Below are positions 1-64,000 of a stretch of DNA of 64,000 nucleotides, piece by piece. Position numbers and translations under genes: made by a program. Each line of letters begins with the position of its first letter. Position 1 is the first letter of the stretch. The notes beneath the pieces were generated by a model. That model saw only the letters and a list, made by a program, of their open reading frames with translations, ran no database searches and was not told where the DNA came from. This stretch comes from a virus. The stretch is taken from IMG/VR virus record IMGVR_UViG_3300023179_000019. The stretch is one strand, 5' to 3'.

Positions 1-1
1 A

Positions 2-133
2 CACAAATTTGATGTTTTGTGGAATGGATTCGAAACAGTAGTTATGGATATTGTTAGAGAAAATTCAATTCTTAAAGAAGAAGTTTCGGCTCTCCGTACA
101 CAATTGGTAGAAATTCAAAAAGGCGAAAAATGA
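2..133 (+). CDS. 3' end of hypothetical protein (partial)
   Basis: Frame open from window edge (HKFDVLWNGF...QKGEK*); stop overlaps next ATG (ATGA). Confidence 0.6.
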   Translation, partial: HKFDVLWNGFETVVMDIVRENSILKEEVSALRTQLVEIQKGEK

Positions 134-348
134 AATATATTGCAAAACCTCGAATGTCCAATAATATTGGAATGAAAGAATTCGACAACCAACTTGATGC
201 GGTACTGTACTTAAACAGCGTATTGAGTGCGAAGGATGTCGATGGGGAGCGCTTTGATTACACCTATGTAGTACCGTCAGCATCTCCTAAGAACCTGCGT
301 AGGACAGTCGAGGAATACGTCTGGATAGGCAAATTAATTGTTGTTTAA
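130..348 (+). CDS. hypothetical phage protein
   Basis: 72-aa ORF, ATGA-coupled to upstream ORF. Confidence 0.6.
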   Translation: MKYIAKPRMSNNIGMKEFDNQLDAVLYLNSVLSAKDVDGERFDYTYVVPSASPKNLRRTVEEYVWIGKLIVV

Positions 349-400
349 TTACAACAAAATGGCAGAAATTGCTTGACTTATTTTGTGGTTGTGATACAGT
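338..400 (+). promoter_or_regulatory. sigma70-type early promoter with upstream inverted repeat
   Basis: TTGTTGT-N6-ACAACAA (338-357); TTGACT (373-378) -16 nt- TACAGT (395-400) preceded by TG; same layout at 2370-2430. Confidence 0.65.
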
Positions 401-433
401 ATTACTTCTTAACTTTTAAAAAGACTTTATACT

Positions 434-565
434 ATGATTAATTTTATGGCCGGATGTGTTCTTGGTTTTTTTGTTGCAACAATAGGTTTTACTGGAATCG
501 CAACATCTTTGGACAAAGGAATCGAAACAATTAAAAACACATCAATTACTGTGGATAAAAAATGA
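434..565 (+). CDS. small membrane protein (43 aa, absent from ORF track)
   Basis: MINFMAGCVLGFFVATIGFTGIATSLDKGIETIKNTSITVDKK; hydrophobic N-terminus; ATGA overlap with next gene. Confidence 0.6.
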   Translation: MINFMAGCVLGFFVATIGFTGIATSLDKGIETIKNTSITVDKK

Positions 566-789
566 AAAAACTTTTACTGATTTCTTTATTGCTTGTAACT
601 GCTTGTAGTAGCAATCCTACAATTAAAGGTTATGAAGGGCCAAAAGCAATGCAACGTAATGATGTAATTGAAGGTGCTAGGTCATGTGTCAATACTCGCA
701 TGAAACCTCAAATCATTTATTTGCCACAAAAAACAGAATTTGGTTCAATTTTAGTTCCTGTCGATGTGCATTGTGAAGTTTATAGATAA
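562..789 (+). CDS. putative lipoprotein
   Basis: MKK + hydrophobic stretch + VTAC lipobox. Confidence 0.7.
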   Translation: MKKLLLISLLLVTACSSNPTIKGYEGPKAMQRNDVIEGARSCVNTRMKPQIIYLPQKTEFGSILVPVDVHCEVYR

Positions 790-800
790 CAGGTAAACTT

Positions 801-1124
801 ATGGAAATGTTTTATCAGTTTGGCTTGACACAAAAAGCATTAGAGGGTATTATTATATTTGGTGGTGCGGCAGCTTTGTTGGCCATCTTTTGGCGTTTGA
901 TTGTGATTGGCGGTGGCATTATTTTGGTTGCCTATATCTTTATGCATCATCAACTTGAACCTGTTGATCCTGTTGTACAAGCACAATCACAAAAACAAGA
1001 ATTCATGCAAGATTGTATGGGTATTGCTATGAACGATAAAGATCATTGCGAACTCATTTGGAATGAAAGAATGATCGAAGAAAGGAAACTAAATGGCTCT
1101 GTGGAAAATCGAACCTCAATTTAA
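801..1124 (+). CDS. hypothetical membrane protein
   Basis: Long N-terminal hydrophobic segment. Confidence 0.65.
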   Translation: MEMFYQFGLTQKALEGIIIFGGAAALLAIFWRLIVIGGGIILVAYIFMHHQLEPVDPVVQAQSQKQEFMQDCMGIAMNDKDHCELIWNERMIEERKLNGSVENRTSI

Positions 1125-1485
1125 AAAATCTATTATTGACCGTAACTATTGGTCAAACGACCTTGGCCAAAACATTGTACACGAAACAGGTTGGCGCTGG
1201 GGTGAATTCTTCATTGTAACTGAAGATGATAATCCTCCAGATTTACCGGCAGATGGTAACTTTGATATTCTGGATTGTGGATATGAACTTCAAGACTTTT
1301 CAACTGATGATGGATGTTGGGAAGATTATGAATATGATGGATTTATCGAAGAAGAACAGCAAATCATGGAATCTTGGATTGAAGAAAATTCAATTTTTGA
1401 TTTAGAGAATGAAGAAGGCGGATGGACTTGTAATGAATCCGAAATGTTTATTAATTGTCCAATTACAATCGAAAAAGTAGAATGA
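1093..1485 (+). CDS. acidic hypothetical protein
   Basis: 130-aa ORF with AAGGA SD. Confidence 0.7.
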   Translation: MALWKIEPQFKKSIIDRNYWSNDLGQNIVHETGWRWGEFFIVTEDDNPPDLPADGNFDILDCGYELQDFSTDDGCWEDYEYDGFIEEEQQIMESWIEENSIFDLENEEGGWTCNESEMFINCPITIEKVE

Positions 1486-1718
1486 TCGATGATGAAAAGC
1501 TGCTGAGCTTTGTTACAGAAATCGATGAATTTATTATGCACGCTTGCGTTAAAGAGAATTTACCTCCACTAAACGTAACGGCAATTATATTGGCTCGATT
1601 AATTTCTTTGAACAAAAGATTTGGCCATGCTGAAGAAATGGTTAAATTGCTAGAAGAAGTTTGTAGTAAAATTGAAAGCCGTGAAATTGACATGGATGAA
1701 TATAAGGTGATACATTAA
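1482..1718 (+). CDS. hypothetical protein
   Basis: Likely start ATG 1482 (ATGA overlap); TAATG overlap with next gene. Confidence 0.6.
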   Translation: MIDDEKLLSFVTEIDEFIMHACVKENLPPLNVTAIILARLISLNKRFGHAEEMVKLLEEVCSKIESREIDMDEYKVIH

Positions 1719-2362
1719 TGAGTGTAAAATTCCCAACAACCATCATTAACAACTTTTTGGATGATCCAATGGGTGTGAGGAAATTCGCTCTAACTTTACC
1801 TTATAAAGAAGGACCAAATTATCCTGGAGTCAGGAGTGATTTGTTAAAGAACATTTCACCAAGTTTTGATCACGAAGTTGTAAATAGATTTTTGAAAGTC
1901 TTTTACAATTTAAAAGGCAAGAAACATTCTTGGAATTGTGATGTTGTTTTTCAAAGAATAAACAAAGGTAATGCCACAAGAGGTTGGATTCACCGTGATC
2001 CTGGAACTGTAACGTGTGTTCTATATTTAAATCCGGAAGAAAACAAAGAATCTGGTACAATCATATATGAACCAAAAAATCCAGTTTTACTTGATCCGTT
2101 CAAAAATAGAAACACAAAACACCTGAGTGTTGAAGAACGGGAACCTTTTAGAAAAGAACATCAAGAACAATTTGAAGAAACTGTTATTTTAAAAAATAAA
2201 TTTAACAGACTTATTGCTTTTGATGGACAAATGTATCATTCAGCAAACGATTTGATTAGATCGGATTCCGAAGGCGATAAATTGACGATGGTTATGTTTC
2301 TTTATGATTTTATGATTGAGGGTGAAAATGTGCCCCTTGTCAGAATGAAAAATTTTGGTTAA
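1718..2362 (+). CDS. 2OG-Fe(II) oxygenase-like protein
   Basis: GWIHRD (HxD), LYLN, NRLIAFDG..YHSA (distal His). Confidence 0.75.
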   Translation: MSVKFPTTIINNFLDDPMGVRKFALTLPYKEGPNYPGVRSDLLKNISPSFDHEVVNRFLKVFYNLKGKKHSWNCDVVFQRINKGNATRGWIHRDPGTVTCVLYLNPEENKESGTIIYEPKNPVLLDPFKNRNTKHLSVEEREPFRKEHQEQFEETVILKNKFNRLIAFDGQMYHSANDLIRSDSEGDKLTMVMFLYDFMIEGENVPLVRMKNFG

Positions 2363-2369
2363 ATTTAAC

Positions 2370-2430
2370 TGTTGTTAATTTACAACACTTCAAATTATTT
2401 GCTTGACATTATTGTTGGATGTGATATAAT
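2370..2430 (+). promoter_or_regulatory. sigma70-type promoter with upstream inverted repeat
   Basis: TGTTGT-N6-ACAACA (2370-2387); TTGACA (2403-2408) -16 nt- TATAAT (2425-2430) preceded by TG. Confidence 0.75.
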
Positions 2431-2456
2431 ATTGTTTTAAGTTGGTAAGGATAAAA

Positions 2457-3386
2457 ATGAAAATAGCTCTTGCATCCGACATTCATTTAGAATTCGGAGA
2501 TATTAATTTACAAAACACCGAAAACGCTGATGTATTGATTCTTGGCGGAGACATCTGTGTAGCTAAAGACATTGGTCGACCAGATCCTCATAGTCTTATG
2601 GAAGACAGCCGTAGTAACCGAATTGTTGACTTCTTCAAGCGTTGTTCATTTCAGTTTCCCCATGTCGTTTATATCATGGGTAACCATGAGCACTATCACG
2701 GCGACTTTGCTACAAGTGCAAACATAATCAAATCAATGTTGGAATCTAATATGTTAAGCAATGTGTATTTGCTTGATAAAGAGATTAAAAAAATCGATGA
2801 TGTGACATTTATTGGCGGCACTCTTTGGACTGACATGAATGGTGAAGATACCAGTACTATTCGTCATATCGCTGGTATGATGAATGATTTTCGTTGCGTC
2901 AAGAACAGTAATCGTATGGTTTCTCGCAGAGTTCCTATCTACAAGAAAGATGCAGATGGTAACTACATGATGCAAAAGATTGGTGAAATAAATTCTATGA
3001 TTGAAGATGGTTTCGAATTCAAAACCCGTGTTGCAACATTTTCACCAGAAGATGCCGTTGAAGATCACAAAAAAATGCTTGGTTACATTCAAAACATAAT
3101 TGAAGGTAAACATGATGAAAAATTTGTTGTTGTGAGTCATCATGCTCCTAGTAGAGCGTCATCACATCCACGTTACAAAAATGAAACTTTGATGAATGGT
3201 GGTTATAGTTCTTCATTGGATGATTACATCATAGACCATCCGCAAATTAAATTGTGGACTCATGGTCACACACATGAAGATTTTGATTATATGATTGGTT
3301 CAACTAGAGTTGTTTGCAATCCTAGAGGTTACATTCATTACGAAGAACGTGCTGACAGATTTGAATTGAAATATATGGAAGTATGA
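2457..3386 (+). CDS. calcineurin-like metallophosphoesterase
   Basis: SDIHLE, GGDI, GNHEHY, SHHAP, HGHTH motifs; ATG 2457 follows AAGGA. Confidence 0.9.
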   Translation: MKIALASDIHLEFGDINLQNTENADVLILGGDICVAKDIGRPDPHSLMEDSRSNRIVDFFKRCSFQFPHVVYIMGNHEHYHGDFATSANIIKSMLESNMLSNVYLLDKEIKKIDDVTFIGGTLWTDMNGEDTSTIRHIAGMMNDFRCVKNSNRMVSRRVPIYKKDADGNYMMQKIGEINSMIEDGFEFKTRVATFSPEDAVEDHKKMLGYIQNIIEGKHDEKFVVVSHHAPSRASSHPRYKNETLMNGGYSSSLDDYIIDHPQIKLWTHGHTHEDFDYMIGSTRVVCNPRGYIHYEERADRFELKYMEV

Positions 3387-3583
3387 TGATTGCTTTGAAT
3401 CGTAAACAAATGGAAAAGTTGGTCAAAATCGCCGAACACTTCAAAGAGGTCGAATGGTTTACTATCGAAGAAGTCGAAAAAAACGGAATCGGACCTGAAG
3501 TACAGGTTCGGTTCAATCTTTTTGGTGATATTGATAAAGATGATGACGTGAAGGTAGATATTACCGATCTATCGACCTGGTGA
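3383..3583 (+). CDS. hypothetical protein
   Basis: 66-aa ORF coupled within operon. Confidence 0.65.
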   Translation: MMIALNRKQMEKLVKIAEHFKEVEWFTIEEVEKNGIGPEVQVRFNLFGDIDKDDDVKVDITDLSTW

Positions 3584-3587
3584 TAAT

Positions 3588-4190
3588 ATGAATACAAATC
3601 AAAAATTTCTGTCGTTAGACCTTGAGCTAAACAATGCTCAAGACAATTCAACACCAAACCCAAAAATTATTCAGGTGGGTGTTGCTGTTGGAAATTATGA
3701 AATGTATTGTAATGATGAAATTATCACAGAGAAATGGTATTTGGATCCACACGAACCAATCTATCCTTTCATTACAGAATTAACCGGCATCACCGATGAA
3801 GATATACAAACCAAATCGGTGACGCATGGTGTGCTTGCTGAAGAACTTGGTAAATTTATTAAACATCACAATGTGTTTGTAAATCCGGTAACGTGGGGTG
3901 GCGGAGATAGCACAGAATTAAAACAGGAATTTGTTGATAGGAATATTCCTTTTCAATTTTTTGGTCGCCGTTGGATTGATGTTAAAACTTGGCACATATT
4001 ACACCTTTTAACGAATGGTAAAAAACCTTCTGGTGGCTTGCGTTCTTCTTTGAATATACATAGAATGAAATTCTTAGGAACTCCGCATCGTGCTGATGAT
4101 GATGCATTTAACACGTTAAGATTATTTTTTAAGTTGTTAGAAAACCAAAGAAAATTGTATAACATAAAAGAAATCACGGATTCATTATGA
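3588..4190 (+). CDS. DEDDh 3'-5' exonuclease (DnaQ-like)
   Basis: LDLE, LTGIT, WGGGD, HRADDDA motifs. Confidence 0.9.
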   Translation: MNTNQKFLSLDLELNNAQDNSTPNPKIIQVGVAVGNYEMYCNDEIITEKWYLDPHEPIYPFITELTGITDEDIQTKSVTHGVLAEELGKFIKHHNVFVNPVTWGGGDSTELKQEFVDRNIPFQFFGRRWIDVKTWHILHLLTNGKKPSGGLRSSLNIHRMKFLGTPHRADDDAFNTLRLFFKLLENQRKLYNIKEITDSL

Positions 4191-5035
4191 AAAAAATCTT
4201 AGTAACTGGTTCTAGTGGATATATTGGTCAACATCTTTGTAAATTATTGAAACAAAGAGGCACATATAAAGTATATGGACTGGACACCATAGTTAATAAA
4301 AAAAACGTTGACTCATTTTTGCACCATTCTATTTCAGAAATAGATTACTATGGTCACGAAGGAATTTATGAAATCGATACACATTTCGACACCGTTATTC
4401 ACTTAGCAGCACTAGTAAGAGTAAATGAAAGCGTGAAGTTTCCTGCAAACTATTATAAGACCAATTTGTTTGGTACTATAAATGTGTTGGAACAAATTTA
4501 TTTTGATAATTTCATATTTGCTTCTACTGGTGCTGCATCCAATCCTTCAAGCCCTTACGGTTTGTCTAAACTTTGCGCTGAAGATGTGGTTAAGAGTTAT
4601 TGTAAGAAGATGGATAAACCCTTTACAATCTTCAGGTTCTATAACGTAATAGGTTCAGATGGAATTGCTCCAACCAATCCTGACGGGTTGTTTTATAACC
4701 TGATTAACGCAGAGAAAACGGGTGAATTTAATCTGTTTGGTGACGATTATAACACACCTGATGGTTCGCCTATTCGTGATTATGTGCATGTCATGGAAAT
4801 TTGTAATGCACTCGAAACTGCAATTAAAATGCCTGCACATGGATTGGAAAATTTAGGTCATGGTCATGGATTTTCTGTAAAAGAAATTGTTGATATTTAC
4901 AAAAAAGTAAATGATTGTGATTTTAAAGTTAATATGTTACCTCGGCGTGAAGGTGACTTGGAAAAAACTGTACTAGATAAGCCTTCTAGTTATTTGAAGT
5001 CTATGTATACTATTGAGGAGTTATTGAAAAAATGA
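4187..5035 (+). CDS. NAD-dependent epimerase (GalE-like)
   Basis: TGSSGYIG, HLAA, YGLSK, FRFYNV, RDYVHV. Confidence 0.88.
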   Translation: MKKILVTGSSGYIGQHLCKLLKQRGTYKVYGLDTIVNKKNVDSFLHHSISEIDYYGHEGIYEIDTHFDTVIHLAALVRVNESVKFPANYYKTNLFGTINVLEQIYFDNFIFASTGAASNPSSPYGLSKLCAEDVVKSYCKKMDKPFTIFRFYNVIGSDGIAPTNPDGLFYNLINAEKTGEFNLFGDDYNTPDGSPIRDYVHVMEICNALETAIKMPAHGLENLGHGHGFSVKEIVDIYKKVNDCDFKVNMLPRREGDLEKTVLDKPSSYLKSMYTIEELLKK

Positions 5036-5220
5036 AAGAAGGATATTCTGACATAGAACTCGATCTCGAAAAAGAGTTGTTGTTTGATTTGATGTTTTTG
5101 GCTCATGAACGTGACATAACATTGAATCAATTAGTTGAAAATATTTTGCGTGAATATATTGAAAAAAATAAAGCTATTTCAACATGGGAAAATTGGAAAA
5201 TGAATAAGGATATTGTATGA
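5032..5220 (+). CDS. ribbon-helix-helix/HicB-like small protein
   Basis: AHERDITLNQLVENIL pattern. Confidence 0.55.
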   Translation: MKEGYSDIELDLEKELLFDLMFLAHERDITLNQLVENILREYIEKNKAISTWENWKMNKDIV

Positions 5221-6176
5221 AGAAAACTTTTTTGAGAAGTGCTTTATGTGCTGCAATGCTTTTTGTTTCATCAGTTGTTTCAGCTCAAATTTGTTCACAA
5301 AAACAAGTTAAAGTTTTGGTACCATTAAGTCCAGGTAGTGGTACAGATGTAATTGCTAGAACAATTTTTGAACAAGTATCTCAACAAATTGGACAAAATG
5401 TAGTTGTTGAAAATAAGATGGGTGGAACTGGAACTATTGCTGCAGCAATCGTAGCAAAATCGCAACCGGATGGATGTACATTATTGGTTAATACTGTGTC
5501 TCATACAGTTGTTGCCACATCTAAAAATCTAAGTTATAGTGTAACAAATGATTTTACAAATATTTCTGGGTTGATTGAACAACCATTCGTGATTGCTACA
5601 AGTGTTCGTTTTAAAAGTGTCGCTGATATCGTAAAATACGGACTTGAAAATCCAGGTAAACTTAACTATGGTACACCAGGAGTTGGAAGTTCTGGACATT
5701 TGTTTATGGAAAAATTTGCTCATGCTGCAAAAATTAAAATGGTTGATATTCCTTTTCGTGGCACACCTGAAGCAATGACAGAAATTATGTCAACAAGATT
5801 AGATATGTTTCCTGCACCGGTGAGTAGTATGATTGCTTTGTCGAAAGACAACCGTGTTAATTCTGTGGCAGTTAGTACAGCAAAACGATCATTTGCTTTA
5901 CCTGATGTTCCTACTGTAGCTGAAGCAGGTTTTCCATCCGCAGATTATTCATTTTGGATTGGTTTGTTTGCTCCTGCTGGTATGAATTCTGAATTGGTTG
6001 CAAAAATTCATTCTGAGGTACAACGTGCTATGGCTTCACCCGAAGTAAAAGCTAAACTCATTACACTTGGTGCTGATCAGATGAAAAAAACACCAACAGA
6101 ATTTGATGCTTTTGTAAAAAGAGAAATTAAAAATAATGCTGAGATTATCAATCGTTCAAACATAACATTGGAATAA
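5217..6176 (+). CDS. Bug/TctC periplasmic substrate-binding protein
   Basis: Signal peptide; PGSGTDVIAR, VVENKMGGTG, YGTPGVGS, IPFRG, LPDVPTVAEAG, WIGLFAPAG. Confidence 0.92.
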   Translation: MKKTFLRSALCAAMLFVSSVVSAQICSQKQVKVLVPLSPGSGTDVIARTIFEQVSQQIGQNVVVENKMGGTGTIAAAIVAKSQPDGCTLLVNTVSHTVVATSKNLSYSVTNDFTNISGLIEQPFVIATSVRFKSVADIVKYGLENPGKLNYGTPGVGSSGHLFMEKFAHAAKIKMVDIPFRGTPEAMTEIMSTRLDMFPAPVSSMIALSKDNRVNSVAVSTAKRSFALPDVPTVAEAGFPSADYSFWIGLFAPAGMNSELVAKIHSEVQRAMASPEVKAKLITLGADQMKKTPTEFDAFVKREIKNNAEIINRSNITLE

Positions 6177-6191
6177 TTTTAAGGAATAAAA

Positions 6192-6824
6192 ATGAAAGTC
6201 TATTTTAACGGTTACCAAAACACTTGGGTTTCGCCTTATACCATTCTAGAAAAAGTATTGTTCTGGAAGGATTGGGAAAATATTGACTATGACACACCTT
6301 GGGTTGAAAAATGGTCGAATCGTTTACAACCTTTCTGTAAGGCCTTGCAAAAAGTACTTCAAGTTTTTAGGCCGCATATTCGTTATGTGAAGATTGATGC
6401 TTATGATACTTGGTCAATGGATCATACATTAGCATATATCATTCTTCCCATGTTGAAGCAACTTCATGCAACTAAGCATGGTGCTCCATTAGTTGATGAT
6501 GAAGATGTGCCTGATGAATTAAAATCGACCAATGCACCACCAAAAGAAAATGAATATGATACTGATGGCAACCATTTCAAGCGTTGGGATTGGGTTATAG
6601 AAGAAATGATTTGGTCTTTTGAACAACAACTTAAAGACGATGATGAATCTCAATTTTTTGATCGTTCAGCATACGATAGTGCAGATACCAAAGAATGGTT
6701 TAAAGATATGTCTAATGGTGTAAGTAAAATCAAAATTGACCGTGAAGGATTGGAAGCACATCAAAAGAGAAAACAAAATGGTTTCAATCTTTTTGGTAAA
6801 TATTATCAGGCACTTTGGGACTAA
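6192..6824 (+). CDS. hypothetical phage protein (Trp-rich)
   Basis: 210-aa ORF with AAGGA SD. Confidence 0.75.
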   Translation: MKVYFNGYQNTWVSPYTILEKVLFWKDWENIDYDTPWVEKWSNRLQPFCKALQKVLQVFRPHIRYVKIDAYDTWSMDHTLAYIILPMLKQLHATKHGAPLVDDEDVPDELKSTNAPPKENEYDTDGNHFKRWDWVIEEMIWSFEQQLKDDDESQFFDRSAYDSADTKEWFKDMSNGVSKIKIDREGLEAHQKRKQNGFNLFGKYYQALWD

Positions 6825-7069
6825 TTTTGAGATCATATTATTATCTCCGTGAAGCCAAGTTGCGTTTGGAGAACGCCAAGCAAGCCATTGACATGATGGG
6901 TGGTGAGGATGAATGCCAACCAATGCTGCTTGGCCAAAGAGACATGTTAGAACTAGAGGTTGATTATTACCGAAAAGAATCTCGGAAGGTTACCATATTT
7001 CTATTGACTTTTGTTTTATTTTCGTGTACAATTGGATGTCTTTACTTGAAAGGGTTGATTGATGTTTGA
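6815..7069 (+). CDS. hypothetical protein with C-terminal TM helix
   Basis: ORF track; hydrophobic C-terminus; start uncertain. Confidence 0.55.
   Translation: MGLILRSYYYLREAKLRLENAKQAIDMMGGEDECQPMLLGQRDMLELEVDYYRKESRKVTIFLLTFVLFSCTIGCLYLKGLIDV
7004..7032 (+). promoter_or_regulatory. intragenic sigma70-type promoter
   Basis: TTGACT-17-TACAAT. Confidence 0.5.
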
Positions 7070-7331
7070 TAAAATCTGTGCATGGATTAATAATCATGCC
7101 ATTGGTTTGTTTGTAATTGTTTTGGTGGGTACCTGTTTCGCAACTATTATTTCTTTAGTTGAAATAGTACGCAAACCTCCTCAACTTGTTGCTTTTAGCG
7201 AAAGCAGCATACAAAATAAATTAGTTTGGTCGGTAAAAAATGAATGTTACTTTGTTCGACCATATAGTGCTGATGTTGTATATTTGATTCGTGTGCAAGA
7301 TTGTGATAAAAGTGAGAAAATTACCAAATGA
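7059..7331 (+). CDS. hypothetical membrane protein
   Basis: N-terminal TM helix. Confidence 0.6.
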   Translation: MMFDKICAWINNHAIGLFVIVLVGTCFATIISLVEIVRKPPQLVAFSESSIQNKLVWSVKNECYFVRPYSADVVYLIRVQDCDKSEKITK

Positions 7332-7504
7332 AACCAGGCAAAGATTTTAGACTAAGAAAAACAACCAAACGTATGTTGGCTTTGATGAAAGTATCGGAAG
7401 AAAAACGCAATTTGTGGAAATCTCTGATGATATCCGGTGAATTGGCTGAAAAATTGGCCAAAAATTCAAAAATAAATGTTAAATCTAACCAAGGAGATGA
7501 GTGA
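7328..7504 (+). CDS. small basic protein (58 aa, absent from ORF track)
   Basis: MKPGKDFRLRKTTKRMLALMK...; fills the gap and overlaps both neighbours. Confidence 0.65.
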   Translation: MKPGKDFRLRKTTKRMLALMKVSEEKRNLWKSLMISGELAEKLAKNSKINVKSNQGDE

Positions 7505-7782
7505 TGAGTTTATTTGTAGAAGTTGAAAGTGTTGATAAGAATTGTAAAGTCATCATCAATTTAGATGAAGTGGTTGAAATTGCTCCTCTTATTGAAGGCG
7601 GTTGTGCTTTGTTCTTTACCGATAATGCAGGTACCAATTCAAAAAGTACTATCAAAGTAAAAGACAGTTATGATCAATTCAAACAATTCGTAATGCAAAC
7701 TGTAACAGCTGAAGATATCAGCAAAAAAGTTAAATCAATTAAATCACAAACAAGTCAGCCAATTGAAATTCCTAAACTATGA
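7504..7782 (+). CDS. hypothetical protein
   Basis: AGGAGA SD; TGATG coupling. Confidence 0.7.
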   Translation: MSLFVEVESVDKNCKVIINLDEVVEIAPLIEGGCALFFTDNAGTNSKSTIKVKDSYDQFKQFVMQTVTAEDISKKVKSIKSQTSQPIEIPKL

Positions 7783-7961
7783 CAAAATTTACATTCATTT
7801 GCGAAGATGATCCTTTTCCCTTTTGTGAAAAAGTTATATCTAAAAAGACAGTTGAATTTTCAGCTGATTCTTTACGCAATGTAATTGAAGAATTCGAATT
7901 GTTTTTAAAAGCTGCCGGTTTTCACTTTGACGGAAATCTGGATTTTGTAAATGATGAATGA
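7779..7961 (+). CDS. hypothetical protein
   Basis: 60-aa coupled ORF (FELFLKAAGF). Confidence 0.65.
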   Translation: MTKFTFICEDDPFPFCEKVISKKTVEFSADSLRNVIEEFELFLKAAGFHFDGNLDFVNDE

Positions 7962-8238
7962 TGTATTTCATTCCTCGCTTCAATGGATTCGTGATGACTT
8001 CAATTCAAATTCTTTTCGTTTTATTCTCGAGCTCATTGCTTGGGGTATCAGTATTGGTTGCAGCATTACGATGGCCGTCACTGTGCCCAATCCCCCTCTC
8101 CTTACTCTTTATCCTATCTGGATTATTGGTTGTGCAATTTATGGTTGGGCTGCTTATACTCGGAAATCTTTTGGCATGTTGGCTAACTACCTGATTCTTG
8201 TAACAATTGATACTGTCGGTTTAATTAGGATGTTATGA
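7951..8238 (+). CDS. small 3-TM membrane protein
   Basis: Three hydrophobic segments. Confidence 0.7.
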   Translation: MMNDVFHSSLQWIRDDFNSNSFRFILELIAWGISIGCSITMAVTVPNPPLLTLYPIWIIGCAIYGWAAYTRKSFGMLANYLILVTIDTVGLIRML

Positions 8239-8843
8239 ACATTTTTTATTTGTCACATGATGTTGAAGAATGTGCTCGTATGCACATAGACAAACATTGT
8301 GTAAAAATGATACTTGAATATGCACAATTACTCTCAACTGCTCATCGTGTTCTTGATGGCACTCTTATCAACCGCCTCAGTGCTTCTGGTCGTAAACAAA
8401 AAGCATATGTACTTGCCGATAATCGTGAGTCCACTCTTTACTCTGCTACTCATATCAATCACCCATCGGCAGTTTGGGTAAGGCAATCCCGTGATAATTA
8501 TGTGTGGTTATGGAAATTGTTGGAATCATTATGTAAAGAATATACATACCGTTATGGTAAAGTACATAAAGTTGAACGGGATGGATTACTTGAAGAATTA
8601 AGATTCATTCCTTCAGGAATCAAAGAACATCCTAAATTTACAGAACCAACACCAGCAATGCCTGATGAGTGCAAGGTTGAGAATGATTCTATTTCTTCTT
8701 ATCGTAACTACTACTTCTTAAAGAAGAAACACATCATATCTTGGAAAGGTAAGATAAATAGTAGGATGCAACCTAAATGGTATAGTGAAATGGCCTTAGA
8801 TGCCTTACATGAAGAAAATACAAAACTTGGACTGGAGTATTAA
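8235..8843 (+). CDS. pyrimidine-dimer DNA glycosylase-like (DenV/Pyr_excise family)
   Basis: MNIFYL..DKHCVKMILEYAQLLSTAH, HINHPSAVW, EYTYRYGKVH, YRNYY. Confidence 0.75.
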   Translation: MNIFYLSHDVEECARMHIDKHCVKMILEYAQLLSTAHRVLDGTLINRLSASGRKQKAYVLADNRESTLYSATHINHPSAVWVRQSRDNYVWLWKLLESLCKEYTYRYGKVHKVERDGLLEELRFIPSGIKEHPKFTEPTPAMPDECKVENDSISSYRNYYFLKKKHIISWKGKINSRMQPKWYSEMALDALHEENTKLGLEY

Positions 8844-9124
8844 TGCCAACATATGATTTCTTGAATAGTGAAACAAACGAAGTTGAAGAACATCGTATGT
8901 CATATACAGAATATGACGATTTCATAAAAAATAATACACATCTAACAAGGTATTTCTCAGCAGAAAATCTACCTATTCTTGGTGATGGTATGCGAATGAA
9001 TACTCCTGGTGTAGGAAAACCAGATTCCACGTTTGAAAAATACGTCATTAATCGTATGAAGGAAACTATTCCCGGAAATACAATTAAAGGCGGCCACAAA
9101 ACGAAAGCACCGAGAGAATGGTAA
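8843..9124 (+). CDS. FmdB-like protein lacking Zn-binding cysteines
   Basis: MPTYDF start typical of the family; late-promoter-like ATAAATA at about 8754. Confidence 0.55.
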   Translation: MPTYDFLNSETNEVEEHRMSYTEYDDFIKNNTHLTRYFSAENLPILGDGMRMNTPGVGKPDSTFEKYVINRMKETIPGNTIKGGHKTKAPREW

Positions 9125-9238
9125 TAAGTCAAATTCCAGCACTATTCAGACCTTTCAAAGGAGAACAATTTGAGAATAAAGTTCCCCCCGTAGAAAAAAT
9201 CCCCCACCTGTTGAACGATAACAAAAAGAGGGAGTCCT

Positions 9239-9406
9239 ATGAGCAAAAAAAGAATGATGTCAAAAGCACAGCGGCTTTATTACGAATCTCAGAAGAAGGA
9301 AAAAATAAGGCAAGCACTAGATGAGTGGGCCAAACAGGAAAAAGAATCCAATAGGATAGAAAAATATAAATCATATAACCCACACGAATTATCATACTTT
9401 ACATAA
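9239..9406 (+). CDS. small basic protein (55 aa, absent from ORF track)
   Basis: GAGGGAG SD; MSKKRMMSKAQRLYY...; TAATG overlap with exonuclease. Confidence 0.6.
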   Translation: MSKKRMMSKAQRLYYESQKKEKIRQALDEWAKQEKESNRIEKYKSYNPHELSYFT

Positions 9407-10062
9407 TGTTTAATTATTGCCCACCCAAAGATTTACCTGACTTATTCTCTGAAACGTTTCCTGATGGAAAAAGATATTACAAATTGGCTGATGGTACGAA
9501 ATTGCCATCAGTCACTACTGTACTAGGTGCCATGAAAAAGGAAGCAATCAGTTTATGGCGTAAACGGGTGGGTGAAGTTGAAGCGAATAAGATAACCAAA
9601 AAGGCCACAGGTCGTGGCACGAATGTTCACACTCTTTGTGAACGATATCTCAACAACGAAGATATGGGCACAATGATGCCTGATGCTTTGGAGATGTTCT
9701 ATTCATTGAAACCACTACTCAATAGAATAAATAACATACATTACCAAGAACAGGCATTATGGTCAACACAACTAGGTCTTGCTGGTCGTGTAGATTGTAT
9801 CGGTGAGTTTGATGGTTCTTTGTCCGTTATTGATTTTAAAACTTCCAGAAAAATAAAAACGAAAGACCAGATTGAAGATTATTTTTGGCAAACCGCAGCA
9901 TATGCTTTGATGTATGAAGAACTTATTGGTAAACCAATTGATAATCTAGTTGTTATCATGGCTGTAGAGTATGAACAACCTATATTATTCCAAGAAAAAA
10001 CAGAAGATCATATCGATGGCCTTGTGAAGGCTATTAAATACTATAAGGACCAATATAAATGA
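9406..10062 (+). CDS. PD-(D/E)XK exonuclease (Cas4-like, no Fe-S cysteines)
   Basis: PSVTTVL, RGTNVH, GRVDC, IDFKT, QxAAYA. Confidence 0.85.
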   Translation: MFNYCPPKDLPDLFSETFPDGKRYYKLADGTKLPSVTTVLGAMKKEAISLWRKRVGEVEANKITKKATGRGTNVHTLCERYLNNEDMGTMMPDALEMFYSLKPLLNRINNIHYQEQALWSTQLGLAGRVDCIGEFDGSLSVIDFKTSRKIKTKDQIEDYFWQTAAYALMYEELIGKPIDNLVVIMAVEYEQPILFQEKTEDHIDGLVKAIKYYKDQYK

Positions 10063-10496
10063 AAAAATTCTTAATTGCCTTGAGCATTTGTTGTGCGTTG
10101 CCAGTATTTGCTCAACAACAAAAAACAGGTGTAACATACAATGCAACTTTAACCAGAGTTATCGATGGTGATACAGTAGCGTTTCAAGCATTATGGTTGC
10201 CTGAACCTTTGAAGAAAGAATTATCTATTCGTGTCTATGGTGTCGATACACCAGAAAAAGGATTTCGTGCTAAGTGTCCGCAAGAAGATGCTAAAGGTCA
10301 AGCTGCATCACAGTTCACCAAAAAGATGGTAGAACAAGCAACTACTCGCCAAGTGGTACTAATGGATTGGGACAAATATGGTGGTCGTGTACTAGGTGAT
10401 GTATTACTCAACGGTCAATCCTTACGTTCCATGTTGATCCAACAAGGTTACGCAAGAGAATATTATGGTGAGGCAAAACAATCTTGGTGTGACTGA
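10059..10496 (+). CDS. secreted thermonuclease (SNase-like)
   Basis: Signal peptide; VIDGDT, IRVYGVDTPE, DKYGGRVLG. Confidence 0.88.
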   Translation: MKKFLIALSICCALPVFAQQQKTGVTYNATLTRVIDGDTVAFQALWLPEPLKKELSIRVYGVDTPEKGFRAKCPQEDAKGQAASQFTKKMVEQATTRQVVLMDWDKYGGRVLGDVLLNGQSLRSMLIQQGYAREYYGEAKQSWCD

Positions 10497-10503
10497 TTGG
10501 CTG

Positions 10504-10532
10504 TTGACAAAGTATAAATAATCCTGTATACT
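10504..10532 (+). promoter_or_regulatory. nested sigma70 and T4-late promoter of the tmRNA
   Basis: TTGACA-17-TATACT with TATAAATA (10513-10520) inside the spacer. Confidence 0.75.
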
Positions 10533-10539
10533 TAACAGG

Positions 10540-10918
10540 TATACAAGTTATTGCTGTATGAAGCAAAGAGAAAAGTGTTCTGGACGCGGGTTCGACTCCC
10601 GCCTGGTCCACCATAAGGAAGTTTGATGATTAACTTATTTCATGCGTTATGTTTTGCCGAAAAGTTGCCTTGGTATCTTGTTCCGGTAAAATATATTATG
10701 TGGGGATTGATTGAAATAGTGTTGTTCTTTCACAGAATCTTTATGATGGGCCAGTCATGGTTTCGACAGGGCAAAGAGTAACAGAGTGGACAGCACAGTA
10801 GGCGATGACTGTAAATCAAGCAAAACAAGTAAACGCAAACGATAGCGAATACAGATTAGCAGCCTAAACGCCGCTTAGGGTTTTTGGTAGTTTATCCTCG
10901 TAACAGAATTAAACTGCC
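10540..10918 (+). ncRNA. ssrA: circularly permuted (two-piece) tmRNA
   Basis: Acceptor piece first: T-arm GCGGG-TTCGACT-CCCGC then CTGGTCC-A-CCA (ends 10613). Coding piece starts GGGCCAG (10748), giving a 7-bp acceptor stem with G3.U70. Tag frame ANDSEYRLAA* at 10835-10867; 3' hairpin to about 10918. Outer ends approximate. Confidence 0.92.
10626..10781 (+). CDS. candidate 51-aa hydrophobic peptide in the tmRNA intervening segment
   Basis: AAGGA SD 10615-10619, ATG 10626, open to TAA 10779-10781. Confidence 0.4.
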   Translation: MINLFHALCFAEKLPWYLVPVKYIMWGLIEIVLFFHRIFMMGQSWFRQGKE

Positions 10919-10987
10919 TAAATAAAATTACTATCAACACACACAAGATGATAGTAAAACACATAAACACACACAAAGGAGATTAAA

Positions 10988-11263
10988 ATGAGTATGACAC
11001 CCTATGAAATTCGCCTCGAACTTTTAAAAATGGCGAAAGAAATGTTGTCTGACGATTACTACGGTAAACGTGAAGTCATCAGCAACGAATGGTCAACCAA
11101 GGTTGAAGAAGCCAAAATTAATGGTACACCTTCACCATCACATCCAGGTTTTCCATCATTCCCCTCAGAAGAAGAAATCATCAGAAAAGCAGAAATGCTC
11201 AATGGTTTCGTTTCTCAGCTCACACAACAACCAGAAGTGAAAACGAAAAAATCTAGTTCGTAA
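10988..11263 (+). CDS. conserved-type hypothetical phage protein
   Basis: AAGGAGA SD; TPYEIRLELLKMAKEML...PSEEEII. Confidence 0.8.
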   Translation: MSMTPYEIRLELLKMAKEMLSDDYYGKREVISNEWSTKVEEAKINGTPSPSHPGFPSFPSEEEIIRKAEMLNGFVSQLTQQPEVKTKKSSS

Positions 11264-11273
11264 TTGAGAAAAT

Positions 11274-11300
11274 CCGAGTCCACATTTATTGTGGATTCGG
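11274..11300 (+). other. 11-bp intergenic stem-loop
   Basis: CCGAGTCCACA-TTTAT-TGTGGATTCGG; no U-tract. Confidence 0.55.
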
Positions 11301-11319
11301 CCATCTACAAGGAGAAAAG

Positions 11320-11841
11320 ATGTTAATTAATAGAAAAAGTACACTAGTGTATTTGTTAACGTTAATATTGATTGGTGTTAATTTTATAAATCCAATTTCA
11401 ATGAGTTTTGCACAAGAAATTATTCGCCAAGAAGTTGTTGAAAATTTCAGTAAAGAATCAAATTGTTTGGCGGAAAATATTTACTACGAAGCTGCTAATG
11501 AATCATTTGAAGGCAAATTAGCAGTAGCACAGGTAACAATTAATCGTGTTAAATCGGGTAAATTTGCAGATGATATATGTGGTGTGGTAAAGCAAAAAGA
11601 TAACATCAAAGGCTCTATCGTCTGCCAATTTTCTTGGGTATGTGATTCAGTTAAACATATCGTCAGAAACAAATACAAGTGGGAAGAATCTTTAATCGTA
11701 GCTAAAAAGGCACTAACAGAAGCAGTTGTTCATGATTTAATTGCAGAACAAAATGCAATGTATTACCATGCAAATTATGTTAATCCTGGATGGAAACTAA
11801 AAAGGGTTACTCAGATTGGTGCTCACATATTTTATAAGTGA
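11320..11841 (+). CDS. SleB-like cell wall hydrolase (Hydrolase_2) with N-terminal anchor
   Basis: CLAENIYYEA, VAQVTINRV, CQFSW, YYHANYV, IGAHIFY. Confidence 0.9.
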   Translation: MLINRKSTLVYLLTLILIGVNFINPISMSFAQEIIRQEVVENFSKESNCLAENIYYEAANESFEGKLAVAQVTINRVKSGKFADDICGVVKQKDNIKGSIVCQFSWVCDSVKHIVRNKYKWEESLIVAKKALTEAVVHDLIAEQNAMYYHANYVNPGWKLKRVTQIGAHIFYK

Positions 11842-11844
11842 TGG

Positions 11845-11873
11845 TTGCTTTTGCAACTCACATGATGTATAAT
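11845..11873 (+). promoter_or_regulatory. sigma70-type promoter upstream of gp33
   Basis: TTGCTT-17-TATAAT. Confidence 0.55.
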
Positions 11874-11900
11874 GATAAATTCGAATGAAATGGAATTGTA

Positions 11901-12122
11901 ATGCCAACTAAAGATGAAATTAAAGAATTCAGTTTAATGATTGAAGAATTGGCGACCAAACTAAGATGTACACGTATGGACGCCATTCTTTATCATTGTA
12001 AAGAAACTGAATTGGAAGTTGAAGTTGCTTCAACATTGATATCTTCCGCACTAAAGAGTGTTATTAAAGAGGAAGCTCAAGAAGCAAATATGCTGAGAAA
12101 GAGTTCACGTTTGCCTTTATGA
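11901..12122 (+). CDS. gp33: late transcription coactivator gp33
   Basis: MDAILYHC..EVEVASTLIS..LK pattern; 33-59-32 synteny. Confidence 0.85.
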   Translation: MPTKDEIKEFSLMIEELATKLRCTRMDAILYHCKETELEVEVASTLISSALKSVIKEEAQEANMLRKSSRLPL

Positions 12123-12724
12123 CAGAAAACACAGGCTTCGCAGCCTATGCTTTGTGGAATGCATTGAAGCTGCACTTTACATCGGACTCTTACGACTATT
12201 TTAAGTACAACGGAAAAACAAATGTTTCTAAACAAACATTTTCCATAAGAAAAGATAAGTACCAGTTCTACAAACTTAGTCGTAAGTATAGTCTAGAAGA
12301 ATTGCGGAACTTTTATGTTGCCAATTTTGTATATGGTAAGTCTGATTGGGTCGGCGAACTTTTACAAGATGGTAACGAAAACTATTTAAAGTGGCAAAAG
12401 ATTATACAGAGCTTGACTTATACCTTTGAAAATGATATAGTACATCTGTTAGACGAAGTGGAAAAACCAAATGACTTACTTTTGGTAAGATCAAATGAGT
12501 TTCCGAAATTGTTACAGTCTGTTATGAACTACAGTATCTCAATTGAAACTGTTATAATTTTAAATGATATAATGAATTTTTTTCCTATGTGGAAAAAACA
12601 AATTGATGATGATATTGTTTGGCCTGATTGGCAAAGAAGAATCGAAAAATATTCACCGTTTATACACTACGATAAATCCAAGCTGAAAAATATTTTGAAA
12701 GAAAAGATTAAAGAATATGCCTAG
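12119..12724 (+). CDS. gp59: helicase loader gp59
   Basis: ALKLHF..YDYFKYNGK, RKDKYQFYKL, KYSPF. Confidence 0.9.
   Translation: MTENTGFAAYALWNALKLHFTSDSYDYFKYNGKTNVSKQTFSIRKDKYQFYKLSRKYSLEELRNFYVANFVYGKSDWVGELLQDGNENYLKWQKIIQSLTYTFENDIVHLLDEVEKPNDLLLVRSNEFPKLLQSVMNYSISIETVIILNDIMNFFPMWKKQIDDDIVWPDWQRRIEKYSPFIHYDKSKLKNILKEKIKEYA
12413..12441 (+). promoter_or_regulatory. intragenic sigma70-type promoter in gp59
   Basis: TTGACT-17-TATAGT with TG extension. Confidence 0.5.
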
Positions 12725-13208
12725 ATGTGAAATTTTTAACATTTATTTGGACATGGATGGCGTCATTGCTGACTTCAATAAAAGATATAAAGAATTATAC
12801 GGAATTTATCCCCATGAAGCGGACACATATAAAGTCTTTGATGGTTTCTTTTTAGAATTTATTGCTGAAGGACATTTTGCAACACTTGATTTGATGCCTG
12901 ATGCAATGTTGTTGATTGATTATTTGAAATCTTTACCAGTAAAAACAAAGATTTTATCATCAACATCTTCTGAATCTAAACACGAAGCCATTAAGGCACA
13001 AAAATTGATTTGGTTGCAAAAACACAATATTGATTTTGATCCGATCTTAGTGCCAGGAAAAAGACTAAAATGTAAGTATTCCGACCCAAATTGCATACTG
13101 ATTGATGATACCAAATCAAATATCGATCAATGGCAAGCTTATGGTGGAATCGCAATACATCATAGTGATATACATACTACACTAGATATGTTGAAAAGGT
13201 ATGTTTGA
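12717..13208 (+). CDS. HAD-family 5'(3')-deoxyribonucleotidase-like
   Basis: YLDMDGVIADF, ILIDD. Confidence 0.85.
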   Translation: MPRCEIFNIYLDMDGVIADFNKRYKELYGIYPHEADTYKVFDGFFLEFIAEGHFATLDLMPDAMLLIDYLKSLPVKTKILSSTSSESKHEAIKAQKLIWLQKHNIDFDPILVPGKRLKCKYSDPNCILIDDTKSNIDQWQAYGGIAIHHSDIHTTLDMLKRYV

Positions 13209-13217
13209 AAAAGTCTC

Positions 13218-13247
13218 TTGACAATCGCCTAAATAATATTATATAAT
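13218..13247 (+). promoter_or_regulatory. gp32 promoter (sigma70 with embedded late-like CTAAATA)
   Basis: TTGACA-18-TATAAT; CTAAATA in the spacer. Confidence 0.6.
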
Positions 13248-13307
13248 GTACAAAGTGAAAACAATCCGTTCACACACCGTTAATACTCCGTTTATAAAGG
13301 AAATACT

Positions 13308-14195
13308 ATGAGTTCATTTGCAAACCTCAAACGCCAATCTGGCAATCTCGACAAACTCTCCAAAGCAATCGAAGCACTTAACACCTCTGATGGTGGTGCA
13401 GAAAAGCAGGATAATTTCTGGCGACCAGAAGTAGACAAAGCTGGCAACGGCATGGCTACTATTCGTTTTCTTCCCGCACCAGCAGTTGATGGTGATGATG
13501 CATTGCCTTGGGTTAAAGTCTTTTCTCACGGGTTCCAAGGTCCTGGTGGTTGGTTAATCGATAACTGTTTGACCACTAAGAATCAACAATGTCCCGTATG
13601 CGAACACAACACTTCCTTGTGGAATTCCGGCATCGAAGCCAACAAAGATGTTGTTCGTAAACAAAAGCGTAAGCTCAATTACATTACAAACATTTACATT
13701 GTTTCTGATCCAAAGCATCCAGAAAACGAAGGCAAAGTCAAATTGTTCAAGTTCGGTAAAAAAATCTTTGATAAGATTACTGAGGCAATGAACCCACAAT
13801 TTGAAGATGAAACCGCAATCAATCCATTTGATTTGTGGAAAGGTGCTAACTTCAAATTGAAGATTCGTAAAGTTGAAGGTTATCAAAACTACGATAAGTC
13901 CGAATTTGAATCTCCATCCGTTCTATTGGGTGATGATGACCAACTAGAAAAAATCTGGAAATCAGAATTCTCTCTATCAGAAATGGTTTCAGAGAAAGAA
14001 TTCAAAACTTATGATGCACTCAAACAACGCTTAGACAAAGTTCTTGGCCTAAATGGTGAAGCACCGAAAACAACAGTCGAACAAGTAAAAGCTAAAAACT
14101 TTGATGCACCAAAGAAAGCTGTTGAAGAACCAGCATATGCTGATGGCGATGACGATGATCTGTCATACTTTTCAAAGCTTGCTGAAGAAGAATAA
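13308..14195 (+). CDS. gp32: single-stranded DNA-binding protein gp32
   Basis: IRFLP, HGFQG, CPVCE, FGKKIFDKI, acidic tail DDDLSYFSKLA. Confidence 0.97.
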   Translation: MSSFANLKRQSGNLDKLSKAIEALNTSDGGAEKQDNFWRPEVDKAGNGMATIRFLPAPAVDGDDALPWVKVFSHGFQGPGGWLIDNCLTTKNQQCPVCEHNTSLWNSGIEANKDVVRKQKRKLNYITNIYIVSDPKHPENEGKVKLFKFGKKIFDKITEAMNPQFEDETAINPFDLWKGANFKLKIRKVEGYQNYDKSEFESPSVLLGDDDQLEKIWKSEFSLSEMVSEKEFKTYDALKQRLDKVLGLNGEAPKTTVEQVKAKNFDAPKKAVEEPAYADGDDDDLSYFSKLAEEE

Positions 14196-14231
14196 ATAGA
14201 ATTGCGATAGGGTTCTCTGAATCCTATGGTC

Positions 14232-14261
14232 ACCACTCCAGTAAAATGGAGTGGTTTTTTT
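14232..14261 (+). terminator. intrinsic terminator after gp32
   Basis: ACCACTCCA-GTAAAA-TGGAGTGGT followed by T run. Confidence 0.8.
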
Positions 14262-14284
14262 ATGTTTGAAAATGGAGTTAAAAT

Positions 14285-15325
14285 ATGGAAATATTAAAAC
14301 TTGCGGATGGCCTTGGCTATCTATGGATGGTTTTCTTCATAATGATTTCTGCTGGACTAGCAAAAGAATATAAACTTTTTGCCCCAGCGTACTCTTATGT
14401 TAAGAATACTTTTCGTTCAAACAAATTTGTTGTAGTTCTTTTATCTGCTATTGGTGGTGTACTGCCAATTGAAGGTAGGGTGACGGTATCAGCGGGTTTG
14501 TTAGACACCGTTGCACCTAAGTCTGGTCACGGCCGTGAAAAGATGGGTATTGTTGATTATCTTTCAACGCATCACTATTATATGTGGTCGCCGTTAGAAA
14601 AGACAGTAGTTCTTCCTATTGCAGCTTTTGGGCTTACTTATGCAGCTTTTATGGGCATGATTGCACCATTATTGTTAGTTAGTTTTGCTTTTATTTCGTG
14701 GTACATTTGGCACGAAGTTAAAGATGAAGATATCGTTATCACACCAGATAACTTCAAACTAAGTACAGTAATTCGTAATGTGTTTCCAATGTTTATTGCA
14801 ATTGGTGCTTATATTTACGGTGGTGGAAAAGACAATGTTTTTGTAATCTTTGGGTTGTTGGCATTTTACTATGTCTTTATTACTCAACAATGGGGTTACA
14901 AGAAATTAATGTCTTATGTGAATTGGGAAGTCTTAGTTACTGTTGGTGTAGTTATTATACTAGGTAACTTGGCTAAATCATACAATAACGAATACATAGC
15001 ATACATCAAAGGTGCAGGTTTCGACCCGCACACATTTGTTGGCATGTTGTTGATTAGTATTGTGGGTTTTGTGGTTAGTTTCTTGATGGGTAGTAGTGGT
15101 AAGTTTATTGCATTTGCTGTTTTGATGGCTCAAATTTTTGGCCAAGAATATTTTATGTGGTTCTTTGCAGTAGATTACGCTGGTTACTTGTTAAGTCCTA
15201 CCCACAAATGTGTTATGGTCGGTAATCGATATTTTGGTACACCGCTCGTAACGTATTATAAAGCGCTTGGTGGTTGGTCAGCATTATTGATTCTGACTGC
15301 TGGTGTGTTTACTTTTTTAATTTAA
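14285..15325 (+). CDS. multi-pass permease (ion-transporter superfamily, DUF401-like)
   Basis: About 10 hydrophobic helices; GGVLP..G, GYLLSPTHKC. Confidence 0.65.
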   Translation: MEILKLADGLGYLWMVFFIMISAGLAKEYKLFAPAYSYVKNTFRSNKFVVVLLSAIGGVLPIEGRVTVSAGLLDTVAPKSGHGREKMGIVDYLSTHHYYMWSPLEKTVVLPIAAFGLTYAAFMGMIAPLLLVSFAFISWYIWHEVKDEDIVITPDNFKLSTVIRNVFPMFIAIGAYIYGGGKDNVFVIFGLLAFYYVFITQQWGYKKLMSYVNWEVLVTVGVVIILGNLAKSYNNEYIAYIKGAGFDPHTFVGMLLISIVGFVVSFLMGSSGKFIAFAVLMAQIFGQEYFMWFFAVDYAGYLLSPTHKCVMVGNRYFGTPLVTYYKALGGWSALLILTAGVFTFLI

Positions 15326-15338
15326 GGAAAAAAAAATA

Positions 15339-15893
15339 ATGAAAAAAACTATTGCAGTTTTGTCTGTAACATTGTCTACCTCTGTATTTGCAGCTGACAG
15401 CGTTACACTTGAAGGTTCTAGTGTTGATAATGTCAATGCAGCATCACAACAACAATTCTCTCTTATTGTAAAGAAAGATTTGATCAAAGATGTAGTAGGT
15501 GATGTTGCTTTTCACCAAACACAAACGGATGTTAGTAATGCTCTTGGCACACGGTTAGAAACTGGTGCAACATTCTCACAATCAAATGCTTTGGTCGGTT
15601 TTTATGCTCGCACAGCAGTAGGACAGAGATACAGTAACACCAAAGACTTTAGCTATTATTCTATCGAACCAGGTATTAATGCAAAACTCGGTTCAACAGG
15701 ACTCACAGCAAAAGTTGGTTATCGTTATCGTTCAGCGTTCGACTCTGATACAAATGGCGATCAAACACATACAATGCGTTATAGTTTAAATTATGCATTG
15801 ACGAAACTTGATGCTGTCGGTGTTCGTTATGATCGTGTACAGGGTGATAATGATCAAAAGACTATTGCACTTAGTTACACACGTTCTTTCTAA
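15339..15893 (+). CDS. outer-membrane beta-barrel (porin-like)
   Basis: Signal peptide, amphipathic strands, C-terminal YTRSF. Confidence 0.75.
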   Translation: MKKTIAVLSVTLSTSVFAADSVTLEGSSVDNVNAASQQQFSLIVKKDLIKDVVGDVAFHQTQTDVSNALGTRLETGATFSQSNALVGFYARTAVGQRYSNTKDFSYYSIEPGINAKLGSTGLTAKVGYRYRSAFDSDTNGDQTHTMRYSLNYALTKLDAVGVRYDRVQGDNDQKTIALSYTRSF

Positions 15894-15910
15894 TATAAAT
15901 TGAAATATAA

Positions 15911-15938
15911 AAAGAACCCCGCTTCGGCGGGGTTTTTT
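15911..15938. terminator. bidirectional intrinsic terminator
   Basis: AACCCCGC-TTCG-GCGGGGTT flanked by A and T runs, between convergent genes. Confidence 0.9.
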
Positions 15939-15943
15939 ATTGG

Positions 15944-17383
15944 TTAAACGATTCTCGTACTTGCAAGTAACATCTTTTGAAAAGATGGTTCCATATTTCT
16001 TACAGCAGGTAAATATTTTTTCGGTGGTACTGGACCACCATCACTATTGACTGTTGTATTTTTAACACTAGTAACAGGATCGGATCTAGATTGAGGTAAA
16101 TTTAAATCTACATTTTGTGAATTGACCGCATTTAGTTTTGATCCTAGATTAGGAGTTTCCATTGGTTCTGCTTTTGCAGCAGGCCTGCCATTCAGTTGAG
16201 TTGAAGATTCCGTGCCTCCTGAAGCCATCGGTGCAGCAGGTGTTTCTGGCGCAGGTGTTGCTGGTGATTCGGTTGTTCCTTGTGGTATAGGCGTAGCTGT
16301 CTTTTTGGTACCATCATCATTGTAGTATGGCGCAAAATCTCTGTTCCATTTTTCTTCTTTTGATTTTGCAGCTAAACCTGTTCCAATAAATTGTTGTTTC
16401 GTGAAAGGCAATTTGTCTGCCATGCCTTCACCAGCCGGCCTTGGCGGCGGAATTTCATATACCTTTTCATCAGCAGCAATCTTCTTAACTTTTTCTTCAC
16501 CACCCATTTCCAACAAAAGTTTTTTCTTGGCTTCGCCTTCTTCCATGGCTAAAACTTCTTGAGCACGTTGACGACCATTCTTAATAATATCTTCTAGTTT
16601 TTCACGTCCACCAAGTGCTTCAATATCTCTATCACTTCCGTTCTGCAAAACGGCCTGCGCTTCATCAGGACTTAAAGCTTTCATATTAGATGTGTTTTCA
16701 GCTAACTTTTTTAGTCCAAAGGATATCAAAGCAATAAGAGCAACCATAGAAGTTACTCCCAATAATGCAAGACCTACGGGACTCGCAAACCAACGCAACA
16801 CATCCATCAATTTTTTTGCTACATCTGCACCACCAAGTAAATCCGACAAAGAAAAACCATCTTCACTTTTTAATTTTACTGCTGTTGCTTTACTTGAATA
16901 TGGTTTACCCGTAATCGCTTCAATTAATTCTTTGTGTCTTTTTAATTTCTCAATATCATTTTCTTCTTTATAATTATTTTGTTTTTCTCTACGCTTCCTT
17001 TCATCATCAAGTGATTTTTTCATTAACACATAGATTTTTTCTAGTGTCTTAGAGAAACCGCCAGTTGATTGTAATTGAGGAATTCTAGTTGATCTTTCTC
17101 CCATTGCCGAAGCTCGACCACCCCTTTTAACACCCGAAAAGAAATCAATTGATTCACGGCTTCTTCCTGTAGCTTTACCCAACATAGCAGGAGCCCAATT
17201 ACTACCAAATGTAAGAAACTTGGCAATATTCATTGGATCAAATGTTTGCTTGATGCGTGTTGCTCTGGCTTTTGATTTTAAAGAAATAGTCTTTCTAAGT
17301 GACGAAAAGGCACCACCCTCTTGTTCAGCAAGAAGTGTGCCAAAAGATTTGTTTCTTATGTTTTGTGCTTGTCTGTAGTCCAT
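15944..17383 (-). CDS. tape-measure/gp29-like protein, paralog 2
   Basis: Downstream of gp26/51; helical, TM-like segment, C-terminal VKNTTVN; N-domain shared with neighbour. Confidence 0.55.
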   Translation of the reverse strand: MDYRQAQNIRNKSFGTLLAEQEGGAFSSLRKTISLKSKARATRIKQTFDPMNIAKFLTFGSNWAPAMLGKATGRSRESIDFFSGVKRGGRASAMGERSTRIPQLQSTGGFSKTLEKIYVLMKKSLDDERKRREKQNNYKEENDIEKLKRHKELIEAITGKPYSSKATAVKLKSEDGFSLSDLLGGADVAKKLMDVLRWFASPVGLALLGVTSMVALIALISFGLKKLAENTSNMKALSPDEAQAVLQNGSDRDIEALGGREKLEDIIKNGRQRAQEVLAMEEGEAKKKLLLEMGGEEKVKKIAADEKVYEIPPPRPAGEGMADKLPFTKQQFIGTGLAAKSKEEKWNRDFAPYYNDDGTKKTATPIPQGTTESPATPAPETPAAPMASGGTESSTQLNGRPAAKAEPMETPNLGSKLNAVNSQNVDLNLPQSRSDPVTSVKNTTVNSDGGPVPPKKYLPAVRNMEPSFQKMLLASTRIV

Positions 17384-19374
17384 TATTTCTTATCAGCCTT
17401 TTTAACTGGAGCAGGTCTATCATCTGGCCTTGTTGATCCTGATGGTGGCATTTGATTAGACTGATTAACCGTTGTGTTGTTTACATTTGTTGGTGTCGGT
17501 GTATCTTTATTTAACTCATTTCGCATTTGAGTGTTTTGTTGTGATGTTTGACCAATTTGACTACCCTGTTGATTCAATAACTGAGTATATTCTGAAGCAG
17601 TTTTAGTAACTGATGCAGCATATTTGTCTACGCCCGCTGTGTGATAACCAGCTGCACCAACAGTTTTAGCATATTCACCTATATCACCTTTTTCTAAAGA
17701 TTCTTTGTATCTTGGATTTGATAATAGTTTTGCAAATGCATTTCCAAAATCTTCCGGACTTTCATATTTTGCAAAAAAACTTTTTACTTGAGCCCATTGT
17801 TTGCCAGCTGCTTGTGCATTAGCATATTGTCCTTTACCATACCAACCGTCAACGGTATAAAATTGACCCTTTCTTTGAATAAGTTTATCATCAGGACCAA
17901 TTACTTGAACAAATTCTTCTAAAGTTTTTCCTGATTTTATTGCTTCAAGTTGTTTTGGTGTATAAGCTTCTTCAACAGTTACGAAACCTCCGACTTGGCC
18001 AGCGTCTTTTTGTGCTTTGGTTGCTTTGATGTTACCATAATTGAATGGTGCAACTAACGATTTGCCATCTCCTGTTTCTAAACCCCATTGAGCTAACAAG
18101 GCTGCAGGTTGAATTTTTCCACCCAATTTTTGTGAAACCATCTGTGCAACAGGATTCATAGCACCAACAAATGATTCTTTACTTGTTGCTTTACCGGTTG
18201 CATCAAGACCTTTGGTTATCATTTTATCAGCTGAAGGTTTTGGTGCAGCGGGTGCAGGTTGTGCTGGGGCTTGTTGAGCAGGTGGTTGTGTTTGTTGTTT
18301 AGGTGCAGGTTGCGCTGTAGGTTGTTGCTGTTGAGTAGGTCTTTCAACTTCTTTTTTCTGTCTAGTTGCTGTTTCTTTATCAGCTTTATCTTTGGTTTGC
18401 TTAGCTTCTCTATCAGCCTTATCTCTAGCATCTTTAGCTTCTCTATCAGCTTTGTCTTTGGCTTGTTTACTCTCTCTGTCCGCTTTATCTTTTGCGTCTT
18501 TAGCTTCTTTGTCAGCTTTGTCTTTGGCTTCTTTTTGTGATTTATCTTTAGCTTCTCTATCGGCCTTATCTTTGGCTTCTCTATCAGCCTTATCTTTAGC
18601 AGCTTTATCTTTGGCTTCTCTATCAGCCTTATCTTTAGCAGCTTTATCTTTGGCTTCTCTATCAGCCTTATCTTTAGCAGCTTTATCTGTTTGTTGTTTT
18701 TGTGCTGGTTTTTCAGCAGGTTTTTGTGTTGCTGGTTTTTCAGCAGGTTTTTGTGTTGCTGGTTTTTCAGCAGGTTTTTGTGTTGCTGGTTTTTCAGCAG
18801 GTTTTTGTGTTGCTGGTTTTTCAGCAGGTTTTGCCGGCTCACCAGGTTTTTTAGGTTCTTCTATTTTCTTAGGACGACCAACTTTTTTTGGCACACGTTT
18901 AAGAGTGAGTGCCTTTAATATTTGTTCGTGTCTTTTTTGTTCAACTTTATTTTCACGTTTATCTTCTTTATCGTCCTCTTTGTTCCATTTGGCTATCTGT
19001 TTTTCACGTTCTTTAATAATTCTCTCAATGCCTTTAACAGACTCAATTATTGGATTAACAGGTTTATTTTCAGAATCACCGTCTTGAACAGCAGCAGAAC
19101 GGCCAACACCTGAAGGTCTTGCACCAGTAAAATGTGCAATATCAGATTGTTTTCTTCCGGTCATTTTACCTATCATAGCAGGAGCCCAATTGCTACCAAA
19201 AGTCATCTTTTTGGCAATATTCATTGGATCGAACGTTTCTTTTATACCCGTTACGTTTGCTCGGGTTTTGGATGAAATTGCAGAACCTATAGACGAAAGT
19301 AAGCCGCCCTCTTGTTCAGCCAAAAGGGAGCTAAATGATTTTTTTCTTATCTTAGCTGCTGAACGATAATCCAT
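17383..19374 (-). CDS. tape-measure/gp29-like protein with GH73 (FlgJ-like) glucosaminidase domain
   Basis: LAQWGLETG, NYGNIKA, FAKYES..D, NPRY, AGYHT; charged repeats. Confidence 0.65.
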   Translation of the reverse strand: MDYRSAAKIRKKSFSSLLAEQEGGLLSSIGSAISSKTRANVTGIKETFDPMNIAKKMTFGSNWAPAMIGKMTGRKQSDIAHFTGARPSGVGRSAAVQDGDSENKPVNPIIESVKGIERIIKEREKQIAKWNKEDDKEDKRENKVEQKRHEQILKALTLKRVPKKVGRPKKIEEPKKPGEPAKPAEKPATQKPAEKPATQKPAEKPATQKPAEKPATQKPAEKPAQKQQTDKAAKDKADREAKDKAAKDKADREAKDKAAKDKADREAKDKADREAKDKSQKEAKDKADKEAKDAKDKADRESKQAKDKADREAKDARDKADREAKQTKDKADKETATRQKKEVERPTQQQQPTAQPAPKQQTQPPAQQAPAQPAPAAPKPSADKMITKGLDATGKATSKESFVGAMNPVAQMVSQKLGGKIQPAALLAQWGLETGDGKSLVAPFNYGNIKATKAQKDAGQVGGFVTVEEAYTPKQLEAIKSGKTLEEFVQVIGPDDKLIQRKGQFYTVDGWYGKGQYANAQAAGKQWAQVKSFFAKYESPEDFGNAFAKLLSNPRYKESLEKGDIGEYAKTVGAAGYHTAGVDKYAASVTKTASEYTQLLNQQGSQIGQTSQQNTQMRNELNKDTPTPTNVNNTTVNQSNQMPPSGSTRPDDRPAPVKKADKK
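18400..18832. repeat. coding tandem repeats (27-bp x4+ and KDKADREA-type units)
   Basis: TGCTGGTTTTTCAGCAGGTTTTTGTGT at 18703, 18730, 18757, 18784 plus a partial copy; 39-bp units near 18566-18685. Confidence 0.9.
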
Positions 19375-19377
19375 TTA

Positions 19378-19566
19378 CTATTTTCTTTGTCTCTCTTTTA
19401 GTTTCTGGTTTTCTTCTTCAATATATTGTATCAGCATGGTGACGTAAATATCCCGTTCCCAAGGCAGCATCGCTTCGAGCTCGGTAAGACTATACTTATG
19501 GTGTTGCATCAATGAAAAGTTAGTCTTGTAATAATTCTTCAGATTGTCATGACGAAAGGTTAGCCG
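19378..19566 (-). CDS. gp51: gp51-like baseplate chaperone frame, probably reached by -1 frameshift from gp26
   Basis: HDNLKNYYKTNFSLMQHHKYSLTELEAMLPWERDIY; first ATG only at 19509, no clear SD. Confidence 0.75.
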   Translation of the reverse strand, partial: RLTFRHDNLKNYYKTNFSLMQHHKYSLTELEAMLPWERDIYVTMLIQYIEEENQKLKERQRK

Positions 19567-20291
19567 AAAAAATCTTCGAGGCCTTCTACAGAAAGATGGT
19601 GCTCAAAACCGCATTTGCTGCAGGTAACATCAATATTGTGTTTCATCCTAGGCAGATTGTTAAAGAAATTTTCAATCTTTTCAAATTGTTCCTGGTTCAT
19701 ACTCTCAACAAACTCCATGATTTCACCAGGTTCAGCTTCTCTCGCATAATAAAATTCTTCAGTCGGCACCTCATAGATGTACTCGATGCTGTTTGCAATC
19801 ATATTGAATGTAACTTCATTAATGTCATCCAACTCCATAGAATCTTTAATAAGACCGAATTCTGGATATTTCATTTTTACGATGATTTTATCCGATATCT
19901 TAATTTCTGGATTATTATTTTCCGGTTGTTGAACTTTCACCTGCATCAAATCAACATCTTTTTCCATAATGTTGCCACAATCTTTATCTTCAACAGTATT
20001 GTTGCAACGATATCTGGTTTGAATAATTTCTCCAACAGATTTTGCACGTAGTTGAATAAAGTAATATTCAACATCAACGATTGGTAACTTATCGATTTCG
20101 ATATTTTCTGTTACTGTACAGTTGTGAAGAATATCGTGTACGTTTTGTTGAATAGTCGCACTTTCTCCTGATTCTACTGCCATCAGAAGATTCTTTTGTT
20201 CTTTTACCAAGAACGGTCTGAATTTAATTTTTTTCTTTGAAACCGGTAATTCGATTTCATATGTTGGCACATCAAGTTTAGGCAAAGCCAT
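19560..20291 (-). CDS. gp26: baseplate hub assembly protein gp26
   Basis: MALPKLDVPTYE, FRPFLVKEQK, LRAKSVGE, CSKC, GLEDFF. Confidence 0.9.
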   Translation of the reverse strand: MALPKLDVPTYEIELPVSKKKIKFRPFLVKEQKNLLMAVESGESATIQQNVHDILHNCTVTENIEIDKLPIVDVEYYFIQLRAKSVGEIIQTRYRCNNTVEDKDCGNIMEKDVDLMQVKVQQPENNNPEIKISDKIIVKMKYPEFGLIKDSMELDDINEVTFNMIANSIEYIYEVPTEEFYYAREAEPGEIMEFVESMNQEQFEKIENFFNNLPRMKHNIDVTCSKCGFEHHLSVEGLEDFFG

Positions 20292-20320
20292 AATATCTCC
20301 TTAATATATTAATAAAATAA

Positions 20321-21010
20321 TTATCTACCACCAAAAGTAGATTTGATAGTTTCTAAAGAACCGCTGGCTACCGATTCTGGTATAGAATTGATACCGGTGC
20401 CAATACCGCCAAGCGCATTTAGTCCTCCAAGAGCATCGGCAACCAGGCCAATGCCCGCATCGACAACCTCCATACCAAGAGCTTGTAGAGAGTTGTTTTT
20501 CCAATAAGTGTAAGCAAAAGTAACACTTAATTTATGATACCCGTCATTCGACCAATCTAAATCTAATTGATTCATTGAAACAGGAAAAGCATCAAACATA
20601 TTAACAGAATACGATGGTTGATTAGTTACATCATATTGTGTTACTGTAAGAATAGTTGCATAATCACTTTTATATCTGTGATTGTAGTTATACGTTGGAT
20701 TCATGTAGTTCATCCACGCATCGAAAAACACCTTTTGGTTCATGTCGTCATCAACAATAAAAGTTAGATCAATATCGTTGTAAGTAGTTTCATAAGGAAA
20801 TTTTTCAATCGGATTTGAACCGATTCTTTGTTCTAGTGTTGCAAAAGTTCTACCCGGAAGTTGTGCCGCTTCACAACGAAACGAAAGATTTCTGGAACTT
20901 TGAATATATGGCAATAACGTTAAAGGAATAGGTATATCTACCTGAAACTTATTAGGTCTGGCAATGTCTTTCTTAAAACTAGATTGGAATTCTGATATTG
21001 AACCCGGCAT
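20321..21010 (-). CDS. tail tube initiator / gp54-like (gp19 fold)
   Basis: ARPNKF, CEAAQLPGRT, FPVSMNQLDL, VTFAY. Confidence 0.75.
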   Translation of the reverse strand: MPGSISEFQSSFKKDIARPNKFQVDIPIPLTLLPYIQSSRNLSFRCEAAQLPGRTFATLEQRIGSNPIEKFPYETTYNDIDLTFIVDDDMNQKVFFDAWMNYMNPTYNYNHRYKSDYATILTVTQYDVTNQPSYSVNMFDAFPVSMNQLDLDWSNDGYHKLSVTFAYTYWKNNSLQALGMEVVDAGIGLVADALGGLNALGGIGTGINSIPESVASGSLETIKSTFGGR

Positions 21011-21613
21011 TTAGTGTTTCCTTATTTCGTTTATCGATTCTTGCCAAACTTTTTGTGGTTTGGCTTTCTTAAATTGTTGCATAGGTAAGAATACTGCCAC
21101 TTCCCATTCATTTGGTTGGATGGCAAGTATTTTGGACTTAACATGACCATACAAATAACGCTTAAAGCATGGCCTGAACTCTTTAAACCGCTTGGAAGAC
21201 GATAGGATTTCATACGTGACTCTCAGTCGCTTAATCTCGTCCTCATCGTTGTACATTGCATAGGACATTAACTTATTTAAAAATGCCACTCGATATTTAA
21301 TCGGTAAGTAATGCAGATTTAGTCCTGTAAATCCTTCTTTATCTCTATCTAGTATTAATACCAAAGGAAATCTGTCATAATATGGTAAATCTTCTTTGGT
21401 TTTTGGATCATAATAAAAACAATACAATCTACCTAAAATAAATCTACTTACTTTTCTAAAACCCTCTCTGTTGATTTCGGTTGCAATCCTAGACGGATTT
21501 CGAATATCTGCAATTTTTTCAAGAAGCCATTTATACGACTCTTTCGATAAAAAATCAAGTTGAGCCGCACTTCTTTCAGCGGAGATAAGTGTTAGTTTTG
21601 ACTGTGTGACCAT
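21011..21613 (-). CDS. gp2: DNA end protector gp2
   Basis: YDPKTK..LPYYDRFPL, GLNLHYLP, KRYL. Confidence 0.9.
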   Translation of the reverse strand: MVTQSKLTLISAERSAAQLDFLSKESYKWLLEKIADIRNPSRIATEINREGFRKVSRFILGRLYCFYYDPKTKEDLPYYDRFPLVLILDRDKEGFTGLNLHYLPIKYRVAFLNKLMSYAMYNDEDEIKRLRVTYEILSSSKRFKEFRPCFKRYLYGHVKSKILAIQPNEWEVAVFLPMQQFKKAKPQKVWQESINEIRKH

Positions 21614-21626
21614 AATTAATATTTAG

Positions 21627-22067
21627 TTACAATCCTAGGTGTTCTTCTGTTAAAATTTTGAATTCCCAACCACGATCCAAACAATACTCGCTGGCTGCTT
21701 TCCATTTTGCTTTATTTACTGCAAATGTGTAAACTTCATTTATGTACTGTTTTGTTACTTTTGATTTTTTGATAGGTTCTTCTGTTTGATACTTTGGTTT
21801 AACTTCTATCAAATAACTTTTTACTATTCCTTGTTTGTTCTTTATTTGTGCAAAAAAATCAACAAAATATCTTCTATAATTGCCTTTAAGTGGGTCTTTG
21901 TAAGGAATTATAATTTCCTCACTGGACCAAGATACAACATCTGGTGATGTGTCTAACCAGACGCAAACTTTTGTTTCCCAAGATGATCTCACCCAAATGT
22001 TGGTGTGATCACCTCGATACTTTTGAGGATTTCTAGGTTTCCATTTATGTGGTTCAGGTCTTGCCAT
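21627..22067 (-). CDS. gp4: head completion nuclease gp4
   Basis: NPQKYRGD, RSSWE, WSSEE, RYFVDF, IEVKP, NKAKW. Confidence 0.92.
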   Translation of the reverse strand: MARPEPHKWKPRNPQKYRGDHTNIWVRSSWETKVCVWLDTSPDVVSWSSEEIIIPYKDPLKGNYRRYFVDFFAQIKNKQGIVKSYLIEVKPKYQTEEPIKKSKVTKQYINEVYTFAVNKAKWKAASEYCLDRGWEFKILTEEHLGL

Positions 22068-22090
22068 ATTGTATTTCTTTGGGAATGCTC

Positions 22091-22098
22091 TATAAATA
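22091..22098 (+). promoter_or_regulatory. T4-type late promoter
   Basis: TATAAATA upstream of the baseplate operon. Confidence 0.8.
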
Positions 22099-22128
22099 CT
22101 ATGTATATCTTTATTTTAAGAGGACTCA

Positions 22129-23082
22129 ATGGCAATCATATCAATTCCATCATCAATTGGTGGTGTAACAATACCAGGAAGTGTCACAAACGGACCTTTG
22201 GGTATGTTGTTTGGCAAAAGTGGTGGCAAAGACAGTTTGCAATATCCTAGGGACTTGGGTTCTGCTACTAGAGGACACTCAGTAAGATTTGAGATTAAAG
22301 AAATACAGCCTGTTGGATATCAAGAAGGAAAAGAAACTTCTTTTAAATCTATTGGTTCAGGTATTGTTGAATCAGCCGGAAAGGTTGTAAATACTGCAAT
22401 AGAGTTGGCCAAAAATGGTAACACCAACGGAATGAAACCTGAAGATAAAGCCAATATTTCTTTGGAACCAAACAAATCAAAAGTTGTTGCTACAATCGAT
22501 TTATATATGCCTGAAACGATGGCTTTTCAATATCAATCATCCTATAATGATATCAGTTTGAAGGAAGCTGTGCAAAGCGCAGCTCAGGCAGTCGCTGGCG
22601 GCCGTATAGCAGGTTCTATTGTTCAGGGTGTTAATGGTGTGATTGACTCCGATATTGCAAAACTTACACTAAAATCTCAAGGCCTTGCAATTAATCCTAT
22701 GCAGCAAATGGTTTTCCAAGGTATTGATTTCAGAGAATATCAATTAGCATTTACATTTACACCATATTCAAAACAAGAAGCTCAAACAGTCGAAAAAATT
22801 ATTAAGATGTTTAAAACACATGCTGCACCGAGAATTACAACAGGTGCAGCCGGAATGTTTTTTATTCCACCTTCTGTATTTAATATTAAATTTCTTTTTA
22901 AAGGTAAAGAAAATAAAAACGTTAATAAAGTTGCAGAATCAGTTATCACAAGCATTGATGTTAATTATGCACCCAATGGTTGGTCAACACATTCTGATGG
23001 TGCACCTGTACAAACAACGCTCACAATGAACTTCAAAGAAACAGTTCTTATCGATAGAGCCAAGATTGAAGCGGGGTATTAA
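22129..23082 (+). CDS. gp48: baseplate tail-tube cap gp48
   Basis: LQYP, LYMP, NP..FQGIDFR, IDVNYAPNG, FKET. Confidence 0.85.
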   Translation: MAIISIPSSIGGVTIPGSVTNGPLGMLFGKSGGKDSLQYPRDLGSATRGHSVRFEIKEIQPVGYQEGKETSFKSIGSGIVESAGKVVNTAIELAKNGNTNGMKPEDKANISLEPNKSKVVATIDLYMPETMAFQYQSSYNDISLKEAVQSAAQAVAGGRIAGSIVQGVNGVIDSDIAKLTLKSQGLAINPMQQMVFQGIDFREYQLAFTFTPYSKQEAQTVEKIIKMFKTHAAPRITTGAAGMFFIPPSVFNIKFLFKGKENKNVNKVAESVITSIDVNYAPNGWSTHSDGAPVQTTLTMNFKETVLIDRAKIEAGY

Positions 23083-23084
23083 AA

Positions 23085-23687
23085 ATGCAATATTTTAATA
23101 CTTTACCAAAAATACTGTACACCGACAAAATGGGTGTATCCAAAATATTTACAAATCTCATGGCTCGGGTTAGTATGGTTCCAGAAACTTTGCAGAATCC
23201 TCTAGTATTTTACGATTACGATATTCAAGAAGGTGATACTCCAGAAATAATTGCGTACAAATACTATGGAGATTCATACAGATATTGGATGGTTCTATTT
23301 GCAAATCAAATATTGGATCCACAATGGCAATGGCCTATGAATTCACAAACGTTTGCTTCCTATGTTGAGAATAAGTATCCTGACATTAATCCAAACGAAG
23401 AAATACACCATTACTTAAAAACAATTACAACAACAGATAATTCAACAGGCACGGTAACGATAGACAACATCATTATTGATGAAACAGCGTACAATGCACT
23501 TGCTCGAACAACTACAACTTACACATTACCTAGCGGATATACTACAACAGTTGTAACAGACAAATCATTTATTACTATAACTGAATTTGAACAAGACCAA
23601 AACGAAAAAAATAGAAACATCAAATTAGTAAACGCAAGATATGCTGATCAATTAGAAAAAGAATTTAAATTATTAATGGCGACTTAA
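23085..23687 (+). CDS. gp53: baseplate wedge gp53
   Basis: YFNTLP, LysM-like GDTPEIIAYKYYGD..W, WP. Confidence 0.9.
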   Translation: MQYFNTLPKILYTDKMGVSKIFTNLMARVSMVPETLQNPLVFYDYDIQEGDTPEIIAYKYYGDSYRYWMVLFANQILDPQWQWPMNSQTFASYVENKYPDINPNEEIHHYLKTITTTDNSTGTVTIDNIIIDETAYNALARTTTTYTLPSGYTTTVVTDKSFITITEFEQDQNEKNRNIKLVNARYADQLEKEFKLLMAT

Positions 23688-23689
23688 TT

Positions 23690-25066
23690 ATGGCAACTGT
23701 TTTACCAAATACAGCATCTCCAGTAGAGACTAAAGGTATTTTAGGACCTCAAGATTATGCTATAAAAACACTAAATCTTTTGTTTGCTAATGGACAAAGG
23801 ATGGAATTGAAGAAATTGGTTTTTTCTTTAGATTACTATGAAGATATCTATAGCTTTGTTACATCTGGATCAATTACTTTAAATGATGCACAAGGTTTTC
23901 CTGAGTTGTTACAATTAACAGGAAACGAATTCATAGAAATTAATTTTGGAAAATATAAAGATTCTGTGAATTCGACAGACCAAATCTTTCGTGTATATAA
24001 GATGGGTGAAAGAACTCCAGGTAAAAATTTAAATTCTCAAAGATTCACACTCTATTTTTGTTCGGAAGAATTGTTGTTATCGGAACAAACAAAAATAAGT
24101 AAATCATATTCCGGTCAAAAAATTTCAGAAATTGTTTGGGATATTTTATTAGAACAAATGCAAGTTGATATTAAAAAAATATATAATATTGAAGAAACAA
24201 CTGGCGTGTATGATTTTTTAGTGCCTAGATTAAAACCTTTTGAAGCTATCAGTTGGGTGTCAACATATGCACGACCAGAAGGTACAGATTTGATTGGTGC
24301 TGATATGTTATTTTTTGAAACAAAAGATGGTTATAATTTTAGATCCATACAATCGATGATATCAAGTGTGCCTTATGCAACGTACAAATATCAGTTACAG
24401 AACGTAGATAATCTCGGTGGATTACAAAACAAGTTATCAAGTATTTTGGAATATGAATTTACAAAAGTTTATGATTCACTTTCAGAAATTTCAAATGGAA
24501 CTTTTGCGAGTAAATTATTAACAATAGATCCACTTACTAGAACGTTTAAAAATACAAATTTTGATTACAGCGATTTCCAAAAACATGTGAAAACTTTAAA
24601 CGAAGGAACGATAACAAATGATGTGGTTAATAGATTGGGAAAAACAATTACCGAAGCATCTGAAAGTGTTTTAAAATTTATGACATCAAATGCAGATCAA
24701 CTATCTGTACCCTTTATTAAAAACAAACAAGCTGGTGTGGCCAAAGATATATATGCAGAGACTTATGTTCCACAAAGAACAGCACAACTTGCTTTGGCAA
24801 ATTACAATGTGATTAAATTAACTATTCCTGGTGATCCTGGTATTACAGCTGGCAGAACTATTCAATTGGATCTACCATCGATTAAACCTTCAACCAGTAC
24901 TAGACAGTTAGATAAATTTTATTCAGGTAAATATTTAGTGACAGCAGTAAGACAAATGATTGGTGTGAATACTTTTCAAACAGTTTTAGAAATTACAAAA
25001 GACAGTTTCCCGAATAGTCCAGCTTCTGCTGATAATACGGCATTTAAATCGAGCGTGAAAGCATAA
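23690..25066 (+). CDS. baseplate hub protein (gp27-like)
   Basis: YEDIY..SGSI, FFET..GYNF, PGD..AG, YSGKYLVTAV; between gp53 and gp5. Confidence 0.75.
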   Translation: MATVLPNTASPVETKGILGPQDYAIKTLNLLFANGQRMELKKLVFSLDYYEDIYSFVTSGSITLNDAQGFPELLQLTGNEFIEINFGKYKDSVNSTDQIFRVYKMGERTPGKNLNSQRFTLYFCSEELLLSEQTKISKSYSGQKISEIVWDILLEQMQVDIKKIYNIEETTGVYDFLVPRLKPFEAISWVSTYARPEGTDLIGADMLFFETKDGYNFRSIQSMISSVPYATYKYQLQNVDNLGGLQNKLSSILEYEFTKVYDSLSEISNGTFASKLLTIDPLTRTFKNTNFDYSDFQKHVKTLNEGTITNDVVNRLGKTITEASESVLKFMTSNADQLSVPFIKNKQAGVAKDIYAETYVPQRTAQLALANYNVIKLTIPGDPGITAGRTIQLDLPSIKPSTSTRQLDKFYSGKYLVTAVRQMIGVNTFQTVLEITKDSFPNSPASADNTAFKSSVKA

Positions 25067-26886
25067 TGGAAAATTTTTTAGGAAAAGATGGTTTTATTTG
25101 GTGGACTGGTGTTATCGAAGATAGACAAGATCCATTAAACCTTGGTCGTTGCCGGGTTCGTATTTTTGGTTGGCACAGCGAAGATAAAATGTTGGTGCCC
25201 ACCGAATCTCTGCCTTGGGCTTTGCCAAAATTACCTGTAAACAACTCTAGAACATTTACGACACCTGCCGAAGGTGAATGGGTTACAGGTTATTTTTTCG
25301 ATTCATTATCCGCACAATTTCCTGTTTATGATGGTGTTCTTCCAGGAATTGCAAGGTCAGGTTCAAGCCCACAAGTTGGATTTTCTGATCCTAGAACACC
25401 AGAACAATTAATGAATAGTCCTGCACCACCAGCAAAAAATATAATTGCACAAGATGGTTCAGGCACAACAACTGAAAGCAAACCTGCTACTAGAAATCCT
25501 GTTGATATTGGATTTCCAAGTGTTAACAAATTAGCTATTAATGATTTGATGAATGCTGCGCCGCAGATGTTGGAAAGAGCTTTCAATGTTGTAAAGGATA
25601 TCAAGGGACCAGAAGCAAAAACTTTAGGTACAGAGATTGCAGGTGCTGCTCAAGGTGCAGCTGCAGCACTTCAAGGTATTCAACCTAATCTAGAAGCACT
25701 GGTACCAAAAGCAAGTGAATTGGCTGCAAGTATTCAACCAAATTTGGGAAGTTTAGCTGCAAAGTTTGGACCAGAATTTAAAGCTGCACTAGATGAAGCC
25801 GCACCAAAAATTCAAGCGGGAGTAACAGCTTTACCTGGCCAAGTATCTGGACTAGCTTCTTCTGTTACGACAGGAATAACTAAGGCACAATCAGAAATTG
25901 GTGCAGGTTTATCGGCAGGTTTATCGGATGTACAATCTCAAATTAATGATGGAAGTCTAAAAGCACAATTTCAAAAAGACTTGGCAGAAGCGCAGAAAAA
26001 CATGGCTGCTTCGGAACAATCTGTAGCCGAACAAATAGCAAAAGCACAAAACGCGGCAAGTGAGACTTTAGCCAAAGTTAACCAAGCATCTTCAAAAGAT
26101 TTAACGACATTACAAGCAGAATCAAAAAATATTGCTGGCGCTATTTCAGAAAAACTAAAAGAACTATCAGCAGCAAACATTAGTACAAAAACTCCAGTCA
26201 TTTTAAGTCCAGCTACGATTGGATCAACAAACGCATCAACAATCTCTGCAATGCCCTCTACAACTCCTGCCATTTTTGGTGCAGGAACTATTGCTGGTGT
26301 AACATCATTTACATCATCATTAGAAACTAATTTATACAAAGATACTCCTGATGAAAATTTAACATACACGGGTTTAGACGAAACGGTTTGGGATAGGGTT
26401 AACGCAGAAAGATTGAGAAGAAAACTACCAAGTTTAACAGATATAGGTTCACCTAGACCACCAACGGATCAACCGCCACCAGAACCAAAAGCAAATTTAG
26501 GTGCTGTGGCGCCAGCACCTTTGGTCGCAACTATGGCACCAAATCCAATTCCAAATGAAGTTCCTTTGGAGAAAGTTTCCAGTACACAAGATAAAGCATT
26601 AGAAAATTCTATGACTTTATATAAAGAACTTGTAGCTAAAGACACGGCAGATTTAATAACTGAAATAAATGCATGTAATACGATAAAACAATTTGAAGCT
26701 GTTATAGCAAAACAAGAAGCTACTTTTAATAAATGGACAAAATTAAGTGGTCAAATAGAATCATCTAGCAATGATAGTACGGTTTTTCCAACATTAAATA
26801 GTTATACAAAAAAATATCAAAAACAATTGACAACAGCATTTAACGCAAGAATTCAAGTAGTTAAAGAGTCTGGAGGAGTACAATAA
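25066..26886 (+). CDS. gp5: gp5 N-terminal part (OB fold plus Ala-rich helical region)
   Basis: WWTGVIEDRQDPLNLGRCRVRIFGWH, LPWA, GEWVTGYFFD. Confidence 0.8.
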   Translation: MENFLGKDGFIWWTGVIEDRQDPLNLGRCRVRIFGWHSEDKMLVPTESLPWALPKLPVNNSRTFTTPAEGEWVTGYFFDSLSAQFPVYDGVLPGIARSGSSPQVGFSDPRTPEQLMNSPAPPAKNIIAQDGSGTTTESKPATRNPVDIGFPSVNKLAINDLMNAAPQMLERAFNVVKDIKGPEAKTLGTEIAGAAQGAAAALQGIQPNLEALVPKASELAASIQPNLGSLAAKFGPEFKAALDEAAPKIQAGVTALPGQVSGLASSVTTGITKAQSEIGAGLSAGLSDVQSQINDGSLKAQFQKDLAEAQKNMAASEQSVAEQIAKAQNAASETLAKVNQASSKDLTTLQAESKNIAGAISEKLKELSAANISTKTPVILSPATIGSTNASTISAMPSTTPAIFGAGTIAGVTSFTSSLETNLYKDTPDENLTYTGLDETVWDRVNAERLRRKLPSLTDIGSPRPPTDQPPPEPKANLGAVAPAPLVATMAPNPIPNEVPLEKVSSTQDKALENSMTLYKELVAKDTADLITEINACNTIKQFEAVIAKQEATFNKWTKLSGQIESSSNDSTVFPTLNSYTKKYQKQLTTAFNARIQVVKESGGVQ

Positions 26887-27692
26887 TGTCAGGAGAATTA
26901 GAACTAGCACTTGAACAATCCAATAGTCAGTTGGCAGCTTTAACTGAAATTGTAGATAATAAAAAGAACTATGATCAAAAGAGTGATCAGCTTGAAGGAG
27001 TTCTTTACCCAAATAACGAATCAAATGAACCTGTAACATCATATGATTCGAAATATCCTTATAATAACGCTACGATAACTGAATCTGGTCACACTTTCGA
27101 ACTAGATGATACTCCTGGTGCTGAAAGAGTATCTTTATCACACAGAACAGGAACATTTTTCGAAATTCATCCTAGTGGTTCCAAAGTAGAAAAAATTGTA
27201 AATGATAATATGCAAATTATTGTAAAAAACAATGAAGTGTATATTATGGGTAGTGAGAAAAAGTCAACTCAAGGCAACTTAAAAGTTTACATCAAAGGAA
27301 GTGCCAAGTTACAAGTTGGTGGTGACGTTGAACTTGAAGTTAATGGTAATATGACCATGAAAGTTGATGGAATGTTTACTGCAATGGCAGAATCCTTTAA
27401 TTTCGTTGGCGATATCAATCATGTGGGCGACTTAAAATCAACAGGAAACATATTAAACCAAGGAAACATATCATCGGCTAAGAACATTCAGGCAGAACTT
27501 GATATTGTTGGCCATCAAGATTTGATTATTACCAGAAACTCAAGTATTGGTGGAAACGAAACTGTTACTGGAAATGAGACAATTATGGGTAACTTGGCCG
27601 TAGAAGGATCGACTATTGGTAACGGCATCAACTTAAATTCTCATACTCATCCTGATGCACAAGGTGGAAATACAGGACCACCAAATGCTTAA
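26886..27692 (+). CDS. gp5 C-terminal spike (beta-helix with HxH tip)
   Basis: YPYN..TESGH..E.DDTPGAER..HRTGT; VxG repeats; HTH at C-terminus. Confidence 0.8.
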   Translation: MSGELELALEQSNSQLAALTEIVDNKKNYDQKSDQLEGVLYPNNESNEPVTSYDSKYPYNNATITESGHTFELDDTPGAERVSLSHRTGTFFEIHPSGSKVEKIVNDNMQIIVKNNEVYIMGSEKKSTQGNLKVYIKGSAKLQVGGDVELEVNGNMTMKVDGMFTAMAESFNFVGDINHVGDLKSTGNILNQGNISSAKNIQAELDIVGHQDLIITRNSSIGGNETVTGNETIMGNLAVEGSTIGNGINLNSHTHPDAQGGNTGPPNA

Positions 27693-27791
27693 TTTGGAAA
27701 ATTCGAATTTTTGCGTTCCGGCCCAAGAATTTTTTCCGACAGCTTCAAGACTTCAAAAAGCAGTTTTACTTTTAAGCTTAATAAATAAACA

Positions 27792-28184
27792 ATGGCAACT
27801 AAACTAAATTTATATTCGGACATAGATTTCACCTTCACCAAGAAACCGGTGACGGGTGATGTTGCTTTGAGTTATAATGAGTCAGCTGTAATTAGATCCA
27901 TTAGAAATCTTTTACTGACGGACCAGTTTGAAAGACCTTTTAATCCAACTTTGGGTTCTAACATCAACGCTTTATTGTTTGAACCAGACACACCATTTAC
28001 AGCAAGTTCATTAGAGTCGGAAATTGAAACTACTATAAAAAATTATGAACCGAGAGCTCTTTTAAAAGAAGTAAATGTAAATCCTATGCCCGATAATAAT
28101 TCTTATAGTGTGCAATTAACATTTTACATAGAAAATGCCACATTACCAACAGTTGTAACACTTCTTTTAGAGAGAAACAGATAA
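27792..28184 (+). CDS. gp25: baseplate wedge gp25
   Basis: YSDIDF, SIRNLLLT..ERPF.P.LG, YEPR. Confidence 0.93.
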   Translation: MATKLNLYSDIDFTFTKKPVTGDVALSYNESAVIRSIRNLLLTDQFERPFNPTLGSNINALLFEPDTPFTASSLESEIETTIKNYEPRALLKEVNVNPMPDNNSYSVQLTFYIENATLPTVVTLLLERNR

Positions 28185-28185
28185 A

Positions 28186-30267
28186 ATGGCAGGCGCTAAT
28201 TCAAATATTCAAGTAACAGAATTGGATTTTAATAATATTAAGTCCAGTCTGAGAACATTTTTACAATCACAAGATGTACTGAAAGATTACAACTATGAAG
28301 GTTCTGCACTTTCAAGTCTTTTGGATATCCTTGCATACAATACACAATATAATGCGTATTACCTAAACATGGTTGCTAATGAGATGTTCTTGGATTCTTC
28401 TTTACAAAGAAGTTCTGTTGTATCTCATGCAAAACTGTTAAACTATGTTCCCAAATCGGCTTTGGCGCCCACAGCACAAATTCGTTTATCGGTAAATCAA
28501 GTAACAGATTCATCACTAACACTCCCAAAATTCACAAGATTCATTTCTGAAGCAATCGATGGAGTTAATTACACCTTTGTTACAACCGACACAAATACAG
28601 TTAATGTTGTTAACAATACGGCAACATTCGATGATCTACATATCAAACAAGGTTTACCTGCAACACTAACATTTACTGTTGATTCAATTAATAATCCAAA
28701 ATATCTGTTTGAAATACCAGATCAAGGTGTAGATACAACAACACTATCCGTTACAGTACAACAATCAGGATCAAATAGTTCTTCTGAGGCATACAGTACT
28801 GCAACCAACTTTCTAACTTTGACACCAGATTCAAAGGTATATTTCTTACAAGAAAACCTAAAAGGCAATTACGAAATTTATTTTGGTGATGACATTTTAG
28901 GTAAAAAATTATCTGATGGCAACGTTGTCATCATCACTTATGTAATCACAAAAGGAACTGCGTCAGCAGGTTCAAATAATTTTGTGTTGATGGATTCAGT
29001 TGGTGGTTATGCAAACACCGTAATCACTCCCTTAGTTTCTGCAACTCAAGGTGGAAACAAAGAATCTATCGAATCAATCAAATTTCAGGCACCAAAATCA
29101 TATTCAGCGCAGGGACGTGCGGTTTCTAAGAATGATTACATTACATTGATTCAACAAAATCAATTGGGTTATTCTTTTGATGCCGTCAACGTTTGGGGTG
29201 GAGAAGAAAATATTCCTCCTGTATATGGACAAGTATTCGTATGTCTAAAACCAACAGGTTCTTATTTGTTGACAGACACACAAAAAAGAGACATCGTTAC
29301 AGAAGTCATCAAACCTATATCAGTTTTGACCGTTTCACCAACGATTGTTGATCCGGATTACACATATATTAAAGTAAACGCCACAGTTGTTTACAACCCA
29401 ACCAAGACCAGTTATAGTTCTAGTCAGTTGAATCAAATTATAACATCTTCTATTAGAACATTTGGAAATGATACATTAAATACATTCAATTCTACCTTTT
29501 TAGGCAGCCAATTGACTTCTACAATTCAAGTTGCTGATCCTTCAATCACAACCAGCGAACTCAAGATTCAATTGCAGAAAAAATTTAATCCAGATTTGAC
29601 CGTATCAAAAACCTATTCGTTGAATTTTAATACGCCACTACAAAAAGGTATTTTATTAAGTGGTATCAGTAGTTCTCCTGCTATTCAACAAAGAAACCCA
29701 ACTACTCTAACAGAAATTATTCAGGGAATTTATATCGAAGAAGTTCCTTCAACATCTGGTGGAATTGCTTCTATATCTATTGTTAATCCAGGTTTTAATT
29801 ATACTTATGCACCAACTATTACCATTTATGGTGATGGAACTGGCGCAACAGCAGAAGCAGTTATCAACACAAGCGGAAGAATCACCAAAATCAATGTAAC
29901 CAATCCAGGAATAGGATATACAAGTGCTGTGGTGACTATCACTCCAAATGCATATGACACCACAGGATTGAATGGTGCTGCAGCAGCAATTTTAGAAGGA
30001 CAATTTGGAACACTAAGAAGTTATTATTATAATTCAAATAATGTCAAAACTATTTTTAATGCAAACGTAGGTACAGTTGATTATATAAATGGAATCGTCA
30101 CATTAGTTAACTTTAATCCTTATCAGATCGATAATCCTTTAGGCCAATTGACAATATCTGTTATTCCAACTTCAACGATAGTTGATTCTTCTTATAATAA
30201 GATTATAACTATAGATGAATACGATTCAAACGCAGTTAATGTTAGTTTAATAGCTAAAGCTCAATGA
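28186..30267 (+). CDS. gp6: baseplate wedge gp6
   Basis: LDFNNIK, DYNYEGS, LLDILAYNT, FGD..G, RAVSKNDY, VWGGE. Confidence 0.93.
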   Translation: MAGANSNIQVTELDFNNIKSSLRTFLQSQDVLKDYNYEGSALSSLLDILAYNTQYNAYYLNMVANEMFLDSSLQRSSVVSHAKLLNYVPKSALAPTAQIRLSVNQVTDSSLTLPKFTRFISEAIDGVNYTFVTTDTNTVNVVNNTATFDDLHIKQGLPATLTFTVDSINNPKYLFEIPDQGVDTTTLSVTVQQSGSNSSSEAYSTATNFLTLTPDSKVYFLQENLKGNYEIYFGDDILGKKLSDGNVVIITYVITKGTASAGSNNFVLMDSVGGYANTVITPLVSATQGGNKESIESIKFQAPKSYSAQGRAVSKNDYITLIQQNQLGYSFDAVNVWGGEENIPPVYGQVFVCLKPTGSYLLTDTQKRDIVTEVIKPISVLTVSPTIVDPDYTYIKVNATVVYNPTKTSYSSSQLNQIITSSIRTFGNDTLNTFNSTFLGSQLTSTIQVADPSITTSELKIQLQKKFNPDLTVSKTYSLNFNTPLQKGILLSGISSSPAIQQRNPTTLTEIIQGIYIEEVPSTSGGIASISIVNPGFNYTYAPTITIYGDGTGATAEAVINTSGRITKINVTNPGIGYTSAVVTITPNAYDTTGLNGAAAAILEGQFGTLRSYYYNSNNVKTIFNANVGTVDYINGIVTLVNFNPYQIDNPLGQLTISVIPTSTIVDSSYNKIITIDEYDSNAVNVSLIAKAQ

Positions 30268-33200
30268 TTCCGAACGACCAAAAAACCTCACTTTTAATTC
30301 CGTCACAACTTCCTGGATTTGTTCGGGACGAACCTGACTATGCCAATTTTGTGGCATTCGTTCAAGCATATTATGAATGGATGGAAGAAAATGGTAATGT
30401 GACGGAGAGAAGTAAGAATATATTAAACTATACAGATATTGACAGTACAACTGAAGAATTCATAGATTATTTTTTAAACGATTTTCTTGCTTATTTTCCA
30501 CCAGATGCTTTGGTGAGTAAACAACAGGCTATAAAAGTTGCCAGACAATTATATCAATCAAAAGGAACGATATCTTCATATCAATTACTTTTCAGAATGT
30601 TATTCAATTCTGATTTTGATATCTTCTACACAAAAGATGCCGTACTCAAAGCTTCAGCTGGTGTCTGGTACGTACCAAAAAGTTTAAAACTTTCAACAAA
30701 TGATTCCAGATTTTTGAACATTAAAAATTTAAGGATCTTTGGTGAAACTTCCAAATCAATTGCTACAATTGAAAACTCCATAATTTCAAGAAATAAAATA
30801 GAAGTTTTTATTTCAAATATTCAAAGATTATTTAATTCGGGTGAAATTGTACGTATTGTTGATGGCAACAATCAAGATGTGATTGTTAATGGTTCTGTAA
30901 TGAGAGCCAAGATTGTAGGTCAAGTTAGTCAAATCAATGTAGCAAAAGACATTTTAGGTAATGCATTGCGAGGATTGAATTATGAAACAGATGATCCTGT
31001 AGTTGTTTACGGTGGTTTGAACGAAGAAATTTCTAATCCAGTTGGTGCTCAAGCAAAAGTTGGACAAACAACTACTGGTTCGATTCAACGTATCAATGTC
31101 ACAAATGGTGGTTTTGGTTACAGAGTAACTCCAGAAACGTTGTTGTCATTTTATGGATTAAATGCATCATCTTCAACACCTATTGCAACCGTATCGTCTG
31201 TTGATCCGACACCGTATAACAGAGCAAATGCAACTTTTATTCCGCAAGAAACAATTAGTATAAGACAAAATATACAAATTGGAAATTCAAATTATTTCTT
31301 TGCAAACGGTTACACATTAGTGGTGAACACCAGTATGTATTCGGTCAATGCCAATACATTTCAATTAGGTGAAGGTGTTTATCAAGGACCCAGTGCAAAT
31401 CCAACTTTCTCAGGTATAGTTTCTAGGTGGGATTCTTCCAATGGCATTATTAAATTGAGTGGCGCTTCAGGTACACCTTCAAGTAATGCAAATGTGATAA
31501 GTGTTGCAACTGGAAATGTAGGGAATGTCAGAACGTTCTCAACATCAAATGCAAACACAACGATGGCTGAGGCGTTTTCATTTCTCTCGTTGGAGACATA
31601 TCCAATATCTTCCGTTGTTGTACAAAATGCTGGCGGCGGTATTAGAGTTGCCCCTACTATTATTGCAGACACATACTATTCAGCAGACTCTTTTGATCCA
31701 ACTAAAAAGGCCAATCTAAGATCGTTAGGTATTCTTGGGCCAATTCGTATCGATTCGCCAGGTGAAGGTTATCAAATAAACGATACCATCAATATTATAA
31801 ATGGATCAGGATATGGAGCATATGCAAAAGTAAGTAATGTAAGTGCTACAGGAGCAATCACAGAAACAACTTATGTGCAACAACAAGGTGCTGTTTATCC
31901 ACTTGGTGGTTTAGGTTACGGTTTTGCTTTACCTGTTCTGTCTGTTACTTCTGCAAACAATCAGGCATCAAATGCATCATTATCGGTTACTTCGGTTCTA
32001 GGTTCAGGAGCAACTTTTGATCCCGTTTTAGATAGAGTTGGTACAGTAACATCAATCGTTGTTACGGATGCAGGCGAAGATTATATTTCTAATCCATCAG
32101 TATCATTAAAAGTTATTGATACACTTGTTAACGGTGCAGATATTTTAAATCTTCCACAAAAAGGTTCAACAGTATATCAAGGTGCGGACATAAACACAGC
32201 ATCTTTTTATGCATATGTTGATTCAATTTCACAAATCACTTCAACAGTTAACGTAAATCCTGCGTTGACAAAATATAGTTTGAGAGTATATGAATACAAT
32301 TCAATACCTGTTGCTGGTTCGACTTTAAAATTTGTTGATTCAGATATTGAATTAAATCTTTTAGATGAAACTGTTTCTTCTGGTTTCTTCTATACAGGAA
32401 GTCCTGCTTTCACAAACGGCGTGAAACTATATGGTGATGGAAACGCAAGAGCTGTTGCTTCGTTCTTGAATGGTTTGGTAATTGGCCAAGGCCAGTATTT
32501 AAATTCACAAGGTCAACCAAGTTCATTCAACGTACTACAAAGTTCCATCTACAACAACTACACATACCAAATTACGGTTGAAAAAGAAATCGCAAAGTAC
32601 AGAGAAGCTTTATTAAATCTTTTACATCCAACAGGTATGAGAATCATTGGTCGATACAAATTATCGGCCAACTCAGATTACAATAATGCATTACATTCAG
32701 TTGTTTTGAATCGTGGTGATACATTATATCACTATACACAGACAAACAGTTCTAATGCTGTGATGTCTACAGATTTCTCAAATACAAGTACAAACTTAGT
32801 AAAGTTTTATAATGTTGGTGCTGGTACAAATATTGCAAACTTTATATTGGCAAACAGTTCTATTTTCTTGGCACCAACAAATGGTCCAGATATAATTTCT
32901 AAAGCTCAATTAGTGGACTATGCCAATAATCAGGTGTATCTATCAGAAAGTATATTTTTAACATATGCAAATGTTGCTCATGCAGTAGGATCCAATGGAT
33001 CAAGCACTATAAATATAACATCAGTTTATACAGATTCTTACAATATTGTTAACAATGGAGTTTATAGTAATACTGCATATCCGTTAAAAGATATTATATT
33101 TGCTGGTGATAAAATACTTGTAGCAAACAATACTGCCAAGACAGTACAGAGTATCGATTACACGACTGGAATTATTACACTAACTTCCAGTTTAACATCA

Positions 33201-33374
33201 AATGTAAACTCAAATGTTGCAGTAAGCAGAACGTTCTCAGCTGGAGGAAGTGCCGCAACCAGACAACAAGTTAGAATTTATGGTACTATTGGAACACAAT
33301 ATTATCCACAACTTGTAACTGAAAATGGTGATTCGTTAATAACAGAAGATGGAAATTTAATTCTTTTAGACTAG
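30264..33374 (+). CDS. baseplate wedge initiator (gp7-like)
   Basis: FVQAYYEWME, YQSKGT..LLFR, LLHPTGM; follows gp6. Confidence 0.75.
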   Translation: MIPNDQKTSLLIPSQLPGFVRDEPDYANFVAFVQAYYEWMEENGNVTERSKNILNYTDIDSTTEEFIDYFLNDFLAYFPPDALVSKQQAIKVARQLYQSKGTISSYQLLFRMLFNSDFDIFYTKDAVLKASAGVWYVPKSLKLSTNDSRFLNIKNLRIFGETSKSIATIENSIISRNKIEVFISNIQRLFNSGEIVRIVDGNNQDVIVNGSVMRAKIVGQVSQINVAKDILGNALRGLNYETDDPVVVYGGLNEEISNPVGAQAKVGQTTTGSIQRINVTNGGFGYRVTPETLLSFYGLNASSSTPIATVSSVDPTPYNRANATFIPQETISIRQNIQIGNSNYFFANGYTLVVNTSMYSVNANTFQLGEGVYQGPSANPTFSGIVSRWDSSNGIIKLSGASGTPSSNANVISVATGNVGNVRTFSTSNANTTMAEAFSFLSLETYPISSVVVQNAGGGIRVAPTIIADTYYSADSFDPTKKANLRSLGILGPIRIDSPGEGYQINDTINIINGSGYGAYAKVSNVSATGAITETTYVQQQGAVYPLGGLGYGFALPVLSVTSANNQASNASLSVTSVLGSGATFDPVLDRVGTVTSIVVTDAGEDYISNPSVSLKVIDTLVNGADILNLPQKGSTVYQGADINTASFYAYVDSISQITSTVNVNPALTKYSLRVYEYNSIPVAGSTLKFVDSDIELNLLDETVSSGFFYTGSPAFTNGVKLYGDGNARAVASFLNGLVIGQGQYLNSQGQPSSFNVLQSSIYNNYTYQITVEKEIAKYREALLNLLHPTGMRIIGRYKLSANSDYNNALHSVVLNRGDTLYHYTQTNSSNAVMSTDFSNTSTNLVKFYNVGAGTNIANFILANSSIFLAPTNGPDIISKAQLVDYANNQVYLSESIFLTYANVAHAVGSNGSSTINITSVYTDSYNIVNNGVYSNTAYPLKDIIFAGDKILVANNTAKTVQSIDYTTGIITLTSSLTSNVNSNVAVSRTFSAGGSAATRQQVRIYGTIGTQYYPQLVTENGDSLITEDGNLILLD

Positions 33375-33382
33375 GGTAATAA

Positions 33383-34495
33383 ATGTCAACAGTAAAAATA
33401 TCACAACTACCACTCATTACGGCATTAAATGCTAACACAGCCAATAGTTTGTTTATGGGTGTCGATATTCCAACAGGTGTTACCGGTAAATTTACCGCAC
33501 ATACGTTGGCGGCGAACCTTTACTCCAACGAAATATTAAATGTTGGTGTCAATCAACAGAACTTACCTAATACGATTGCACAATTTTCTTTGGGTGGCCA
33601 ATCATATATTCAGACCAACCTTGTTAATACTGATGATGGTGGTACGGCTGACATTGTTGTAACTGCAAACGTAGGTTCTGGTGGTACGGATGCAGCCAAC
33701 TTTATCGATATGGGTTATGCAAACAAGAACTATCAACCAGGTTCCGCGTTTAATAATATTGGTAATGCTGTTAATCCAAAAGATGGTTATCTTTATGTTC
33801 AAGGTACCGCAGGATCAAACGGTGGCAACTTAATTGTTGGTACAACTACATCGAATACAACATTAAAGTTTATTGTTGGTGGTGGTACAAGTGCAAATAT
33901 TGTTGCTTCGATGACTTCTAATAGTCTAGTGTTGAATACACAATCGTTTATTACTTTTGCTGATGGTACAAAACAAATTACGGCTGCAGCTTCTAATGCG
34001 TATTCACAGGCAGCTTTTGCGGCCGCAAATACTGCAGCGGCCAATATTTCTGTAATTCAAGGTGTAGCATATGGTAAAGAAAATGGATCTATTCTATATG
34101 CGAATAATAATTTAATTGTTGCTTCAAATACTGTAGTTATCAATGAGTCAGCAGGAACAGTTTATATTCCAAATGGACTACAAGCAAATACAAGAAGTTA
34201 CTCAGGAAATCAAACATCTGCAACATTGAACTTTTTGACCGACACATGGGTTCATGCAAATTTGACAGCAAACTTTGCCGTTACACTAGGAAACTTTACG
34301 CCTGGAAGTGAAATTCATTTGTGGATTACAAACGTTGGTGGTCCGGCAAGAACAATTACACATGGTTGTTCTGCACTCAATTCAACCGTGGGCGCAACAA
34401 CATTTAGTTTAGGTGGTGGAACATCAGCACGATTAAAATATTATTCTTTTGATGGTAACCTAGCAAACACTTATGTAACTGTTTCATATTCATAA
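33383..34495 (+). CDS. virion structural/fibre protein
   Basis: VKISQLP N-terminus; beta-rich, N/T/G-rich. Confidence 0.6.
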   Translation: MSTVKISQLPLITALNANTANSLFMGVDIPTGVTGKFTAHTLAANLYSNEILNVGVNQQNLPNTIAQFSLGGQSYIQTNLVNTDDGGTADIVVTANVGSGGTDAANFIDMGYANKNYQPGSAFNNIGNAVNPKDGYLYVQGTAGSNGGNLIVGTTTSNTTLKFIVGGGTSANIVASMTSNSLVLNTQSFITFADGTKQITAAASNAYSQAAFAAANTAAANISVIQGVAYGKENGSILYANNNLIVASNTVVINESAGTVYIPNGLQANTRSYSGNQTSATLNFLTDTWVHANLTANFAVTLGNFTPGSEIHLWITNVGGPARTITHGCSALNSTVGATTFSLGGGTSARLKYYSFDGNLANTYVTVSYS

Positions 34496-34505
34496 TAAAT
34501 AAATC

Positions 34506-35864
34506 ATGGCAAATAAACAACTATTAACGTACGGCGCAAAAGCAAAACAGGTAGAACAAGCCTATTTTGCACCAACGGCCGGAGTCATCTCAACATACAT
34601 GTTTTTGGCGAACGTTGATCCTTGGGATGACGATGCTAATCCGCCAGCACCAACACAAGACCAAGCTTCAATTAAAAAAATATTTAAAAAAATATTTGCA
34701 GCAAAACAAGTTACAGTTAATGACATTACACCTGTTATTCAAAGAATTGACTGGACATCTGGCGTCACATATGATTATTATGATGATACTGTTGATATGT
34801 TTGAAATTGATCAAAACGGATATTTCGTCAGATCATTTTACGTAAAGAATAAGTACGACCAAATTTTTAAATGTCTATGGAATAATAACGATTCACCATC
34901 AACCAGTGAACCTTTTTTTCAACCCGGCAACTATAGTCCTAATAATATCTATCAGGGTAATGATGGATATAAATGGAAATATATTTACACGGTTGAAATT
35001 GGTACAAAAGTAAAATTTATGGACTCTGATTGGTTACCAATACCAGTTGGAGATAAAACACCAAATCCACTAACTAGTGCTGCCGGCGTTGGTTGTATTG
35101 ATGTTATCAACGTAATAGATGGTGGTTCAGATTATGTTCCAGGAACTTCTCCTATTACTGTAACGATTACTGGTGATGGTTCTGGTGCAACAGCGCAGGT
35201 AGCTAACGTGACAAACGGTTCAATTACTGATATTACCGTTCTAACACCAGGAACAAATTATAGTTTTGCAAATGTTGCTATAACTTCCGCCAATGGTTCT
35301 GGAGTTATTGTAACTGCGCCTATTTCTCCTGTCTCTGGCCACGGCTACGATCCAATTTCTGAACTAGGTTGTGCTCACGTTATGTATTGTGTTGAGTTTA
35401 ATGGTCCAGAATATATTAACGGTGTTGTTAATGTTCCAACAGACATTACATATTATCAAGTGGGTTTAGTGATTGATCCAGTTTCAACTGAGACAAGTCC
35501 AAATCCTGCCAACGGAACAATTTACCGAACATCAACAGATTTAACTGTAGCTTCTGGTTTTGGAACATATCTTTCTGATGAGATTTTATATCAAGGAACT
35601 TCTTTAACCGCAGCAACTTTTAAAGGTACCGTATTAAGTCACGATACAGGAAACAACGTGATAAAGCTGATAAATACAGTAGGCACACTAACTTATAATG
35701 CACCGGTTTTTGGAAACACCACACAGACTGTGAGAACATTATTGACAAGTTCATCACCTTCATATGTTGTTTCTTCTGGTTACATAGCATACATAGAGAA
35801 TAGATCCGGTATACAAAGAAGTGATGATGGCATAGAACAATTTAAAATTATATTAGGTTTCTAA
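34506..35864 (+). CDS. gp8: baseplate wedge gp8
   Basis: RIDWTSG..YD.Y, FKCLWN, DGYKWKYIY, YIENR..EQFKII. Confidence 0.88.
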   Translation: MANKQLLTYGAKAKQVEQAYFAPTAGVISTYMFLANVDPWDDDANPPAPTQDQASIKKIFKKIFAAKQVTVNDITPVIQRIDWTSGVTYDYYDDTVDMFEIDQNGYFVRSFYVKNKYDQIFKCLWNNNDSPSTSEPFFQPGNYSPNNIYQGNDGYKWKYIYTVEIGTKVKFMDSDWLPIPVGDKTPNPLTSAAGVGCIDVINVIDGGSDYVPGTSPITVTITGDGSGATAQVANVTNGSITDITVLTPGTNYSFANVAITSANGSGVIVTAPISPVSGHGYDPISELGCAHVMYCVEFNGPEYINGVVNVPTDITYYQVGLVIDPVSTETSPNPANGTIYRTSTDLTVASGFGTYLSDEILYQGTSLTAATFKGTVLSHDTGNNVIKLINTVGTLTYNAPVFGNTTQTVRTLLTSSSPSYVVSSGYIAYIENRSGIQRSDDGIEQFKIILGF

Positions 35865-35873
35865 AGGAAAAAA

Positions 35874-38800
35874 ATGGCTCTGAATTTTAACGTAGACCCG
35901 TATTATGACGATTTTGATCCGTCTAAAAATTTCCATCGCATACTTTTCAAACCAGGTGCTGCTGTACAGGCTCGGGAATTAACTCAAGCTCAAACAATTT
36001 TACAAAATCAAATATCAAATTTTGCTGACAGTATTTTTTCTCAGAACACACCCGTCACTGGCGGTAAAGTAACAACGAATTTAAATTGTCATTACTTAAA
36101 ATTAAATCTACAATACAATAACGTCAACATTAGTGCCGCTTCTTTCTTGAATAAAATCATTCAAGATTCTACTGGCACAATTATCGCAAAAGTTATTGCA
36201 ACAGCTGAATCTACCGGTACTGTTACTGCTGCAGGTGATCCACCTACGTTAATTCTTTCTTACTTATCTGGCATACATTTTTCTGACAATATGTTGATTG
36301 TACCAACTGATGGTACAAATATTGGCGCAACAACTATTGGTATTACAGGCGGCACAACTTGTTCGGGTCTATCATCTGTTGCTTCCATTTCTGATGGTGT
36401 TTTCTATGTCGTAAATGGTTATTCTCAATCATCAACCGCAAATCAAGACGGTAGTTTCACAAAATATTCGGTTGGTAACTTTGTTGCTGTACAACCACAA
36501 ACAATTATTCTTTCTAAGTATGGAAACACACCATCTTATCGTGTAGGACTGTCCATAACAGAGACAATTGTAGATTACGTTAACGACTCATCACTATTGG
36601 ATCCAGCTATTGGAGCATCTAATTACCAAGCTCCTGGTGCAGATAGATATGCAATCATTCTTTCATTAATTGCTTTACCTTTATCTCTAGGTAGTGATGA
36701 TGCGTTTATTGAATTGTTGAGAATGGAAAATGGAGACATATTAAAACAAGTTGACAGTACTGTTTATTCCGTAATTGATGATTATTTTGCAAAACGTGAT
36801 TATGAAAGTAATGGTGACTACATTGTTAATGATTTCAAGTTAACTCCATCGGCAAATACGATCAATAGTGCAAAATATAATATGAGTATTGGTAAAGGTG
36901 TTGCATATGTACACGGTTACCGCATAGAGAATCAATCACCATTGACGATTGTTAGTGATAGAGCTCGTGCAACAAAAACGATTGACACAAATAATGTTTA
37001 TTTAGATTATGGAAATTATTTCTATGTCGATACATCCAATGGTTCTTTCGATATCACAACAATGCCTGTTGTGGACCTACATTGCGTAGAATCAATCAAC
37101 ATTTCTGCAAATAACAATACAGGTACGGCTAATGCAAACACATATACATCAACATTAGTTGGTACGGCTCGCATTAGAGACTTGCAATATGTGACTGATG
37201 GTGGCAGTTCAAATACAAAATCATATGTTTATCAATCATATGTTTCAGACATTTCAACCAGAACAATTTCTGGCGTAGCAAAAGTTTCCGGTTCTTCTGT
37301 GACAACTTTGGCTATTGATGACGGTAGTCGTGCAAACTTCTCCACATCAGCCAATGCATACTATGGAATGACAGTCACTATAACTAGCGGCACATCCGCA
37401 GGTGACATACGAACCATTTCTTCTTATAACGGAACAACAAAAGTAATTACTGTTACATCTCCGTTCACTTTTGTTCCTGATGCAACCACTCAATTCAAAT
37501 TAACTTTAACACCAAAGAGTGTTGAATCTATTGTTGTTAAAGACGGTTCTTATTCTTTTTCTGCAAACTCCAATATTAATACCATTTACGGTAAACAAAG
37601 TGCTGTAGTAACTGGCGACACCGTGTTGACAAATCCTGGATATCCAGAGATGGTTTTCACAATTGGCAATCCATATGTTGCGAATGTATCTAGTTCCAGT
37701 TACACATCAACAAAGATTTATCGTAACCAAGCGATTTCAAACACAGTACCATTAACCATATCCGCAACAGGAACATTTACTTTCATCGGTAATGGTGCAT
37801 TAAGTTCTGATGCAAAGAAACAAAACTTTATTGTTGTCAGCAAAACGACAGGTCAAATATTGGATTTCTCGACAACTGGTAATACAATTACTGTAACAAG
37901 TGGAACACAAGCAACGTTTTCGACCACGAAATGGAATGATACAGTTGATATTATTGCAAACATTAATATTCCATATGCAGATCATGCTACGGATGGTGGT
38001 CTGGTATTAAAATCTAAAAACTTAGTTACTGGTAATACGACAGCTGTTGGAACATTAACTGCTGTAACAGGTACATCAAATACAACAATTGATTTGACAA
38101 AAGGTCAAACATATATTACTAACGCAACAACTAGAAACCCACAAATTTCGTTGTATGTTTCAGATGTTAAGAAAATTAAAAAGATTATTGATACCGGCGC
38201 TCCAGGTACTGCACCAACAGCAGCAATGTTAACTGCTGCTCAATATGATGTAACAAATCAATATACATTAAACAATGGCCAAAAAGATAGTTTTTATGAT
38301 CACGCCTATTTGAAACCTTTGGTCGGTGCTGCAAAAGGTAACTTATTAGTAGTCTACGATTTCTATACACACGGTGGCGGCGATGGTTACTTTAGTGTGT
38401 TATCATATCAATCAACTGGTGGAGGTTTCTCAACATCACCAGAAACATATTCAGAAATTGGAAGTTACACAGCTTCGTCAGGTAAGACATATCGTTTAGC
38501 TGATTGTTTAGATTTTAGACCAGTTAGAACAAACGCAACAACAGCAACTACTTTCAACTATCAAAATTCTTCTGCTTCTAAAGGTATGTTGATACCACAG
38601 AACTTGACACAGTTCCAAAGTTCTTATTCATATTACCTTGGTAGAAAAGATATATTAGTATTGAGTAAAGACAAGAGTTTTGAAATTATTCAAGGCGTTC
38701 CTTCTTTAACTCCTGTTTTTCCAACACAACCAGAAGGTTCATTGTTATTAGCTAATCTAACACATGATCCATATACTGCTTATGTTCCAGGTGAAAATCC

Positions 38801-40697
38801 AGGAAGTATTGTTTCAAATTTATCGATTAATAAAGTTTCGCATAATCGTTGGGCTAAGAGCGATATTTCTAATTTGCAAACCCGTGTTAATAATTTAGAA
38901 TACTATACATCCCTAAGTGTGTTGGAACAAAGCGCACAGTCATTACAGGTACCAGATGCAAACGGTCTAAACAGATTTAAAAACGGTATTTTGGTTGATG
39001 ACTTTAGTTCATATGGTACTGTTGATTCCGCCAATCCTGATTTCTTGGCCAATATCAATATCAGAACAAGACAGTTGACACCAATGACCCCTGTAACGAA
39101 TTTCCAGTTACAGAACCCTCAAATTCTTGCAAGTTTGGGAACATTATCAAATACGAACACTTATGCAGTTTCAAGTATCAATGGTACAGGTACTAATATT
39201 TTTACTCTGCCATATACCAAAGCAAATGTTGTAACACAACCTTTAGCTTCATCCACAGTAAGTTTAAATCCTTTTAGTGTGAACATATTCCAAGGCGTTG
39301 CAGCATTAACTCCGCCAATGGACAACTGGGTTGACACATATAATGCACCTGCAATTTTGATTAACGATCCAAACTTGCAAGTCTATCAAACAAATGGTGG
39401 TGCTACTGCTCTTAATTCTGGAGACTTCGCTACTGTAGTAGGAACTCCTGCACCATCAAAAACAACAAACAGTTCTACTGGTATTGGTAATGGTGTTGAC
39501 ACATCAACATATGCAAATCAGATTACTTCATATAATCCTATTTCTGTTGCAATGCAAACCAACAATGGTTATTTGACCAATGCAACATTGTTACCGTATA
39601 TTAGAGCTCAAGAAATTGGTGTACGTGTTAAAGGTTTGTTAATTAATACTCCGATATCTGCATGGTTTGATGGTGTAAGTGTTGATCAATATATGACCTC
39701 ACCGGATACAGTAGAGTTAAAACAGGTCGGTGGAAAATTCCAAGAAGATGATGTTGTTGGTTTCTTTACAAACAACAATTTCTATCCGACTGCTCGTGTT
39801 ATGGGTGTTTATAACTATCCAGGAACATCTAACACACGACTATATCTGTCATCGGTTCCTGGTGCTCCAGCTTACACAAGTTCAACTGTGTTGCAAAGAG
39901 GCGATTTCGATGTAAACGGAAACTATATTACAACAAGTAACACTGCTTGGGGATATCTTGCTTCAGACACTTCTAGACAATCAATCAGTTTGGCTGGTCA
40001 AATCACCGGTGTCGGTGGCTTATATTTACCTAACTCATTCACTCCAATTCAGATTTATAAAACAAATTATCCAAACATTTGGAATGATTTCATGAATCAG
40101 TACGCCGTTTGGGGAGATTTGAATCGTTCAAGTACATTCACATACCAACCAAAATGGACACCTACAGTTTCGGGAACATACACGGTTATTGCATCTTCAA
40201 CCGGAACAAGTCATACTGTAACAGCAAATAATGTTTCACTTGGACTTGGTACACTAAATTACACAACAACAACTTCTGTAAATTACACAGTTGCTACTGC
40301 AAACGTTGGTAATCCAGTTTCAATTAACGTAGCTGTTACTGGTGGTGTGACCAATTCTTTCATACCAGGATTTGCAATGATCATCAAAGATCCAAATGGA
40401 TCAGTTGTTTTCAGAACAGACGCACCACCAAATGCAACTTATTCTGATGTAGCAGGAGAAGAAAATCTTCCTGAAGGTGGTACATATTTTACCGGCGTTA
40501 CAACTATTCAGTTAGATTCTAAAGCTTCTTCTGCAAACGGTTACTATGTTGGATCTCAAATAAGTATACAATCAAAATATGTATACAGTATTACACAACA
40601 AACCGCTACATATCATCCAGCACAATCATATAGATCACCAGACGGTGATAGCAGTTGGTATGCACCCGCATATGCGACATTTGAAACTAAAGCTTAA
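35874..40697 (+). CDS. giant baseplate/virion protein (DUF4815/VrlC-like), N-terminal part
   Basis: PYYDDFD..KNFHRILFKPG..QARELTQ, APGADR, NLEYYTSL, FKNGILVDDF. Confidence 0.8.
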   Translation: MALNFNVDPYYDDFDPSKNFHRILFKPGAAVQARELTQAQTILQNQISNFADSIFSQNTPVTGGKVTTNLNCHYLKLNLQYNNVNISAASFLNKIIQDSTGTIIAKVIATAESTGTVTAAGDPPTLILSYLSGIHFSDNMLIVPTDGTNIGATTIGITGGTTCSGLSSVASISDGVFYVVNGYSQSSTANQDGSFTKYSVGNFVAVQPQTIILSKYGNTPSYRVGLSITETIVDYVNDSSLLDPAIGASNYQAPGADRYAIILSLIALPLSLGSDDAFIELLRMENGDILKQVDSTVYSVIDDYFAKRDYESNGDYIVNDFKLTPSANTINSAKYNMSIGKGVAYVHGYRIENQSPLTIVSDRARATKTIDTNNVYLDYGNYFYVDTSNGSFDITTMPVVDLHCVESINISANNNTGTANANTYTSTLVGTARIRDLQYVTDGGSSNTKSYVYQSYVSDISTRTISGVAKVSGSSVTTLAIDDGSRANFSTSANAYYGMTVTITSGTSAGDIRTISSYNGTTKVITVTSPFTFVPDATTQFKLTLTPKSVESIVVKDGSYSFSANSNINTIYGKQSAVVTGDTVLTNPGYPEMVFTIGNPYVANVSSSSYTSTKIYRNQAISNTVPLTISATGTFTFIGNGALSSDAKKQNFIVVSKTTGQILDFSTTGNTITVTSGTQATFSTTKWNDTVDIIANINIPYADHATDGGLVLKSKNLVTGNTTAVGTLTAVTGTSNTTIDLTKGQTYITNATTRNPQISLYVSDVKKIKKIIDTGAPGTAPTAAMLTAAQYDVTNQYTLNNGQKDSFYDHAYLKPLVGAAKGNLLVVYDFYTHGGGDGYFSVLSYQSTGGGFSTSPETYSEIGSYTASSGKTYRLADCLDFRPVRTNATTATTFNYQNSSASKGMLIPQNLTQFQSSYSYYLGRKDILVLSKDKSFEIIQGVPSLTPVFPTQPEGSLLLANLTHDPYTAYVPGENPGSIVSNLSINKVSHNRWAKSDISNLQTRVNNLEYYTSLSVLEQSAQSLQVPDANGLNRFKNGILVDDFSSYGTVDSANPDFLANINIRTRQLTPMTPVTNFQLQNPQILASLGTLSNTNTYAVSSINGTGTNIFTLPYTKANVVTQPLASSTVSLNPFSVNIFQGVAALTPPMDNWVDTYNAPAILINDPNLQVYQTNGGATALNSGDFATVVGTPAPSKTTNSSTGIGNGVDTSTYANQITSYNPISVAMQTNNGYLTNATLLPYIRAQEIGVRVKGLLINTPISAWFDGVSVDQYMTSPDTVELKQVGGKFQEDDVVGFFTNNNFYPTARVMGVYNYPGTSNTRLYLSSVPGAPAYTSSTVLQRGDFDVNGNYITTSNTAWGYLASDTSRQSISLAGQITGVGGLYLPNSFTPIQIYKTNYPNIWNDFMNQYAVWGDLNRSSTFTYQPKWTPTVSGTYTVIASSTGTSHTVTANNVSLGLGTLNYTTTTSVNYTVATANVGNPVSINVAVTGGVTNSFIPGFAMIIKDPNGSVVFRTDAPPNATYSDVAGEENLPEGGTYFTGVTTIQLDSKASSANGYYVGSQISIQSKYVYSITQQTATYHPAQSYRSPDGDSSWYAPAYATFETKA

Positions 40698-40718
40698 TAG
40701 ATTAATTGGAAAAATAAA

Positions 40719-42878
40719 ATGTCTCTATCCTCAGCAATTTATAATTATACCGCAACAATAACTTCATACAATGGAGTGACTAAGGTCGCTACATTGAGCT
40801 CGCCCGTAGAAATTTCTTTAGGTTATAATAACAAATTAGGACAATTAACTTCTCAGTACACTTTGTCTGGTGATAATACAAGCGTTCTTGCTGCAATTAA
40901 AGACGGCACAAAACCACAACAATTATCTACCGATGAAAATGGAAGTTTTTATGGTATTTTAAATGTTCCACCAGGAATATTTAAAGTTGGTTCTAGAGTA
41001 TTTCGTGTTGATAACAGAACACTTGAAAATGATCCTTCAACCGCAACAACCTATGCTGAAGCAACATTCACAGCAGCTGGACTTTCTACGACATCACAAG
41101 CTTTACAGTTTAGTCCTTCTGTAGATTCTGCATCAAATAAATTTACTCCTACAACATATCAATCAAAACAACAAATTAGCACAATTGCAAGTTATACAAA
41201 TTTTGATCCTGTTGCACAGTCATTTATTATTTCTAAAGATAACTATCCAAATGGCGTCTATATTTTATCTGTAAAACTTTTCTTTAGAACAAAACCAACA
41301 ACAAATACACCAGTAGTTGTATCAATCGTTCCTACTTTGAATGGATATCCTAATGGTAATGCATTAGACTATTCAACAGTATCTTTGTATGCAGATCAAA
41401 TTCAAACAAGCACAGCACCACACTTTTTAGACGCATCAACATACACAGAATTTATGTTCAAAGCTCCTGTTTATATCAAACCAGGAGAAACTTATGCGGT
41501 ATTGATTCAGACCAGTTCACCAGATTATACTGTTTATTATGCACAGCAAAATTCTTCAGCTGTAGCTTCAACTGCAAGAGCTCTACCTACAGATGCAATA
41601 CCGTCTAACCCAACAAAAATTGGTGCAGTACCTAATAGTGGCGCTTTCTTTGAATCACAAAACGGAACAACTTGGACTGCTGATTTAACAAAAGATTTGA
41701 TGTTCGTTATCGATAGATGTGTTTTTGATACCTCATCATCACCTAGATTAGATTTCGTTGTTCCGCAAAGTTTGCCTAAGAGAAAATTGTTGGCAAGTGA
41801 TATTCAATACAAATTAGATCCAAGCCTAATCAATGGTATATACCGAAGTGCTGGTGGCGATCAAAGAATGGATGCTTTGAATGTTACCACCACAGATTTC
41901 ACACCAACTAGTACAACAATTAATTATGCATATACATCGACAGTAAGAGACGGAAATGTTTCTGATGGTCCAAACACAATCATTCCTGGAAAATTTGGTT
42001 CTCCAACACCAGATAATGTTCATTTGGATGATGGACTAGGTTCACGCATTTTATTAGCAAACTCAAACAATTCTTTTACACTATCAGCAACACTTTCATC
42101 TTCTGATTCTGCTGTAAGTCCTATCATTTCTGACGATGGATTAACATTATTTAATATCAGATATGCAATTAATAATATGGGACTTTCGAATCCTACAATT
42201 TCAGTTGCCAATACTGGAACAGGATACAACGCAAATGCCGTTTCCGTATCTGTAAGTTCACCAGATGTTGGTTCTGATATTGCGGTGTGTACAGCAAATG
42301 TACAAGGCGGAAACGTTGTTGCCGTGACTGTAACTTATGGTGGTTCGGGTTACTTAAAGACTCCAACAATTACAGTATCCGATGCAGCAACCCGTGGCGG
42401 TAATGCAAACTGTGTAGTAGTTGTTTCAGGTGAAACAAGTCCAGAAGGCGGTAACGCACTTGCAAAATACTTCACAAAGAAAGTTGTGTTGGCTGCAGGA
42501 CAAGATTCTGGTGATTTGCGTGTATATTACTCAGCATACAAACCAGTAGGTACAGAAGTTTACATTTATTACAAACTTTTAAGTAGTAATGATACACAAA
42601 AATTTGAAGAAGGCAATTGGCAATTGATGACCCAAGTTGGTCCACAAAATGTTTATTCTTCTAATAGAGATGATGTTATTGAATTTGAATGTGCTCCAGG
42701 AATTTATGGAAGTGGTGTAGCAAATAATATAATTTCCTATACAGGAATTAATGGTCAAACATATGATAATTTTATTCAATTTGCAATTAAACTTGTTATG
42801 GCAACAAATGATACAACTAAGATTCCTGTTATAGAAGATATTCGTGCGTTAGCTTTACCACCAGGAACAGGAATTTAA
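40719..42878 (+). CDS. giant baseplate/virion protein, C-terminal part
   Basis: DPVAQSF, FFESQNG.TW, QFAIKLVM..DIRALAL; same frame as upstream gene. Confidence 0.8.
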   Translation: MSLSSAIYNYTATITSYNGVTKVATLSSPVEISLGYNNKLGQLTSQYTLSGDNTSVLAAIKDGTKPQQLSTDENGSFYGILNVPPGIFKVGSRVFRVDNRTLENDPSTATTYAEATFTAAGLSTTSQALQFSPSVDSASNKFTPTTYQSKQQISTIASYTNFDPVAQSFIISKDNYPNGVYILSVKLFFRTKPTTNTPVVVSIVPTLNGYPNGNALDYSTVSLYADQIQTSTAPHFLDASTYTEFMFKAPVYIKPGETYAVLIQTSSPDYTVYYAQQNSSAVASTARALPTDAIPSNPTKIGAVPNSGAFFESQNGTTWTADLTKDLMFVIDRCVFDTSSSPRLDFVVPQSLPKRKLLASDIQYKLDPSLINGIYRSAGGDQRMDALNVTTTDFTPTSTTINYAYTSTVRDGNVSDGPNTIIPGKFGSPTPDNVHLDDGLGSRILLANSNNSFTLSATLSSSDSAVSPIISDDGLTLFNIRYAINNMGLSNPTISVANTGTGYNANAVSVSVSSPDVGSDIAVCTANVQGGNVVAVTVTYGGSGYLKTPTITVSDAATRGGNANCVVVVSGETSPEGGNALAKYFTKKVVLAAGQDSGDLRVYYSAYKPVGTEVYIYYKLLSSNDTQKFEEGNWQLMTQVGPQNVYSSNRDDVIEFECAPGIYGSGVANNIISYTGINGQTYDNFIQFAIKLVMATNDTTKIPVIEDIRALALPPGTGI

Positions 42879-42879
42879 A

Positions 42880-43110
42880 ATGGCTTTGGTGAAAGTTAAC
42901 AATAGCACTTTTGTTAGAGATACAGAGTCTAGGGTCTTATTGAACACGGATGAAAATGCAAAGAACGAATATCTATCCAAAGTCAAATTATTAAAGACTC
43001 AAAAAGAAGAAATAAATAATATTAAATCAGAAATAATAGCGGTAAAAGAAGATATGATAGAAATAAAACACCTGCTATTCAAATTAATAGAAAAAGGTTC
43101 CAATGGCTAA
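42880..43110 (+). CDS. small coiled-coil virion protein
   Basis: VRD..S..LN start followed by heptads. Confidence 0.7.
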   Translation: MALVKVNNSTFVRDTESRVLLNTDENAKNEYLSKVKLLKTQKEEINNIKSEIIAVKEDMIEIKHLLFKLIEKGSNG

Positions 43111-45187
43111 TACAGTTTCAGTTCTAAGTTATGCCAATACATTTGGTGATTGGGTAGTTGCGACCAATGCTTTAGCGAGGGAGCACAACGATCTAGTGGC
43201 AAACAATTGGACCAAATCTACAGGAACATTATATTTAACAGATCCTTCATTAGGAATACAAGTTAGTGGTGCAGCTATTGTTGCTGGCGCTTTACAAGTT
43301 CAGGGTACAGGTTCATCCGCATATGTACAAAATAACATTCGTATCGATGGAACTTTGGCCGCAACTAATTCCACTAATAGCATTTATTCTACCGGCGCTA
43401 TTACATCTTTGGGTCGAGTAAATGCTAATGCGGCCGGATTAGGTTTATTTGTTGCAAACAATTTTACTGTTGGCAACATATCAAATACAAATATTTTATT
43501 TGTAACATCCAATACCACAACAGGTAATTTACAAACACAATATACAACAACAACACAAACATTGTCCGTCAATGCTTCTGCATCTATTGGTACGGGTTTG
43601 GTTGTTTCTACAACTATAAGTGCTGGTGGAAGAACTTTCACAGATACTTTAACAGCTAACAATGGTATCACTACAACGACTGTTAGTGCTAACGGTACAA
43701 GTTCTTTAAACATCATACAAGCAAACAATATAACGGTTACAGCTAATATTATTAGTAGTAATGTTAGAGCAGATAATTTAATGTATGCTAATGCATTAAC
43801 TGTAGGAAATGCAGCAACAGTTGATAGATTAACATCGAATACTTCTATAAATTCTAACACGTTTACTTCAAATACGGCTACAATTAATGGATTATTAACC
43901 TCTAATAGTTTATCTGTTGGTACTGGGGGTATTTCTGTACAAGGCGATTTCGTTATCAATGGTACAGCAATCTACAATACACCGAATTTTACAATAAGTG
44001 CCAATTCTTCTGGTCAAGACGGTTTCTTTAGTGTTTATAGAAATACTTCTAATGCTTCGATCAAATGGTCTGAAGCCAATACTTCTTGGTATCTTAAAGA
44101 TGTATCATCATATAGTGGAAATAATTATTTTTATAAAATACTTACAACACAGTATTTAACCGATTCATTGGTTGATTCTTCTTCTAGTAATGTTGCATCT
44201 TCTAAAGCTGCAAACACTTTACAAAGTAATTTGGTTACTGCAAATACTTCTATGAAGTCCTATGTGGACACAGCCAATACTTCGATGAAGTCTTATGTTG
44301 ATACAGCTAATACTTCTATGAAGTCCTATGTGGACACAGCCAATACTTCGATGAAGTCTTATGTAGATAACATCAATACTATTGGTGCAGGTATTAATAC
44401 ATCACAAAATACCAATATTACAACCGCAAATAATGCGGCGTGGGCAGGATATGCTCGTGCTAATACATCATCAAATACTTTTGTTGGCACTTCTGGTAGT
44501 GCATCTCCTAGTACCGGTGTTATTTCGTTCAACAGTACAAACGGTATTACAATTAGTGGAACAAGTAACGTTCTAACAATCAGTACCTCACAGAATTTAC
44601 AAACAAACGGTACTCCTACTTTTGCAACTGTAACGTTAAGTTCACCATCAACTGCACCAACAGCAGCAACAAATACAAGTAACACTCAAATTGCTACGAC
44701 TGCCTTTGTTCAGAATCAGTTAAACAACGGTAATACATATACCCACACTTCCGCAGTAACAAATTCCGTTACTGTAGTGAATGATTCATCAACAAACGCT
44801 ACGATGTATCCTGTTTGGGTAGTTGCAAATTCAGGTAACAATGCACTTAGAACATCAAGCGGTAATTATTATTTTAATCCAAGTACAGGATCATTAAACG
44901 CAACTAATTTTAATTCTCTTTCTGATGAAAATAGAAAAGAAAATATTTACCAAATTACCAATGCAACTGATATAATTAAACAAATTAATGGTTATGGATT
45001 TAATTGGAAAGATAATGGTAAAAAATCTTACGGTCACATCGCTCAACATTTGGAAAAAATCTTGCCTGATTTGGTCGACACTAATGATGATGGTGTGAAA
45101 TCGGTTAATTATAACGGTTTAATTGCCTTCTTGGTCGAAACTGTAAAAGAGATGGACAAACGTATCACCGAATTGGAAAGTAAATAA
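43103..45187 (+). CDS. tail fibre with C-terminal intramolecular chaperone (S74-like)
   Basis: ANTFGDW N-terminus; SDENRKENI..FNWK..IAQ..VNYNGLI; ANTSMKSYVDT/N x4. Confidence 0.85.
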   Translation: MANTVSVLSYANTFGDWVVATNALAREHNDLVANNWTKSTGTLYLTDPSLGIQVSGAAIVAGALQVQGTGSSAYVQNNIRIDGTLAATNSTNSIYSTGAITSLGRVNANAAGLGLFVANNFTVGNISNTNILFVTSNTTTGNLQTQYTTTTQTLSVNASASIGTGLVVSTTISAGGRTFTDTLTANNGITTTTVSANGTSSLNIIQANNITVTANIISSNVRADNLMYANALTVGNAATVDRLTSNTSINSNTFTSNTATINGLLTSNSLSVGTGGISVQGDFVINGTAIYNTPNFTISANSSGQDGFFSVYRNTSNASIKWSEANTSWYLKDVSSYSGNNYFYKILTTQYLTDSLVDSSSSNVASSKAANTLQSNLVTANTSMKSYVDTANTSMKSYVDTANTSMKSYVDTANTSMKSYVDNINTIGAGINTSQNTNITTANNAAWAGYARANTSSNTFVGTSGSASPSTGVISFNSTNGITISGTSNVLTISTSQNLQTNGTPTFATVTLSSPSTAPTAATNTSNTQIATTAFVQNQLNNGNTYTHTSAVTNSVTVVNDSSTNATMYPVWVVANSGNNALRTSSGNYYFNPSTGSLNATNFNSLSDENRKENIYQITNATDIIKQINGYGFNWKDNGKKSYGHIAQHLEKILPDLVDTNDDGVKSVNYNGLIAFLVETVKEMDKRITELESK

Positions 45188-45188
45188 A

Positions 45189-45524
45189 ATGGCAGCAGGA
45201 TACCAAGACATTTATTTAGAACAAGGTGTTACATACACCAACCAAATCACGCTTGATGATGCTACGGGTGAGCCTTATAATTTAACTGGATTTACCGTCA
45301 AAAGTCAAGCCAAAAAATCTTACTACTCAACAAATCCAACCATCACGTTTGATGCAACAATTTATGATGCAAATAATGGAATAATACAACTGAGTGCGAA
45401 TTCTGCTGTAACCGCAAATGTGGCTCCCGGTAAATTGGTATATGATATTATTATCATGGGATCCAATAATGTAACCCGTGTACTTGAAGGACAAATATTT
45501 GTATCTCCAGCCGTAACTAAGTAG
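45189..45524 (+). CDS. small beta-sandwich fibre-associated protein
   Basis: EQG.T, NLTG..KKSY, YDI..RVLEG..VSP.VT. Confidence 0.7.
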   Translation: MAAGYQDIYLEQGVTYTNQITLDDATGEPYNLTGFTVKSQAKKSYYSTNPTITFDATIYDANNGIIQLSANSAVTANVAPGKLVYDIIIMGSNNVTRVLEGQIFVSPAVTK

Positions 45525-45532
45525 GGCAAAAG

Positions 45533-45892
45533 ATGCCAAATGTTAGAGTCAATCCCATACAAAGCATAAATGTAAGGATAAATCAACGAAATCAACCCGT
45601 TGTTTCTACTACTTCCACATTTAATGGCCAAGTTGAAGTACAAGAAAAAGTTGACTTGGCTTTATCGCAAGCCAATAGTGCTTTAATTCTTGCCAACACA
45701 GCTTACTATCTCGCTAACACAGCCACACAAGACATCTCTTACATAAAAGGTGTCGATGCATGGCAAAATACACAGATTTCTTATGTGAATGTTTTTGCTC
45801 AGTCGGCTTATAACCAAGCAAATGCATCATATAATTTTGCAAATACAATATATACTGATCTTTCCGTGATTGATGGAGGATATTTTTACTAA
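45533..45892 (+). CDS. short fibre-like protein (C-terminal DGG motif)
   Basis: AY..AN repeats; ends DGGYFY. Confidence 0.65.
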   Translation: MPNVRVNPIQSINVRINQRNQPVVSTTSTFNGQVEVQEKVDLALSQANSALILANTAYYLANTATQDISYIKGVDAWQNTQISYVNVFAQSAYNQANASYNFANTIYTDLSVIDGGYFY

Positions 45893-46035
45893 ATAAGGGT
45901 GTTACCTAAAAAGTAACGCCAATAATATTGATTTATGAAGTTATTATTACATAAAAGTGAGGTTCGCCACTATTCATAAACACGGGGTTAATTTTCACCT
46001 TTGTAAGTTCAACAAAATAATAACCAAACAAAAAA

Positions 46036-46257
46036 ATGAAAAAAAACAGGATAAATCAACAAAGAGAACCATATTTAACTACAAGCTCTCAACTTGGTGT
46101 TCCGGTAACCACCAGTACTTTTTATGGTGCATCTGGTTCCACGAACAACCAAATAAAATCTGCATATGACCAAGCCAACACGGCTACAAGTATTGCAAAT
46201 ACAGCAAATACTATTGCAACCGATCTATCTATAACACTAGATGGTGGCTTTTATTAA
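46036..46257 (+). CDS. short paralog of 45533 protein
   Basis: RINQ, TTSTF, SAYDQAN, TDLS..DGGFY shared. Confidence 0.6.
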   Translation: MKKNRINQQREPYLTTSSQLGVPVTTSTFYGASGSTNNQIKSAYDQANTATSIANTANTIATDLSITLDGGFY

Positions 46258-46272
46258 TAGTATTAGTTTCTT

Positions 46273-46280
46273 TATAAATA
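46273..46280 (+). promoter_or_regulatory. T4-type late promoter
   Basis: TATAAATA. Confidence 0.75.
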
Positions 46281-46392
46281 ATGTGGATGTGAAATAATTA
46301 ATTTTCGTAATTAATTTTAATTTAAGATTAATCCTGATTGACATTTGTAATGGAATTTTTAACAAAAAAACAAATCAAAATAAGGAAATAAA

Positions 46393-48297
46393 ATGGCCAT
46401 TTCAAATACTAACATTCTGATTAAACGTTCAGGTGTCGGTGGAACAGGACGTCCAAGTTCGCTACTATCTGGTGAATTAGCGTATTCATACGCATCAAAT
46501 ACAATCTTTATCGGTTCTCCAACTGGTAATGGTGTTGTTAATGTTGGCGGTCAATTCTACACTTCACAGATCGATTCCGCAACCGATTCAAATACCGCAA
46601 ACAAACTTGTAAAGCGTGACGCTGACGGTAAATTTGCTGGTCGTTTGACTGGTATCGCAGACAAAGCCGATCAATTAACAAATTCACGTAACTTCTCGAT
46701 TTCTGGTGGTGACATCACCGCAGCTAACGTTGCTTTTGATGGTACTGGTTCAGTTACATTAAGTGCTTCTTTAGATGCTGTTCCTGGTCTTGGTGCTGGT
46801 GCATACGGTTCTACAACAGCTATTCCAGTTATAACAGTTGGTGCAAACGGTCGTGTTCTTGCAATTTCAACATCAACTATTTCAACACAATTTGATATTG
46901 CTGGTGATTCTGGTACAGGAACTATTGAAGGTGGCGAAACTCTAACACTTGCTGGCGGCGAAGGTATCACCACAACAGCTAGCAACAACACAGTTACATT
47001 TGAAGTTGATGATACTGTTATTCGCGCTAACGCCTTTACAGGTGGTCAACAAACAATCAGTACATCATTATTGATTGGTTCTAATAACAGCTTGACTGTT
47101 ACTGGTAACTTGTACGTATATGGTAACACAACAACCGTTGGTACCGATTCGTTAGTTGTTAATGATACAGTTATCTACTTAGGTGCTGGCAACTACTTTG
47201 CTGACGCAAGAGATATCGGTTTTGCTGGTCACTATAATGATGGTGTTAATGCTCACGCTGGTATTATCCGTGACTCCGTAACTAAAGAATTCCATTTCTT
47301 CCAAGGTTACACACCAGAACTTGACGCAAATAACAACATCGACTTGAACGATGCATCATACCGTGAAGCAAACGTTCACTCTGCATACTTCAAGGGTAAC
47401 TTGATTGCTACTACAGCTGTCATCGACAACTTGTCAATGACTAATGCATTAACAGTTGCTAACGGCGGTACAGGTAGAACAACACTCGGTAATGGTCAAA
47501 TCATTATTGGTGCTGGTACAAACGGTGTTAATACTCTTGCCAATTCTTCTGTTTCTGCTGGTCAAAGCTTCGGCGATGCTGCATCGGTTCCAGTATTCAC
47601 AACTGACGTTTGGGGTCGTGTTGCTACTGTAACTAACACATCAATCTCAATTGCTGCTTCACAAGTTACTTCTGGCCAGTTAGCGATTGCTCAAGGTGGT
47701 ACAAACTCCAATACATATGCACAGAACGGTTTGTTGTTCTATAACGGCACATCTTTCTTAACATCTGCTAATCAAACTGCTTACAGTACACAAGGTGGCG
47801 CAAGTTATGTTCCAGTAATTTCTACCAATGAACTTGGTCAAGTTACTTCAATTTCTAACACACAGATTCAAATTGACACTGCCAATATTGTTTCTGGTAC
47901 ATTGGGTTACGGCAGAGGCGGTACAGGTTCTACATCATACACAACAGGTGCATTGCTTGTTGCTGGCGTTTCTGGTCTAGTGTCTGTTGCTAATACAACA
48001 TACGTATTGACTGGCGCACTAGCATCTAATAATACAATCACTTCATTGACTGTTGATGCATATGGTCGTGTAACTGCTGCAAGTGGTGCTGCAATTTCTG
48101 GTCTAACCGTTGCTCAAGGCGGTACAGGTGTTGCAACATTTACAACAAACGGTATCACATATGGTAACGGTACTAATGCGATGGGTGTAACTGCTGCTGC
48201 AGGAGATGCTGATCAGGCATGGTCAAATCAATTCTTGACAGTAACAGCAGCTGGTGTTCCAGTATGGTCATCAGCAATGGATGGTGGAACATTCTAA
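46393..48297 (+). CDS. tail fibre protein
   Basis: IKRS..GELAY N-domain, TVDAYGRVT and VAQGGTG repeats, ends DGGTF. Confidence 0.8.
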   Translation: MAISNTNILIKRSGVGGTGRPSSLLSGELAYSYASNTIFIGSPTGNGVVNVGGQFYTSQIDSATDSNTANKLVKRDADGKFAGRLTGIADKADQLTNSRNFSISGGDITAANVAFDGTGSVTLSASLDAVPGLGAGAYGSTTAIPVITVGANGRVLAISTSTISTQFDIAGDSGTGTIEGGETLTLAGGEGITTTASNNTVTFEVDDTVIRANAFTGGQQTISTSLLIGSNNSLTVTGNLYVYGNTTTVGTDSLVVNDTVIYLGAGNYFADARDIGFAGHYNDGVNAHAGIIRDSVTKEFHFFQGYTPELDANNNIDLNDASYREANVHSAYFKGNLIATTAVIDNLSMTNALTVANGGTGRTTLGNGQIIIGAGTNGVNTLANSSVSAGQSFGDAASVPVFTTDVWGRVATVTNTSISIAASQVTSGQLAIAQGGTNSNTYAQNGLLFYNGTSFLTSANQTAYSTQGGASYVPVISTNELGQVTSISNTQIQIDTANIVSGTLGYGRGGTGSTSYTTGALLVAGVSGLVSVANTTYVLTGALASNNTITSLTVDAYGRVTAASGAAISGLTVAQGGTGVATFTTNGITYGNGTNAMGVTAAAGDADQAWSNQFLTVTAAGVPVWSSAMDGGTF

Positions 48298-48332
48298 ATA
48301 CTTTGTAATTACTTTATAATAGGGAGACCAAG

Positions 48333-49172
48333 ATGAGCAATGATAATTATATTAAACATTATGTTGAAATTTTAACTAATACGATGACGGATGCTGTAAT
48401 TAGAAATGTTTCTTTACAGGCAAACGCAAGAATTAGTGATGAAGTTATTGCTGGATTGAATAAAAAAGTTGAGGAATCATTTGCTCAGATTGGAAAGTAT
48501 GAGGAAAAGTCAAGCGGTGAAATTATTAATTTAAAATCATCGCTTGACAACCACCTCAATACGATTACAAGATTAAATAATGAAATTCAAGAACAGAAAC
48601 GTAAGTATGATAATGAAATTCAAGAACAGAAACGTAAGTATGATAATGAAATTCAAGAACAGAAACGTAAGTATGATAATGAAATTCAAGAATGTAAATC
48701 ACAGTATGACAATAAGATTACCAATTTAAATAAATTAGTTGAAGATCAAGCAAATACTATTTCTTCATTAGAGGAAACAATTTCTAATTTCGATATATCT
48801 AAAGAAGAAATTGAAAATTTAAATTCTTATAAAGAAGAATTGAATAAATTAAAAGAAGAAAACAGTAAATTCAATGAATCATATGAATCCAAAATTACTG
48901 AAGCAAGTAGTGGATATGATTCTAAAATTGCAGAAATGCAAAGTGAATATGAGTCTAAAGTTGCAGAAGTTAATAATCAATATGAGTCCAAAATTAAAGA
49001 ATTGACAGAAGCAAATAGTGTATATGAGTCTAAAGTTGCAGAACTTAACCGTGAATATACCAATTTGAAAATGCAAGTACAAACTGTATTGAATAGAACT
49101 CGAACGGATTATGAATCTAGGATTTCACAATTGAATGAAAAAATCAAATCGTTAGAATCTTCCTCTCTTTGA
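48333..49172 (+). CDS. coiled-coil protein with 11-aa repeats
   Basis: NEIQEQKRKYD x3; YESK repeats. Confidence 0.75.
   Translation: MSNDNYIKHYVEILTNTMTDAVIRNVSLQANARISDEVIAGLNKKVEESFAQIGKYEEKSSGEIINLKSSLDNHLNTITRLNNEIQEQKRKYDNEIQEQKRKYDNEIQEQKRKYDNEIQECKSQYDNKITNLNKLVEDQANTISSLEETISNFDISKEEIENLNSYKEELNKLKEENSKFNESYESKITEASSGYDSKIAEMQSEYESKVAEVNNQYESKIKELTEANSVYESKVAELNREYTNLKMQVQTVLNRTRTDYESRISQLNEKIKSLESSSL
48577..48692. repeat. perfect 33-bp tandem repeat x3.5
   Basis: ATAATGAAATTCAAGAACAGAAACGTAAGTATG. Confidence 0.95.
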
Positions 49173-49239
49173 TAAAATTGACGAATAGTGTTCCGAATAA
49201 AGATGGTGTAAAAACTTAACTTAAATCTTTAGAAAAAAA

Positions 49240-50121
49240 ATGTCAACACCTATATCAAACACCACAATACAACTTAAAAAATCCGGCGTATCGGGTAATA
49301 CACCAACATCATTAAATTTTGGAGAGTTGGCGTTAAACTACGCCGATGGAAAGTTATATTATAAAGATGATACTGGTACCATCCGTTACATTAAAAATTC
49401 AAATTCTTTTGCTACAGTAAACGCAAATGCCTCTTTGGTATTAGCTGAGTCAAATAGCGATACTTTGACTTTAACTGCAGCAAACGGTATTGGTATCACA
49501 GCCAACACCATAACAAAAACGATTACAATTGATGATCGTGTCACACAAGACTTAGTTAATGATGTAAATGATTATGCACATTCTGCTTATTATAAAGCAA
49601 ATACTGCGGCTTTACAAATTACTCCTGTTGGTGAAACTGATGATAATGCAAACAATGTTTTTTATGTTGTTTTTAATGATACCAATAGTGGTCCTGCAAA
49701 CACATTGTTCGCAACAGCTAATAATGCTTCAAACAACACTTTAACATTTGTACCTTCTGCTGGAAAAATGGGCGTGAAGTCTATTGGTTTGGCTTCAAAT
49801 ACAATCATTTCTTCAAATAGTGTATTTGTTGCAAATTCTAATTCTATAATAATTGATTCTTTTTCTACAACAGAATACAAAGGTGCTTTCTATCAAGTGC
49901 AAATGTCTAGTCCAGATTATTTTCACTCATTGAATCTTACCGTGATACATGATGGACTTTTCCCAACCATAACAACTTTTGGTGAAGTTTATACAGGTAG
50001 TTTAGGATCATTTTCCGCAGATATATTTGGATCAAATCTAAATGTAATTTTTACTCCTAGAGGAAATTTACCTACAGCGAATCTTGCTACAATTGTATTC
50101 ATCAAAAATGCGATTAGGTAA
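49240..50121 (+). CDS. fibre-like virion protein (paralog A)
   Basis: IQLKKSG..P..L.FGELALNYADGKLYYK. Confidence 0.75.
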   Translation: MSTPISNTTIQLKKSGVSGNTPTSLNFGELALNYADGKLYYKDDTGTIRYIKNSNSFATVNANASLVLAESNSDTLTLTAANGIGITANTITKTITIDDRVTQDLVNDVNDYAHSAYYKANTAALQITPVGETDDNANNVFYVVFNDTNSGPANTLFATANNASNNTLTFVPSAGKMGVKSIGLASNTIISSNSVFVANSNSIIIDSFSTTEYKGAFYQVQMSSPDYFHSLNLTVIHDGLFPTITTFGEVYTGSLGSFSADIFGSNLNVIFTPRGNLPTANLATIVFIKNAIR

Positions 50122-50126
50122 GAAAA

Positions 50127-51104
50127 ATGTCTACCGCAAACACCATACTACAACTTAAAAAATCCGGCACCTCAGGAAACACTCCATCAAATTTGAGTTT
50201 TGGTGAGGTGGCGTTAAATTACGCCGATGGAAAGTTATATTATAAAGATGATGCTGGTGATACAAGCTTTATTAAAAATTCGAATTCTTTTTCTACTATT
50301 GTTGCCAACTCTTATTCTTTAGTTGCAGGCACAAATACTGATGTATTGAATTTAGAATCTGCAAATGGTTCTTATGGTATCGACATAACTGCTAATATAC
50401 AATCAAAAACTATTACGATTGCTGATTCTGATACACAAACGTTAATTGGTGAAGTGAACGACTATGTTGGTTCTGCTTACAATAAAGCAAACAACTTAGC
50501 TGTACATATCGACTCAATTGGAGAAGTTTCTAATACTTATTATATTAGTTTTGCGGCTGATAATAACAATTCGTCAAATATTTTATATACTACCGCAAAC
50601 AGCACTCTGACTTTTAAACCTTCTGAAGGAAGATTAGGTTTAAACTCTGTTGATTTGGCATCAAATACAAATATAGTTGCTAAAACTGTAGTTGTACCAA
50701 ACATTAATCCAATCGTAGTAGATTCATTCTCAATTAATGAATTTAGAAGTGCTTTTTATCAAATACAAATATCAAGCCCAACCTCTTTTCATTATCATTC
50801 ATTAAATTTTAACGTTGTACATGATGGATATTTTCCAATCACATCAACCTTTGGTGAAGTGTATACGGGTAGTTTAGGTTCATTCTATGCAAGTATATTT
50901 GGATCAACATTAGAAGTAACTTTTTATCCTAGTGTGGGTGCTTCAACTGTTGTTTTTACTAGATATGCAGTTGATACAAGTCCTATACAAGGAACTCCAG
51001 AATATTCTATGGGCTCAGTTGGTGATCCTTACACATCAAGATACAATTCGGGATATGTTACAGAATTGTCAACATTGATTTTGGATTATGGCACAGTAAA
51101 TTAA
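50127..51104 (+). CDS. fibre-like virion protein (paralog B)
   Basis: Collinear with 49240 gene along its length, plus C-terminal extension ending LDYG. Confidence 0.75.
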   Translation: MSTANTILQLKKSGTSGNTPSNLSFGEVALNYADGKLYYKDDAGDTSFIKNSNSFSTIVANSYSLVAGTNTDVLNLESANGSYGIDITANIQSKTITIADSDTQTLIGEVNDYVGSAYNKANNLAVHIDSIGEVSNTYYISFAADNNNSSNILYTTANSTLTFKPSEGRLGLNSVDLASNTNIVAKTVVVPNINPIVVDSFSINEFRSAFYQIQISSPTSFHYHSLNFNVVHDGYFPITSTFGEVYTGSLGSFYASIFGSTLEVTFYPSVGASTVVFTRYAVDTSPIQGTPEYSMGSVGDPYTSRYNSGYVTELSTLILDYGTVN

Positions 51105-51138
51105 CAAGAATAAATAAATCAAACTTTAGGGATAAACC

Positions 51139-53415
51139 ATGGCTACACAACTACAATTAAGACGAGGTAATACGGAAGAAACTTTAGCGTTTACCGGCGC
51201 CATTGCTGAAGTTACCGTAGATACGACACAAAACACATTAACTGTACATGATGGTGTAACACCCGGCGGTAATTATTTGATCAACAAAGGTCAATTTGAA
51301 GCAAACGTTACAAATTTGCAAACTTTCGCACAAGCAGCTTACAACGCAGCGAATAGTGCTGGTGGTGATACTGCTTCCGCAAATACTATTATAATTCAAG
51401 GTGTTGATCTTACCCAAAACACCAACATTGCCGCAGTCAACACATATGCTGGTTCAGCTTATGCTGCTGCTAATCTAGCATTAGGTATTGATGCAACACA
51501 GAATACCAATATTACAGCAGTCAACACATATGCTGGAAGTGCTTATGCTGCTGGTAATACTAATGCAACTAATATTACTGCTGTAAATACGTATGCTGGT
51601 TCTGCTTATGCTGCTGGTAACACCAATGCGACAAACATTACTGCTGTAAATACATATGCTGGAAGTGCTTATGCTGCTGGTAACACCAATGCGACCAATA
51701 TTACTGCTGTAAATACGTATGCTGGAAGTGCTTATGCTGCAGCTAATTTGGCATTAGGTATTGATGCAACACAGAACACCAATATTACTGCTGTAAATAC
51801 GTATGCTGCTGGTGCTTATGCTGCTGGTAATACTAATGCAACAAACATTACCGCAGTTAATACATATGCTGGTTCAGCTTATGCTGCTGGTAACACCAAT
51901 GCGACCAATATTACTGCTGTAAATACGTATGCTGCTGGTGCTTATGCTGCTGGTAATACTAATGCAACAAACATTACCGCAGTTAATACATATGCTGCTG
52001 GTGCATATGGTACCGCTAATGCTGTAAATACATATGCTGGTTCAGCTTATGCTGCTGCTAATCTAGCATTAGGTATTGATGCAACACAGAATACCAATAT
52101 TACTGCTGTAAATACATATGCTGGTTCTGCATTTAACAAAGCAAACAATGCACTTCCTTTAACTGGTGGTTCAATATCAGGCAGTATATCGATATCACAA
52201 GATTTATCTGTTACTGGTAACTTAATTATTCTTGGAAATACAACCACACTCAACACATCATCATTTATTGTTTCAGACTCATTGATTCTTTTAGGTAACG
52301 GTAATTACACATCTGATATATTAGATATTGGTTTTGTTGGTCACTACAATGACGGTACTAATGCTCACGCTGGTCTTATCCGTGATGCTGGTAATAAAGA
52401 TTGGTATTTGTTTAAAGGTTATACACCAGAAATTGATGCAAATAATAATGTTGATATCAACCACGCATCATTTAGAAAAGCAAACTTGCAATCAGACTAT
52501 GTTAAATCAAATCTAATTGCAACAACAGCTGTAGTAAATGGATTAGATATTTTCAATTACGTTACTTCTGCTTATGCTGCTGGTAATACTAATGCAACTA
52601 ATATTACTGCTGTAAATACATATGCTGGAAGTGCTTATGGTGTTGCTAATCTAGCATTAGGTATTGATGCAACACAGAATACCAACATCACCACAGCTAA
52701 TAATGCGGCGTGGGCGGCTTATGCTGCTGGTAATACTAATGCGACCAATATTACTGCTGTAAATACCTACGCTGCTTCAGCTTATGCTGCTGCTAATCTA
52801 GCATTAGGTATTGATGCAACACAGAATACCAATATTACAACCGCAAATAATGCGGCGTGGGCGGCTTATGCTGCTGGTAATACTAATGCGACCAATATTA
52901 CTGCTGTAAATACATATGCTGCTGGTGCTTATGCTGCTGGTAATACTAATGCGACCAATATTACTGCTGTAAATACATATGCTGCTGGTGCTTATGCTGC
53001 TGGTAATACTAATGCAACTAATATTACTGCTGTAAATACATATGCTGGAAGTGCTTATGGTGTTGCTAATACTGCTACAAACACTTTAGGTTACACATAT
53101 GTAGCTGCTGGTTCTTACGGTACTGCTACTGCTGTACCTGCACTTACTTTAGCTGCAAACGGTAGGGTTGTTGGTGTAACAAGCACAAACATTCAGTCTG
53201 GTTCAACAACTCAGAGCGGTTTATTACAGTTAATCGATTCTGTTACTTCTACTAGCACAACAACTGCTGGCACACCAAACTCAATTAAGATTGCATACGA
53301 CAGAGCTCAAGCGGCTTTCACAGTTGCAAATTCTGCATCTGCTAATTCTTCATCAAGTTCTGGTGCAAGCTTGGCCCAAGTGATGTTCTGGAGCGGTTTT
53401 GTGTCCGGTTCTTAA
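51139..53415 (+). CDS. long tail fibre with Mtd_N-like N-terminus and repeat stalk
   Basis: QLRRG..FTGA.AEVTVDT..VHDG.T.GG; many NATNITAVNTYAGSAYAAG repeats. Confidence 0.8.
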   Translation: MATQLQLRRGNTEETLAFTGAIAEVTVDTTQNTLTVHDGVTPGGNYLINKGQFEANVTNLQTFAQAAYNAANSAGGDTASANTIIIQGVDLTQNTNIAAVNTYAGSAYAAANLALGIDATQNTNITAVNTYAGSAYAAGNTNATNITAVNTYAGSAYAAGNTNATNITAVNTYAGSAYAAGNTNATNITAVNTYAGSAYAAANLALGIDATQNTNITAVNTYAAGAYAAGNTNATNITAVNTYAGSAYAAGNTNATNITAVNTYAAGAYAAGNTNATNITAVNTYAAGAYGTANAVNTYAGSAYAAANLALGIDATQNTNITAVNTYAGSAFNKANNALPLTGGSISGSISISQDLSVTGNLIILGNTTTLNTSSFIVSDSLILLGNGNYTSDILDIGFVGHYNDGTNAHAGLIRDAGNKDWYLFKGYTPEIDANNNVDINHASFRKANLQSDYVKSNLIATTAVVNGLDIFNYVTSAYAAGNTNATNITAVNTYAGSAYGVANLALGIDATQNTNITTANNAAWAAYAAGNTNATNITAVNTYAASAYAAANLALGIDATQNTNITTANNAAWAAYAAGNTNATNITAVNTYAAGAYAAGNTNATNITAVNTYAAGAYAAGNTNATNITAVNTYAGSAYGVANTATNTLGYTYVAAGSYGTATAVPALTLAANGRVVGVTSTNIQSGSTTQSGLLQLIDSVTSTSTTTAGTPNSIKIAYDRAQAAFTVANSASANSSSSSGASLAQVMFWSGFVSGS
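51415..53070. repeat. 63/84-bp coding repeats in two arrays
   Basis: 21-aa and 28-aa units in arrays at about 51415-52135 and 52565-53070. Confidence 0.85.
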
Positions 53416-53426
53416 TATAAAAAATA

Positions 53427-53434
53427 TATAAATA
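53427..53434 (+). promoter_or_regulatory. T4-type late promoter
   Basis: TATAAATA upstream of the fibre-tip cassette. Confidence 0.75.
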
Positions 53435-53470
53435 TTACTAGACGAGTTCAAATTAACAAGGAGAGCGAAG

Positions 53471-53674
53471 ATGTCTATCAAAATTCAAGGAACAGATGTT
53501 ATTGACGATAGTAAAAATGTCGTCAATATTGTCAACGTAACTGCTTCTACAAACGTGGAAGCAGGTTCTTATGTCACAGCAGCATATTTCAAAGGTGACG
53601 GAAGTCAACTTACAAATGCTGGTGCTTCGATAGACAAAGCCTTCTTTTTAAGCAATCTTTTATCTGGCGGTTAA
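53471..53674 (+). CDS. mini fibre protein
   Basis: AGGAG SD; FKGDGSQLT fibre motif. Confidence 0.7.
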   Translation: MSIKIQGTDVIDDSKNVVNIVNVTASTNVEAGSYVTAAYFKGDGSQLTNAGASIDKAFFLSNLLSGG

Positions 53675-53706
53675 CTTTCTCAAAAAATCCCTATTAGGAG
53701 CAATAA

Positions 53707-54045
53707 ATGGCAACAGGTCTTATTCAACAAAACAACATAACCAGTACAACTTTAACAGCAATTTATAGTGGCGTTCCTGCTACTAAAACTGCTACCGTTA
53801 ACATTTTAATTTGTAATGCAGCTAATAATGCTGCAACAATTACTTTAGGTTTAACTACTGGTACAGTTTCATCTTTAACTGCAAATAGCTATATTGAGTA
53901 CAAAGCAATTTTAGCTCCATTCGAAGTTATGGAAAGAGGCGGTATTGTATTGGCTGCGGGTCAATATGTCTATCTACAAGCAGACAGCAACCCAACAGGC
54001 AGTTCAATTAACTTAGGTACAACAATTACCGGTTACGAGGTATAA
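53707..54045 (+). CDS. small beta-sandwich fibre-tip adaptor (putative)
   Basis: ICN..I.L..YIEY..ER.GIVL.AG; AGGAG SD. Confidence 0.65.
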   Translation: MATGLIQQNNITSTTLTAIYSGVPATKTATVNILICNAANNAATITLGLTTGTVSSLTANSYIEYKAILAPFEVMERGGIVLAAGQYVYLQADSNPTGSSINLGTTITGYEV

Positions 54046-54048
54046 ACT

Positions 54049-55233
54049 ATGTCAAGATATTTAAAAGATTCTTCAGCGCAAAGCTTTAGATTTAAAAAGT
54101 TTTTTACGGAAGCTGGAACTTACAGCATTCAAATTCCGGCCGGTGCAAGAGCGGTAAAAACCATTGTTTTTGGTGGTGGTGGAAATTCTTGTACAACTAC
54201 AATCACCAACTGTAGAGCTCAAACACAACAATGTTGTTGCTGTTGCTGGGTCAGAGGTCACTTCTCTGGTGCAGGTGGCGGCTACACAGAAAAATTATGG
54301 TTAGGTGTAGGCGGCCAAAAGGCTTGTGTGGTTGTTGGTGGTGCAGAAGGAACATCTTCTGTTTGTTTCTGTGGTTATGGATCAATTTCTGCTACGGGCG
54401 GTACAGGTTCAGGAACATCTACAAGAACCATGACAGGTGGATGTGGTACTGGTGGTGATGTCAACGCTTGCGGTAGTCCAGGTTTTTGTCGTTGTACATG
54501 GGGTAACTGTAGATTTGATTGTTGTTATTATGAATGTGTAAGCCCCTCGACAAGCGCCTGTTGGTGTACAGCCATGTGCTCACGTTGTTATTGTGAATTA
54601 ATGGGCGTTCATTTACCTGGTGGAACTCCAGGTAATGCATTATGCAACAGAGTTAACCTATCAGACGATACAACCAACGTTCCTCGTTGTTGCTGTGGTG
54701 GTTTCGGTGGTTATTACTATCAAACGGGCGGTGATAGTCCAGGTTGCGGAAGTTGCGTACAAACACGAAGCAGTTGTGATTTTGACACAACATTTTCATC
54801 AGCATACACTACTGTTCCTGGATACTGCTGGGGATTTCCTTCTTGGTATTGCACTGGTGTCTGGCAAGGCGGCACATTCAGTTGTATAGATCCAGGTTAC
54901 GATTTCGTTTGGGATCCAATCGGAAATTGTTGCTGTACATGTAGTAGAGCTACTGTTACTGCGGCAACTTATTGTACCTTATCTTCTGGTACCGCTTGTA
55001 CTCCTTTTAGTAATACTAATAGTGGCCAGTATTATTGTAACTTCCAGTGTTATTGTTTTGTAAACAGAAACAACGAATCTATAACATCTACTGCTCTTGG
55101 TGCTCCCGGTTATGGTTGCGCTTCTGGTGCTATGGGTGGCGGCGGTGCAGGTATTTGGAACGGCGATCCGACCAGATGTTTGACAGATTACTCCAGATCC
55201 GGCGGTATCGGTCTTGTTGTAATTCACTACTAA
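54049..55233 (+). CDS. Cys-rich glycine-rich-domain adhesin-like protein
   Basis: FT..GT..IP.G..V.GGGG, GAGGGY, GG.GLVVI.Y frame; about 44 Cys by hand count. Confidence 0.7.
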   Translation: MSRYLKDSSAQSFRFKKFFTEAGTYSIQIPAGARAVKTIVFGGGGNSCTTTITNCRAQTQQCCCCCWVRGHFSGAGGGYTEKLWLGVGGQKACVVVGGAEGTSSVCFCGYGSISATGGTGSGTSTRTMTGGCGTGGDVNACGSPGFCRCTWGNCRFDCCYYECVSPSTSACWCTAMCSRCYCELMGVHLPGGTPGNALCNRVNLSDDTTNVPRCCCGGFGGYYYQTGGDSPGCGSCVQTRSSCDFDTTFSSAYTTVPGYCWGFPSWYCTGVWQGGTFSCIDPGYDFVWDPIGNCCCTCSRATVTAATYCTLSSGTACTPFSNTNSGQYYCNFQCYCFVNRNNESITSTALGAPGYGCASGAMGGGGAGIWNGDPTRCLTDYSRSGGIGLVVIHY

Positions 55234-55253
55234 TAGTTAATAGGACTTAAAAA

Positions 55254-55733
55254 ATGAAAAAATTTAGACTTATTCCTTATCACCACGAAGAAAATCATTT
55301 CGAAATAGTTGAAGAACTAATTTTTGAACATGAGTATGCTTTTGAAAGTACTGATCCAACATCAGTATTAACAACTTCTCAAGATTTTGGTCTTAACGAT
55401 GTTGTTGACGGTTCTGGAAATTTGGTTCAAAAGGCTGTAAAGCCTGAACCAACTCCAGAAGATTTTGTTGCAACAGAAACTCCTTCATCAGAGCCTATTG
55501 ACTCAATGTATACTCATGATTATATTCAAGCAGAATTAGCAAAATGCGCTTGGACTTTAGAAAAATTTCCACCAAAAGTAGAGCAATTGAAAAACAATCA
55601 AGAACCTACTTTTATGCCTGATGAAATTAAATCATTGAGCAAAGAGGAAAAAATTGCTTGGTATGAAGAAAAAATAAAAGATGCTCAAGTTCTAGTAACT
55701 TTATTGAATGAAAAACTTGAAAAATTAAATTAA
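55254..55733 (+). CDS. acidic hypothetical protein (possible fibre chaperone)
   Basis: Directly follows adhesin; helical C-terminus. Confidence 0.6.
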   Translation: MKKFRLIPYHHEENHFEIVEELIFEHEYAFESTDPTSVLTTSQDFGLNDVVDGSGNLVQKAVKPEPTPEDFVATETPSSEPIDSMYTHDYIQAELAKCAWTLEKFPPKVEQLKNNQEPTFMPDEIKSLSKEEKIAWYEEKIKDAQVLVTLLNEKLEKLN

Positions 55734-55757
55734 TTTAAAATGTTAGTTGAGGAAATT

Positions 55758-56510
55758 ATGGAAAAATCTGAAATTATATTGACTGAAGATATTAAACATC
55801 ATTTGTTTATAACGTCAACTGAGATTATAGGAGCGAATCGCCTTAATTCTTGTTTTCAGAAATGTAAAAACGTTTCTGTTTTGGAGAAAGACGAAGAACT
55901 CCTATTTTCTCCTCATATGCATACGCCTCCTGTTTTTGAGAATCCAAATTTCTTTATTAAAGAAAGAGAATTACTCGAATCTGGAGATAACACATCATGG
56001 GGAAACAATTCACTTCAATTAGAATTGAATTGGCAAAAAGTAAATAGCGAAGCAAAATTGCGGGTTGGAAAATCAATCTATAACTTTTTAAGACCGCATA
56101 TTTTGCTTGATTATTTTACAAATGCAGGATTCTTAATTGTTGTAAAAAATCCTTACGCTCTAATTCAAGACTTATTGGATCTTTGTCCAGAACTTTCAGA
56201 AGATTTAGACGAACTCGCCGATCATGTTTTACATGGATTAATTATTCAAAGAAAGAATAATTACTTAGTAGGTAACAATTTATCAATTACCTATGAGGAT
56301 ATGGTTACCAGACCTAAGTGGGTAGAAGAAAAAATCAAAGATAAGTATGAGATAGAAGATTTTGAATTTGATTTCGAAGAAACCACATCTAACGAAGATC
56401 AGATTGCAAAATTTACAGACTTTCAAATTGATGTGATTAATGACGTTTTCATTAAAGCTTTAGACACTTTAGAATATTGGGGTTATAAACTCGTAAAGAG
56501 AGAAGATTAG
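55758..56510 (+). CDS. degenerate sulfotransferase-fold protein
   Basis: GKS.YN.LR..L..YF.NA.F..VVKNPYA, ITYEDMV..P, WGY; no RSGT-type PAPS loop. Confidence 0.55.
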   Translation: MEKSEIILTEDIKHHLFITSTEIIGANRLNSCFQKCKNVSVLEKDEELLFSPHMHTPPVFENPNFFIKERELLESGDNTSWGNNSLQLELNWQKVNSEAKLRVGKSIYNFLRPHILLDYFTNAGFLIVVKNPYALIQDLLDLCPELSEDLDELADHVLHGLIIQRKNNYLVGNNLSITYEDMVTRPKWVEEKIKDKYEIEDFEFDFEETTSNEDQIAKFTDFQIDVINDVFIKALDTLEYWGYKLVKRED

Positions 56511-56530
56511 GCAATTTTGTTATAAGTTGA

Positions 56531-56559
56531 TTGACAAAATTATGTTTTTATTGTAAAAT
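56531..56559 (+). promoter_or_regulatory. sigma70-type promoter overlapped by an inverted repeat
   Basis: TTGACA-17-TAAAAT; AATTTTGT...ACAAAATT (56513-56541). Confidence 0.6.
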
Positions 56560-56585
56560 TGAATATTTAATTCTGAGGAAATATT

Positions 56586-57518
56586 ATGTCTTATACTGTT
56601 TTTAGTATTGATGGTGGTGCAGGTCGAGCAATTGCTGCTATTCCTGCACTTATAAAATACCACTACAAAAACCATAATGATGATTTTAAGATTCTTGTGC
56701 ATGGATGGGATACACTATACTGGGGTATTCCTGAATTGCAAGACAGGACTTTTAATCCCGATAACAAAGGCACGTTCGAGAATATCGTTCTCAACTGTAA
56801 CCGTGTCGTAACTCCAGAACCCTACAAACTCCCTTCCTACTTTAAACAAAAGAAGTCTCTAGGTGAGGCTTTCGATGAGATCATTAATGAAACAGATGAT
56901 CATTCCGATTTGGATAAACCAACTATGGTTACAACCAAAATGGAAGAAAAGATGGCATCTAACATCATCTCCGAGGTTAAAAACAAACAGAAAAAAGAAC
57001 TCACAGTTGTTATTCAACCATATGGCCGTGGTGCCAAGGTTGATAATGGCCATGTGATTGATGAAGCTTCACGTTCTTTAGATCCAGATGCGTATCTGTT
57101 GTTAGCTAAAAAATTAGCTACGAAGTATAACCTTATTTATTTTGGAGAAAGACAGTTCGCCATAGAACAAGATACATATACACATAAGATGGAAATGGAC
57201 TTGAGAGGTTGGGCATCGGTTATTCAGTCATCAGATTATTTTGTTGGTTGTGATTCGGTTGGACAATACATGGCAAGATGTTTTAATAAACCGGGAACCG
57301 TAATTTTTGGTTCTACATTCCCAATCAATACATCTTTTCCTGATCATTTTCAAATTATTGAAAAACCAGGAATCAAAAAATATTCACCTATTCGTCTAGT
57401 TGGCCTTGATTGCCATCTTGCGGATAGAATGAATGATACTCTGATGGATTTTACAGATGATGAAATTCATGATATCTTTTTGAAAATTGTTAAAGACATT
57501 GAAAACAAGGTGAAATAA
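56586..57518 (+). CDS. GT9-like (heptosyltransferase-like) glycosyltransferase
   Basis: DGGAGR.I..IPA, VIQPYG, FVGCDSVGQY.A..KP..VIFGST. Confidence 0.75.
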   Translation: MSYTVFSIDGGAGRAIAAIPALIKYHYKNHNDDFKILVHGWDTLYWGIPELQDRTFNPDNKGTFENIVLNCNRVVTPEPYKLPSYFKQKKSLGEAFDEIINETDDHSDLDKPTMVTTKMEEKMASNIISEVKNKQKKELTVVIQPYGRGAKVDNGHVIDEASRSLDPDAYLLLAKKLATKYNLIYFGERQFAIEQDTYTHKMEMDLRGWASVIQSSDYFVGCDSVGQYMARCFNKPGTVIFGSTFPINTSFPDHFQIIEKPGIKKYSPIRLVGLDCHLADRMNDTLMDFTDDEIHDIFLKIVKDIENKVK

Positions 57519-59227
57519 TGAATGTATTAGGAATAAATCCAGGACATAATGGTTCTGCTGCATTAGTCTCTGACAATAAACTTATGTTTTATGTTGAAGA
57601 AGAACGTTTAAGCCGTAACAAATATGACGGTAATCCTTTCCTTGGTATCATGCAGATTATGGAAGATTACCCACTAGATAGAATTATTATTGGTGGAACA
57701 GGCCAAAAAGAATCTTTGGGTACTTTGCCTTGGACAGGTGAGGATCCTTTCACATCATTAATTAGAAAAAAATTAAATACAAATGGTATCGATGTGATGT
57801 ATGCAGGTGAAAGTCACCACGTTGGTCATGCAGCATTATCTTTTTATAATTCGGGTTTCGATAAAGCAATTTCTATTGTAGTTGATGGATGTGGTTCTTT
57901 TACCAGAAATAACGAAAATGGTCTCTGTGGATTTGAAACAGATACAGTTTTTGTTTGTGAGTATCCTAATAAGTTTGAATTAATCAGTAAAAAACTGTGT
58001 TATACTCCTCAACAAAACTCTATGGAATATTTTGATGGCACCTCAGAATATAGTGTAGGTGCTCCCACAGTTAAAGTCTATGAAGGCGTTACAGATTATT
58101 TGGGTTTTGGTTTTATTGAAGCTGGCAAAACAATGGGTTTAGCACCTTACGGTAAACCAGATGAAAACATTCCACAGCTATACATCAATGGTCGTGGCAA
58201 CCAAAACGTATTCATGCCTTTGTATCCTGCTGGAACAAGAATCAACCAGTTACTCAATCCATACCTAAGACAAACTTTTGATCCAAAAGAATGGCATAGA
58301 GATCCAGAAAAGATCCCACAAGTATCCAAAAACTTGGCATACGCAGTTCAAAAAGAATCTCAAGAATTGGTTTTAGAAGCAATCAAAAAAGCAATCGAAT
58401 TAACAGGTATCAAAAAAGTTTGTATCTCTGGTGGTTACGGACTAAATTGTACTGCCAATTACTTCTTTAGAAAGAGCCTTCCATCTGATGTTGAACTTTG
58501 GTGTGAACCAATTTCTCATGATGGTGGTACATCTATTGGTTTGGCTATGATCGCTTGTAGAAACGAAACCCAATCATCTGACGTTTACAAATCAAAATCA
58601 ATTTATCTAGGTAAACAATACGATCCATCAACTTATTTAAATGATGTGAACGAAGATGAATTTGAAATTGAATCTGTAGAACCTAAAGATGTTGCCAAAC
58701 TAATTTCTGATAGAAATATTGTTGCACTTTTCCAGGGTCGTGCTGAAGCAGGTCCTAGAGCTCTAGGTAACAGGTCAATTCTTTATGATCCAAGAGATCC
58801 AGACGGCAAACAATTTGTAAATATTGTCAAAGGTCGTGAATGGTTTAGGCCTTTTGCAGGTTCTATGCTTAAAGAAGATGCTAAACATTGGTTCGATATG
58901 GCCGGAATGGAAGAATCTCCATTCATGATGTATGCTATTGATGTACAGTCTGACAAAGCACATCTGATTCCTTCTATCATCCATGTCGATGACACATGCC
59001 GTATTCAAACTGTTACAAAAGAACAGAATGAACACTATTACAATTTGATTAGTGAATTTAAGAATATCACGGGTGTTCCAATCGTGTTCAATACTAGCTT
59101 TAACTTGGCAGGCGAACCATTGGTAGAAACTATCAAAGATGCGTTACACACACTCAGAAGTTCTAAGATGAACTATCTGTATCTACCAGAGATTGGAAAA
59201 CTTCTGACTAAGAAGGTAAAGAGTTAA
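57518..59227 (+). CDS. carbamoyltransferase (NodU/CmcH/TobZ family)
   Basis: EEERLSR.K, HHVGHA, GKTMGLAPYG, GG.GLNC.AN, GPRALGNRSIL, REWFRPFA, NTSFN. Confidence 0.95.
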   Translation: MNVLGINPGHNGSAALVSDNKLMFYVEEERLSRNKYDGNPFLGIMQIMEDYPLDRIIIGGTGQKESLGTLPWTGEDPFTSLIRKKLNTNGIDVMYAGESHHVGHAALSFYNSGFDKAISIVVDGCGSFTRNNENGLCGFETDTVFVCEYPNKFELISKKLCYTPQQNSMEYFDGTSEYSVGAPTVKVYEGVTDYLGFGFIEAGKTMGLAPYGKPDENIPQLYINGRGNQNVFMPLYPAGTRINQLLNPYLRQTFDPKEWHRDPEKIPQVSKNLAYAVQKESQELVLEAIKKAIELTGIKKVCISGGYGLNCTANYFFRKSLPSDVELWCEPISHDGGTSIGLAMIACRNETQSSDVYKSKSIYLGKQYDPSTYLNDVNEDEFEIESVEPKDVAKLISDRNIVALFQGRAEAGPRALGNRSILYDPRDPDGKQFVNIVKGREWFRPFAGSMLKEDAKHWFDMAGMEESPFMMYAIDVQSDKAHLIPSIIHVDDTCRIQTVTKEQNEHYYNLISEFKNITGVPIVFNTSFNLAGEPLVETIKDALHTLRSSKMNYLYLPEIGKLLTKKVKS

Positions 59228-59831
59228 CAAACTCTAATAAATTTTGAAAGGTTTTGGTTCTCATTCTCAAATCTCGATTGGCGAATGAGTCCAACTTTTC
59301 TAAAGTTTCTTGATAATTACCAGTCTTAACTAAAACAGGTACGCAACCTAAAGAGTTTCCAGCTTTAAGGTTGCGTATTTTATTTCCGACAAAATAACCA
59401 CCTTTAAATTTTATTCTTTGTTCTTTTTCGGCTTTCTTCATCATGCCAGTATTTGGCATAGAATAGATATCTTGTTTCATATTGGTAGTTGAGTACAATA
59501 CACCATCAATACTTTGTATTCCATACTCACCGAATATTTCCATCATACGCATATTTGTACGGTCAACGTCATCTACAGTCAATATTCCCTCACTAATTAA
59601 TGGTTCGTTGAAGAAAATAGAAACCTTGTAACCTTTAAGACGTAAAAGTTTAATGGCTTCTAAAGAACCTTCAACTGGAACAACATCGTCTGGAGTCTTT
59701 ATTTGACACTCACGTAATATTACACCAGTTCTTTCAATAGCAACAACACCGGTATTAAAAACTTCCGGCCAAGGTTCTAAATTCTTGAATCCTGAAACAG
59801 TTGCAATTTTATTATCATATCTTCCCATCAT
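59208..59831 (-). CDS. GmhB/HisB-like HAD IIIA protein with degenerate catalytic motifs
   Basis: GSLEAI..L..KGY, PNTGMM, YFVG, VLVKTG; DxD replaced by ERT. Confidence 0.7.
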   Translation of the reverse strand: MMGRYDNKIATVSGFKNLEPWPEVFNTGVVAIERTGVILRECQIKTPDDVVPVEGSLEAIKLLRLKGYKVSIFFNEPLISEGILTVDDVDRTNMRMMEIFGEYGIQSIDGVLYSTTNMKQDIYSMPNTGMMKKAEKEQRIKFKGGYFVGNKIRNLKAGNSLGCVPVLVKTGNYQETLEKLDSFANRDLRMRTKTFQNLLEFVNSLPS

Positions 59832-59920
59832 TATTCCTTAAACATAAATAGTCCATTACCTCTCATTGTATTATATATTGATCTAAAAAGTCAAATAAAT
59901 ACTAACAAAATGGAATCAAC

Positions 59921-60694
59921 ATGGCCACAATTACCACTAGAGTTGCTTTTAAAGAATATTGTTTACGCAGATTAGGTTTTCCAGTCATCGATATTAACGT
60001 GGATGATGACCAAGTGGAAGACCGAATTGATGATGCCTTACAGTACTGGCAAGATTACCATTTTGATGGTCTACAAAAAGTCTATTACATCAAAAGAGTG
60101 GATCAAACCGATGTTGACCAAAAGTATATAGATTTAAGCAATGTTACCGACAGTTCAAATAACGCACTAGAGATTGTTGGTATATCACGTATATTTCCAA
60201 TTCAAGATTCTCAGGCAACTATTAATATGTTTGACCTTAGATATCAACTAAGATTAAACGAATTGTATGACTTTACATCAGCGTCCTACATCAACTACAC
60301 ACTAACACAACAGCATCTACGTTCATTGGAGTTAATGTTTACTGGAGAAGTTCCTATTCGATTCCAAAGACATATGCGTAGGTTGTACATAGATTGGGCC
60401 TGGGGTTCATCACAATCACCAGTTGGTACTGTGGTAGTTGCCGAAGCTTATGCAAATATCGACCCTACGGTATACACCAGAGTTTGGAATGACCGTTGGT
60501 TGAAAGAATATGCAACTGCTTTAATCAAAAGAAGTTGGGGAAACAACATTAAAAAATTTAATGGACTACAATTGCCTGGCGGTGTTACATTAAATGGTGA
60601 TAAAATTTATAATGAGGCCGTTGCAGAAATTGAAAAACTAGAACAAGAAATGCAAGTTGAATATGGTGCACCACTTGAATGGTTCATGAATTAA
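59921..60694 (+). CDS. gp13: neck protein gp13
   Basis: YCLRRLG.PVI.INVDDDQ, YHFDG, LPGGVTLNG. Confidence 0.95.
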   Translation: MATITTRVAFKEYCLRRLGFPVIDINVDDDQVEDRIDDALQYWQDYHFDGLQKVYYIKRVDQTDVDQKYIDLSNVTDSSNNALEIVGISRIFPIQDSQATINMFDLRYQLRLNELYDFTSASYINYTLTQQHLRSLELMFTGEVPIRFQRHMRRLYIDWAWGSSQSPVGTVVVAEAYANIDPTVYTRVWNDRWLKEYATALIKRSWGNNIKKFNGLQLPGGVTLNGDKIYNEAVAEIEKLEQEMQVEYGAPLEWFMN

Positions 60695-60695
60695 G

Positions 60696-61592
60696 ATGGC
60701 AACCAGTCCTTATTTTAATAATTATAACTCTAAAGCTGAGCAAAGAGTTTACGAAGATTTAATTGTTGAGTCCATTAAGATAATGGGATTCGATGGTTAC
60801 TATTTACCCAACGACAATGATCAGGCCCGTGATCTTTTATATGGTGAAGATCCAGTTAAAAAATTTCAAACAGCATTTCCAATCGAATTTTATTTGTCAA
60901 ATGTATTAGAGTACGGTGGAGAAAAAGAATTCTTTTCAAAATTTGGTTTACAAATTAAAAACAATGCTTCAGTTATTGTTTCCAAAAGGTCTTTTGCTCA
61001 AAGAGTTCCGCCACATTTAGTAAGACCCCGTGAGGGAGATTTAATCTATGTACCGTTTTTAAATGGTACAGGTGAACTATATGAAATTAAATTTGCTGAT
61101 CAAGACAAAGAATTTAACACACTAGGAAGAAAAGTACCCTATTTTTATGAACTAGATTTAGAAAAATTCAAATACTCTCAAGAACTTATCGATACTGGTA
61201 TTGGAGATATTGATCAAGTCACGACAGATAATTCATACTCTATCGATTTGACTACCGGCACAGGATCAGGAACATATGAATTAAATGAGGTTGTTTTTCA
61301 ATCCAGTAGCAATACGGGAAATATATTACTTGCTTATGCTAATGCAACAACACTTGCAACCGTTAAATCTTGGACCCCAGGTTCAAATACATTATCTGTT
61401 ATCGATATCAATGGTGAATTTATTGATGGCCGTAAAATTATAGGTTACACAAGCAATGCAAGATATACATTGAGTACATATGATCCATTAAATGTGAACG
61501 TTGCACACGAAACATATGACAACCTATACATTAAAAACCAAGCCAATTCAATCATAGATTTTTCCGAATCAAACCCTTTTGGTAGCATATAA
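60696..61592 (+). CDS. gp14: neck protein gp14
   Basis: ESIKI.G..YLP, FSKFG, RPREGDLIY, DFSESNPFG. Confidence 0.93.
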   Translation: MATSPYFNNYNSKAEQRVYEDLIVESIKIMGFDGYYLPNDNDQARDLLYGEDPVKKFQTAFPIEFYLSNVLEYGGEKEFFSKFGLQIKNNASVIVSKRSFAQRVPPHLVRPREGDLIYVPFLNGTGELYEIKFADQDKEFNTLGRKVPYFYELDLEKFKYSQELIDTGIGDIDQVTTDNSYSIDLTTGTGSGTYELNEVVFQSSSNTGNILLAYANATTLATVKSWTPGSNTLSVIDINGEFIDGRKIIGYTSNARYTLSTYDPLNVNVAHETYDNLYIKNQANSIIDFSESNPFGSI

Positions 61593-62587
61593 TGTCAACA
61601 AATATACAATACCATCGTGTCATTAGAAAACTTGTTGTAGGATTCGGTGATTTATTTAATAACATCACACTGGTAAGATATAATCCAGACAATACTGAAG
61701 CCGAGAGAATGATTGTTCCTATTGCATATGCTTCAAAAGAATTGTATGTGATGAGATTGCAAGACGATCCAGATTTATCTAAAAAGGTAATGATGACATT
61801 GCCTAGAATGTCATTTGAAATGACTGGATTAAGTTACGATTCATCAAGAAAACAAAACACAAACATCAAACAATTTGCCAAAACAAGTGGTGGCGTTGTG
61901 TCTCAGTACAATCCAGTACCATATGATTTTGATTTTTCTTTATATTTGTATGTCAGAAATATTGAAGATGGTACTCAAATCATCGAACACATTCTTCCAT
62001 ATTTTACACCAGATTATACAATTAAACTGAATCTTATTCCCGAGATGGGAATAGTTAAAGAAATACCTATTATCTTAAAAAATACTGATTATGAAGTTAG
62101 GTATGAAGGCAACAGAGATTCAGAAACAAGAACAATCATTTGGACTTTAAATTTTACGGTTAAAGGTTTTATATTTGGTAAAACATCAGAAGTTGGTTTA
62201 ATTAAAACTTCAATTACAAATATATTTAACAACATCACATCCGAAGATTTGATTGCCTTTAATATGGCAAATACAGGAACAGGATTTTACCAGACCGGAG
62301 AATTAGTTTATCAAGGTTATTCACCCGCAACTGCAACTGCAACAGGTAAGGTTGCTCTTTGGGCTAACAACATACACAAATTAACGCTGACTGAAATTAA
62401 TGGAAATTTTGTTTCAGGAACTCCAATTGTTGGTATGAAAACAAATGCAAACTATTCATTTGTTTCTTATAAAGTGGCACCAGAAAAATTAGCAAAAATA
62501 GTTGTAACAACTAATCCTGCAAATGCTAATGTAAATTCCCATTATACATATACAACCACTATAACGGAAGCACCAGACATAGATTAA
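61592..62587 (+). CDS. gp15: tail terminator/sheath stabilizer gp15
   Basis: FG.LFNNI, VPI.Y, LPRMSFE, QIIE.ILPYF.P. Confidence 0.93.
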   Translation: MSTNIQYHRVIRKLVVGFGDLFNNITLVRYNPDNTEAERMIVPIAYASKELYVMRLQDDPDLSKKVMMTLPRMSFEMTGLSYDSSRKQNTNIKQFAKTSGGVVSQYNPVPYDFDFSLYLYVRNIEDGTQIIEHILPYFTPDYTIKLNLIPEMGIVKEIPIILKNTDYEVRYEGNRDSETRTIIWTLNFTVKGFIFGKTSEVGLIKTSITNIFNNITSEDLIAFNMANTGTGFYQTGELVYQGYSPATATATGKVALWANNIHKLTLTEINGNFVSGTPIVGMKTNANYSFVSYKVAPEKLAKIVVTTNPANANVNSHYTYTTTITEAPDID

Positions 62588-62588
62588 T

Positions 62589-63005
62589 ATGAATACCTTT
62601 GATAAAAAGATGGAAGAAGTTTTTGATTTGGCACCAATTAAAGAAGAAAAAAAAGAAAAACTTCCTACGGTATCGGTGTCTTATAACAAACCAGATTTAA
62701 AACAAGATTTGACTGATGCATATCAACAGTCAAAAGAAAATTTACAAAATATCATTGATCAAGGTCAAGAAGCAATGGAAGAAATTCTAAACATTGCTAA
62801 GGCAGGCCAACATCCAAGAGCGTTTGAAGTTTATGGAACACTATTGAAAAATATGGTTGATGCCAATAAAGAACTTTTAAACATTCAAAAGCAAATGCGT
62901 GATATGGATGAAGAAAAGAAACAAAAAACCGGTACAAATATAGATAAAGCTATATTTGTTGGTTCTACTGCTGAATTAAACAAACTGATCAAAGGCAAAA
63001 GTTAA
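62589..63005 (+). CDS. gp16: terminase small subunit gp16
   Basis: HPRAFEV, FVGSTAEL. Confidence 0.92.
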   Translation: MNTFDKKMEEVFDLAPIKEEKKEKLPTVSVSYNKPDLKQDLTDAYQQSKENLQNIIDQGQEAMEEILNIAKAGQHPRAFEVYGTLLKNMVDANKELLNIQKQMRDMDEEKKQKTGTNIDKAIFVGSTAELNKLIKGKS

Positions 63006-64000
63006 TGGTCATCAATACAAAAGATTCGTATCGTGACAATCCACTCTTAAAAAAAGTAGGCGTAGAACATCAATATACAGAAGATCAGGTAGAAGAATAC
63101 ATTAAGTGTTCTAAAGATCCTGTTTATTTCTGTATGAACTACATCAAAATTGTAAACGTTGATGAAGGTTTGATGTCATTTAGAATGTGGGACTTTCAAA
63201 AAGAAATGATTAATCTTTTTAAAGATAATCGTTTTGTTATCACTAAATGTCCTCGACAGGTTGGTAAAACTACCACAACAGTTGGTTATCTTCTTTGGGC
63301 AACAATTTTTACTGATGCACAAAACGTTGCCGTTCTTGCCAACAAGGGCGCTTTAGCAAGAGACATATTGGCAAAATATCAACTCGCATATGAAAATTTA
63401 CCTCAATGGTTGCAACAAGGTGTTGTTACGTGGAATAAAGGTAACGTAGAATTAGAAAATGGATCTAAAGTAATTGCAGCCTCAACATCATCATCTGCAA
63501 TTCGCGGAGGTTCTTTCAATATCGTATTTTTGGATGAATTTGCGTTCGTACCCAACAACATTGCCAACGAATTCTTTAACTCTGTTTATCCTGTAATTTC
63601 ATCAGGTAAAACTTCCAAGATTATTATTGTTTCTACTCCCAACGGTATGAATCTGTTCTATAAACTTTGGATGGATTCATTAGAAGGCAGAAACGACTAT
63701 AAGAATTTTGAAATTCATTGGTCGATGGTACCAGGACGTGATGAAAAGTGGAAAGAAGAAACCATACGAAACACTTCACAAAGGCAGTTCGACCAAGAGT
63801 TTAACACCGAATTTTTGGGTTCTTCAAATACCCTCATTTCTGGTTACAAATTACAACAATTAAGATATATCGATCCTATATCAGAACATGATAAGATGAA
63901 GATATATGAATACCCTATCAAAGAAAACGGGGAAGATATCAAATCGGATCATTTGTATTGTGTTACGGTTGACGTTTCTGAAGGAAAAAATCTAGACTCA
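63005..64000 (+). CDS. gp17: terminase large subunit gp17 (partial, runs off window)
   Basis: ATG 63005; DPVYF, PRQVGKT Walker A, FLDEFAF Walker B, STPNG. Confidence 0.95.
   Translation, partial: MVINTKDSYRDNPLLKKVGVEHQYTEDQVEEYIKCSKDPVYFCMNYIKIVNVDEGLMSFRMWDFQKEMINLFKDNRFVITKCPRQVGKTTTTVGYLLWATIFTDAQNVAVLANKGALARDILAKYQLAYENLPQWLQQGVVTWNKGNVELENGSKVIAASTSSSAIRGGSFNIVFLDEFAFVPNNIANEFFNSVYPVISSGKTSKIIIVSTPNGMNLFYKLWMDSLEGRNDYKNFEIHWSMVPGRDEKWKEETIRNTSQRQFDQEFNTEFLGSSNTLISGYKLQQLRYIDPISEHDKMKIYEYPIKENGEDIKSDHLYCVTVDVSEGKNLDS

Follow-up and report, generated by a model that had tools for sequence, protein, structure and literature searches.

A tmRNA spacer that holds exchangeable small genes in many phages, and a candidate cassette that ends inside the tmRNA

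The spacer as a slot for small genes

Comparison of 151 complete tmRNA genes with 107 distinct spacers shows that, as judged from conserved flanks, recognisable domains and substitution patterns, the spacer of this permuted tmRNA lineage is an exchangeable slot, which holds real small genes in many relatives of the virus described here. The ORF from which the analysis departs lies in the tmRNA spacer of the window, by which we mean the whole stretch of 64,000 nt of DNA from IMG/VR virus record IMGVR_UViG_3300023179_000019; all its coordinates below refer to the plus strand. The census set was assembled from two samples, one retrieved with a 26-nt pattern of the coding piece (at least 120 viral contigs) and the other with a pattern of CCA plus Shine-Dalgarno (SD) flank (78 more contigs), the second being biased towards SD flanks. 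G1 of each locus (10748 in the window) was placed via the complement of its own acceptor strand. By the definition used in this analysis, a cassette has an SD, as 5' arm, directly after CCA, its ATG follows 4-8 nt later, and its ORF occupies the spacer.

About 30% of the spacers in the unbiased first sample start with an SD (TAAGGAAG, TAAGGAG or TAAAGGAG) that is followed by an ATG and an ORF, and these ORFs range from 22 to 133 codons. Across both samples (107 distinct spacers) there are 35 families of SD-led ORFs, and 47 spacers are ORF-less short hairpins (median 80 nt). None of the sampled SD flanks precedes a broken ORF, and the RF04321 matches of ORF-bearing loci are full-length, spanning the ORFs. 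The spacer ORF of locus L135 is a thioredoxin (PF00085, 75 bits) and that of L011 carries a CxxCxxCC domain (29 bits). Low ratios of non-synonymous to synonymous substitution (dN/dS) are found for a family of 24-residue membrane peptides (0.05-0.4), the L053 family of 122 residues (0.11-0.26), the L062/L170 pair (0.13) and the spacer part of the L127 family, whose ORFs run on into the tmRNA (0.18-0.36 in deep pairs).

The spacers of the relatives consist of a hypervariable interior between two shared arms that pair with each other and co-vary, with 10.9 of 12 positions paired, versus 7.9 for arms mismatched between loci. In ORF-bearing spacers the 5' arm, read as RNA, is the SD UAAGGAAG or UAAGGAG, followed by ATG and a protein gene. 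At the other end, TGAT stands directly before G1 in 82 of the 107 spacers, and the slot thereby brings a stop codon of its own: 18 of the 35 families stop at the TGA of ...TTATGAT/GGG, a single base ahead of G1, another 12 supply a stop themselves immediately before the 3' arm, and the remaining 5, with the window ORF among them, run into the coding piece. As 30 of the 35 families end before the cut site, the non-stop state is no property of the system.

Some features of individual spacers may be recorded here. The permuted tmRNA of L135 is full-length, and its spacer of 269 nt encloses a complete thioredoxin gene (213-464, minus strand) with a WCGPC motif, whose C-terminus ...VSL* ends at the built-in TGA. 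The spacers of L093 and L115/L132 each hold two ORFs in tandem, and a further SD flank, AAGGAAGTTTTATG, belongs to the second ORF of L093, a hint that recombination at the flank allows cassettes to stack. The ORF-less spacers of L036, L006, L111, L042 and L010 contain fragments that look like a T-arm plus acceptor strand (e.g. GGGTTCGATTCCCCACCA) and resemble remnants of a second tRNA-like domain, at which ARAGORN calls no tRNA.

Exchange is also visible on the backbone of the window itself. In the flanks on both sides, loci L098 and L001 share 97-100% identity with the window; they differ from it over approximately 10585-10860, where they have another T-arm, acceptor stem and tag, and a 61-nt spacer without an ORF. 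A tmRNA of the L098/L001 type is found in an unrelated backbone in L048. DNA contigs of the lake run X3 have other sequence between 10619/10620 and 10738/10741, exactly at the arm boundaries, and run X5 contains the window backbone with a different spacer. The tract exchanged between the window and L098 reaches beyond the spacer and takes in the whole tRNA-like domain and the tag: the T-loop is TTCGACT in the window and TGCGAAT in L098, acceptor pair 6 differs, and the tags end in ...SEYRLAA and ...SQFALAA, respectively.

The permuted tmRNA gene of the window and the ORF in its spacer

The tmRNA locus of the window is a permuted two-piece tmRNA. ARAGORN finds a single permuted tmRNA in the window (10521-10958, tag ANDSEYRLAA*), the whole of Rfam model RF04321 (positions 1-213) aligns to 10552-10867 and scores 132.3 bits, where the cut-off is 47, and the betaproteobacterial permuted-tmRNA model RF01850 scores 99.6 bits against a cut-off of 84. 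As delimited by ARAGORN and Rfam, the acceptor piece (10552-10613) comprises a helix 2 strand, the T-arm, the 3' acceptor strand CTGGTCC and ACCA, in which the discriminator A is read at 10610 and CCA at 10611-10613. The 5' part of the coding piece (10748-10867) comprises the acceptor 5' strand GGGCCAG, helix 2 and the tag frame, ANDSEYRLAA* being encoded at 10835-10867. CTGGTCC-ACCA (10603-10613) pairs with GGGCCAG (10748-10754) to form an acceptor stem of 7 bp with G3:U70. The tRNA-like domain thus has its T-arm and an encoded CCA, and the tag frame is closed by a stop. In a diverged copy of the locus, 10604 T>A is accompanied by 10753 A>T, a compensatory change that keeps the acceptor pair.

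Upstream lies a sigma-70-type promoter of the pre-tmRNA (10504-10532; TTGACA, 17 nt spacer, TATACT), in which 11 of 12 positions match the consensus. Both L098 and L122 have kept it, and we infer that it is in use. A promoter scan found no minus-strand promoter at the locus. The neighbouring genes encode a gp32-like single-strand DNA-binding protein and, immediately downstream of the tmRNA, a gp33-like coactivator, and by their predicted products mark a T4-like phage. The window sequence is contained in metagenome runs from freshwater and lakes. In run X16, one metatranscriptome contig of a relative stops at CCA (10613), followed by 13 A, and may represent a polyadenylated or A-tailed mature acceptor piece, the CCA end being only a weak hint; the RNA runs X15 and X16 are Logan contigs with small shares, from which RNA ends, strand and level can not be read, and in which gaps in cover carry no weight. 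Other RNA-library contigs bridge tmRNA spacers, and may derive from precursor RNA or from carried-over DNA.

Between the two pieces lies an intervening segment of 134 nt (10614-10747; Rfam, sequence, relatives), which is predicted to be removed on maturation. It opens with the SD TAAGGAAG (10614-10621), which directly adjoins CCA and, to judge from the fold and the relatives, doubles as the 5' arm of the stem that guides processing. The ORF (10626-10781) has 51 codons and runs from ATG 10626 to TAA 10779-10781. Codons 1-40 (10626-10745) lie within the spacer, codon 41 (10746-10748) straddles the predicted RNase P site at 10747/10748, which is therefore within the ORF, and codons 42-51 (GQSWFRQGKE) come from conserved tmRNA sequence, the TAA ending 34 nt inside the mature coding piece. 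In the census of relatives, the 3' arm is recognised as TCTTTA plus the conserved TGAT (10738-10747). The built-in TGA of the slot (10744-10746) is out of frame for the window ORF, which reads ATG ATG GGC over the cleavage site, one base off. As it misses the built-in UGA and has no stop of its own, the ORF continues 11 codons into the coding piece, to what is the first in-frame stop of the conserved tmRNA sequence. It therefore lacks the usual cassette ending, be it the built-in UGA or an own stop before the 3' arm. Its beginning is that of a cassette: the start flank TAAGGAAGTTTGATG also heads the cassettes of L074, L062 and L053, TAAGGAAGTTTG-ATG matches their flank letter for letter, and with its SD arm, ATG spacing and an ORF that fills the whole spacer it agrees with the definition given above.

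The first-pass annotation, made from the letters of the window, had described this arrangement, and its coordinates, spacer length, SD after CCA, ATG and stop are exact to the base, as is its translation of the ORF. It had placed the SD in the stem extension of the precursor, and in the minimum-energy fold UAAGGA (10614-10619) indeed pairs with UCUUUA (10738-10743); the stop at 10779-10781 lies, as it had said, inside the mature piece, past G1 at 10748. Its deduction that the predicted cleavage would leave a 40-codon message without a stop is sound from the geometry. That such a spacer can code at all is supported by the many relatives in which the same slot holds real genes (thioredoxin; dN/dS of 0.1-0.3).

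The processing stem of the window is comparatively weak, with 8 of 12 arm positions paired against a mean of 10.9 of 12 in the relatives. Its weakness, together with the missed stop, could be a sign of decay. No other RNA family was found in the window spacer (Rfam at a permissive threshold), and a structured RNA element within it was considered and rejected, as the spacer alone folds no better than shuffles (z = -1.57).

Tests of the window ORF and the readings of its stop

Searches for homologues of the peptide returned no match among 1.84 billion representative proteins (exhaustive search), and the sole match in a word-indexed search of 5.8 billion proteins was an identical copy. Degenerate DNA motifs of the ORF had no match in contigs of viruses or metagenomes, searches of 190 related loci and the window by blastp, tblastn and blastn gave no homologue, and the peptide matches no PHROG family and no Pfam family (E up to 0.01), that of ArfA included. 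Identical copies of the ORF are present in the ENA contig L122 and in run X3, that is, in two further studies. Its codon score is -0.12 per codon, 2.5 SD below that of the phage's own genes (0.40 ± 0.21), and of the three frames its own scores best. When the interior is shuffled, 8-11% of the shuffles stay open, so that a chance origin of the frame, taken alone, is compatible with this test.

The only diverged copy is a contig of the X16 RNA library with a depth of 4. It has 1 synonymous and 7 non-synonymous nucleotide changes (replacements M25L, W26Y, I29L, V32G and H36Y), which are no milder than random (P about 0.18). The frame stays open, as it does by chance alone in 62-89% of trials, and TGG has become TAT by two changes that avoid TAG. 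All eight differences lie within 34 nt (10698-10731 in the window), while the preceding 75 nt are identical (P = 0.0005); this clustering may reflect a mosaic tract or uneven constraint. In the comparison of relatives for which the first-pass annotation had called, the frame is kept in this copy and the synonymous bias expected of a selected peptide is absent (1 versus 7). Nor does its view of the ORF as a selected membrane peptide find support, as there is no homologue and no synonymous bias, and the nearest phages with the same backbone have an ORF-less spacer. The predicted product of 51 residues is moderately hydrophobic. Averaged over 15 residues, its Kyte-Doolittle score peaks at 1.8 (residues 21-35), with E30, H36 and R37 in the hydrophobic stretch, and hydrophobic frames arise by themselves from T-rich DNA (43% T).

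The position of the stop varies between relatives. L122 has the window spacer in front of another coding piece, and there the frame continues to 75 aa. Within the family L123/L177/L183 the ORFs stop at +28, +37 and +52, and within L127/L129/L151/L169 at +69, +36, +33 and +12. We take the tail not to be selected, and both tail and stop to be incidental; run-through as such is, to judge from the substitution patterns, compatible with a working gene. A vestigial frameshift was sought in the window: the TGA frame is open over only 9 codons (TAG 10717-10719) and there is no vestigial stop at -12/-13, and for these reasons the ancestral frame is not reconstructible. The L122 contig (76-591) agrees with the window letter for letter as far as TTTCGACAGGG, beyond which it has the other coding piece, for which ARAGORN gives a tag of 29 residues, AKANTGEVTVSGKGVKFSARTVKAKSFAV*; downstream of its tmRNA lies a Gcw_chp gene, not a gp33-like gene. 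It may be a recombinant tmRNA or a chimeric assembly.

On balance, and with some reserve, we favour the view that the window ORF is an orphan or recently altered small-gene cassette in the slot, which is translated and has an incidental tail. The ORF would be transcribed from the strong pre-tmRNA promoter and translated on the uncleaved precursor, probably co-transcriptionally, while the SD is not yet closed off by the 3' arm. With a ribosome on the last codons of the ORF, the acceptor strand would be covered from G1 to about +50, so that no acceptor stem could form and RNase P could not cut until the ribosome had left. Translation and maturation would be mutually exclusive on any one transcript, and a transcript cleaved first would become a stop-less message of 40 codons ending ...AUGAU, a substrate for trans-translation. 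Release of the full-length run-through product in the normal way is possible only from the uncleaved precursor. It is less likely that the frame is non-functional, the spacer being only a processing hairpin, the ORF a chance frame behind the conserved SD-like arm or a decaying cassette whose stop went through a frameshift or out-of-frame recombination, and the peptide without a role. The lack of any detected homologue, the atypical codon usage, the 8-11% of open shuffles and the ratio of 1 to 7 in the sole variant all agree with this, as do the stem, weaker than in relatives, and a frame that misses either kind of stop found in 30 of 35 families; chance run-through frames occur in ORF-less hairpin spacers such as L019/L080, L021, L024 and L054, and near-identical phages do without this cassette. 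However, the SD, its spacing and the ATG are those of validated cassettes, and every other sampled SD flank precedes an intact ORF. The diverged copy, open and with TAG avoided, the identical copies in two further studies and the purifying selection on other run-through cassettes also speak against a non-functional frame.

The first-pass annotation had gone further, proposing a feedback sensor of processing or trans-translation, or a toxin-like peptide. On this proposal, which follows the logic of ArfA, the stop would be removed by RNase P by design, the peptide would be tagged by tmRNA and destroyed as long as processing and trans-translation work, and with their failure it would build up, acting as a regulator or as a membrane toxin. 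Processing of the arfA mRNA of E. coli is by RNase III cleavage. This mRNA is stop-less and repressed by trans-translation (PMC10107115), and it is the closest precedent for the proposal; in the window, too, processing within the ORF would remove the stop and create a substrate for tmRNA tagging. The cleavage site does lie within the ORF with the right geometry, and run-through is found in 5 independent cassette families, one of them under selection. Unlike arfA, however, the window ORF would be cut by the tmRNA's own maturation, its stop position is not conserved, activity of the truncated peptide is putative, and there is no similarity to ArfA or any other family. With a tail that merely reads conserved tmRNA sequence, that gives 75 aa in L122 and varies from +12 to +69 nt among close relatives, with an arrangement that 30 of 35 families avoid, with no selection signal on the peptide and with E30, H36 and R37 in its hydrophobic stretch, we consider such a device improbable. 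Neither the sensor nor the toxin finds support: the arrangement belongs to a minority (5 of 35 families), with a drifting stop and a peptide that shows no constraint.

Least probable of all, in our estimate, is that the peptide is a by-product and that the ribosomes themselves matter, holding the acceptor stem open over G1 to +34 and thereby timing or limiting the phage tmRNA. As the ORF ends 34 nt into the coding piece, a ribosome that reaches the stop has to open the acceptor strand and some of helix 2, and the SD arm and 3' arm could close only after its passage; yet this maturation gate would be pure conjecture, and it is not generally needed, since the spacer of near-identical phages has no ORF and the majority of cassettes have their stop ahead of G1. 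There is also a small chance that the run-through cassettes form a working class of their own, in which the pre-tmRNA serves as messenger first, the ribosome delays maturation and a message that is cut early is tagged by the phage tmRNA. In that event, peptide and tmRNA output would regulate each other within one gene.

Relation to known systems

In the order of acceptor piece, CCA, intervening segment and coding piece, in the G3:U70 of its tRNA-like domain and in a tag frame ending LAA, the window locus resembles the known two-piece tmRNAs (RF04321 and RF01850; the Caulobacter and betaproteobacterial types). It differs from those described in that their segment is a discarded spacer, whereas the window and about a third of the relatives carry an SD-led ORF there. 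The 2025 tmRNA database paper, with 79 phage sequences, names as unusual spacer contents only a tRNA-Ala gene and a repeat element, and neither Hudson et al. 2014 nor the paper on phage Melnitz (PMC9004378) mentions spacer ORFs. A search of the literature outside subscription journals found no published description of ORFs in tmRNA spacers. The presence of genes in the spacers of phage tmRNAs is real and apparently undescribed. The spacers of two-piece tmRNAs are treated as discarded sequence. If they are messengers, then exchangeable small phage genes are expressed from the precursor of a stable RNA, under its strong early promoter, and are missed by annotation pipelines because they lie inside an RNA gene.

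Among bacterial transcripts, SgrS/SgrT, RNAIII/hld and SR1/SR1P are dual-function RNAs that encode a small protein, with both functions on one mature molecule. The precursor considered here would likewise be one transcript that is both messenger and source of a functional RNA, but its coding part is a piece excised from the precursor of a stable RNA, and the window ORF overlaps the mature RNA by 34 nt. As for the slot, Arbiol et al. reportedly described in 2010 exchangeable small-gene cassettes of T4-type phages that lie between promoter/stem-loop repeats (PeSL), and the T4 tRNA cluster contains free-standing genes. Shared with the tmRNA slot are short conserved flanks, a large number of unrelated small ORFs per site and a content that differs between otherwise near-identical genomes. 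The tmRNA slot differs in that its flanks are the arms of a processing stem and the site is inside an RNA gene.

Where an ORF runs through, each transcript must choose between translation and maturation, and the substrate created is one for the very RNA being made. These cases would thus offer a compact natural system for competition between ribosome and RNase P, and for trans-translation. The window alone has a modest yield, being one orphan and putative member, in which the stop inside the tmRNA proved not to be conserved.

The setting of the gene also has parallels. In the OM43 phage Melnitz (PMC9004378), as in the window, a two-piece ssrA lies directly upstream of a gene for a gp33-like late-transcription coactivator. 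No cultured phage with a spacer cassette was found; ARAGORN gives two-piece tmRNAs for Xanthomonas phage BUDD and Stenotrophomonas phage Marzo, and the spacer of BUDD, the sole cultured-phage spacer read, has no SD-led ORF. Approximately 30 tRNA genes adjoin the tmRNA of L011, and a COG2908 RNA motif (RF02939, 70.9 bits) is found approximately 2 kb upstream of the tmRNA of L108.

Follow-up and report, generated by a model that had tools for sequence, protein, structure and literature searches.

The window analysed here (the whole stretch of DNA, 64,000 nucleotides in length) comes from an uncultured, T4-like phage, and its G+C content is 35.6%. Its minus strand carries an operon in which a gp4-like gene is followed by gp2, a gp54-like gene, gp26, a gene for a protein of 663 amino acids and a gene for a protein of 479 amino acids, and which ends in a hairpin. 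The individual features, with the basis of each assignment in brackets, are as follows:

22067..21627, minus strand: gp4-like head-completion gene (PHROGs/Pfam profile search)
21613..21011, minus strand: gp2 DNA end protector gene (PHROGs/Pfam profile search)
21010..20321, minus strand: gene upstream of gp26 for a gp54-like tube-fold protein (baseplate-tail tube initiator) of 229 aa (phrog_45, 6e-43; PF06841, 1e-6)
20302..20297, minus strand: SD sequence AAGGAG of gp26, 5 nt 5' of the ATG (sequence)
20291..19560, minus strand: gp26-family gene encoding the short product of unshifted reading (243 aa, then TAA) (PF12322 T4_baseplate, 7.2e-60; phrog_150, 4.3e-64)
20291..20019, minus strand: N-terminal domain of gp26 (approximately residues 1-91), with a probable tail-assembly-chaperone fold (structure search with a model)
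19572..19566, minus strand: putative slippery heptamer T_TTT_TTC, in the X_XXY_YYZ register, one codon 5' of the gp26 stop (sequence, conservation)
19566..19378, minus strand: -1 frame extension of 62 codons plus TAG, gp51-like and predicted to be all-helical (phrog_634, 1.7e-28)
20291..19378, minus strand: span of the predicted 304-aa frameshift product (translation)
19374..17383, minus strand: 663-aa gene downstream of gp26, with a glucosaminidase domain (PF01832, 1.4e-9)
17383..15944, minus strand: 479-aa gene, the second downstream of gp26 (N-terminal module and hydrophobic helix)
15934..15915, minus strand: intrinsic-terminator-like hairpin that closes the operon (sequence)

The original prediction had placed gp26 and a gp51-like sequence between a tube-fold gene and tape-measure-like genes, and each half of that description holds in part. 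A tube-fold gene does lie upstream, but its product is a homologue of gp54 (matched by phmmer to T4 gp54 at 5e-5), and thus a baseplate-tube initiator rather than a major tube protein. Downstream, the 663-aa protein combines an N-terminal module that it has in common with the 479-aa protein (the N-termini of the two are paralogous, 1e-36) with long K/D/E/A/P-rich repeats and its glucosaminidase domain, and its atlas neighbours are clusters of phage glucosaminidases and tail-tip lysozymes; by these features it is a candidate tape measure or tail-tip hydrolase. The charged and proline-rich repeats, hydrolase domain and hydrophobic helix of the downstream genes are traits met in tape measures and ejection proteins, and a tape-measure nature is plausible, but there is no detectable similarity to T4 gp29: phmmer comparison of both proteins with T4 gp29, gp27 and gp28 and with nt-1 ORF206 gave no match, and a PHROGs search of both at E values up to 5 returned nothing relevant.

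The 3' end of gp26 on the minus strand reads GAA GAT TTT TTC GGC TAA, with the TAA stop at 19562..19560, and the TTT and TTC inside the heptamer at 19572..19566 are zero-frame codons. A frameshift site is recognized by this arrangement, in which the X_XXY_YYZ heptamer keeps to the zero-frame register and an open reading frame continues in -1. Read in the -1 frame after a slip, the sequence continues as CGG CTA ACC TTT CGT CAT GAC ... (RLTFRHDNLKNYYKTNFSLMQHH...) for 62 codons, up to a TAG at 19380..19378. Translation gives predicted products of 243 aa and of 242 + 62 = 304 aa; the junction of the latter runs ...VEGLEDFF|RLTFRHDNL..., and the junction peptide of the predicted fusion would be ...HHLSVEGLEDFFR, where the unshifted form ends ...EDFFG. 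The -1 peptide matches phrog_634, annotated as 'baseplate hub assembly catalyst' (gp51), at 1.7e-28 over positions 58-118 (PHROGs), and the C-terminal end of the gp26 family profile, phrog_150, is matched as well; gp26 itself scores 202.8 bits against PF12322 (cut-off 24.5), its residues 9-242 aligning to positions 2-218 of the 219 in the profile. The first ATG of the -1 frame is codon 20 (19509..19507), preceded by AACTTTTCATTG, and no purine-rich SD sequence stands before it; gp26, by contrast, has AAGGAG 5 nt before its ATG. When the minus strand was read anew, every coordinate and number originally given for the gp26/gp51 junction proved to be correct, including (to the base) the position and register of T TTT TTC one codon before the gp26 stop, the 62 open codons of gp51-like sequence in the -1 frame, the first ATG 19 codons in without a clear SD sequence, and the two product lengths.

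An argument from chance that was based on this one genome was dropped, because TTTTTTC is not rare in so AT-rich a window (48 copies are observed against 43 +/- 7 expected, with no enrichment). The signal therefore resides in the place, register and conservation of the heptamer, which, on comparison with related sequences, are far beyond chance. For that comparison, gp26 homologues were extended to their own stop codons without presupposing the motif, and the last codons and the other frames were then read. T_TTT_TTC/T/G was found in register, 0-3 codons 5' of the gp26 stop, in 145 of 145 frameshift-type loci (81 distinct junction sequences, made up of 72 distinct ones in the computed set and nine read by eye), a set that takes in cyanophages and KVP40-like, Aeromonas, Caulobacter, Rhizobium and Stenotrophomonas phages. 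In all 80 close IMG/VR relatives (63-98% identity) T_TTT_TTC keeps this register and a gp51-like peptide follows in the -1 frame, as is also the case in cyanophages P-RSM6, P-SSM2 and S-SZBM1 (with gp26 identity of approximately 35%), and 55 further, more distant IMG/VR loci have T_TTT_TTC or T_TTT_TTT 0, 1, 2 or 3 codons before the stop. Six further lineages, each represented by a named phage, conform: Vibrio phage nt-1, Stenotrophomonas Yut2, Citrobacter Ci1 and Aeromonas 65 carry T_TTT_TTC, Caulobacter Cr30 carries T_TTT_TTT, and Rhizobium AF3 carries T_TTT_TTG, so that its protein reads F-L while the slippery pattern is kept.

The surroundings of the heptamer are conserved in a similarly specific manner. 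The codon immediately 5' of it encodes D, N, S or A and always has T as its third base, and the codon 3' of it is free to vary. Similarity between the window and cyanophages in blastn starts precisely at the heptamer; the conserved -1 peptide, x-x-x-L-x-H-[DEN]-x-L-x-N-[YH]-[YF], begins immediately 3' of it, wherever (0 to 3 codons on) the zero-frame stop falls. In many relatives a TGA in the -1 frame, two codons 5' of the heptamer, confines the shift to a 13-nt interval that contains little else. Within the gp26/gp51 family as a whole (7,192 proteins, in 4,201 clusters at 50% identity), 143 of the 150 best cluster representatives end in F-F or F-L plus at most three residues, and none of those 150 is a fused gp26-gp51 protein. 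The only in-frame fused relatives found are three singletons (P0271, P0272 and P0274) on contigs of 1.6-2.2 kb, and these were set aside as natural fusions because they may be homopolymer sequencing errors.

The original prediction had looked for support in T4-like phages from a conserved TTTTTTN heptamer, a constant -1 offset and conservation of the protein upstream of MQHH, and had named a good independent gp51 start as counter-evidence. The heptamer is present throughout the frameshift-type loci, no relative with a different frame offset was found, and upstream of MQHH the protein is conserved, variation in codons 3-19 of the -1 frame falling largely on the third base; no in-frame start precedes the conserved residues in the window's clade. 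Those 17 codons, situated between the gp26 stop and the first ATG, were compared across 47 unique junctions of this clade, and their summed entropy at codon positions 1, 2 and 3 is 5.4, 2.2 and 16.9, respectively, with L9, Y13, T15, N16, F17 and S18 of the extension retained via synonymous changes. The same 47 junctions contain no conserved start between the heptamer and codon 20, and at codon 20 itself the ATG is replaced by ATA, GTA or ATT in four of them; the first Met is at least 19 codons in for 59 of the 72 unique junctions. At the codon where cyanophages have ATG, the window's clade has CGT, CGC or TGT. Across lineages in which gp26 identity falls to approximately 35%, the -1 frame stays open for 58-67 codons. 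This pattern of substitution shows that the trans-frame region is under coding selection, without a start of its own in this clade.

Other lineages offer a second route to the same module. In cyanophages, nt-1, Cr30, Yut2 and AF3 an ATG overlaps or adjoins the gp26 stop (TAATG/TGATG), and in these phages the small ORF could also be made alone. Aeromonas phage 65 and Citrobacter phage Ci1, both cultivable, resemble the window in having the site and no such ATG. Members of the Ackermannviridae possess the small ORF and lack the heptamer (with TAATG in Dickeya XF4, and TAATT in Vi01, whose record lacks an annotation of the ORF), which makes it probable that the tail module is functional as a free peptide too. 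For most of the T4 superfamily, and not for all of it, the frameshift would be the rule.

Phages that have two separate genes served as a negative control. In six of them (T4, ECp13, a Jiaodavirus, a Karamvirus and the Acinetobacter phages Apostate and AbTZA1), gene 26 is followed by gene 25, and gene 51 stands apart and is divergently transcribed. At the site homologous to the junction (...GLKEFF...), these phages have GAG TTC TTT, GAA TTC TTT, GAA TTC TTC, GAA TTT GTT or GAA TTT GTC; a slippery heptamer is found at the F-F/F-V pair in none of the six, and the preceding codon ends in A or G. The occurrence of the heptamer (145/145 versus 0/6) thus coincides with a gp51-type tail downstream in the -1 frame.

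The two T4 proteins are themselves related, and both belong to PF12322 (gp26, 208 aa, at 8.8e-64; gp51, 249 aa, at 7.7e-55 over residues 1-201). The body of T4 gp51 aligns to both gp26 proteins, that of T4 and that of the window, and its last 49 residues (201-249) align to the window's extension at an E value of 3e-5. On the 282 positions of phrog_150, T4 gp26 covers 14-235, T4 gp51 covers 13-280, the window's gp26 covers 5-232 and the extension covers 235-276. Because T4 gp51 is in this way collinear with gp26 plus the extension, it can be read as the 'hard-wired' counterpart of the predicted fusion. No second PF12322 copy lies within the 64-kb window, and in each of three complete relatives (157-168 kb, 94-100% complete) only a single PF12322 gene is present; since the extension also has no start, a slip is the only visible route to the long form in this clade.

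An independent line of evidence comes from the predicted structure of gp26. An AlphaFold (AF2) model built from 88 diverse sequences reached a pLDDT of 95.9 and a pTM of 0.90, and its best PDB match in Foldseek, a weak one, was 2OB9, the HK97 tail assembly chaperone (E 0.57, probability 0.85). When the model was compared with 48,161 representative chains using VIA-align, the top three matches were 3FGX (Z 7.8, 86 aligned residues), 3KLU/YqbN (Z 7.3) and 2OB9 (Z 6.7), each covering approximately 85 residues within residues 1-95 of the model; values of 6.7-7.8 are in the middling range of this tool and denote fold-level similarity only. They were followed by 5IR0 (Z 4.7) and by unrelated chains at 4.4 or less. 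All three top matches are described as phage tail assembly chaperones (TACs) (PMC9603447), a result that, despite the moderate Z scores, would be hard to get by accident. The model thus points, at the level of fold, to a TAC domain at the N-terminus of gp26, and it sides with the original proposal that gp26/gp51 is the equivalent of G/GT. Pfam Phage_TAC profiles found no match in gp26 residues 1-96 or in fused homologues at E values up to 10, and a sequence search of solved structures with gp26 gave nothing below an E value of 0.75; gp26 is therefore best described as a probable fold-level and functional analogue of TACs that stands outside the curated TAC sequence families.

The remainder of gp26 contains four conserved cysteines (C95, C105, C224 and C227) and has weak structural matches to zinc-ribbon and Hsp40 C-terminal-domain chains (Z 3-3.8); this cysteine-bearing C-terminal part is probably a zinc ribbon. 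A model of P0272, used only as a foldable stand-in for the predicted fusion, retained the gp26 body and added an all-helical tail through a low-confidence linker, and a BFVD search with this fusion model returned many gp26-family models and no clear full-length match of the gp51 type.

Taken together, these observations make it very probable that the gp26 gene produces proteins of 243 and 304 aa by a programmed -1 ribosomal frameshift of the lambda G/GT type. The site, its register and conservation, the coding selection on a start-less -1 frame, the collinearity with T4 gp51 and the fold match are established directly; from them we infer the occurrence of slippage, its rate and the binding partners of the two forms. 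Most ribosomes would halt at the UAA of gp26 and release the 243-aa protein. In a minority, the tRNA-Phe molecules on UUU (in the P site) and UUC (in the A site) would re-pair one base back on U_UUU_UUC, and the slipped ribosomes would read CGG CUA ACC... for 62 codons, to yield a 304-aa protein that consists of gp26 residues 1-242 and a helical gp51-type tail. The pair may then act in the manner of lambda gpG/gpGT, HK97 gp13 or P2 E/E+E', with the common body (and its predicted TAC-fold N-terminal domain) holding the tape-measure or hub protein in tail initiation, and the rarer long form adding a second contact via its tail; both forms would be expected to be absent from the virion. In T4 and its close relatives the slip would have been replaced by paralogues, with gene 26 supplying the short form and gene 51 the long form.

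As had been noted for this site before, no clear stimulatory structure accompanies it. Folding of the single sequence at 19470..19572 detected no RNA structure (z -0.35), and RNAalifold found 0 conserved pairs in an alignment of 19 diverse junctions, so that the rate of slippage may be low. The lambda and P2 sites work without a stimulatory element. An SD-like GAAGG/GGAGG lies 10 nt 5' of the heptamer and derives from conserved E/K-G codons; it was not counted as an upstream stimulator of the dnaX type, because E/K-G coding explains it and it is also present in non-shifting T4-type genes.

Two alternatives accept that the extension is a real coding sequence and differ as to how it is expressed. 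Slippage by RNA polymerase, rather than by the ribosome, would add one U in the T6 run and give a subset of mRNAs that encode the same 304-aa fusion; the outcome would be identical, a conserved T run would serve either mechanism, and the T7-T8 runs of some relatives (for example, AGT TTT TTT TGA) make such slippage more plausible there. Productive polymerase slippage usually requires runs of approximately 7-9 or more, however, and the window has only six T. The first T of the run is also always the third base of a codon, which allows two complete zero-frame codons to re-pair; such a register is of consequence to ribosomes and not to polymerase, and AF3 retains T_TTT_TTG, a heptamer that acts ribosomally in P2 (PMC3091744). 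Transcriptional slippage is accordingly rated as very unlikely. Expression of the gp51-like ORF on its own, from the ATG at 19509, the TTG at 19512 or a non-canonical start used once ribosomes have terminated at the gp26 stop, would instead produce a trans-acting peptide of 43-60 aa and no fusion. The ATG at or beside the gp26 stop in cyanophages, nt-1, Cr30, Yut2, AF3 and Dickeya XF4, the separate annotation of the small protein and the loss of the heptamer from the Ackermannviridae all lend this some credit, but the window's clade has CGT, CGC or TGT in place of the cyanophage ATG, no conserved start before codon 20 (which is itself not invariably ATG) and no SD sequence 5' of 19509, and codons 3-19 are under coding selection nonetheless. 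A separate start would also leave unexplained why the heptamer is invariant where the -1 ORF follows and is lost where gene 51 is separate; it is judged very unlikely as the sole explanation.

Under the remaining alternative, a former gene 51 is decaying, with the -1 ORF as what is left of it, and the T run merely reflects the conservation of Phe-Phe codons in a genome rich in A and T. This view can draw on the abundance of TTTTTTC in the window (48 copies versus 43 expected) and on the conservation of F-F in the protein family. It is already contradicted by the comparative data, and must be considered extremely improbable: the ORF remains open for 58-67 codons and under purifying selection across lineages at approximately 35% gp26 identity, T invariably occupies the third position of the codon before the heptamer, whichever residue that codon encodes (D, N, S or A), and phages that do not shift encode the same residues with TTC TTT or TTC TTC. 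A ribosomal frameshift on the heptamer thus remains the favoured reading.

Tail assembly chaperone genes are reported to share a conserved -1 frameshift (Levin 1993 and Xu 2004, as cited in PMC5009743 and PMC3091744), and G-T frameshifting has been described as conserved in long-tailed phages 'except T4' (PMC5009743). The predicted pair in the window, like lambda gpG/gpGT, HK97 gp13 (PDB 2OB9) and P2 E/E+E', would comprise two products with a common N-terminus, and its gene directly follows a tube-fold gene, as in the lambda/HK97/P2 scheme. The P2 genes shift on TTTTTTG without a downstream structure (PMC3091744), a heptamer one base removed from the window's TTTTTTC, and downstream RNA structure is found in neither case. 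The N-terminal domain of gp26 is modelled with the fold of HK97 gp13, YqbN and Rbstp2171. Compared with the lambda, HK97 and P2 chaperones, however, the window's protein is approximately twice the length, its extra C-terminal portion bearing the four conserved cysteines; the gene upstream is of the gp54 tube-initiator type, rather than a major tube protein gene; and the downstream partner is only a candidate tape measure.

Closer to the window, PSSM2_014/015 of P-SSM2 and VPFG_00382/00381 of nt-1 (cyanophage and KVP40-type gp26 and gp51) form the same pair, with the same heptamer and -1 offset and with the same upstream neighbours (gp4, gp2 and gp54), but they have an ATG beside the stop and are recorded as two independent CDS, and the window's clade has no such ATG. 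T4 has PF12322 in common with the window, whose gp26 corresponds to T4 gp26 and whose gp26 and extension together run collinear with T4 gp51; in T4, however, two divergently transcribed paralogues, with gene 25 after gene 26 and GAG TTC TTT at the Phe-Phe pair, take the place of one gene and a predicted frameshift. In T4, gp26 and gp51 are listed only as 'hub assembly chaperones' (Table 2 of Leiman et al. 2010; PMC3004832), gp51 is reported to be needed for assembly and not to be in the particle (PMC3004832), and the hub-assembly roles of both have been vague since the 1970s (PMC3004832). None of the GenBank records examined contains a joined CDS for gp26-gp51; either two CDS are annotated or the second is missed.

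Frameshifting of this kind in tail chaperones is well known, and in the gp26/gp51 family it has apparently gone undescribed so far: a literature search found no report of a gp26-gp51 frameshift, which is weak evidence of novelty because most subscription journals lay outside the search. As to its origin, we lean towards an ancestor of the T4 superfamily that had a single TAC gene with a -1 frameshift of the G/GT type, the long-enigmatic gp26 and the 'catalytic' gp51 of T4 being that pair, later fixed as two genes by duplication. If so, gp26 and gp51 would be the missing chaperones of the tape measure (gp29), and long-tailed phages would lose the sole exception that has been cited to a rule nearly universal among them.

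Should the signal in the window and its relatives be real, the T4 group would not be a true exception to tail-chaperone frameshifting; the rule would extend to the majority of T4-like phages, abundant marine and freshwater types among them, and genes 26 and 51 of T4 could be understood as hard-wired versions of G and GT. Joined CDS would be needed in thousands of records in which 'gp51' is either a separate, start-less entry or missed altogether, and the heptamer would provide a simple experimental handle on the initiation of the T4-type tail tube and tape measure. The idea that these proteins are chaperones is not new in itself, given that the annotation of Acinetobacter phage Apostate already describes both gp26 and gp51 as 'tape measure protein assembly chaperone'.

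Within the wider gp26/gp51 family, phages of the Ackermannviridae type carry a gp51-like open reading frame after gp26, in the -1 frame, as seen in three named genomes:

2230..2420, Salmonella phage Vi01 (locus L085), gp51-like frame in -1 after gp26
1707..1856, Dickeya phage XF4 (locus L160), gp51-like frame in -1 after gp26
Vibrio phage D531 (locus L093), gp51-like frame in -1 after gp26

The slippery heptamer is absent from the end of gp26 in these phages (Vi01, XF4 and D531), where the sequence instead reads GAA ATT TTC ATT TAA. A coupling start, TAATG, is found in XF4; Vi01 has ATT at the position of that start, and its gp51-like frame is unannotated. This layout looks like a third expression route, in which the tail module would be made as a separate, free peptide.

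In three singleton metagenome proteins of 284-294 aa (P0271, P0272 and P0274), gp26 continues in frame into the gp51-like tail; in two of the three the join falls exactly between FF and R/L, and all are encoded on contigs of 1.6-2.2 kb. Either sequencing errors in homopolymers or natural hard-wired fusions, which would be rare, could account for them.

Upstream of the frameshift site in the window lies a short Shine-Dalgarno (SD)-like element:

19583..19589, minus strand, SD-like GAAGG, 10 nt upstream of the heptamer

Its spacing is that of the dnaX stimulator, and many relatives read GGAGG in its place. Both versions arise from conserved E/K-G codons, and the non-shifting gp26 genes of the T4 type also carry the SD-like sequence.

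The second part of gp26 was also compared with known structures:

19563..20018, minus strand, gp26 residues ~88-239

Hsp40/DnaJ C-terminal peptide-binding domains and zinc ribbons recur among the structural matches of this region, all of them weak (Z 3.0-3.8); gp26 has four nearly invariant cysteines (C95, C105, C224 and C227). For the gp51-like tail, the precomputed Pfam assignment is PF28602. Structure predictions also place the gp26/gp51 fold in many myoviruses outside the T4 group, with BFVD matches (searched with a model of P0272) in Bacillus phages SP-15 and BCD7, Ralstonia phiRSL1, Pseudomonas PaBG and Campylobacter CP220.

Two genes follow the frameshift site:

17383..19374, minus strand, gene for a 663-aa protein
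15944..17383, minus strand, gene for a 479-aa protein

Their products, which may be tape-measure or ejection proteins, are paralogous over the first ~100 residues (phmmer 1e-36), sharing the N-terminal pattern MDYR.A..IR.KSF..LLAEQEGG.... A hydrophobic helix is present in the 479-aa protein. The 663-aa protein contains a glucosaminidase domain and a dozen units resembling KDKADREA; in addition, KPAEKPATQ occurs in it about five times, encoded by a 27-nt DNA repeat near 18700-18800.

Follow-up and report, generated by a model that had tools for sequence, protein, structure and literature searches.

A cysteine-rich fibre tip and a conserved sugar-tailoring enzyme pair share a locus in a marine cyanophage

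Why should a phage keep a glycosyltransferase and a carbamoyltransferase beside the gene for an adhesin crowded with cysteines? The question is raised by a 64,000-nucleotide stretch of DNA (IMG/VR record IMGVR_UViG_3300023179_000019; the window, hereafter) from a marine T4-like cyanophage, that is, a cyanomyophage. The locus is a receptor-binding tip module of the tail fibre together with a conserved pair of sugar-tailoring enzymes (Table 1). Our leading reading, to which we give a rough probability of 0.45, is that the phage's enzymes glycosylate its own fibre tip. The preliminary description of this DNA had listed eight ORFs here, and all of them reappeared in place when we re-derived the ORF list. 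Their identities stood as well, with two reservations: the GmhB-like protein is without its catalytic motifs and the sulfotransferase-fold protein is without its PAPS-binding motifs.

Table 1. Features of the tip and enzyme locus, with positions in the window
Feature	Position	Strand	Evidence
758-aa repeat-rich tail fibre, precedes cassette	51139..53415	+	Mtd_N N-terminal domain 5.7e-8; phrog_9648 tail protein
T4-type late promoter motif TATAAATA ahead of tip unit	53427..53434	+	exact match
67-aa small fibre-like protein ("mini-fibre")	53471..53674	+	ORF
112-aa fibre module ("adaptor"), always ahead of a Cys-rich tip	53707..54045	+	weak: phrog_11338 tail fiber 1.5e-5; Big_12 2.5e-4
Cys/Gly-rich adhesin tip, 394 aa	54049..55233	+	44 Cys, 65 Gly; fold matches
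159-aa acidic protein	55254..55733	+	position, size, charge only
Sulfotransferase-fold protein, eroded PAPS-binding motifs	55740..56510	+	Atlas structure vs Sulfotransfer_3, TM 0.81
Sigma70-type promoter TTGACA-17-TAAAAT, 76-bp gap 5' of GT gene	56531..56559	+	score 11/12
GT-B glycosyltransferase (GT), GT9 (heptosyltransferase) kind, 310 aa	56586..57518	+	AF2 fold; phrog_8954 2e-76
NodU/CmcH/TobZ-type O-carbamoyltransferase (CT), 569 aa	57518..59227	+	Carbam_trans_C 7e-61; Carbam_trans_N 3e-22; phrog_1601 6e-152
207-aa GmhB-like HAD-IIIA pseudo-enzyme	59208..59831	-	NF006506 2.7e-22; PDB 4pnh 2e-12
Sigma70-type promoter TTGACT-18-TACAAT for GmhB-like gene	59865..59894	-	score 10/12
gp13 neck protein, closes cassette	59921..60694	+	phrog_211 head-tail adaptor Ad2 1.7e-41

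The adhesin had been described as a Gly-rich protein with about 44 cysteines; the count is exactly 44 (11.2%). Its AF2 model has a scaffold made of a TNF-like and a glycine-rich domain (residues ~12-148 and ~346-394), into which a hypervariable Cys-rich insert (residues ~149-345) is set. The modelled scaffold matches the Pam3 fibre protein gp24 (7ypx_A; Z 15.0 over 165 residues, rmsd 2.9), the Bxb1 tail tip (Z 12.1) and the ALK GRD (Z ~8), and matches in BFVD are phage "glycine-rich domain" proteins, down to 2e-12, Syn9 gp38 and one P-SSM2 protein among them. By its predicted fold, then, the protein is a tail-fibre adhesin tip, as had been proposed, with its cysteines in enlarged, hypervariable distal loops. 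Within the tip family cysteine is held at 8.5-12.5% while the central region drops to 12-22% identity and the cysteines themselves shift position. Most likely they lock the distal head, through disulfides or metal, after the virion has been released.

The tip travels with small partners. The 67-aa "mini-fibre" is kept in L003-L006 at 51-100% identity and matches no family in Pfam or phrog profile searches. Homologues of the 112-aa adaptor lie directly 5' of Cys/Gly-rich tips in L003-L008, P-SSM2, L025, L054-L060 and others. Directly 3' of the tip is the acidic protein, with 32 D+E against 16 K+R, which matched no family or PDB chain searched, has 31% identity to its counterpart in L005 and evolves as fast as the tip (dN/dS 0.3-0.5). 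An acidic ORF also follows the tip in L025. Pam3 has the same arrangement, its tip gp24 being followed by that protein's 162-aa chaperone gp25 (PMC9608196), and we infer by analogy that the acidic protein is a putative assembly chaperone for the fibre tip.

Two further genes look like enzymes that have lost their trade. The sulfotransferase-fold protein reaches an E of only 0.0036 with Pfam Sulfotransfer_3, while its ESM Atlas structure matches Sulfotransfer_3 clusters with the TM given in Table 1; its 5'-PSB loop reads STEIIGANR against LPRSGSTLL in canonical phage neighbours, and the R and S of the 3'-PB have become K and D. Its true start is probably Met7 (55758): in L003 the reading frame is interrupted by a stop codon before that residue. 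The GmhB-like gene is convergent with the CT gene and overlaps its 3' end by 20 bp. Where the relatives L008-L013, L047 and L072 retain the GmhB motifs DRDG, sNQ, aKPN and GDxxxD, HAD motifs I-IV here read ERTG, FNEP, sMPN and GNKIRN, so the protein is predicted from its sequence to be a catalytically dead GmhB derivative. The gene is under strong purifying selection (dN/dS 0.04-0.06) despite the loss of all the HAD catalytic motifs.

The enzyme pair is in better repair. The AF2 model of the GT (pLDDT 94.6) has the GT9 enzyme 3tov, TibC (4rap/4rb4), WaaC and WaaF as its top Foldseek matches (E 1e-9 to 1e-7), and 25 of 38 members of the family match PF01075; the modelled fold is thus that of a GT9 heptosyltransferase, in line with the earlier "GT9-like" label. 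TibC is a protein heptosyltransferase, and its place among these matches was counted for tip glycosylation. Across the GT family a GGxGR loop is invariant, and the catalytic Asp loop that LPS heptosyltransferases conserve is missing. We take Asp13 of WaaC to lie in the loop corresponding to GGxGR. A catalytic Asp is reported in that loop for both WaaC and TibC (PMC4358343). The CT had been called an intact NodU-type enzyme, and intact it is: both Pfam domains exceed their cut-offs, and the motifs HHxxH, GPRALGNRSIL, FRPFA, HVDxTxRxQTV and NTSFN align to NovN and the solved carbamoyltransferase 7xb6 and match NovN, GdmN and TobZ. GT and CT overlap at TAATG and are translationally coupled, and both evolve slowly (dN/dS 0.05 and 0.05-0.06).

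Promoters and evolutionary rates divide the locus into two units. The first, evolving fast (dN/dS 0.2-0.5), comprises the small adaptor, the Cys-rich tip, the acidic protein and the sulfotransferase-fold protein. The tail fibre gene before it carries tandem repeats of 63/126 bp; in the 55-bp gap that follows, 37 nt upstream of the 67-aa ORF, stands the late promoter motif, one of five exact copies in the 64-kb window, every one on the + strand. The second, GT-CT with the GmhB-like gene, evolves slowly (~0.05) behind sigma70-type promoters. The site before GT is the top-scoring of its type in 48-61 kb, with counterparts in the diverged L005/L006 (TTGACA-17-TACAAT) and in P-SSM2 (TTGACT-17-TATAAT); the site before the GmhB-like gene is the second best and is conserved in L005/L006.

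How firmly are tip and enzymes tied together? L003-L008 all keep the order adaptor, Cys-rich tip, sulfotransferase-like gene, GT, CT and GmhB-like gene, even where tip identity is as low as 38%, and in L003-L006 the acidic ORF was detected too. P-SSM2 and S-CAM3 have a tail fibre, small ORFs, Cys-rich ORFs, GT, CT and then heptose genes, and their tips have no similarity to the window's by BLASTP. With lineages dereplicated at 70% GT identity, a Cys/Gly-rich ORF lies upstream in 12 of 14 GT-CT lineages against 2 of 14 with GT only (Fisher p 4e-4, a value inflated by shared ancestry). The two apparent exceptions, which do carry such proteins, are L025, whose 500-aa Gly-rich tip fell below our script's Cys filter, and L014, with a 2630-aa fibre of 4% Cys and 17.5% Gly; counting them, the order tip-GT-CT is found in 14 of 14 sampled GT-CT lineages. 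It persists across contigs differing greatly in size and gene content, and while GT identity falls to 34-37%. GT9 homologues without a CT also lie near fibres, and these fibre proteins are less Cys-rich. In relatives the interval from tip to GT has gained further tailoring genes: in L007 these are a true sulfotransferase, a fusion of a sulfotransferase-like domain with an Asp/Asn beta-hydroxylase, and an APS-kinase-like gene. CT adjacency shows just two changes along the GT tree, which means retained synteny rather than repeated independent association. The co-occurrence that the preliminary description proposed to look for is therefore there, the pair lying immediately downstream of Cys/Gly-rich fibre proteins in every sampled GT-CT lineage, but it rests on one or two independent contrasts.

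If the enzymes act on the tip, GT would transfer heptose from ADP-heptose onto it in the cytoplasm, with kinase, nucleotidyltransferase and epimerase genes of the phage itself supplying the donor, and CT would then O-carbamoylate the tip-borne heptose. The dead GmhB-like protein would persist as a binding or scaffold subunit, and the sulfotransferase-fold protein probably likewise. There are precedents. In tibC-tibA and aah-aidA, glycosyltransferases are encoded beside adhesins (PMC4358343), and TibC and Aah act on those neighbours as we propose GT does on the adjoining tip; mycobacteriophage virions are glycosylated (Freeman 2023, cited in PMC12801897); and WapO is thought to carbamoylate heptose II of LPS (PMC8005017). 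As to the donor, genes for a CTP_transf_like protein, a PfkB kinase, a cupin and an NAD-epimerase are present in G002, a relative whose genome is 100% complete, and a second carbamoyltransferase-like ORF adjoins these NDP-sugar genes; the kinase, nucleotidyltransferase and epimerase genes lie ~30 kb from the cassette. GmhA was not found in G002 and the window's lineage is without GmhB catalysis, so the donor pathway is incomplete on present evidence. Also against tip glycosylation are the GGxGR sequence in the loop reported to bear the catalytic Asp, the few independent contrasts, the GT9 homologues without CT near less Cys-rich fibres, and the known tendency of this region to collect fibre and "LPS" genes alike (PMC7029224). 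The enzymes, besides, stand behind early-type sigma70 promoters, apart from the late tip unit, and their dN/dS is as compatible with a conserved acceptor as with a hypervariable one, if not more so.

Those last two points invite another acceptor, the host envelope. GT9 and CT, made early from the sigma70 promoters, may decorate a lipid-linked glycan or LPS-like molecule of the host with carbamoylated heptose, masking the receptor recognised by the neighbouring tip; a shared concern with one receptor would then explain why tip and enzymes are linked. We hold this a live rival, though less probable than tip glycosylation. The two best sigma70-type sites of the region precede GT and the GmhB-like gene and are kept in diverged relatives, and the core-gene-like constraint on all three genes points to a conserved acceptor. 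GT9, a NodU-like CT and heptose genes are also the set for the Pseudomonas LPS inner core, WaaC/WaaF with WapO (PMC8005017), and the literature treats such genes as LPS or cell-wall genes (PMC1079782, PMC3037559, PMC7029224, PMC12801897). Yet in several other lineages late-like ATAAATA motifs or terminators, not sigma70 sites, precede GT, and nothing about a host-directed enzyme would require GT-CT to follow the tip and acidic-protein genes immediately, as it strictly does in every lineage with the pair. The GT family is without the Asp loop conserved in LPS heptosyltransferases. Moreover, to our knowledge the LPS of marine Synechococcus is reportedly without heptose and Kdo, so a canonical WaaC-type acceptor may be absent.

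Perhaps enzymes and tip genes have nothing to do with each other, and merely share a hypervariable host-recognition region, a recombination hot-spot that runs from the fibre genes to gp13, the acceptor being something else, for instance a small molecule or a different protein of virion or host. In cyano- and pelagimyophages this fibre region is known to gather fibre genes and "LPS" genes (PMC7029224), with unrelated glycosyltransferases and metabolic genes documented there (PMC7029224, PMC3037559). Separate promoters and sharply different rates would suit this account, and a single ancestral arrangement, given two changes on the GT tree, could explain most of the association. But shuffling would be expected to break an order that has persisted while GT identity fell as low as 34-37% and the tip sequences were wholly replaced, and we consider this account improbable.

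Could the cysteines themselves be modified, as the preliminary description had suggested? HypF-type S-carbamoylation and S-glycosylated bacteriocins exist, and S-heptosylation, or S-carbamoylation as HypF does on HypE, would find many thiol acceptor sites in a tip that keeps its cysteine content while the positions change. The family's invariant GT Arg, moreover, presumably corresponds to the Asp base of related enzymes. However, the same composition is equally expected of disulfide- or metal-knotted variable surface proteins, GT9 homologues also sit beside fibre proteins with 0.3-4% Cys, and the closest solved CT relatives that a sequence search returned, NovN, GdmN and TobZ, are without exception O-carbamoyltransferases whose targets are hydroxyls of small molecules or sugars. 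The cysteines are probably not sugar attachment sites, and modification of their thiols is a long shot.

A last suggestion, that CT turns phage 5-hydroxymethylcytosine into 5-carbamoyloxymethylcytosine, has a precedent in a phage 5hmC carbamoyltransferase (Yang et al. 2021/2022, as cited in bioRxiv 10.1101/2024.12.05.627091) but is highly unlikely, for no thymidylate-synthase-family (dCMP hydroxymethylase) gene is present in the complete G002, CT is always with GT9 and translationally coupled to it, heptose-pathway genes follow CT in other lineages, and the second CT-like ORF of G002 adjoins NDP-sugar genes.

Glycosylation of the phage's own fibre tip remains our leading reading. Should the host envelope be the acceptor instead, the enzyme pair would mean superinfection exclusion, or progeny kept from sticking to debris.

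The genes listed in the preliminary description are all present in the window (the table collects features there and in related phages). They form a cassette in a T4-like structural gene block, between three fibre genes and gp13, gp14 and gp15; a small ORF follows gp15, and then an open-ended ORF that reaches the window end. G+C content is about 35%, and myoviruses of marine Synechococcus and Prochlorococcus are the only DNA matches; identity there is 65-70%, and the similarity is essentially confined to the carbamoyltransferase gene (CT). IMG/VR fragments are the nearest records, together with a relative, G002, whose 168-kb genome is 100% complete. CT begins within the stop codon of the glycosyltransferase gene (GT), in the sequence TAATG, and its 3' end overlaps the GmhB-like ORF on the opposite strand by 20 bp.

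Features of the fibre cassette in the window, and of related loci in other phages
Feature	Sequence	Coordinates	Strand	Length
Perfect and degenerate 33-bp tandem repeats, 279-aa ORF	window	48577-49001		
Three fibre genes	window	49240-53415		
Adjacent paralogous fibre proteins	window	49240-51104		293 and 325 aa
Repeat arrays, 758-aa fibre gene	window	51424-53117		
T4 late-promoter motif, TATAAATA	window	53427-53434		
First cassette ORF	window		+	67 aa
Adaptor (fibre module)	window	53707-54045	+	112 aa
Tip (Cys/Gly-rich adhesin)	window	54049-55233	+	394 aa
Acidic protein	window	55254-55733	+	159 aa
Sulfotransferase-like (ST-like) gene	window	55740-56510	+	256 aa
Start region of ST-like gene, as called	window	55740-55757	+	
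GT	window	56586-57518	+	310 aa
CT	window	57518-59227	+	569 aa
GmhB-like gene	window	59208-59831	-	207 aa
Giant tip relative	L011	2302-6678		1458 aa
Giant tip relative	L055	5953-9918		1321 aa
Fibre	L014	2053-9945		2630 aa
Insert between tip and GT	L007	11500-15031		
Locus L089, sugar-supply genes and CT-like ORF (length is that of the ORF)	G002	36965-40663		310 aa

The fibre genes ahead of the cassette have features of their own. Long 63/126/273-bp tandem-repeat arrays in the 758-aa fibre gene, 80-94% identical, code for units of the NITAVNTYAGSAYAAGNTNAT type, and the gene probably varies in length here. The two paralogous fibre proteins are 52-54% identical, and at their N-termini they resemble both the 758-aa fibre and the ORF at 46393. 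Ahead of the fibres, the 279-aa ORF contains two 33-bp repeat arrays, one perfect (3.5 copies, YDNEIQEQKRK) and the other degenerate, suggesting that it encodes a fibritin-like coiled coil whose length varies.

Behind the late promoter, after the fibre genes, comes the tip. It has 65 Gly and exactly 44 Cys, where about 44 had been estimated, some of them in runs (CCCCC at residues 62-66, CCC at 214 and at 294). Neither the tip nor its 21 homologues, the yield of 5.8 billion proteins, match anything in Pfam, PHROGs or NCBIfam. Its profile retrieved only 17 proteins from 1.84 billion representatives at E<=1e-3, one of them a spurious WD40; about 10 representative clusters are clear (E<=1e-10). 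Searching 50,697 phage records by tblastn gave no match, possibly an effect of the low-complexity filter, and comparison with the syntenic Cys-rich proteins of P-SSM2 and S-CAM3 by BLASTP and hhalign was not significant. The profile's sole match among PDB sequences was to poly-Gly and was rejected as spurious. Of the searches tried, only the fold search placed the tip. The AF2 model is confident for a scaffold only (residues ~12-148 and 385-394), and this scaffold matches fibre gp24 of cyanophage Pam3 (7ypx_A; 165 residues aligned with rmsd 2.9, Z 15.0), the Bxb1 tail tip (Z 12.1) and ALK's glycine-rich domain (Z 7.7-8.7). In BFVD it finds many phage 'glycine-rich domain' proteins, with E down to 2e-12, Syn9 gp38 and one P-SSM2 protein among them. 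On this model the Cys-rich protein is a predicted fibre adhesin tip, comprising a TNF-like beta-sandwich and a glycine-rich domain.

In Pam3 a TNF-like domain and a glycine-rich one make up the receptor-binding end, the Gly stem being conserved and the distal tip variable (PMC9608196). The window tip and gp24 (PDB 7YPX), to which the S16 gp38 adhesin is related, have in common this domain pair, stems of poly-Gly, distal loops that vary, and GGGG motifs near both domain ends. The window tip differs in lacking the long N-terminal helical shaft, in following separate adaptor proteins, and in having a distal insert of ~200 residues and ~11% Cys, whereas cysteines and disulfides go unmentioned in the Pam3 paper (PMC9608196). 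Pam3 gp24 needs a 162-aa chaperone, gp25, encoded alongside (PMC9608196), and in both phages a protein of ~160 aa is encoded immediately 3'. The acidic protein is thus likely to be the tip chaperone, a label taken from position and size, since it has no match in the PDB.

Across the tip family the N-terminus (MSRYLK) and the C-terminal strand (GGxGLVVVxY) are conserved and the middle is variable. Poly-Gly motifs (GGGGxGG) and distal loop ends of variable sequence characterise adhesins of the Pam3 gp24 / S16 gp38 type. Here FGGGG (41-45) is invariant, as are G364-G366 and G368 of a GGGxG motif, with G363 nearly so. Distant members are 41-57% identical over residues 1-148 and 12-22% over residues 149-345, and despite this distal divergence Cys content is 8.5-12.5% throughout. 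What is conserved is composition, not a fixed disulfide framework. In two other phages, giant tip relatives lie directly 5' of GT-CT (137 Cys and 180 Gly in L011, 160 Cys and 176 Gly in L055), and the L014 fibre is 4% Cys and 17.5% Gly. A search of complete G002 for Erv/ALR, glutaredoxin and DsbA gave no match and is uninformative, as the Erv control matched nowhere.

The GT model (pLDDT 94.6) has a GT-B fold, and its top 30 Foldseek matches in the PDB are to GT9 3tov, TibC, WaaC and WaaF (E 1e-9 to 2e-7); with the best structural matches all GT9, the GT9-like identity first proposed for it is borne out. Of 38 aligned relatives 25 match PF01075 (best E 8e-7), and the window GT has no Pfam match of its own, PF01075 included (E<=0.01); it aligns with NCBIfam heptosyltransferase III over 40 residues at E 0.012, and its profile finds nothing significant among PDB sequences. 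The Rossmann core begins at residue 4. Invariant in the family are G10, G11, G13 and R14 (GGxGR), with no conserved Asp in that loop, and the alignment has no invariant Cys. This loop would, tentatively, be the position of WaaC Asp13. A catalytic Asp after strand 1 is reported in WaaC (Asp13) and TibC (Asp110; PMC4358343).

The bacterial autotransporter heptosyltransferases (BAHT) TibC and Aah (PDB 4RAP/4RB4; PMC4358343) offer a close analogy. They share the GT-B heptosyltransferase-type fold, TibC being among GT's top structural matches, and their genes too adjoin genes for Gly-rich adhesins (TibC-TibA, Aah-AIDA-I). Unlike them, the phage enzyme has only 310 residues and no conserved Asp in the presumed catalytic-base loop, and its protein acceptor is putative. 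If the analogy holds, modification would be cytoplasmic and ADP-heptose the donor. Assignment to the BAHT enzymes themselves (TibC/Aah type) was rejected, because GT lacks the extra modules that are their hallmarks, namely an N-terminal beta-barrel, a thumb formed by a beta-hairpin, and a four-Cys iron finger (PMC4358343). In 185,579 species genomes, full-length matches to GT occur only on short or phage-like MAG contigs, which offer no bacterial gene context. Two Neomarinimicrobiota MAG contigs with full-length homologues, PBPT01000016.1 (L098, 335 kb) and PBPT01000082.1 (L099, 153 kb), look like mis-binned jumbo-phage sequence; IMG/VR contigs L028-L034, of 141-328 kb, are comparable.

The carbamoyltransferase is NodU-type and intact, just as the preliminary description had it, and belongs with the NodU/CmcH/TobZ O-carbamoyltransferases: full length, with Kae1-like and YrdC-like domains, above the cut-offs of both PF16861 (205 bits) and PF02543 (79.8 bits), and keeping HHxxH, GPRALGNRSIL, FRPFA, HVDxTxRxQTV and NTSFN in alignment with NovN and 7xb6. 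Candidate sugar-supply genes (nucleotidyltransferase, PfkB kinase, cupin and epimerase) were not found in the 64-kb window; in G002 they lie ~30 kb from the fibre cassette. Just 5' of them (loci L089 and L091/L092) is a second CT-like ORF, of 310 aa, with the carbamoyltransferase N-domain only. GmhA gave no match in G002 with SIS_2 or the P-SSM2 protein, a weak negative, as SIS_2 missed tblastn-positive loci elsewhere. Other phages carry more tailoring genes. The L007 insert encodes a genuine sulfotransferase (E 1e-15), a 438-aa protein in which an ST-like domain is fused to an Asp/Asn beta-hydroxylase domain, and an APS-kinase-like P-loop protein of 283 aa whose nucleotidyltransferase motif is weak; this points to a PAPS supply and to protein- or lipid-type hydroxylation. 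In L014 the extra genes are for a sulfotransferase, an FkbM methyltransferase and a GT4.

Taken together, the sugar-supply and tailoring genes lead us to infer that the product would be a decorated heptose-type glycan, by analogy with Pseudomonas WaaC/WaaF and the putative carbamoyltransferase WapO (PA5005), where GT9 enzymes, a NodU-family CT and ADP-heptose supply genes likewise come together and the known inner-core product is 7-O-carbamoyl-heptose (PMC8005017). There the enzymes act on LPS that belongs to the cell itself, at Kdo-lipid A; the window genes, in contrast, are viral and sit within a fibre module, and their GT is highly divergent.

Two members of the cassette have decayed stepwise in this lineage, one losing its PAPS-binding motifs and the other its catalytic motifs. 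PAPS sulfotransferases are recognized by a 5'-PSB motif, P-K/R-S-G-S/T-T, and by the Arg and Ser of the 3'-PB. The sulfotransferase fold that had been proposed for the ST-like protein stands, its Atlas model matching Sulfotransfer_3 clusters at TM 0.81 (PF13469, E 0.0036, is under the cut-off), while the PAPS-binding motifs are eroded. STEIIGANR aligns with LPRSGSTLL at the 5'-PSB, and KNPYALIQD with the RNPYAMAES of L007/L008 at the 3'-PB, so that the window lineage has lost the binding loop and also both of the 3'-PB residues. The called start of this ORF is probably too early; L003, a close relative, has a stop codon within the corresponding stretch, and its gene starts at the Met equivalent to 55758. 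The GmhB-like protein, named for the D,D-heptose 1,7-bisphosphate phosphatase GmhB, clearly belongs, on sequence criteria, to HAD-IIIA (NF006506, 2.7e-22, 79 bits against an equivalog cut-off of 178; PDB 4pnh, 2e-12). All four of its motifs are replaced (ERTG, FNEP, sMPN and GNKIRN for DRDG, sNQ, aKPN and GDxxxD); the canonical forms are found in 4pnh and the distant L008-L013, canonical residues also in L047 and L072, and L007 is intermediate. Since HAD motifs I-IV (DxD nucleophile and acid, S/T, K, GDxxxD) are gone and dN/dS against close relatives is 0.04-0.06, we class it as a presumptive pseudo-enzyme that strong purifying selection retains.

Six IMG/VR loci share the gene order adaptor, tip, ST-like, GT, CT, GmhB-like, the acidic ORF being detectable additionally in L003-L006. 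At 72 further GT-homologue loci, Cys/Gly-rich fibre proteins lie just 5' in every CT-adjacent lineage, two seeming exceptions being threshold effects. The predicted co-occurrence of Cys-rich adhesin with GT and CT holds in these lineages, although the independent contrasts number only 1-2: CT adjacency changes just twice on the GT tree. For that reason a naive Fisher test (p=4e-4) was rejected as proof, and tip-GT-CT is an old retained arrangement, not many independent associations. It is also that of the cyanomyovirus 'LPS gene' cassette, T4-GC 302-308 (P-SSM2 PSSM2_307-313; S-CAM3 gp154-148; PMC1079782, PMC3037559), where a tail fibre and Cys-rich ORFs are likewise followed by homologous GT (35-36% identity) and then CT (46-48%). 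P-SSM2 and S-CAM3 run fibre, small ORFs, 2-3 paralogous Cys-rich ORFs, GT, CT and, immediately 3', heptose-pathway genes, whereas the window lineage has only the dead GmhB beside CT. In the literature on that cassette these Cys-rich ORFs go by 'hypothetical', with no function settled on (PMC1079782, PMC3037559).

The cassette consists of two units, and the change in evolutionary rate coincides with a promoter boundary. For the adaptor, tip, acidic and ST-like genes dN/dS is 0.2-0.5 (the L003 ST-like value being left out for its start-codon difference), with 31-51% identity to L005, another related locus. For GT, CT and the GmhB-like gene it is 0.04-0.06, with 71-82% identity, close to gp13/gp14. 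Of the sigma70-type sites in 13 kb, the top-ranking one, TTGACA-17-TAAAAT, falls within the 76 bp just 5' of GT, and the second best 5' of the GmhB-like gene; diverged relatives keep both, and an equivalent site is present in P-SSM2. Other lineages have terminators or late-like motifs at the pre-GT position, so the timing of GT expression may vary among lineages.

What do the enzymes act on? We favour the fibre tip, decorated by GT and CT, at a probability of roughly 0.45, for three reasons: the enzyme genes invariably sit next to the tip, TibC-TibA is a precedent, and virions are glycosylated in mycobacteriophages, whose GTs have been shown experimentally to decorate their own virion proteins (Freeman et al. 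2023, cited in PMC12801897). In that system, as represented in the citing paper, phage GT genes likewise adjoin structural genes; the GT families are different, the targets are capsid and tail-tube proteins, and the hosts are Gram-positive-type. Should GT and CT instead remodel the host envelope, their sigma70 promoters, slow evolution and published 'LPS gene' reading would all fit, and we regard this as less probable than tip decoration but as a serious rival. Carbamoylation of DNA at 5hmC, the other alternative first raised, is unlikely, as no 5hmC route was found in the 100%-complete G002, where PF00303 (thymidylate-synthase-family dCMP hydroxymethylase) is unmatched. Decoration of the tip can be extended, more tentatively, to a virus-only system of T4-like marine phages, dedicated to tailoring the tips post-translationally, in which a divergent GT9, with Arg for the Asp base, would heptosylate the Cys-rich, glycine-rich-domain tip and CT would carbamoylate the sugar; relatives would also sulfate and hydroxylate, and the dead GmhB- and ST-like proteins would serve as substrate-binding or assembly subunits.

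Three separate puzzles of protein evolution come with the cassette: tips whose Cys content is stable at 8.5-12.5% as Cys positions drift, a GmhB-derived pseudo-enzyme kept by strong purifying selection, and a GT9 family apparently without the usual catalytic Asp. If the target is the host envelope, the cassette would be a receptor-masking system in a lytic phage. Tail-fibre tips determine which picocyanobacteria a cyanophage kills, and if they are heptosylated and carbamoylated, host range would be set by a hidden chemical layer as well as by protein sequence, and widespread so-called LPS metabolic genes would be re-labelled as virion-maturation genes. Tip tailoring, if true, would be the first known virion glycosylation system in phages of Gram-negative-type hosts, and a new means of tuning host range.
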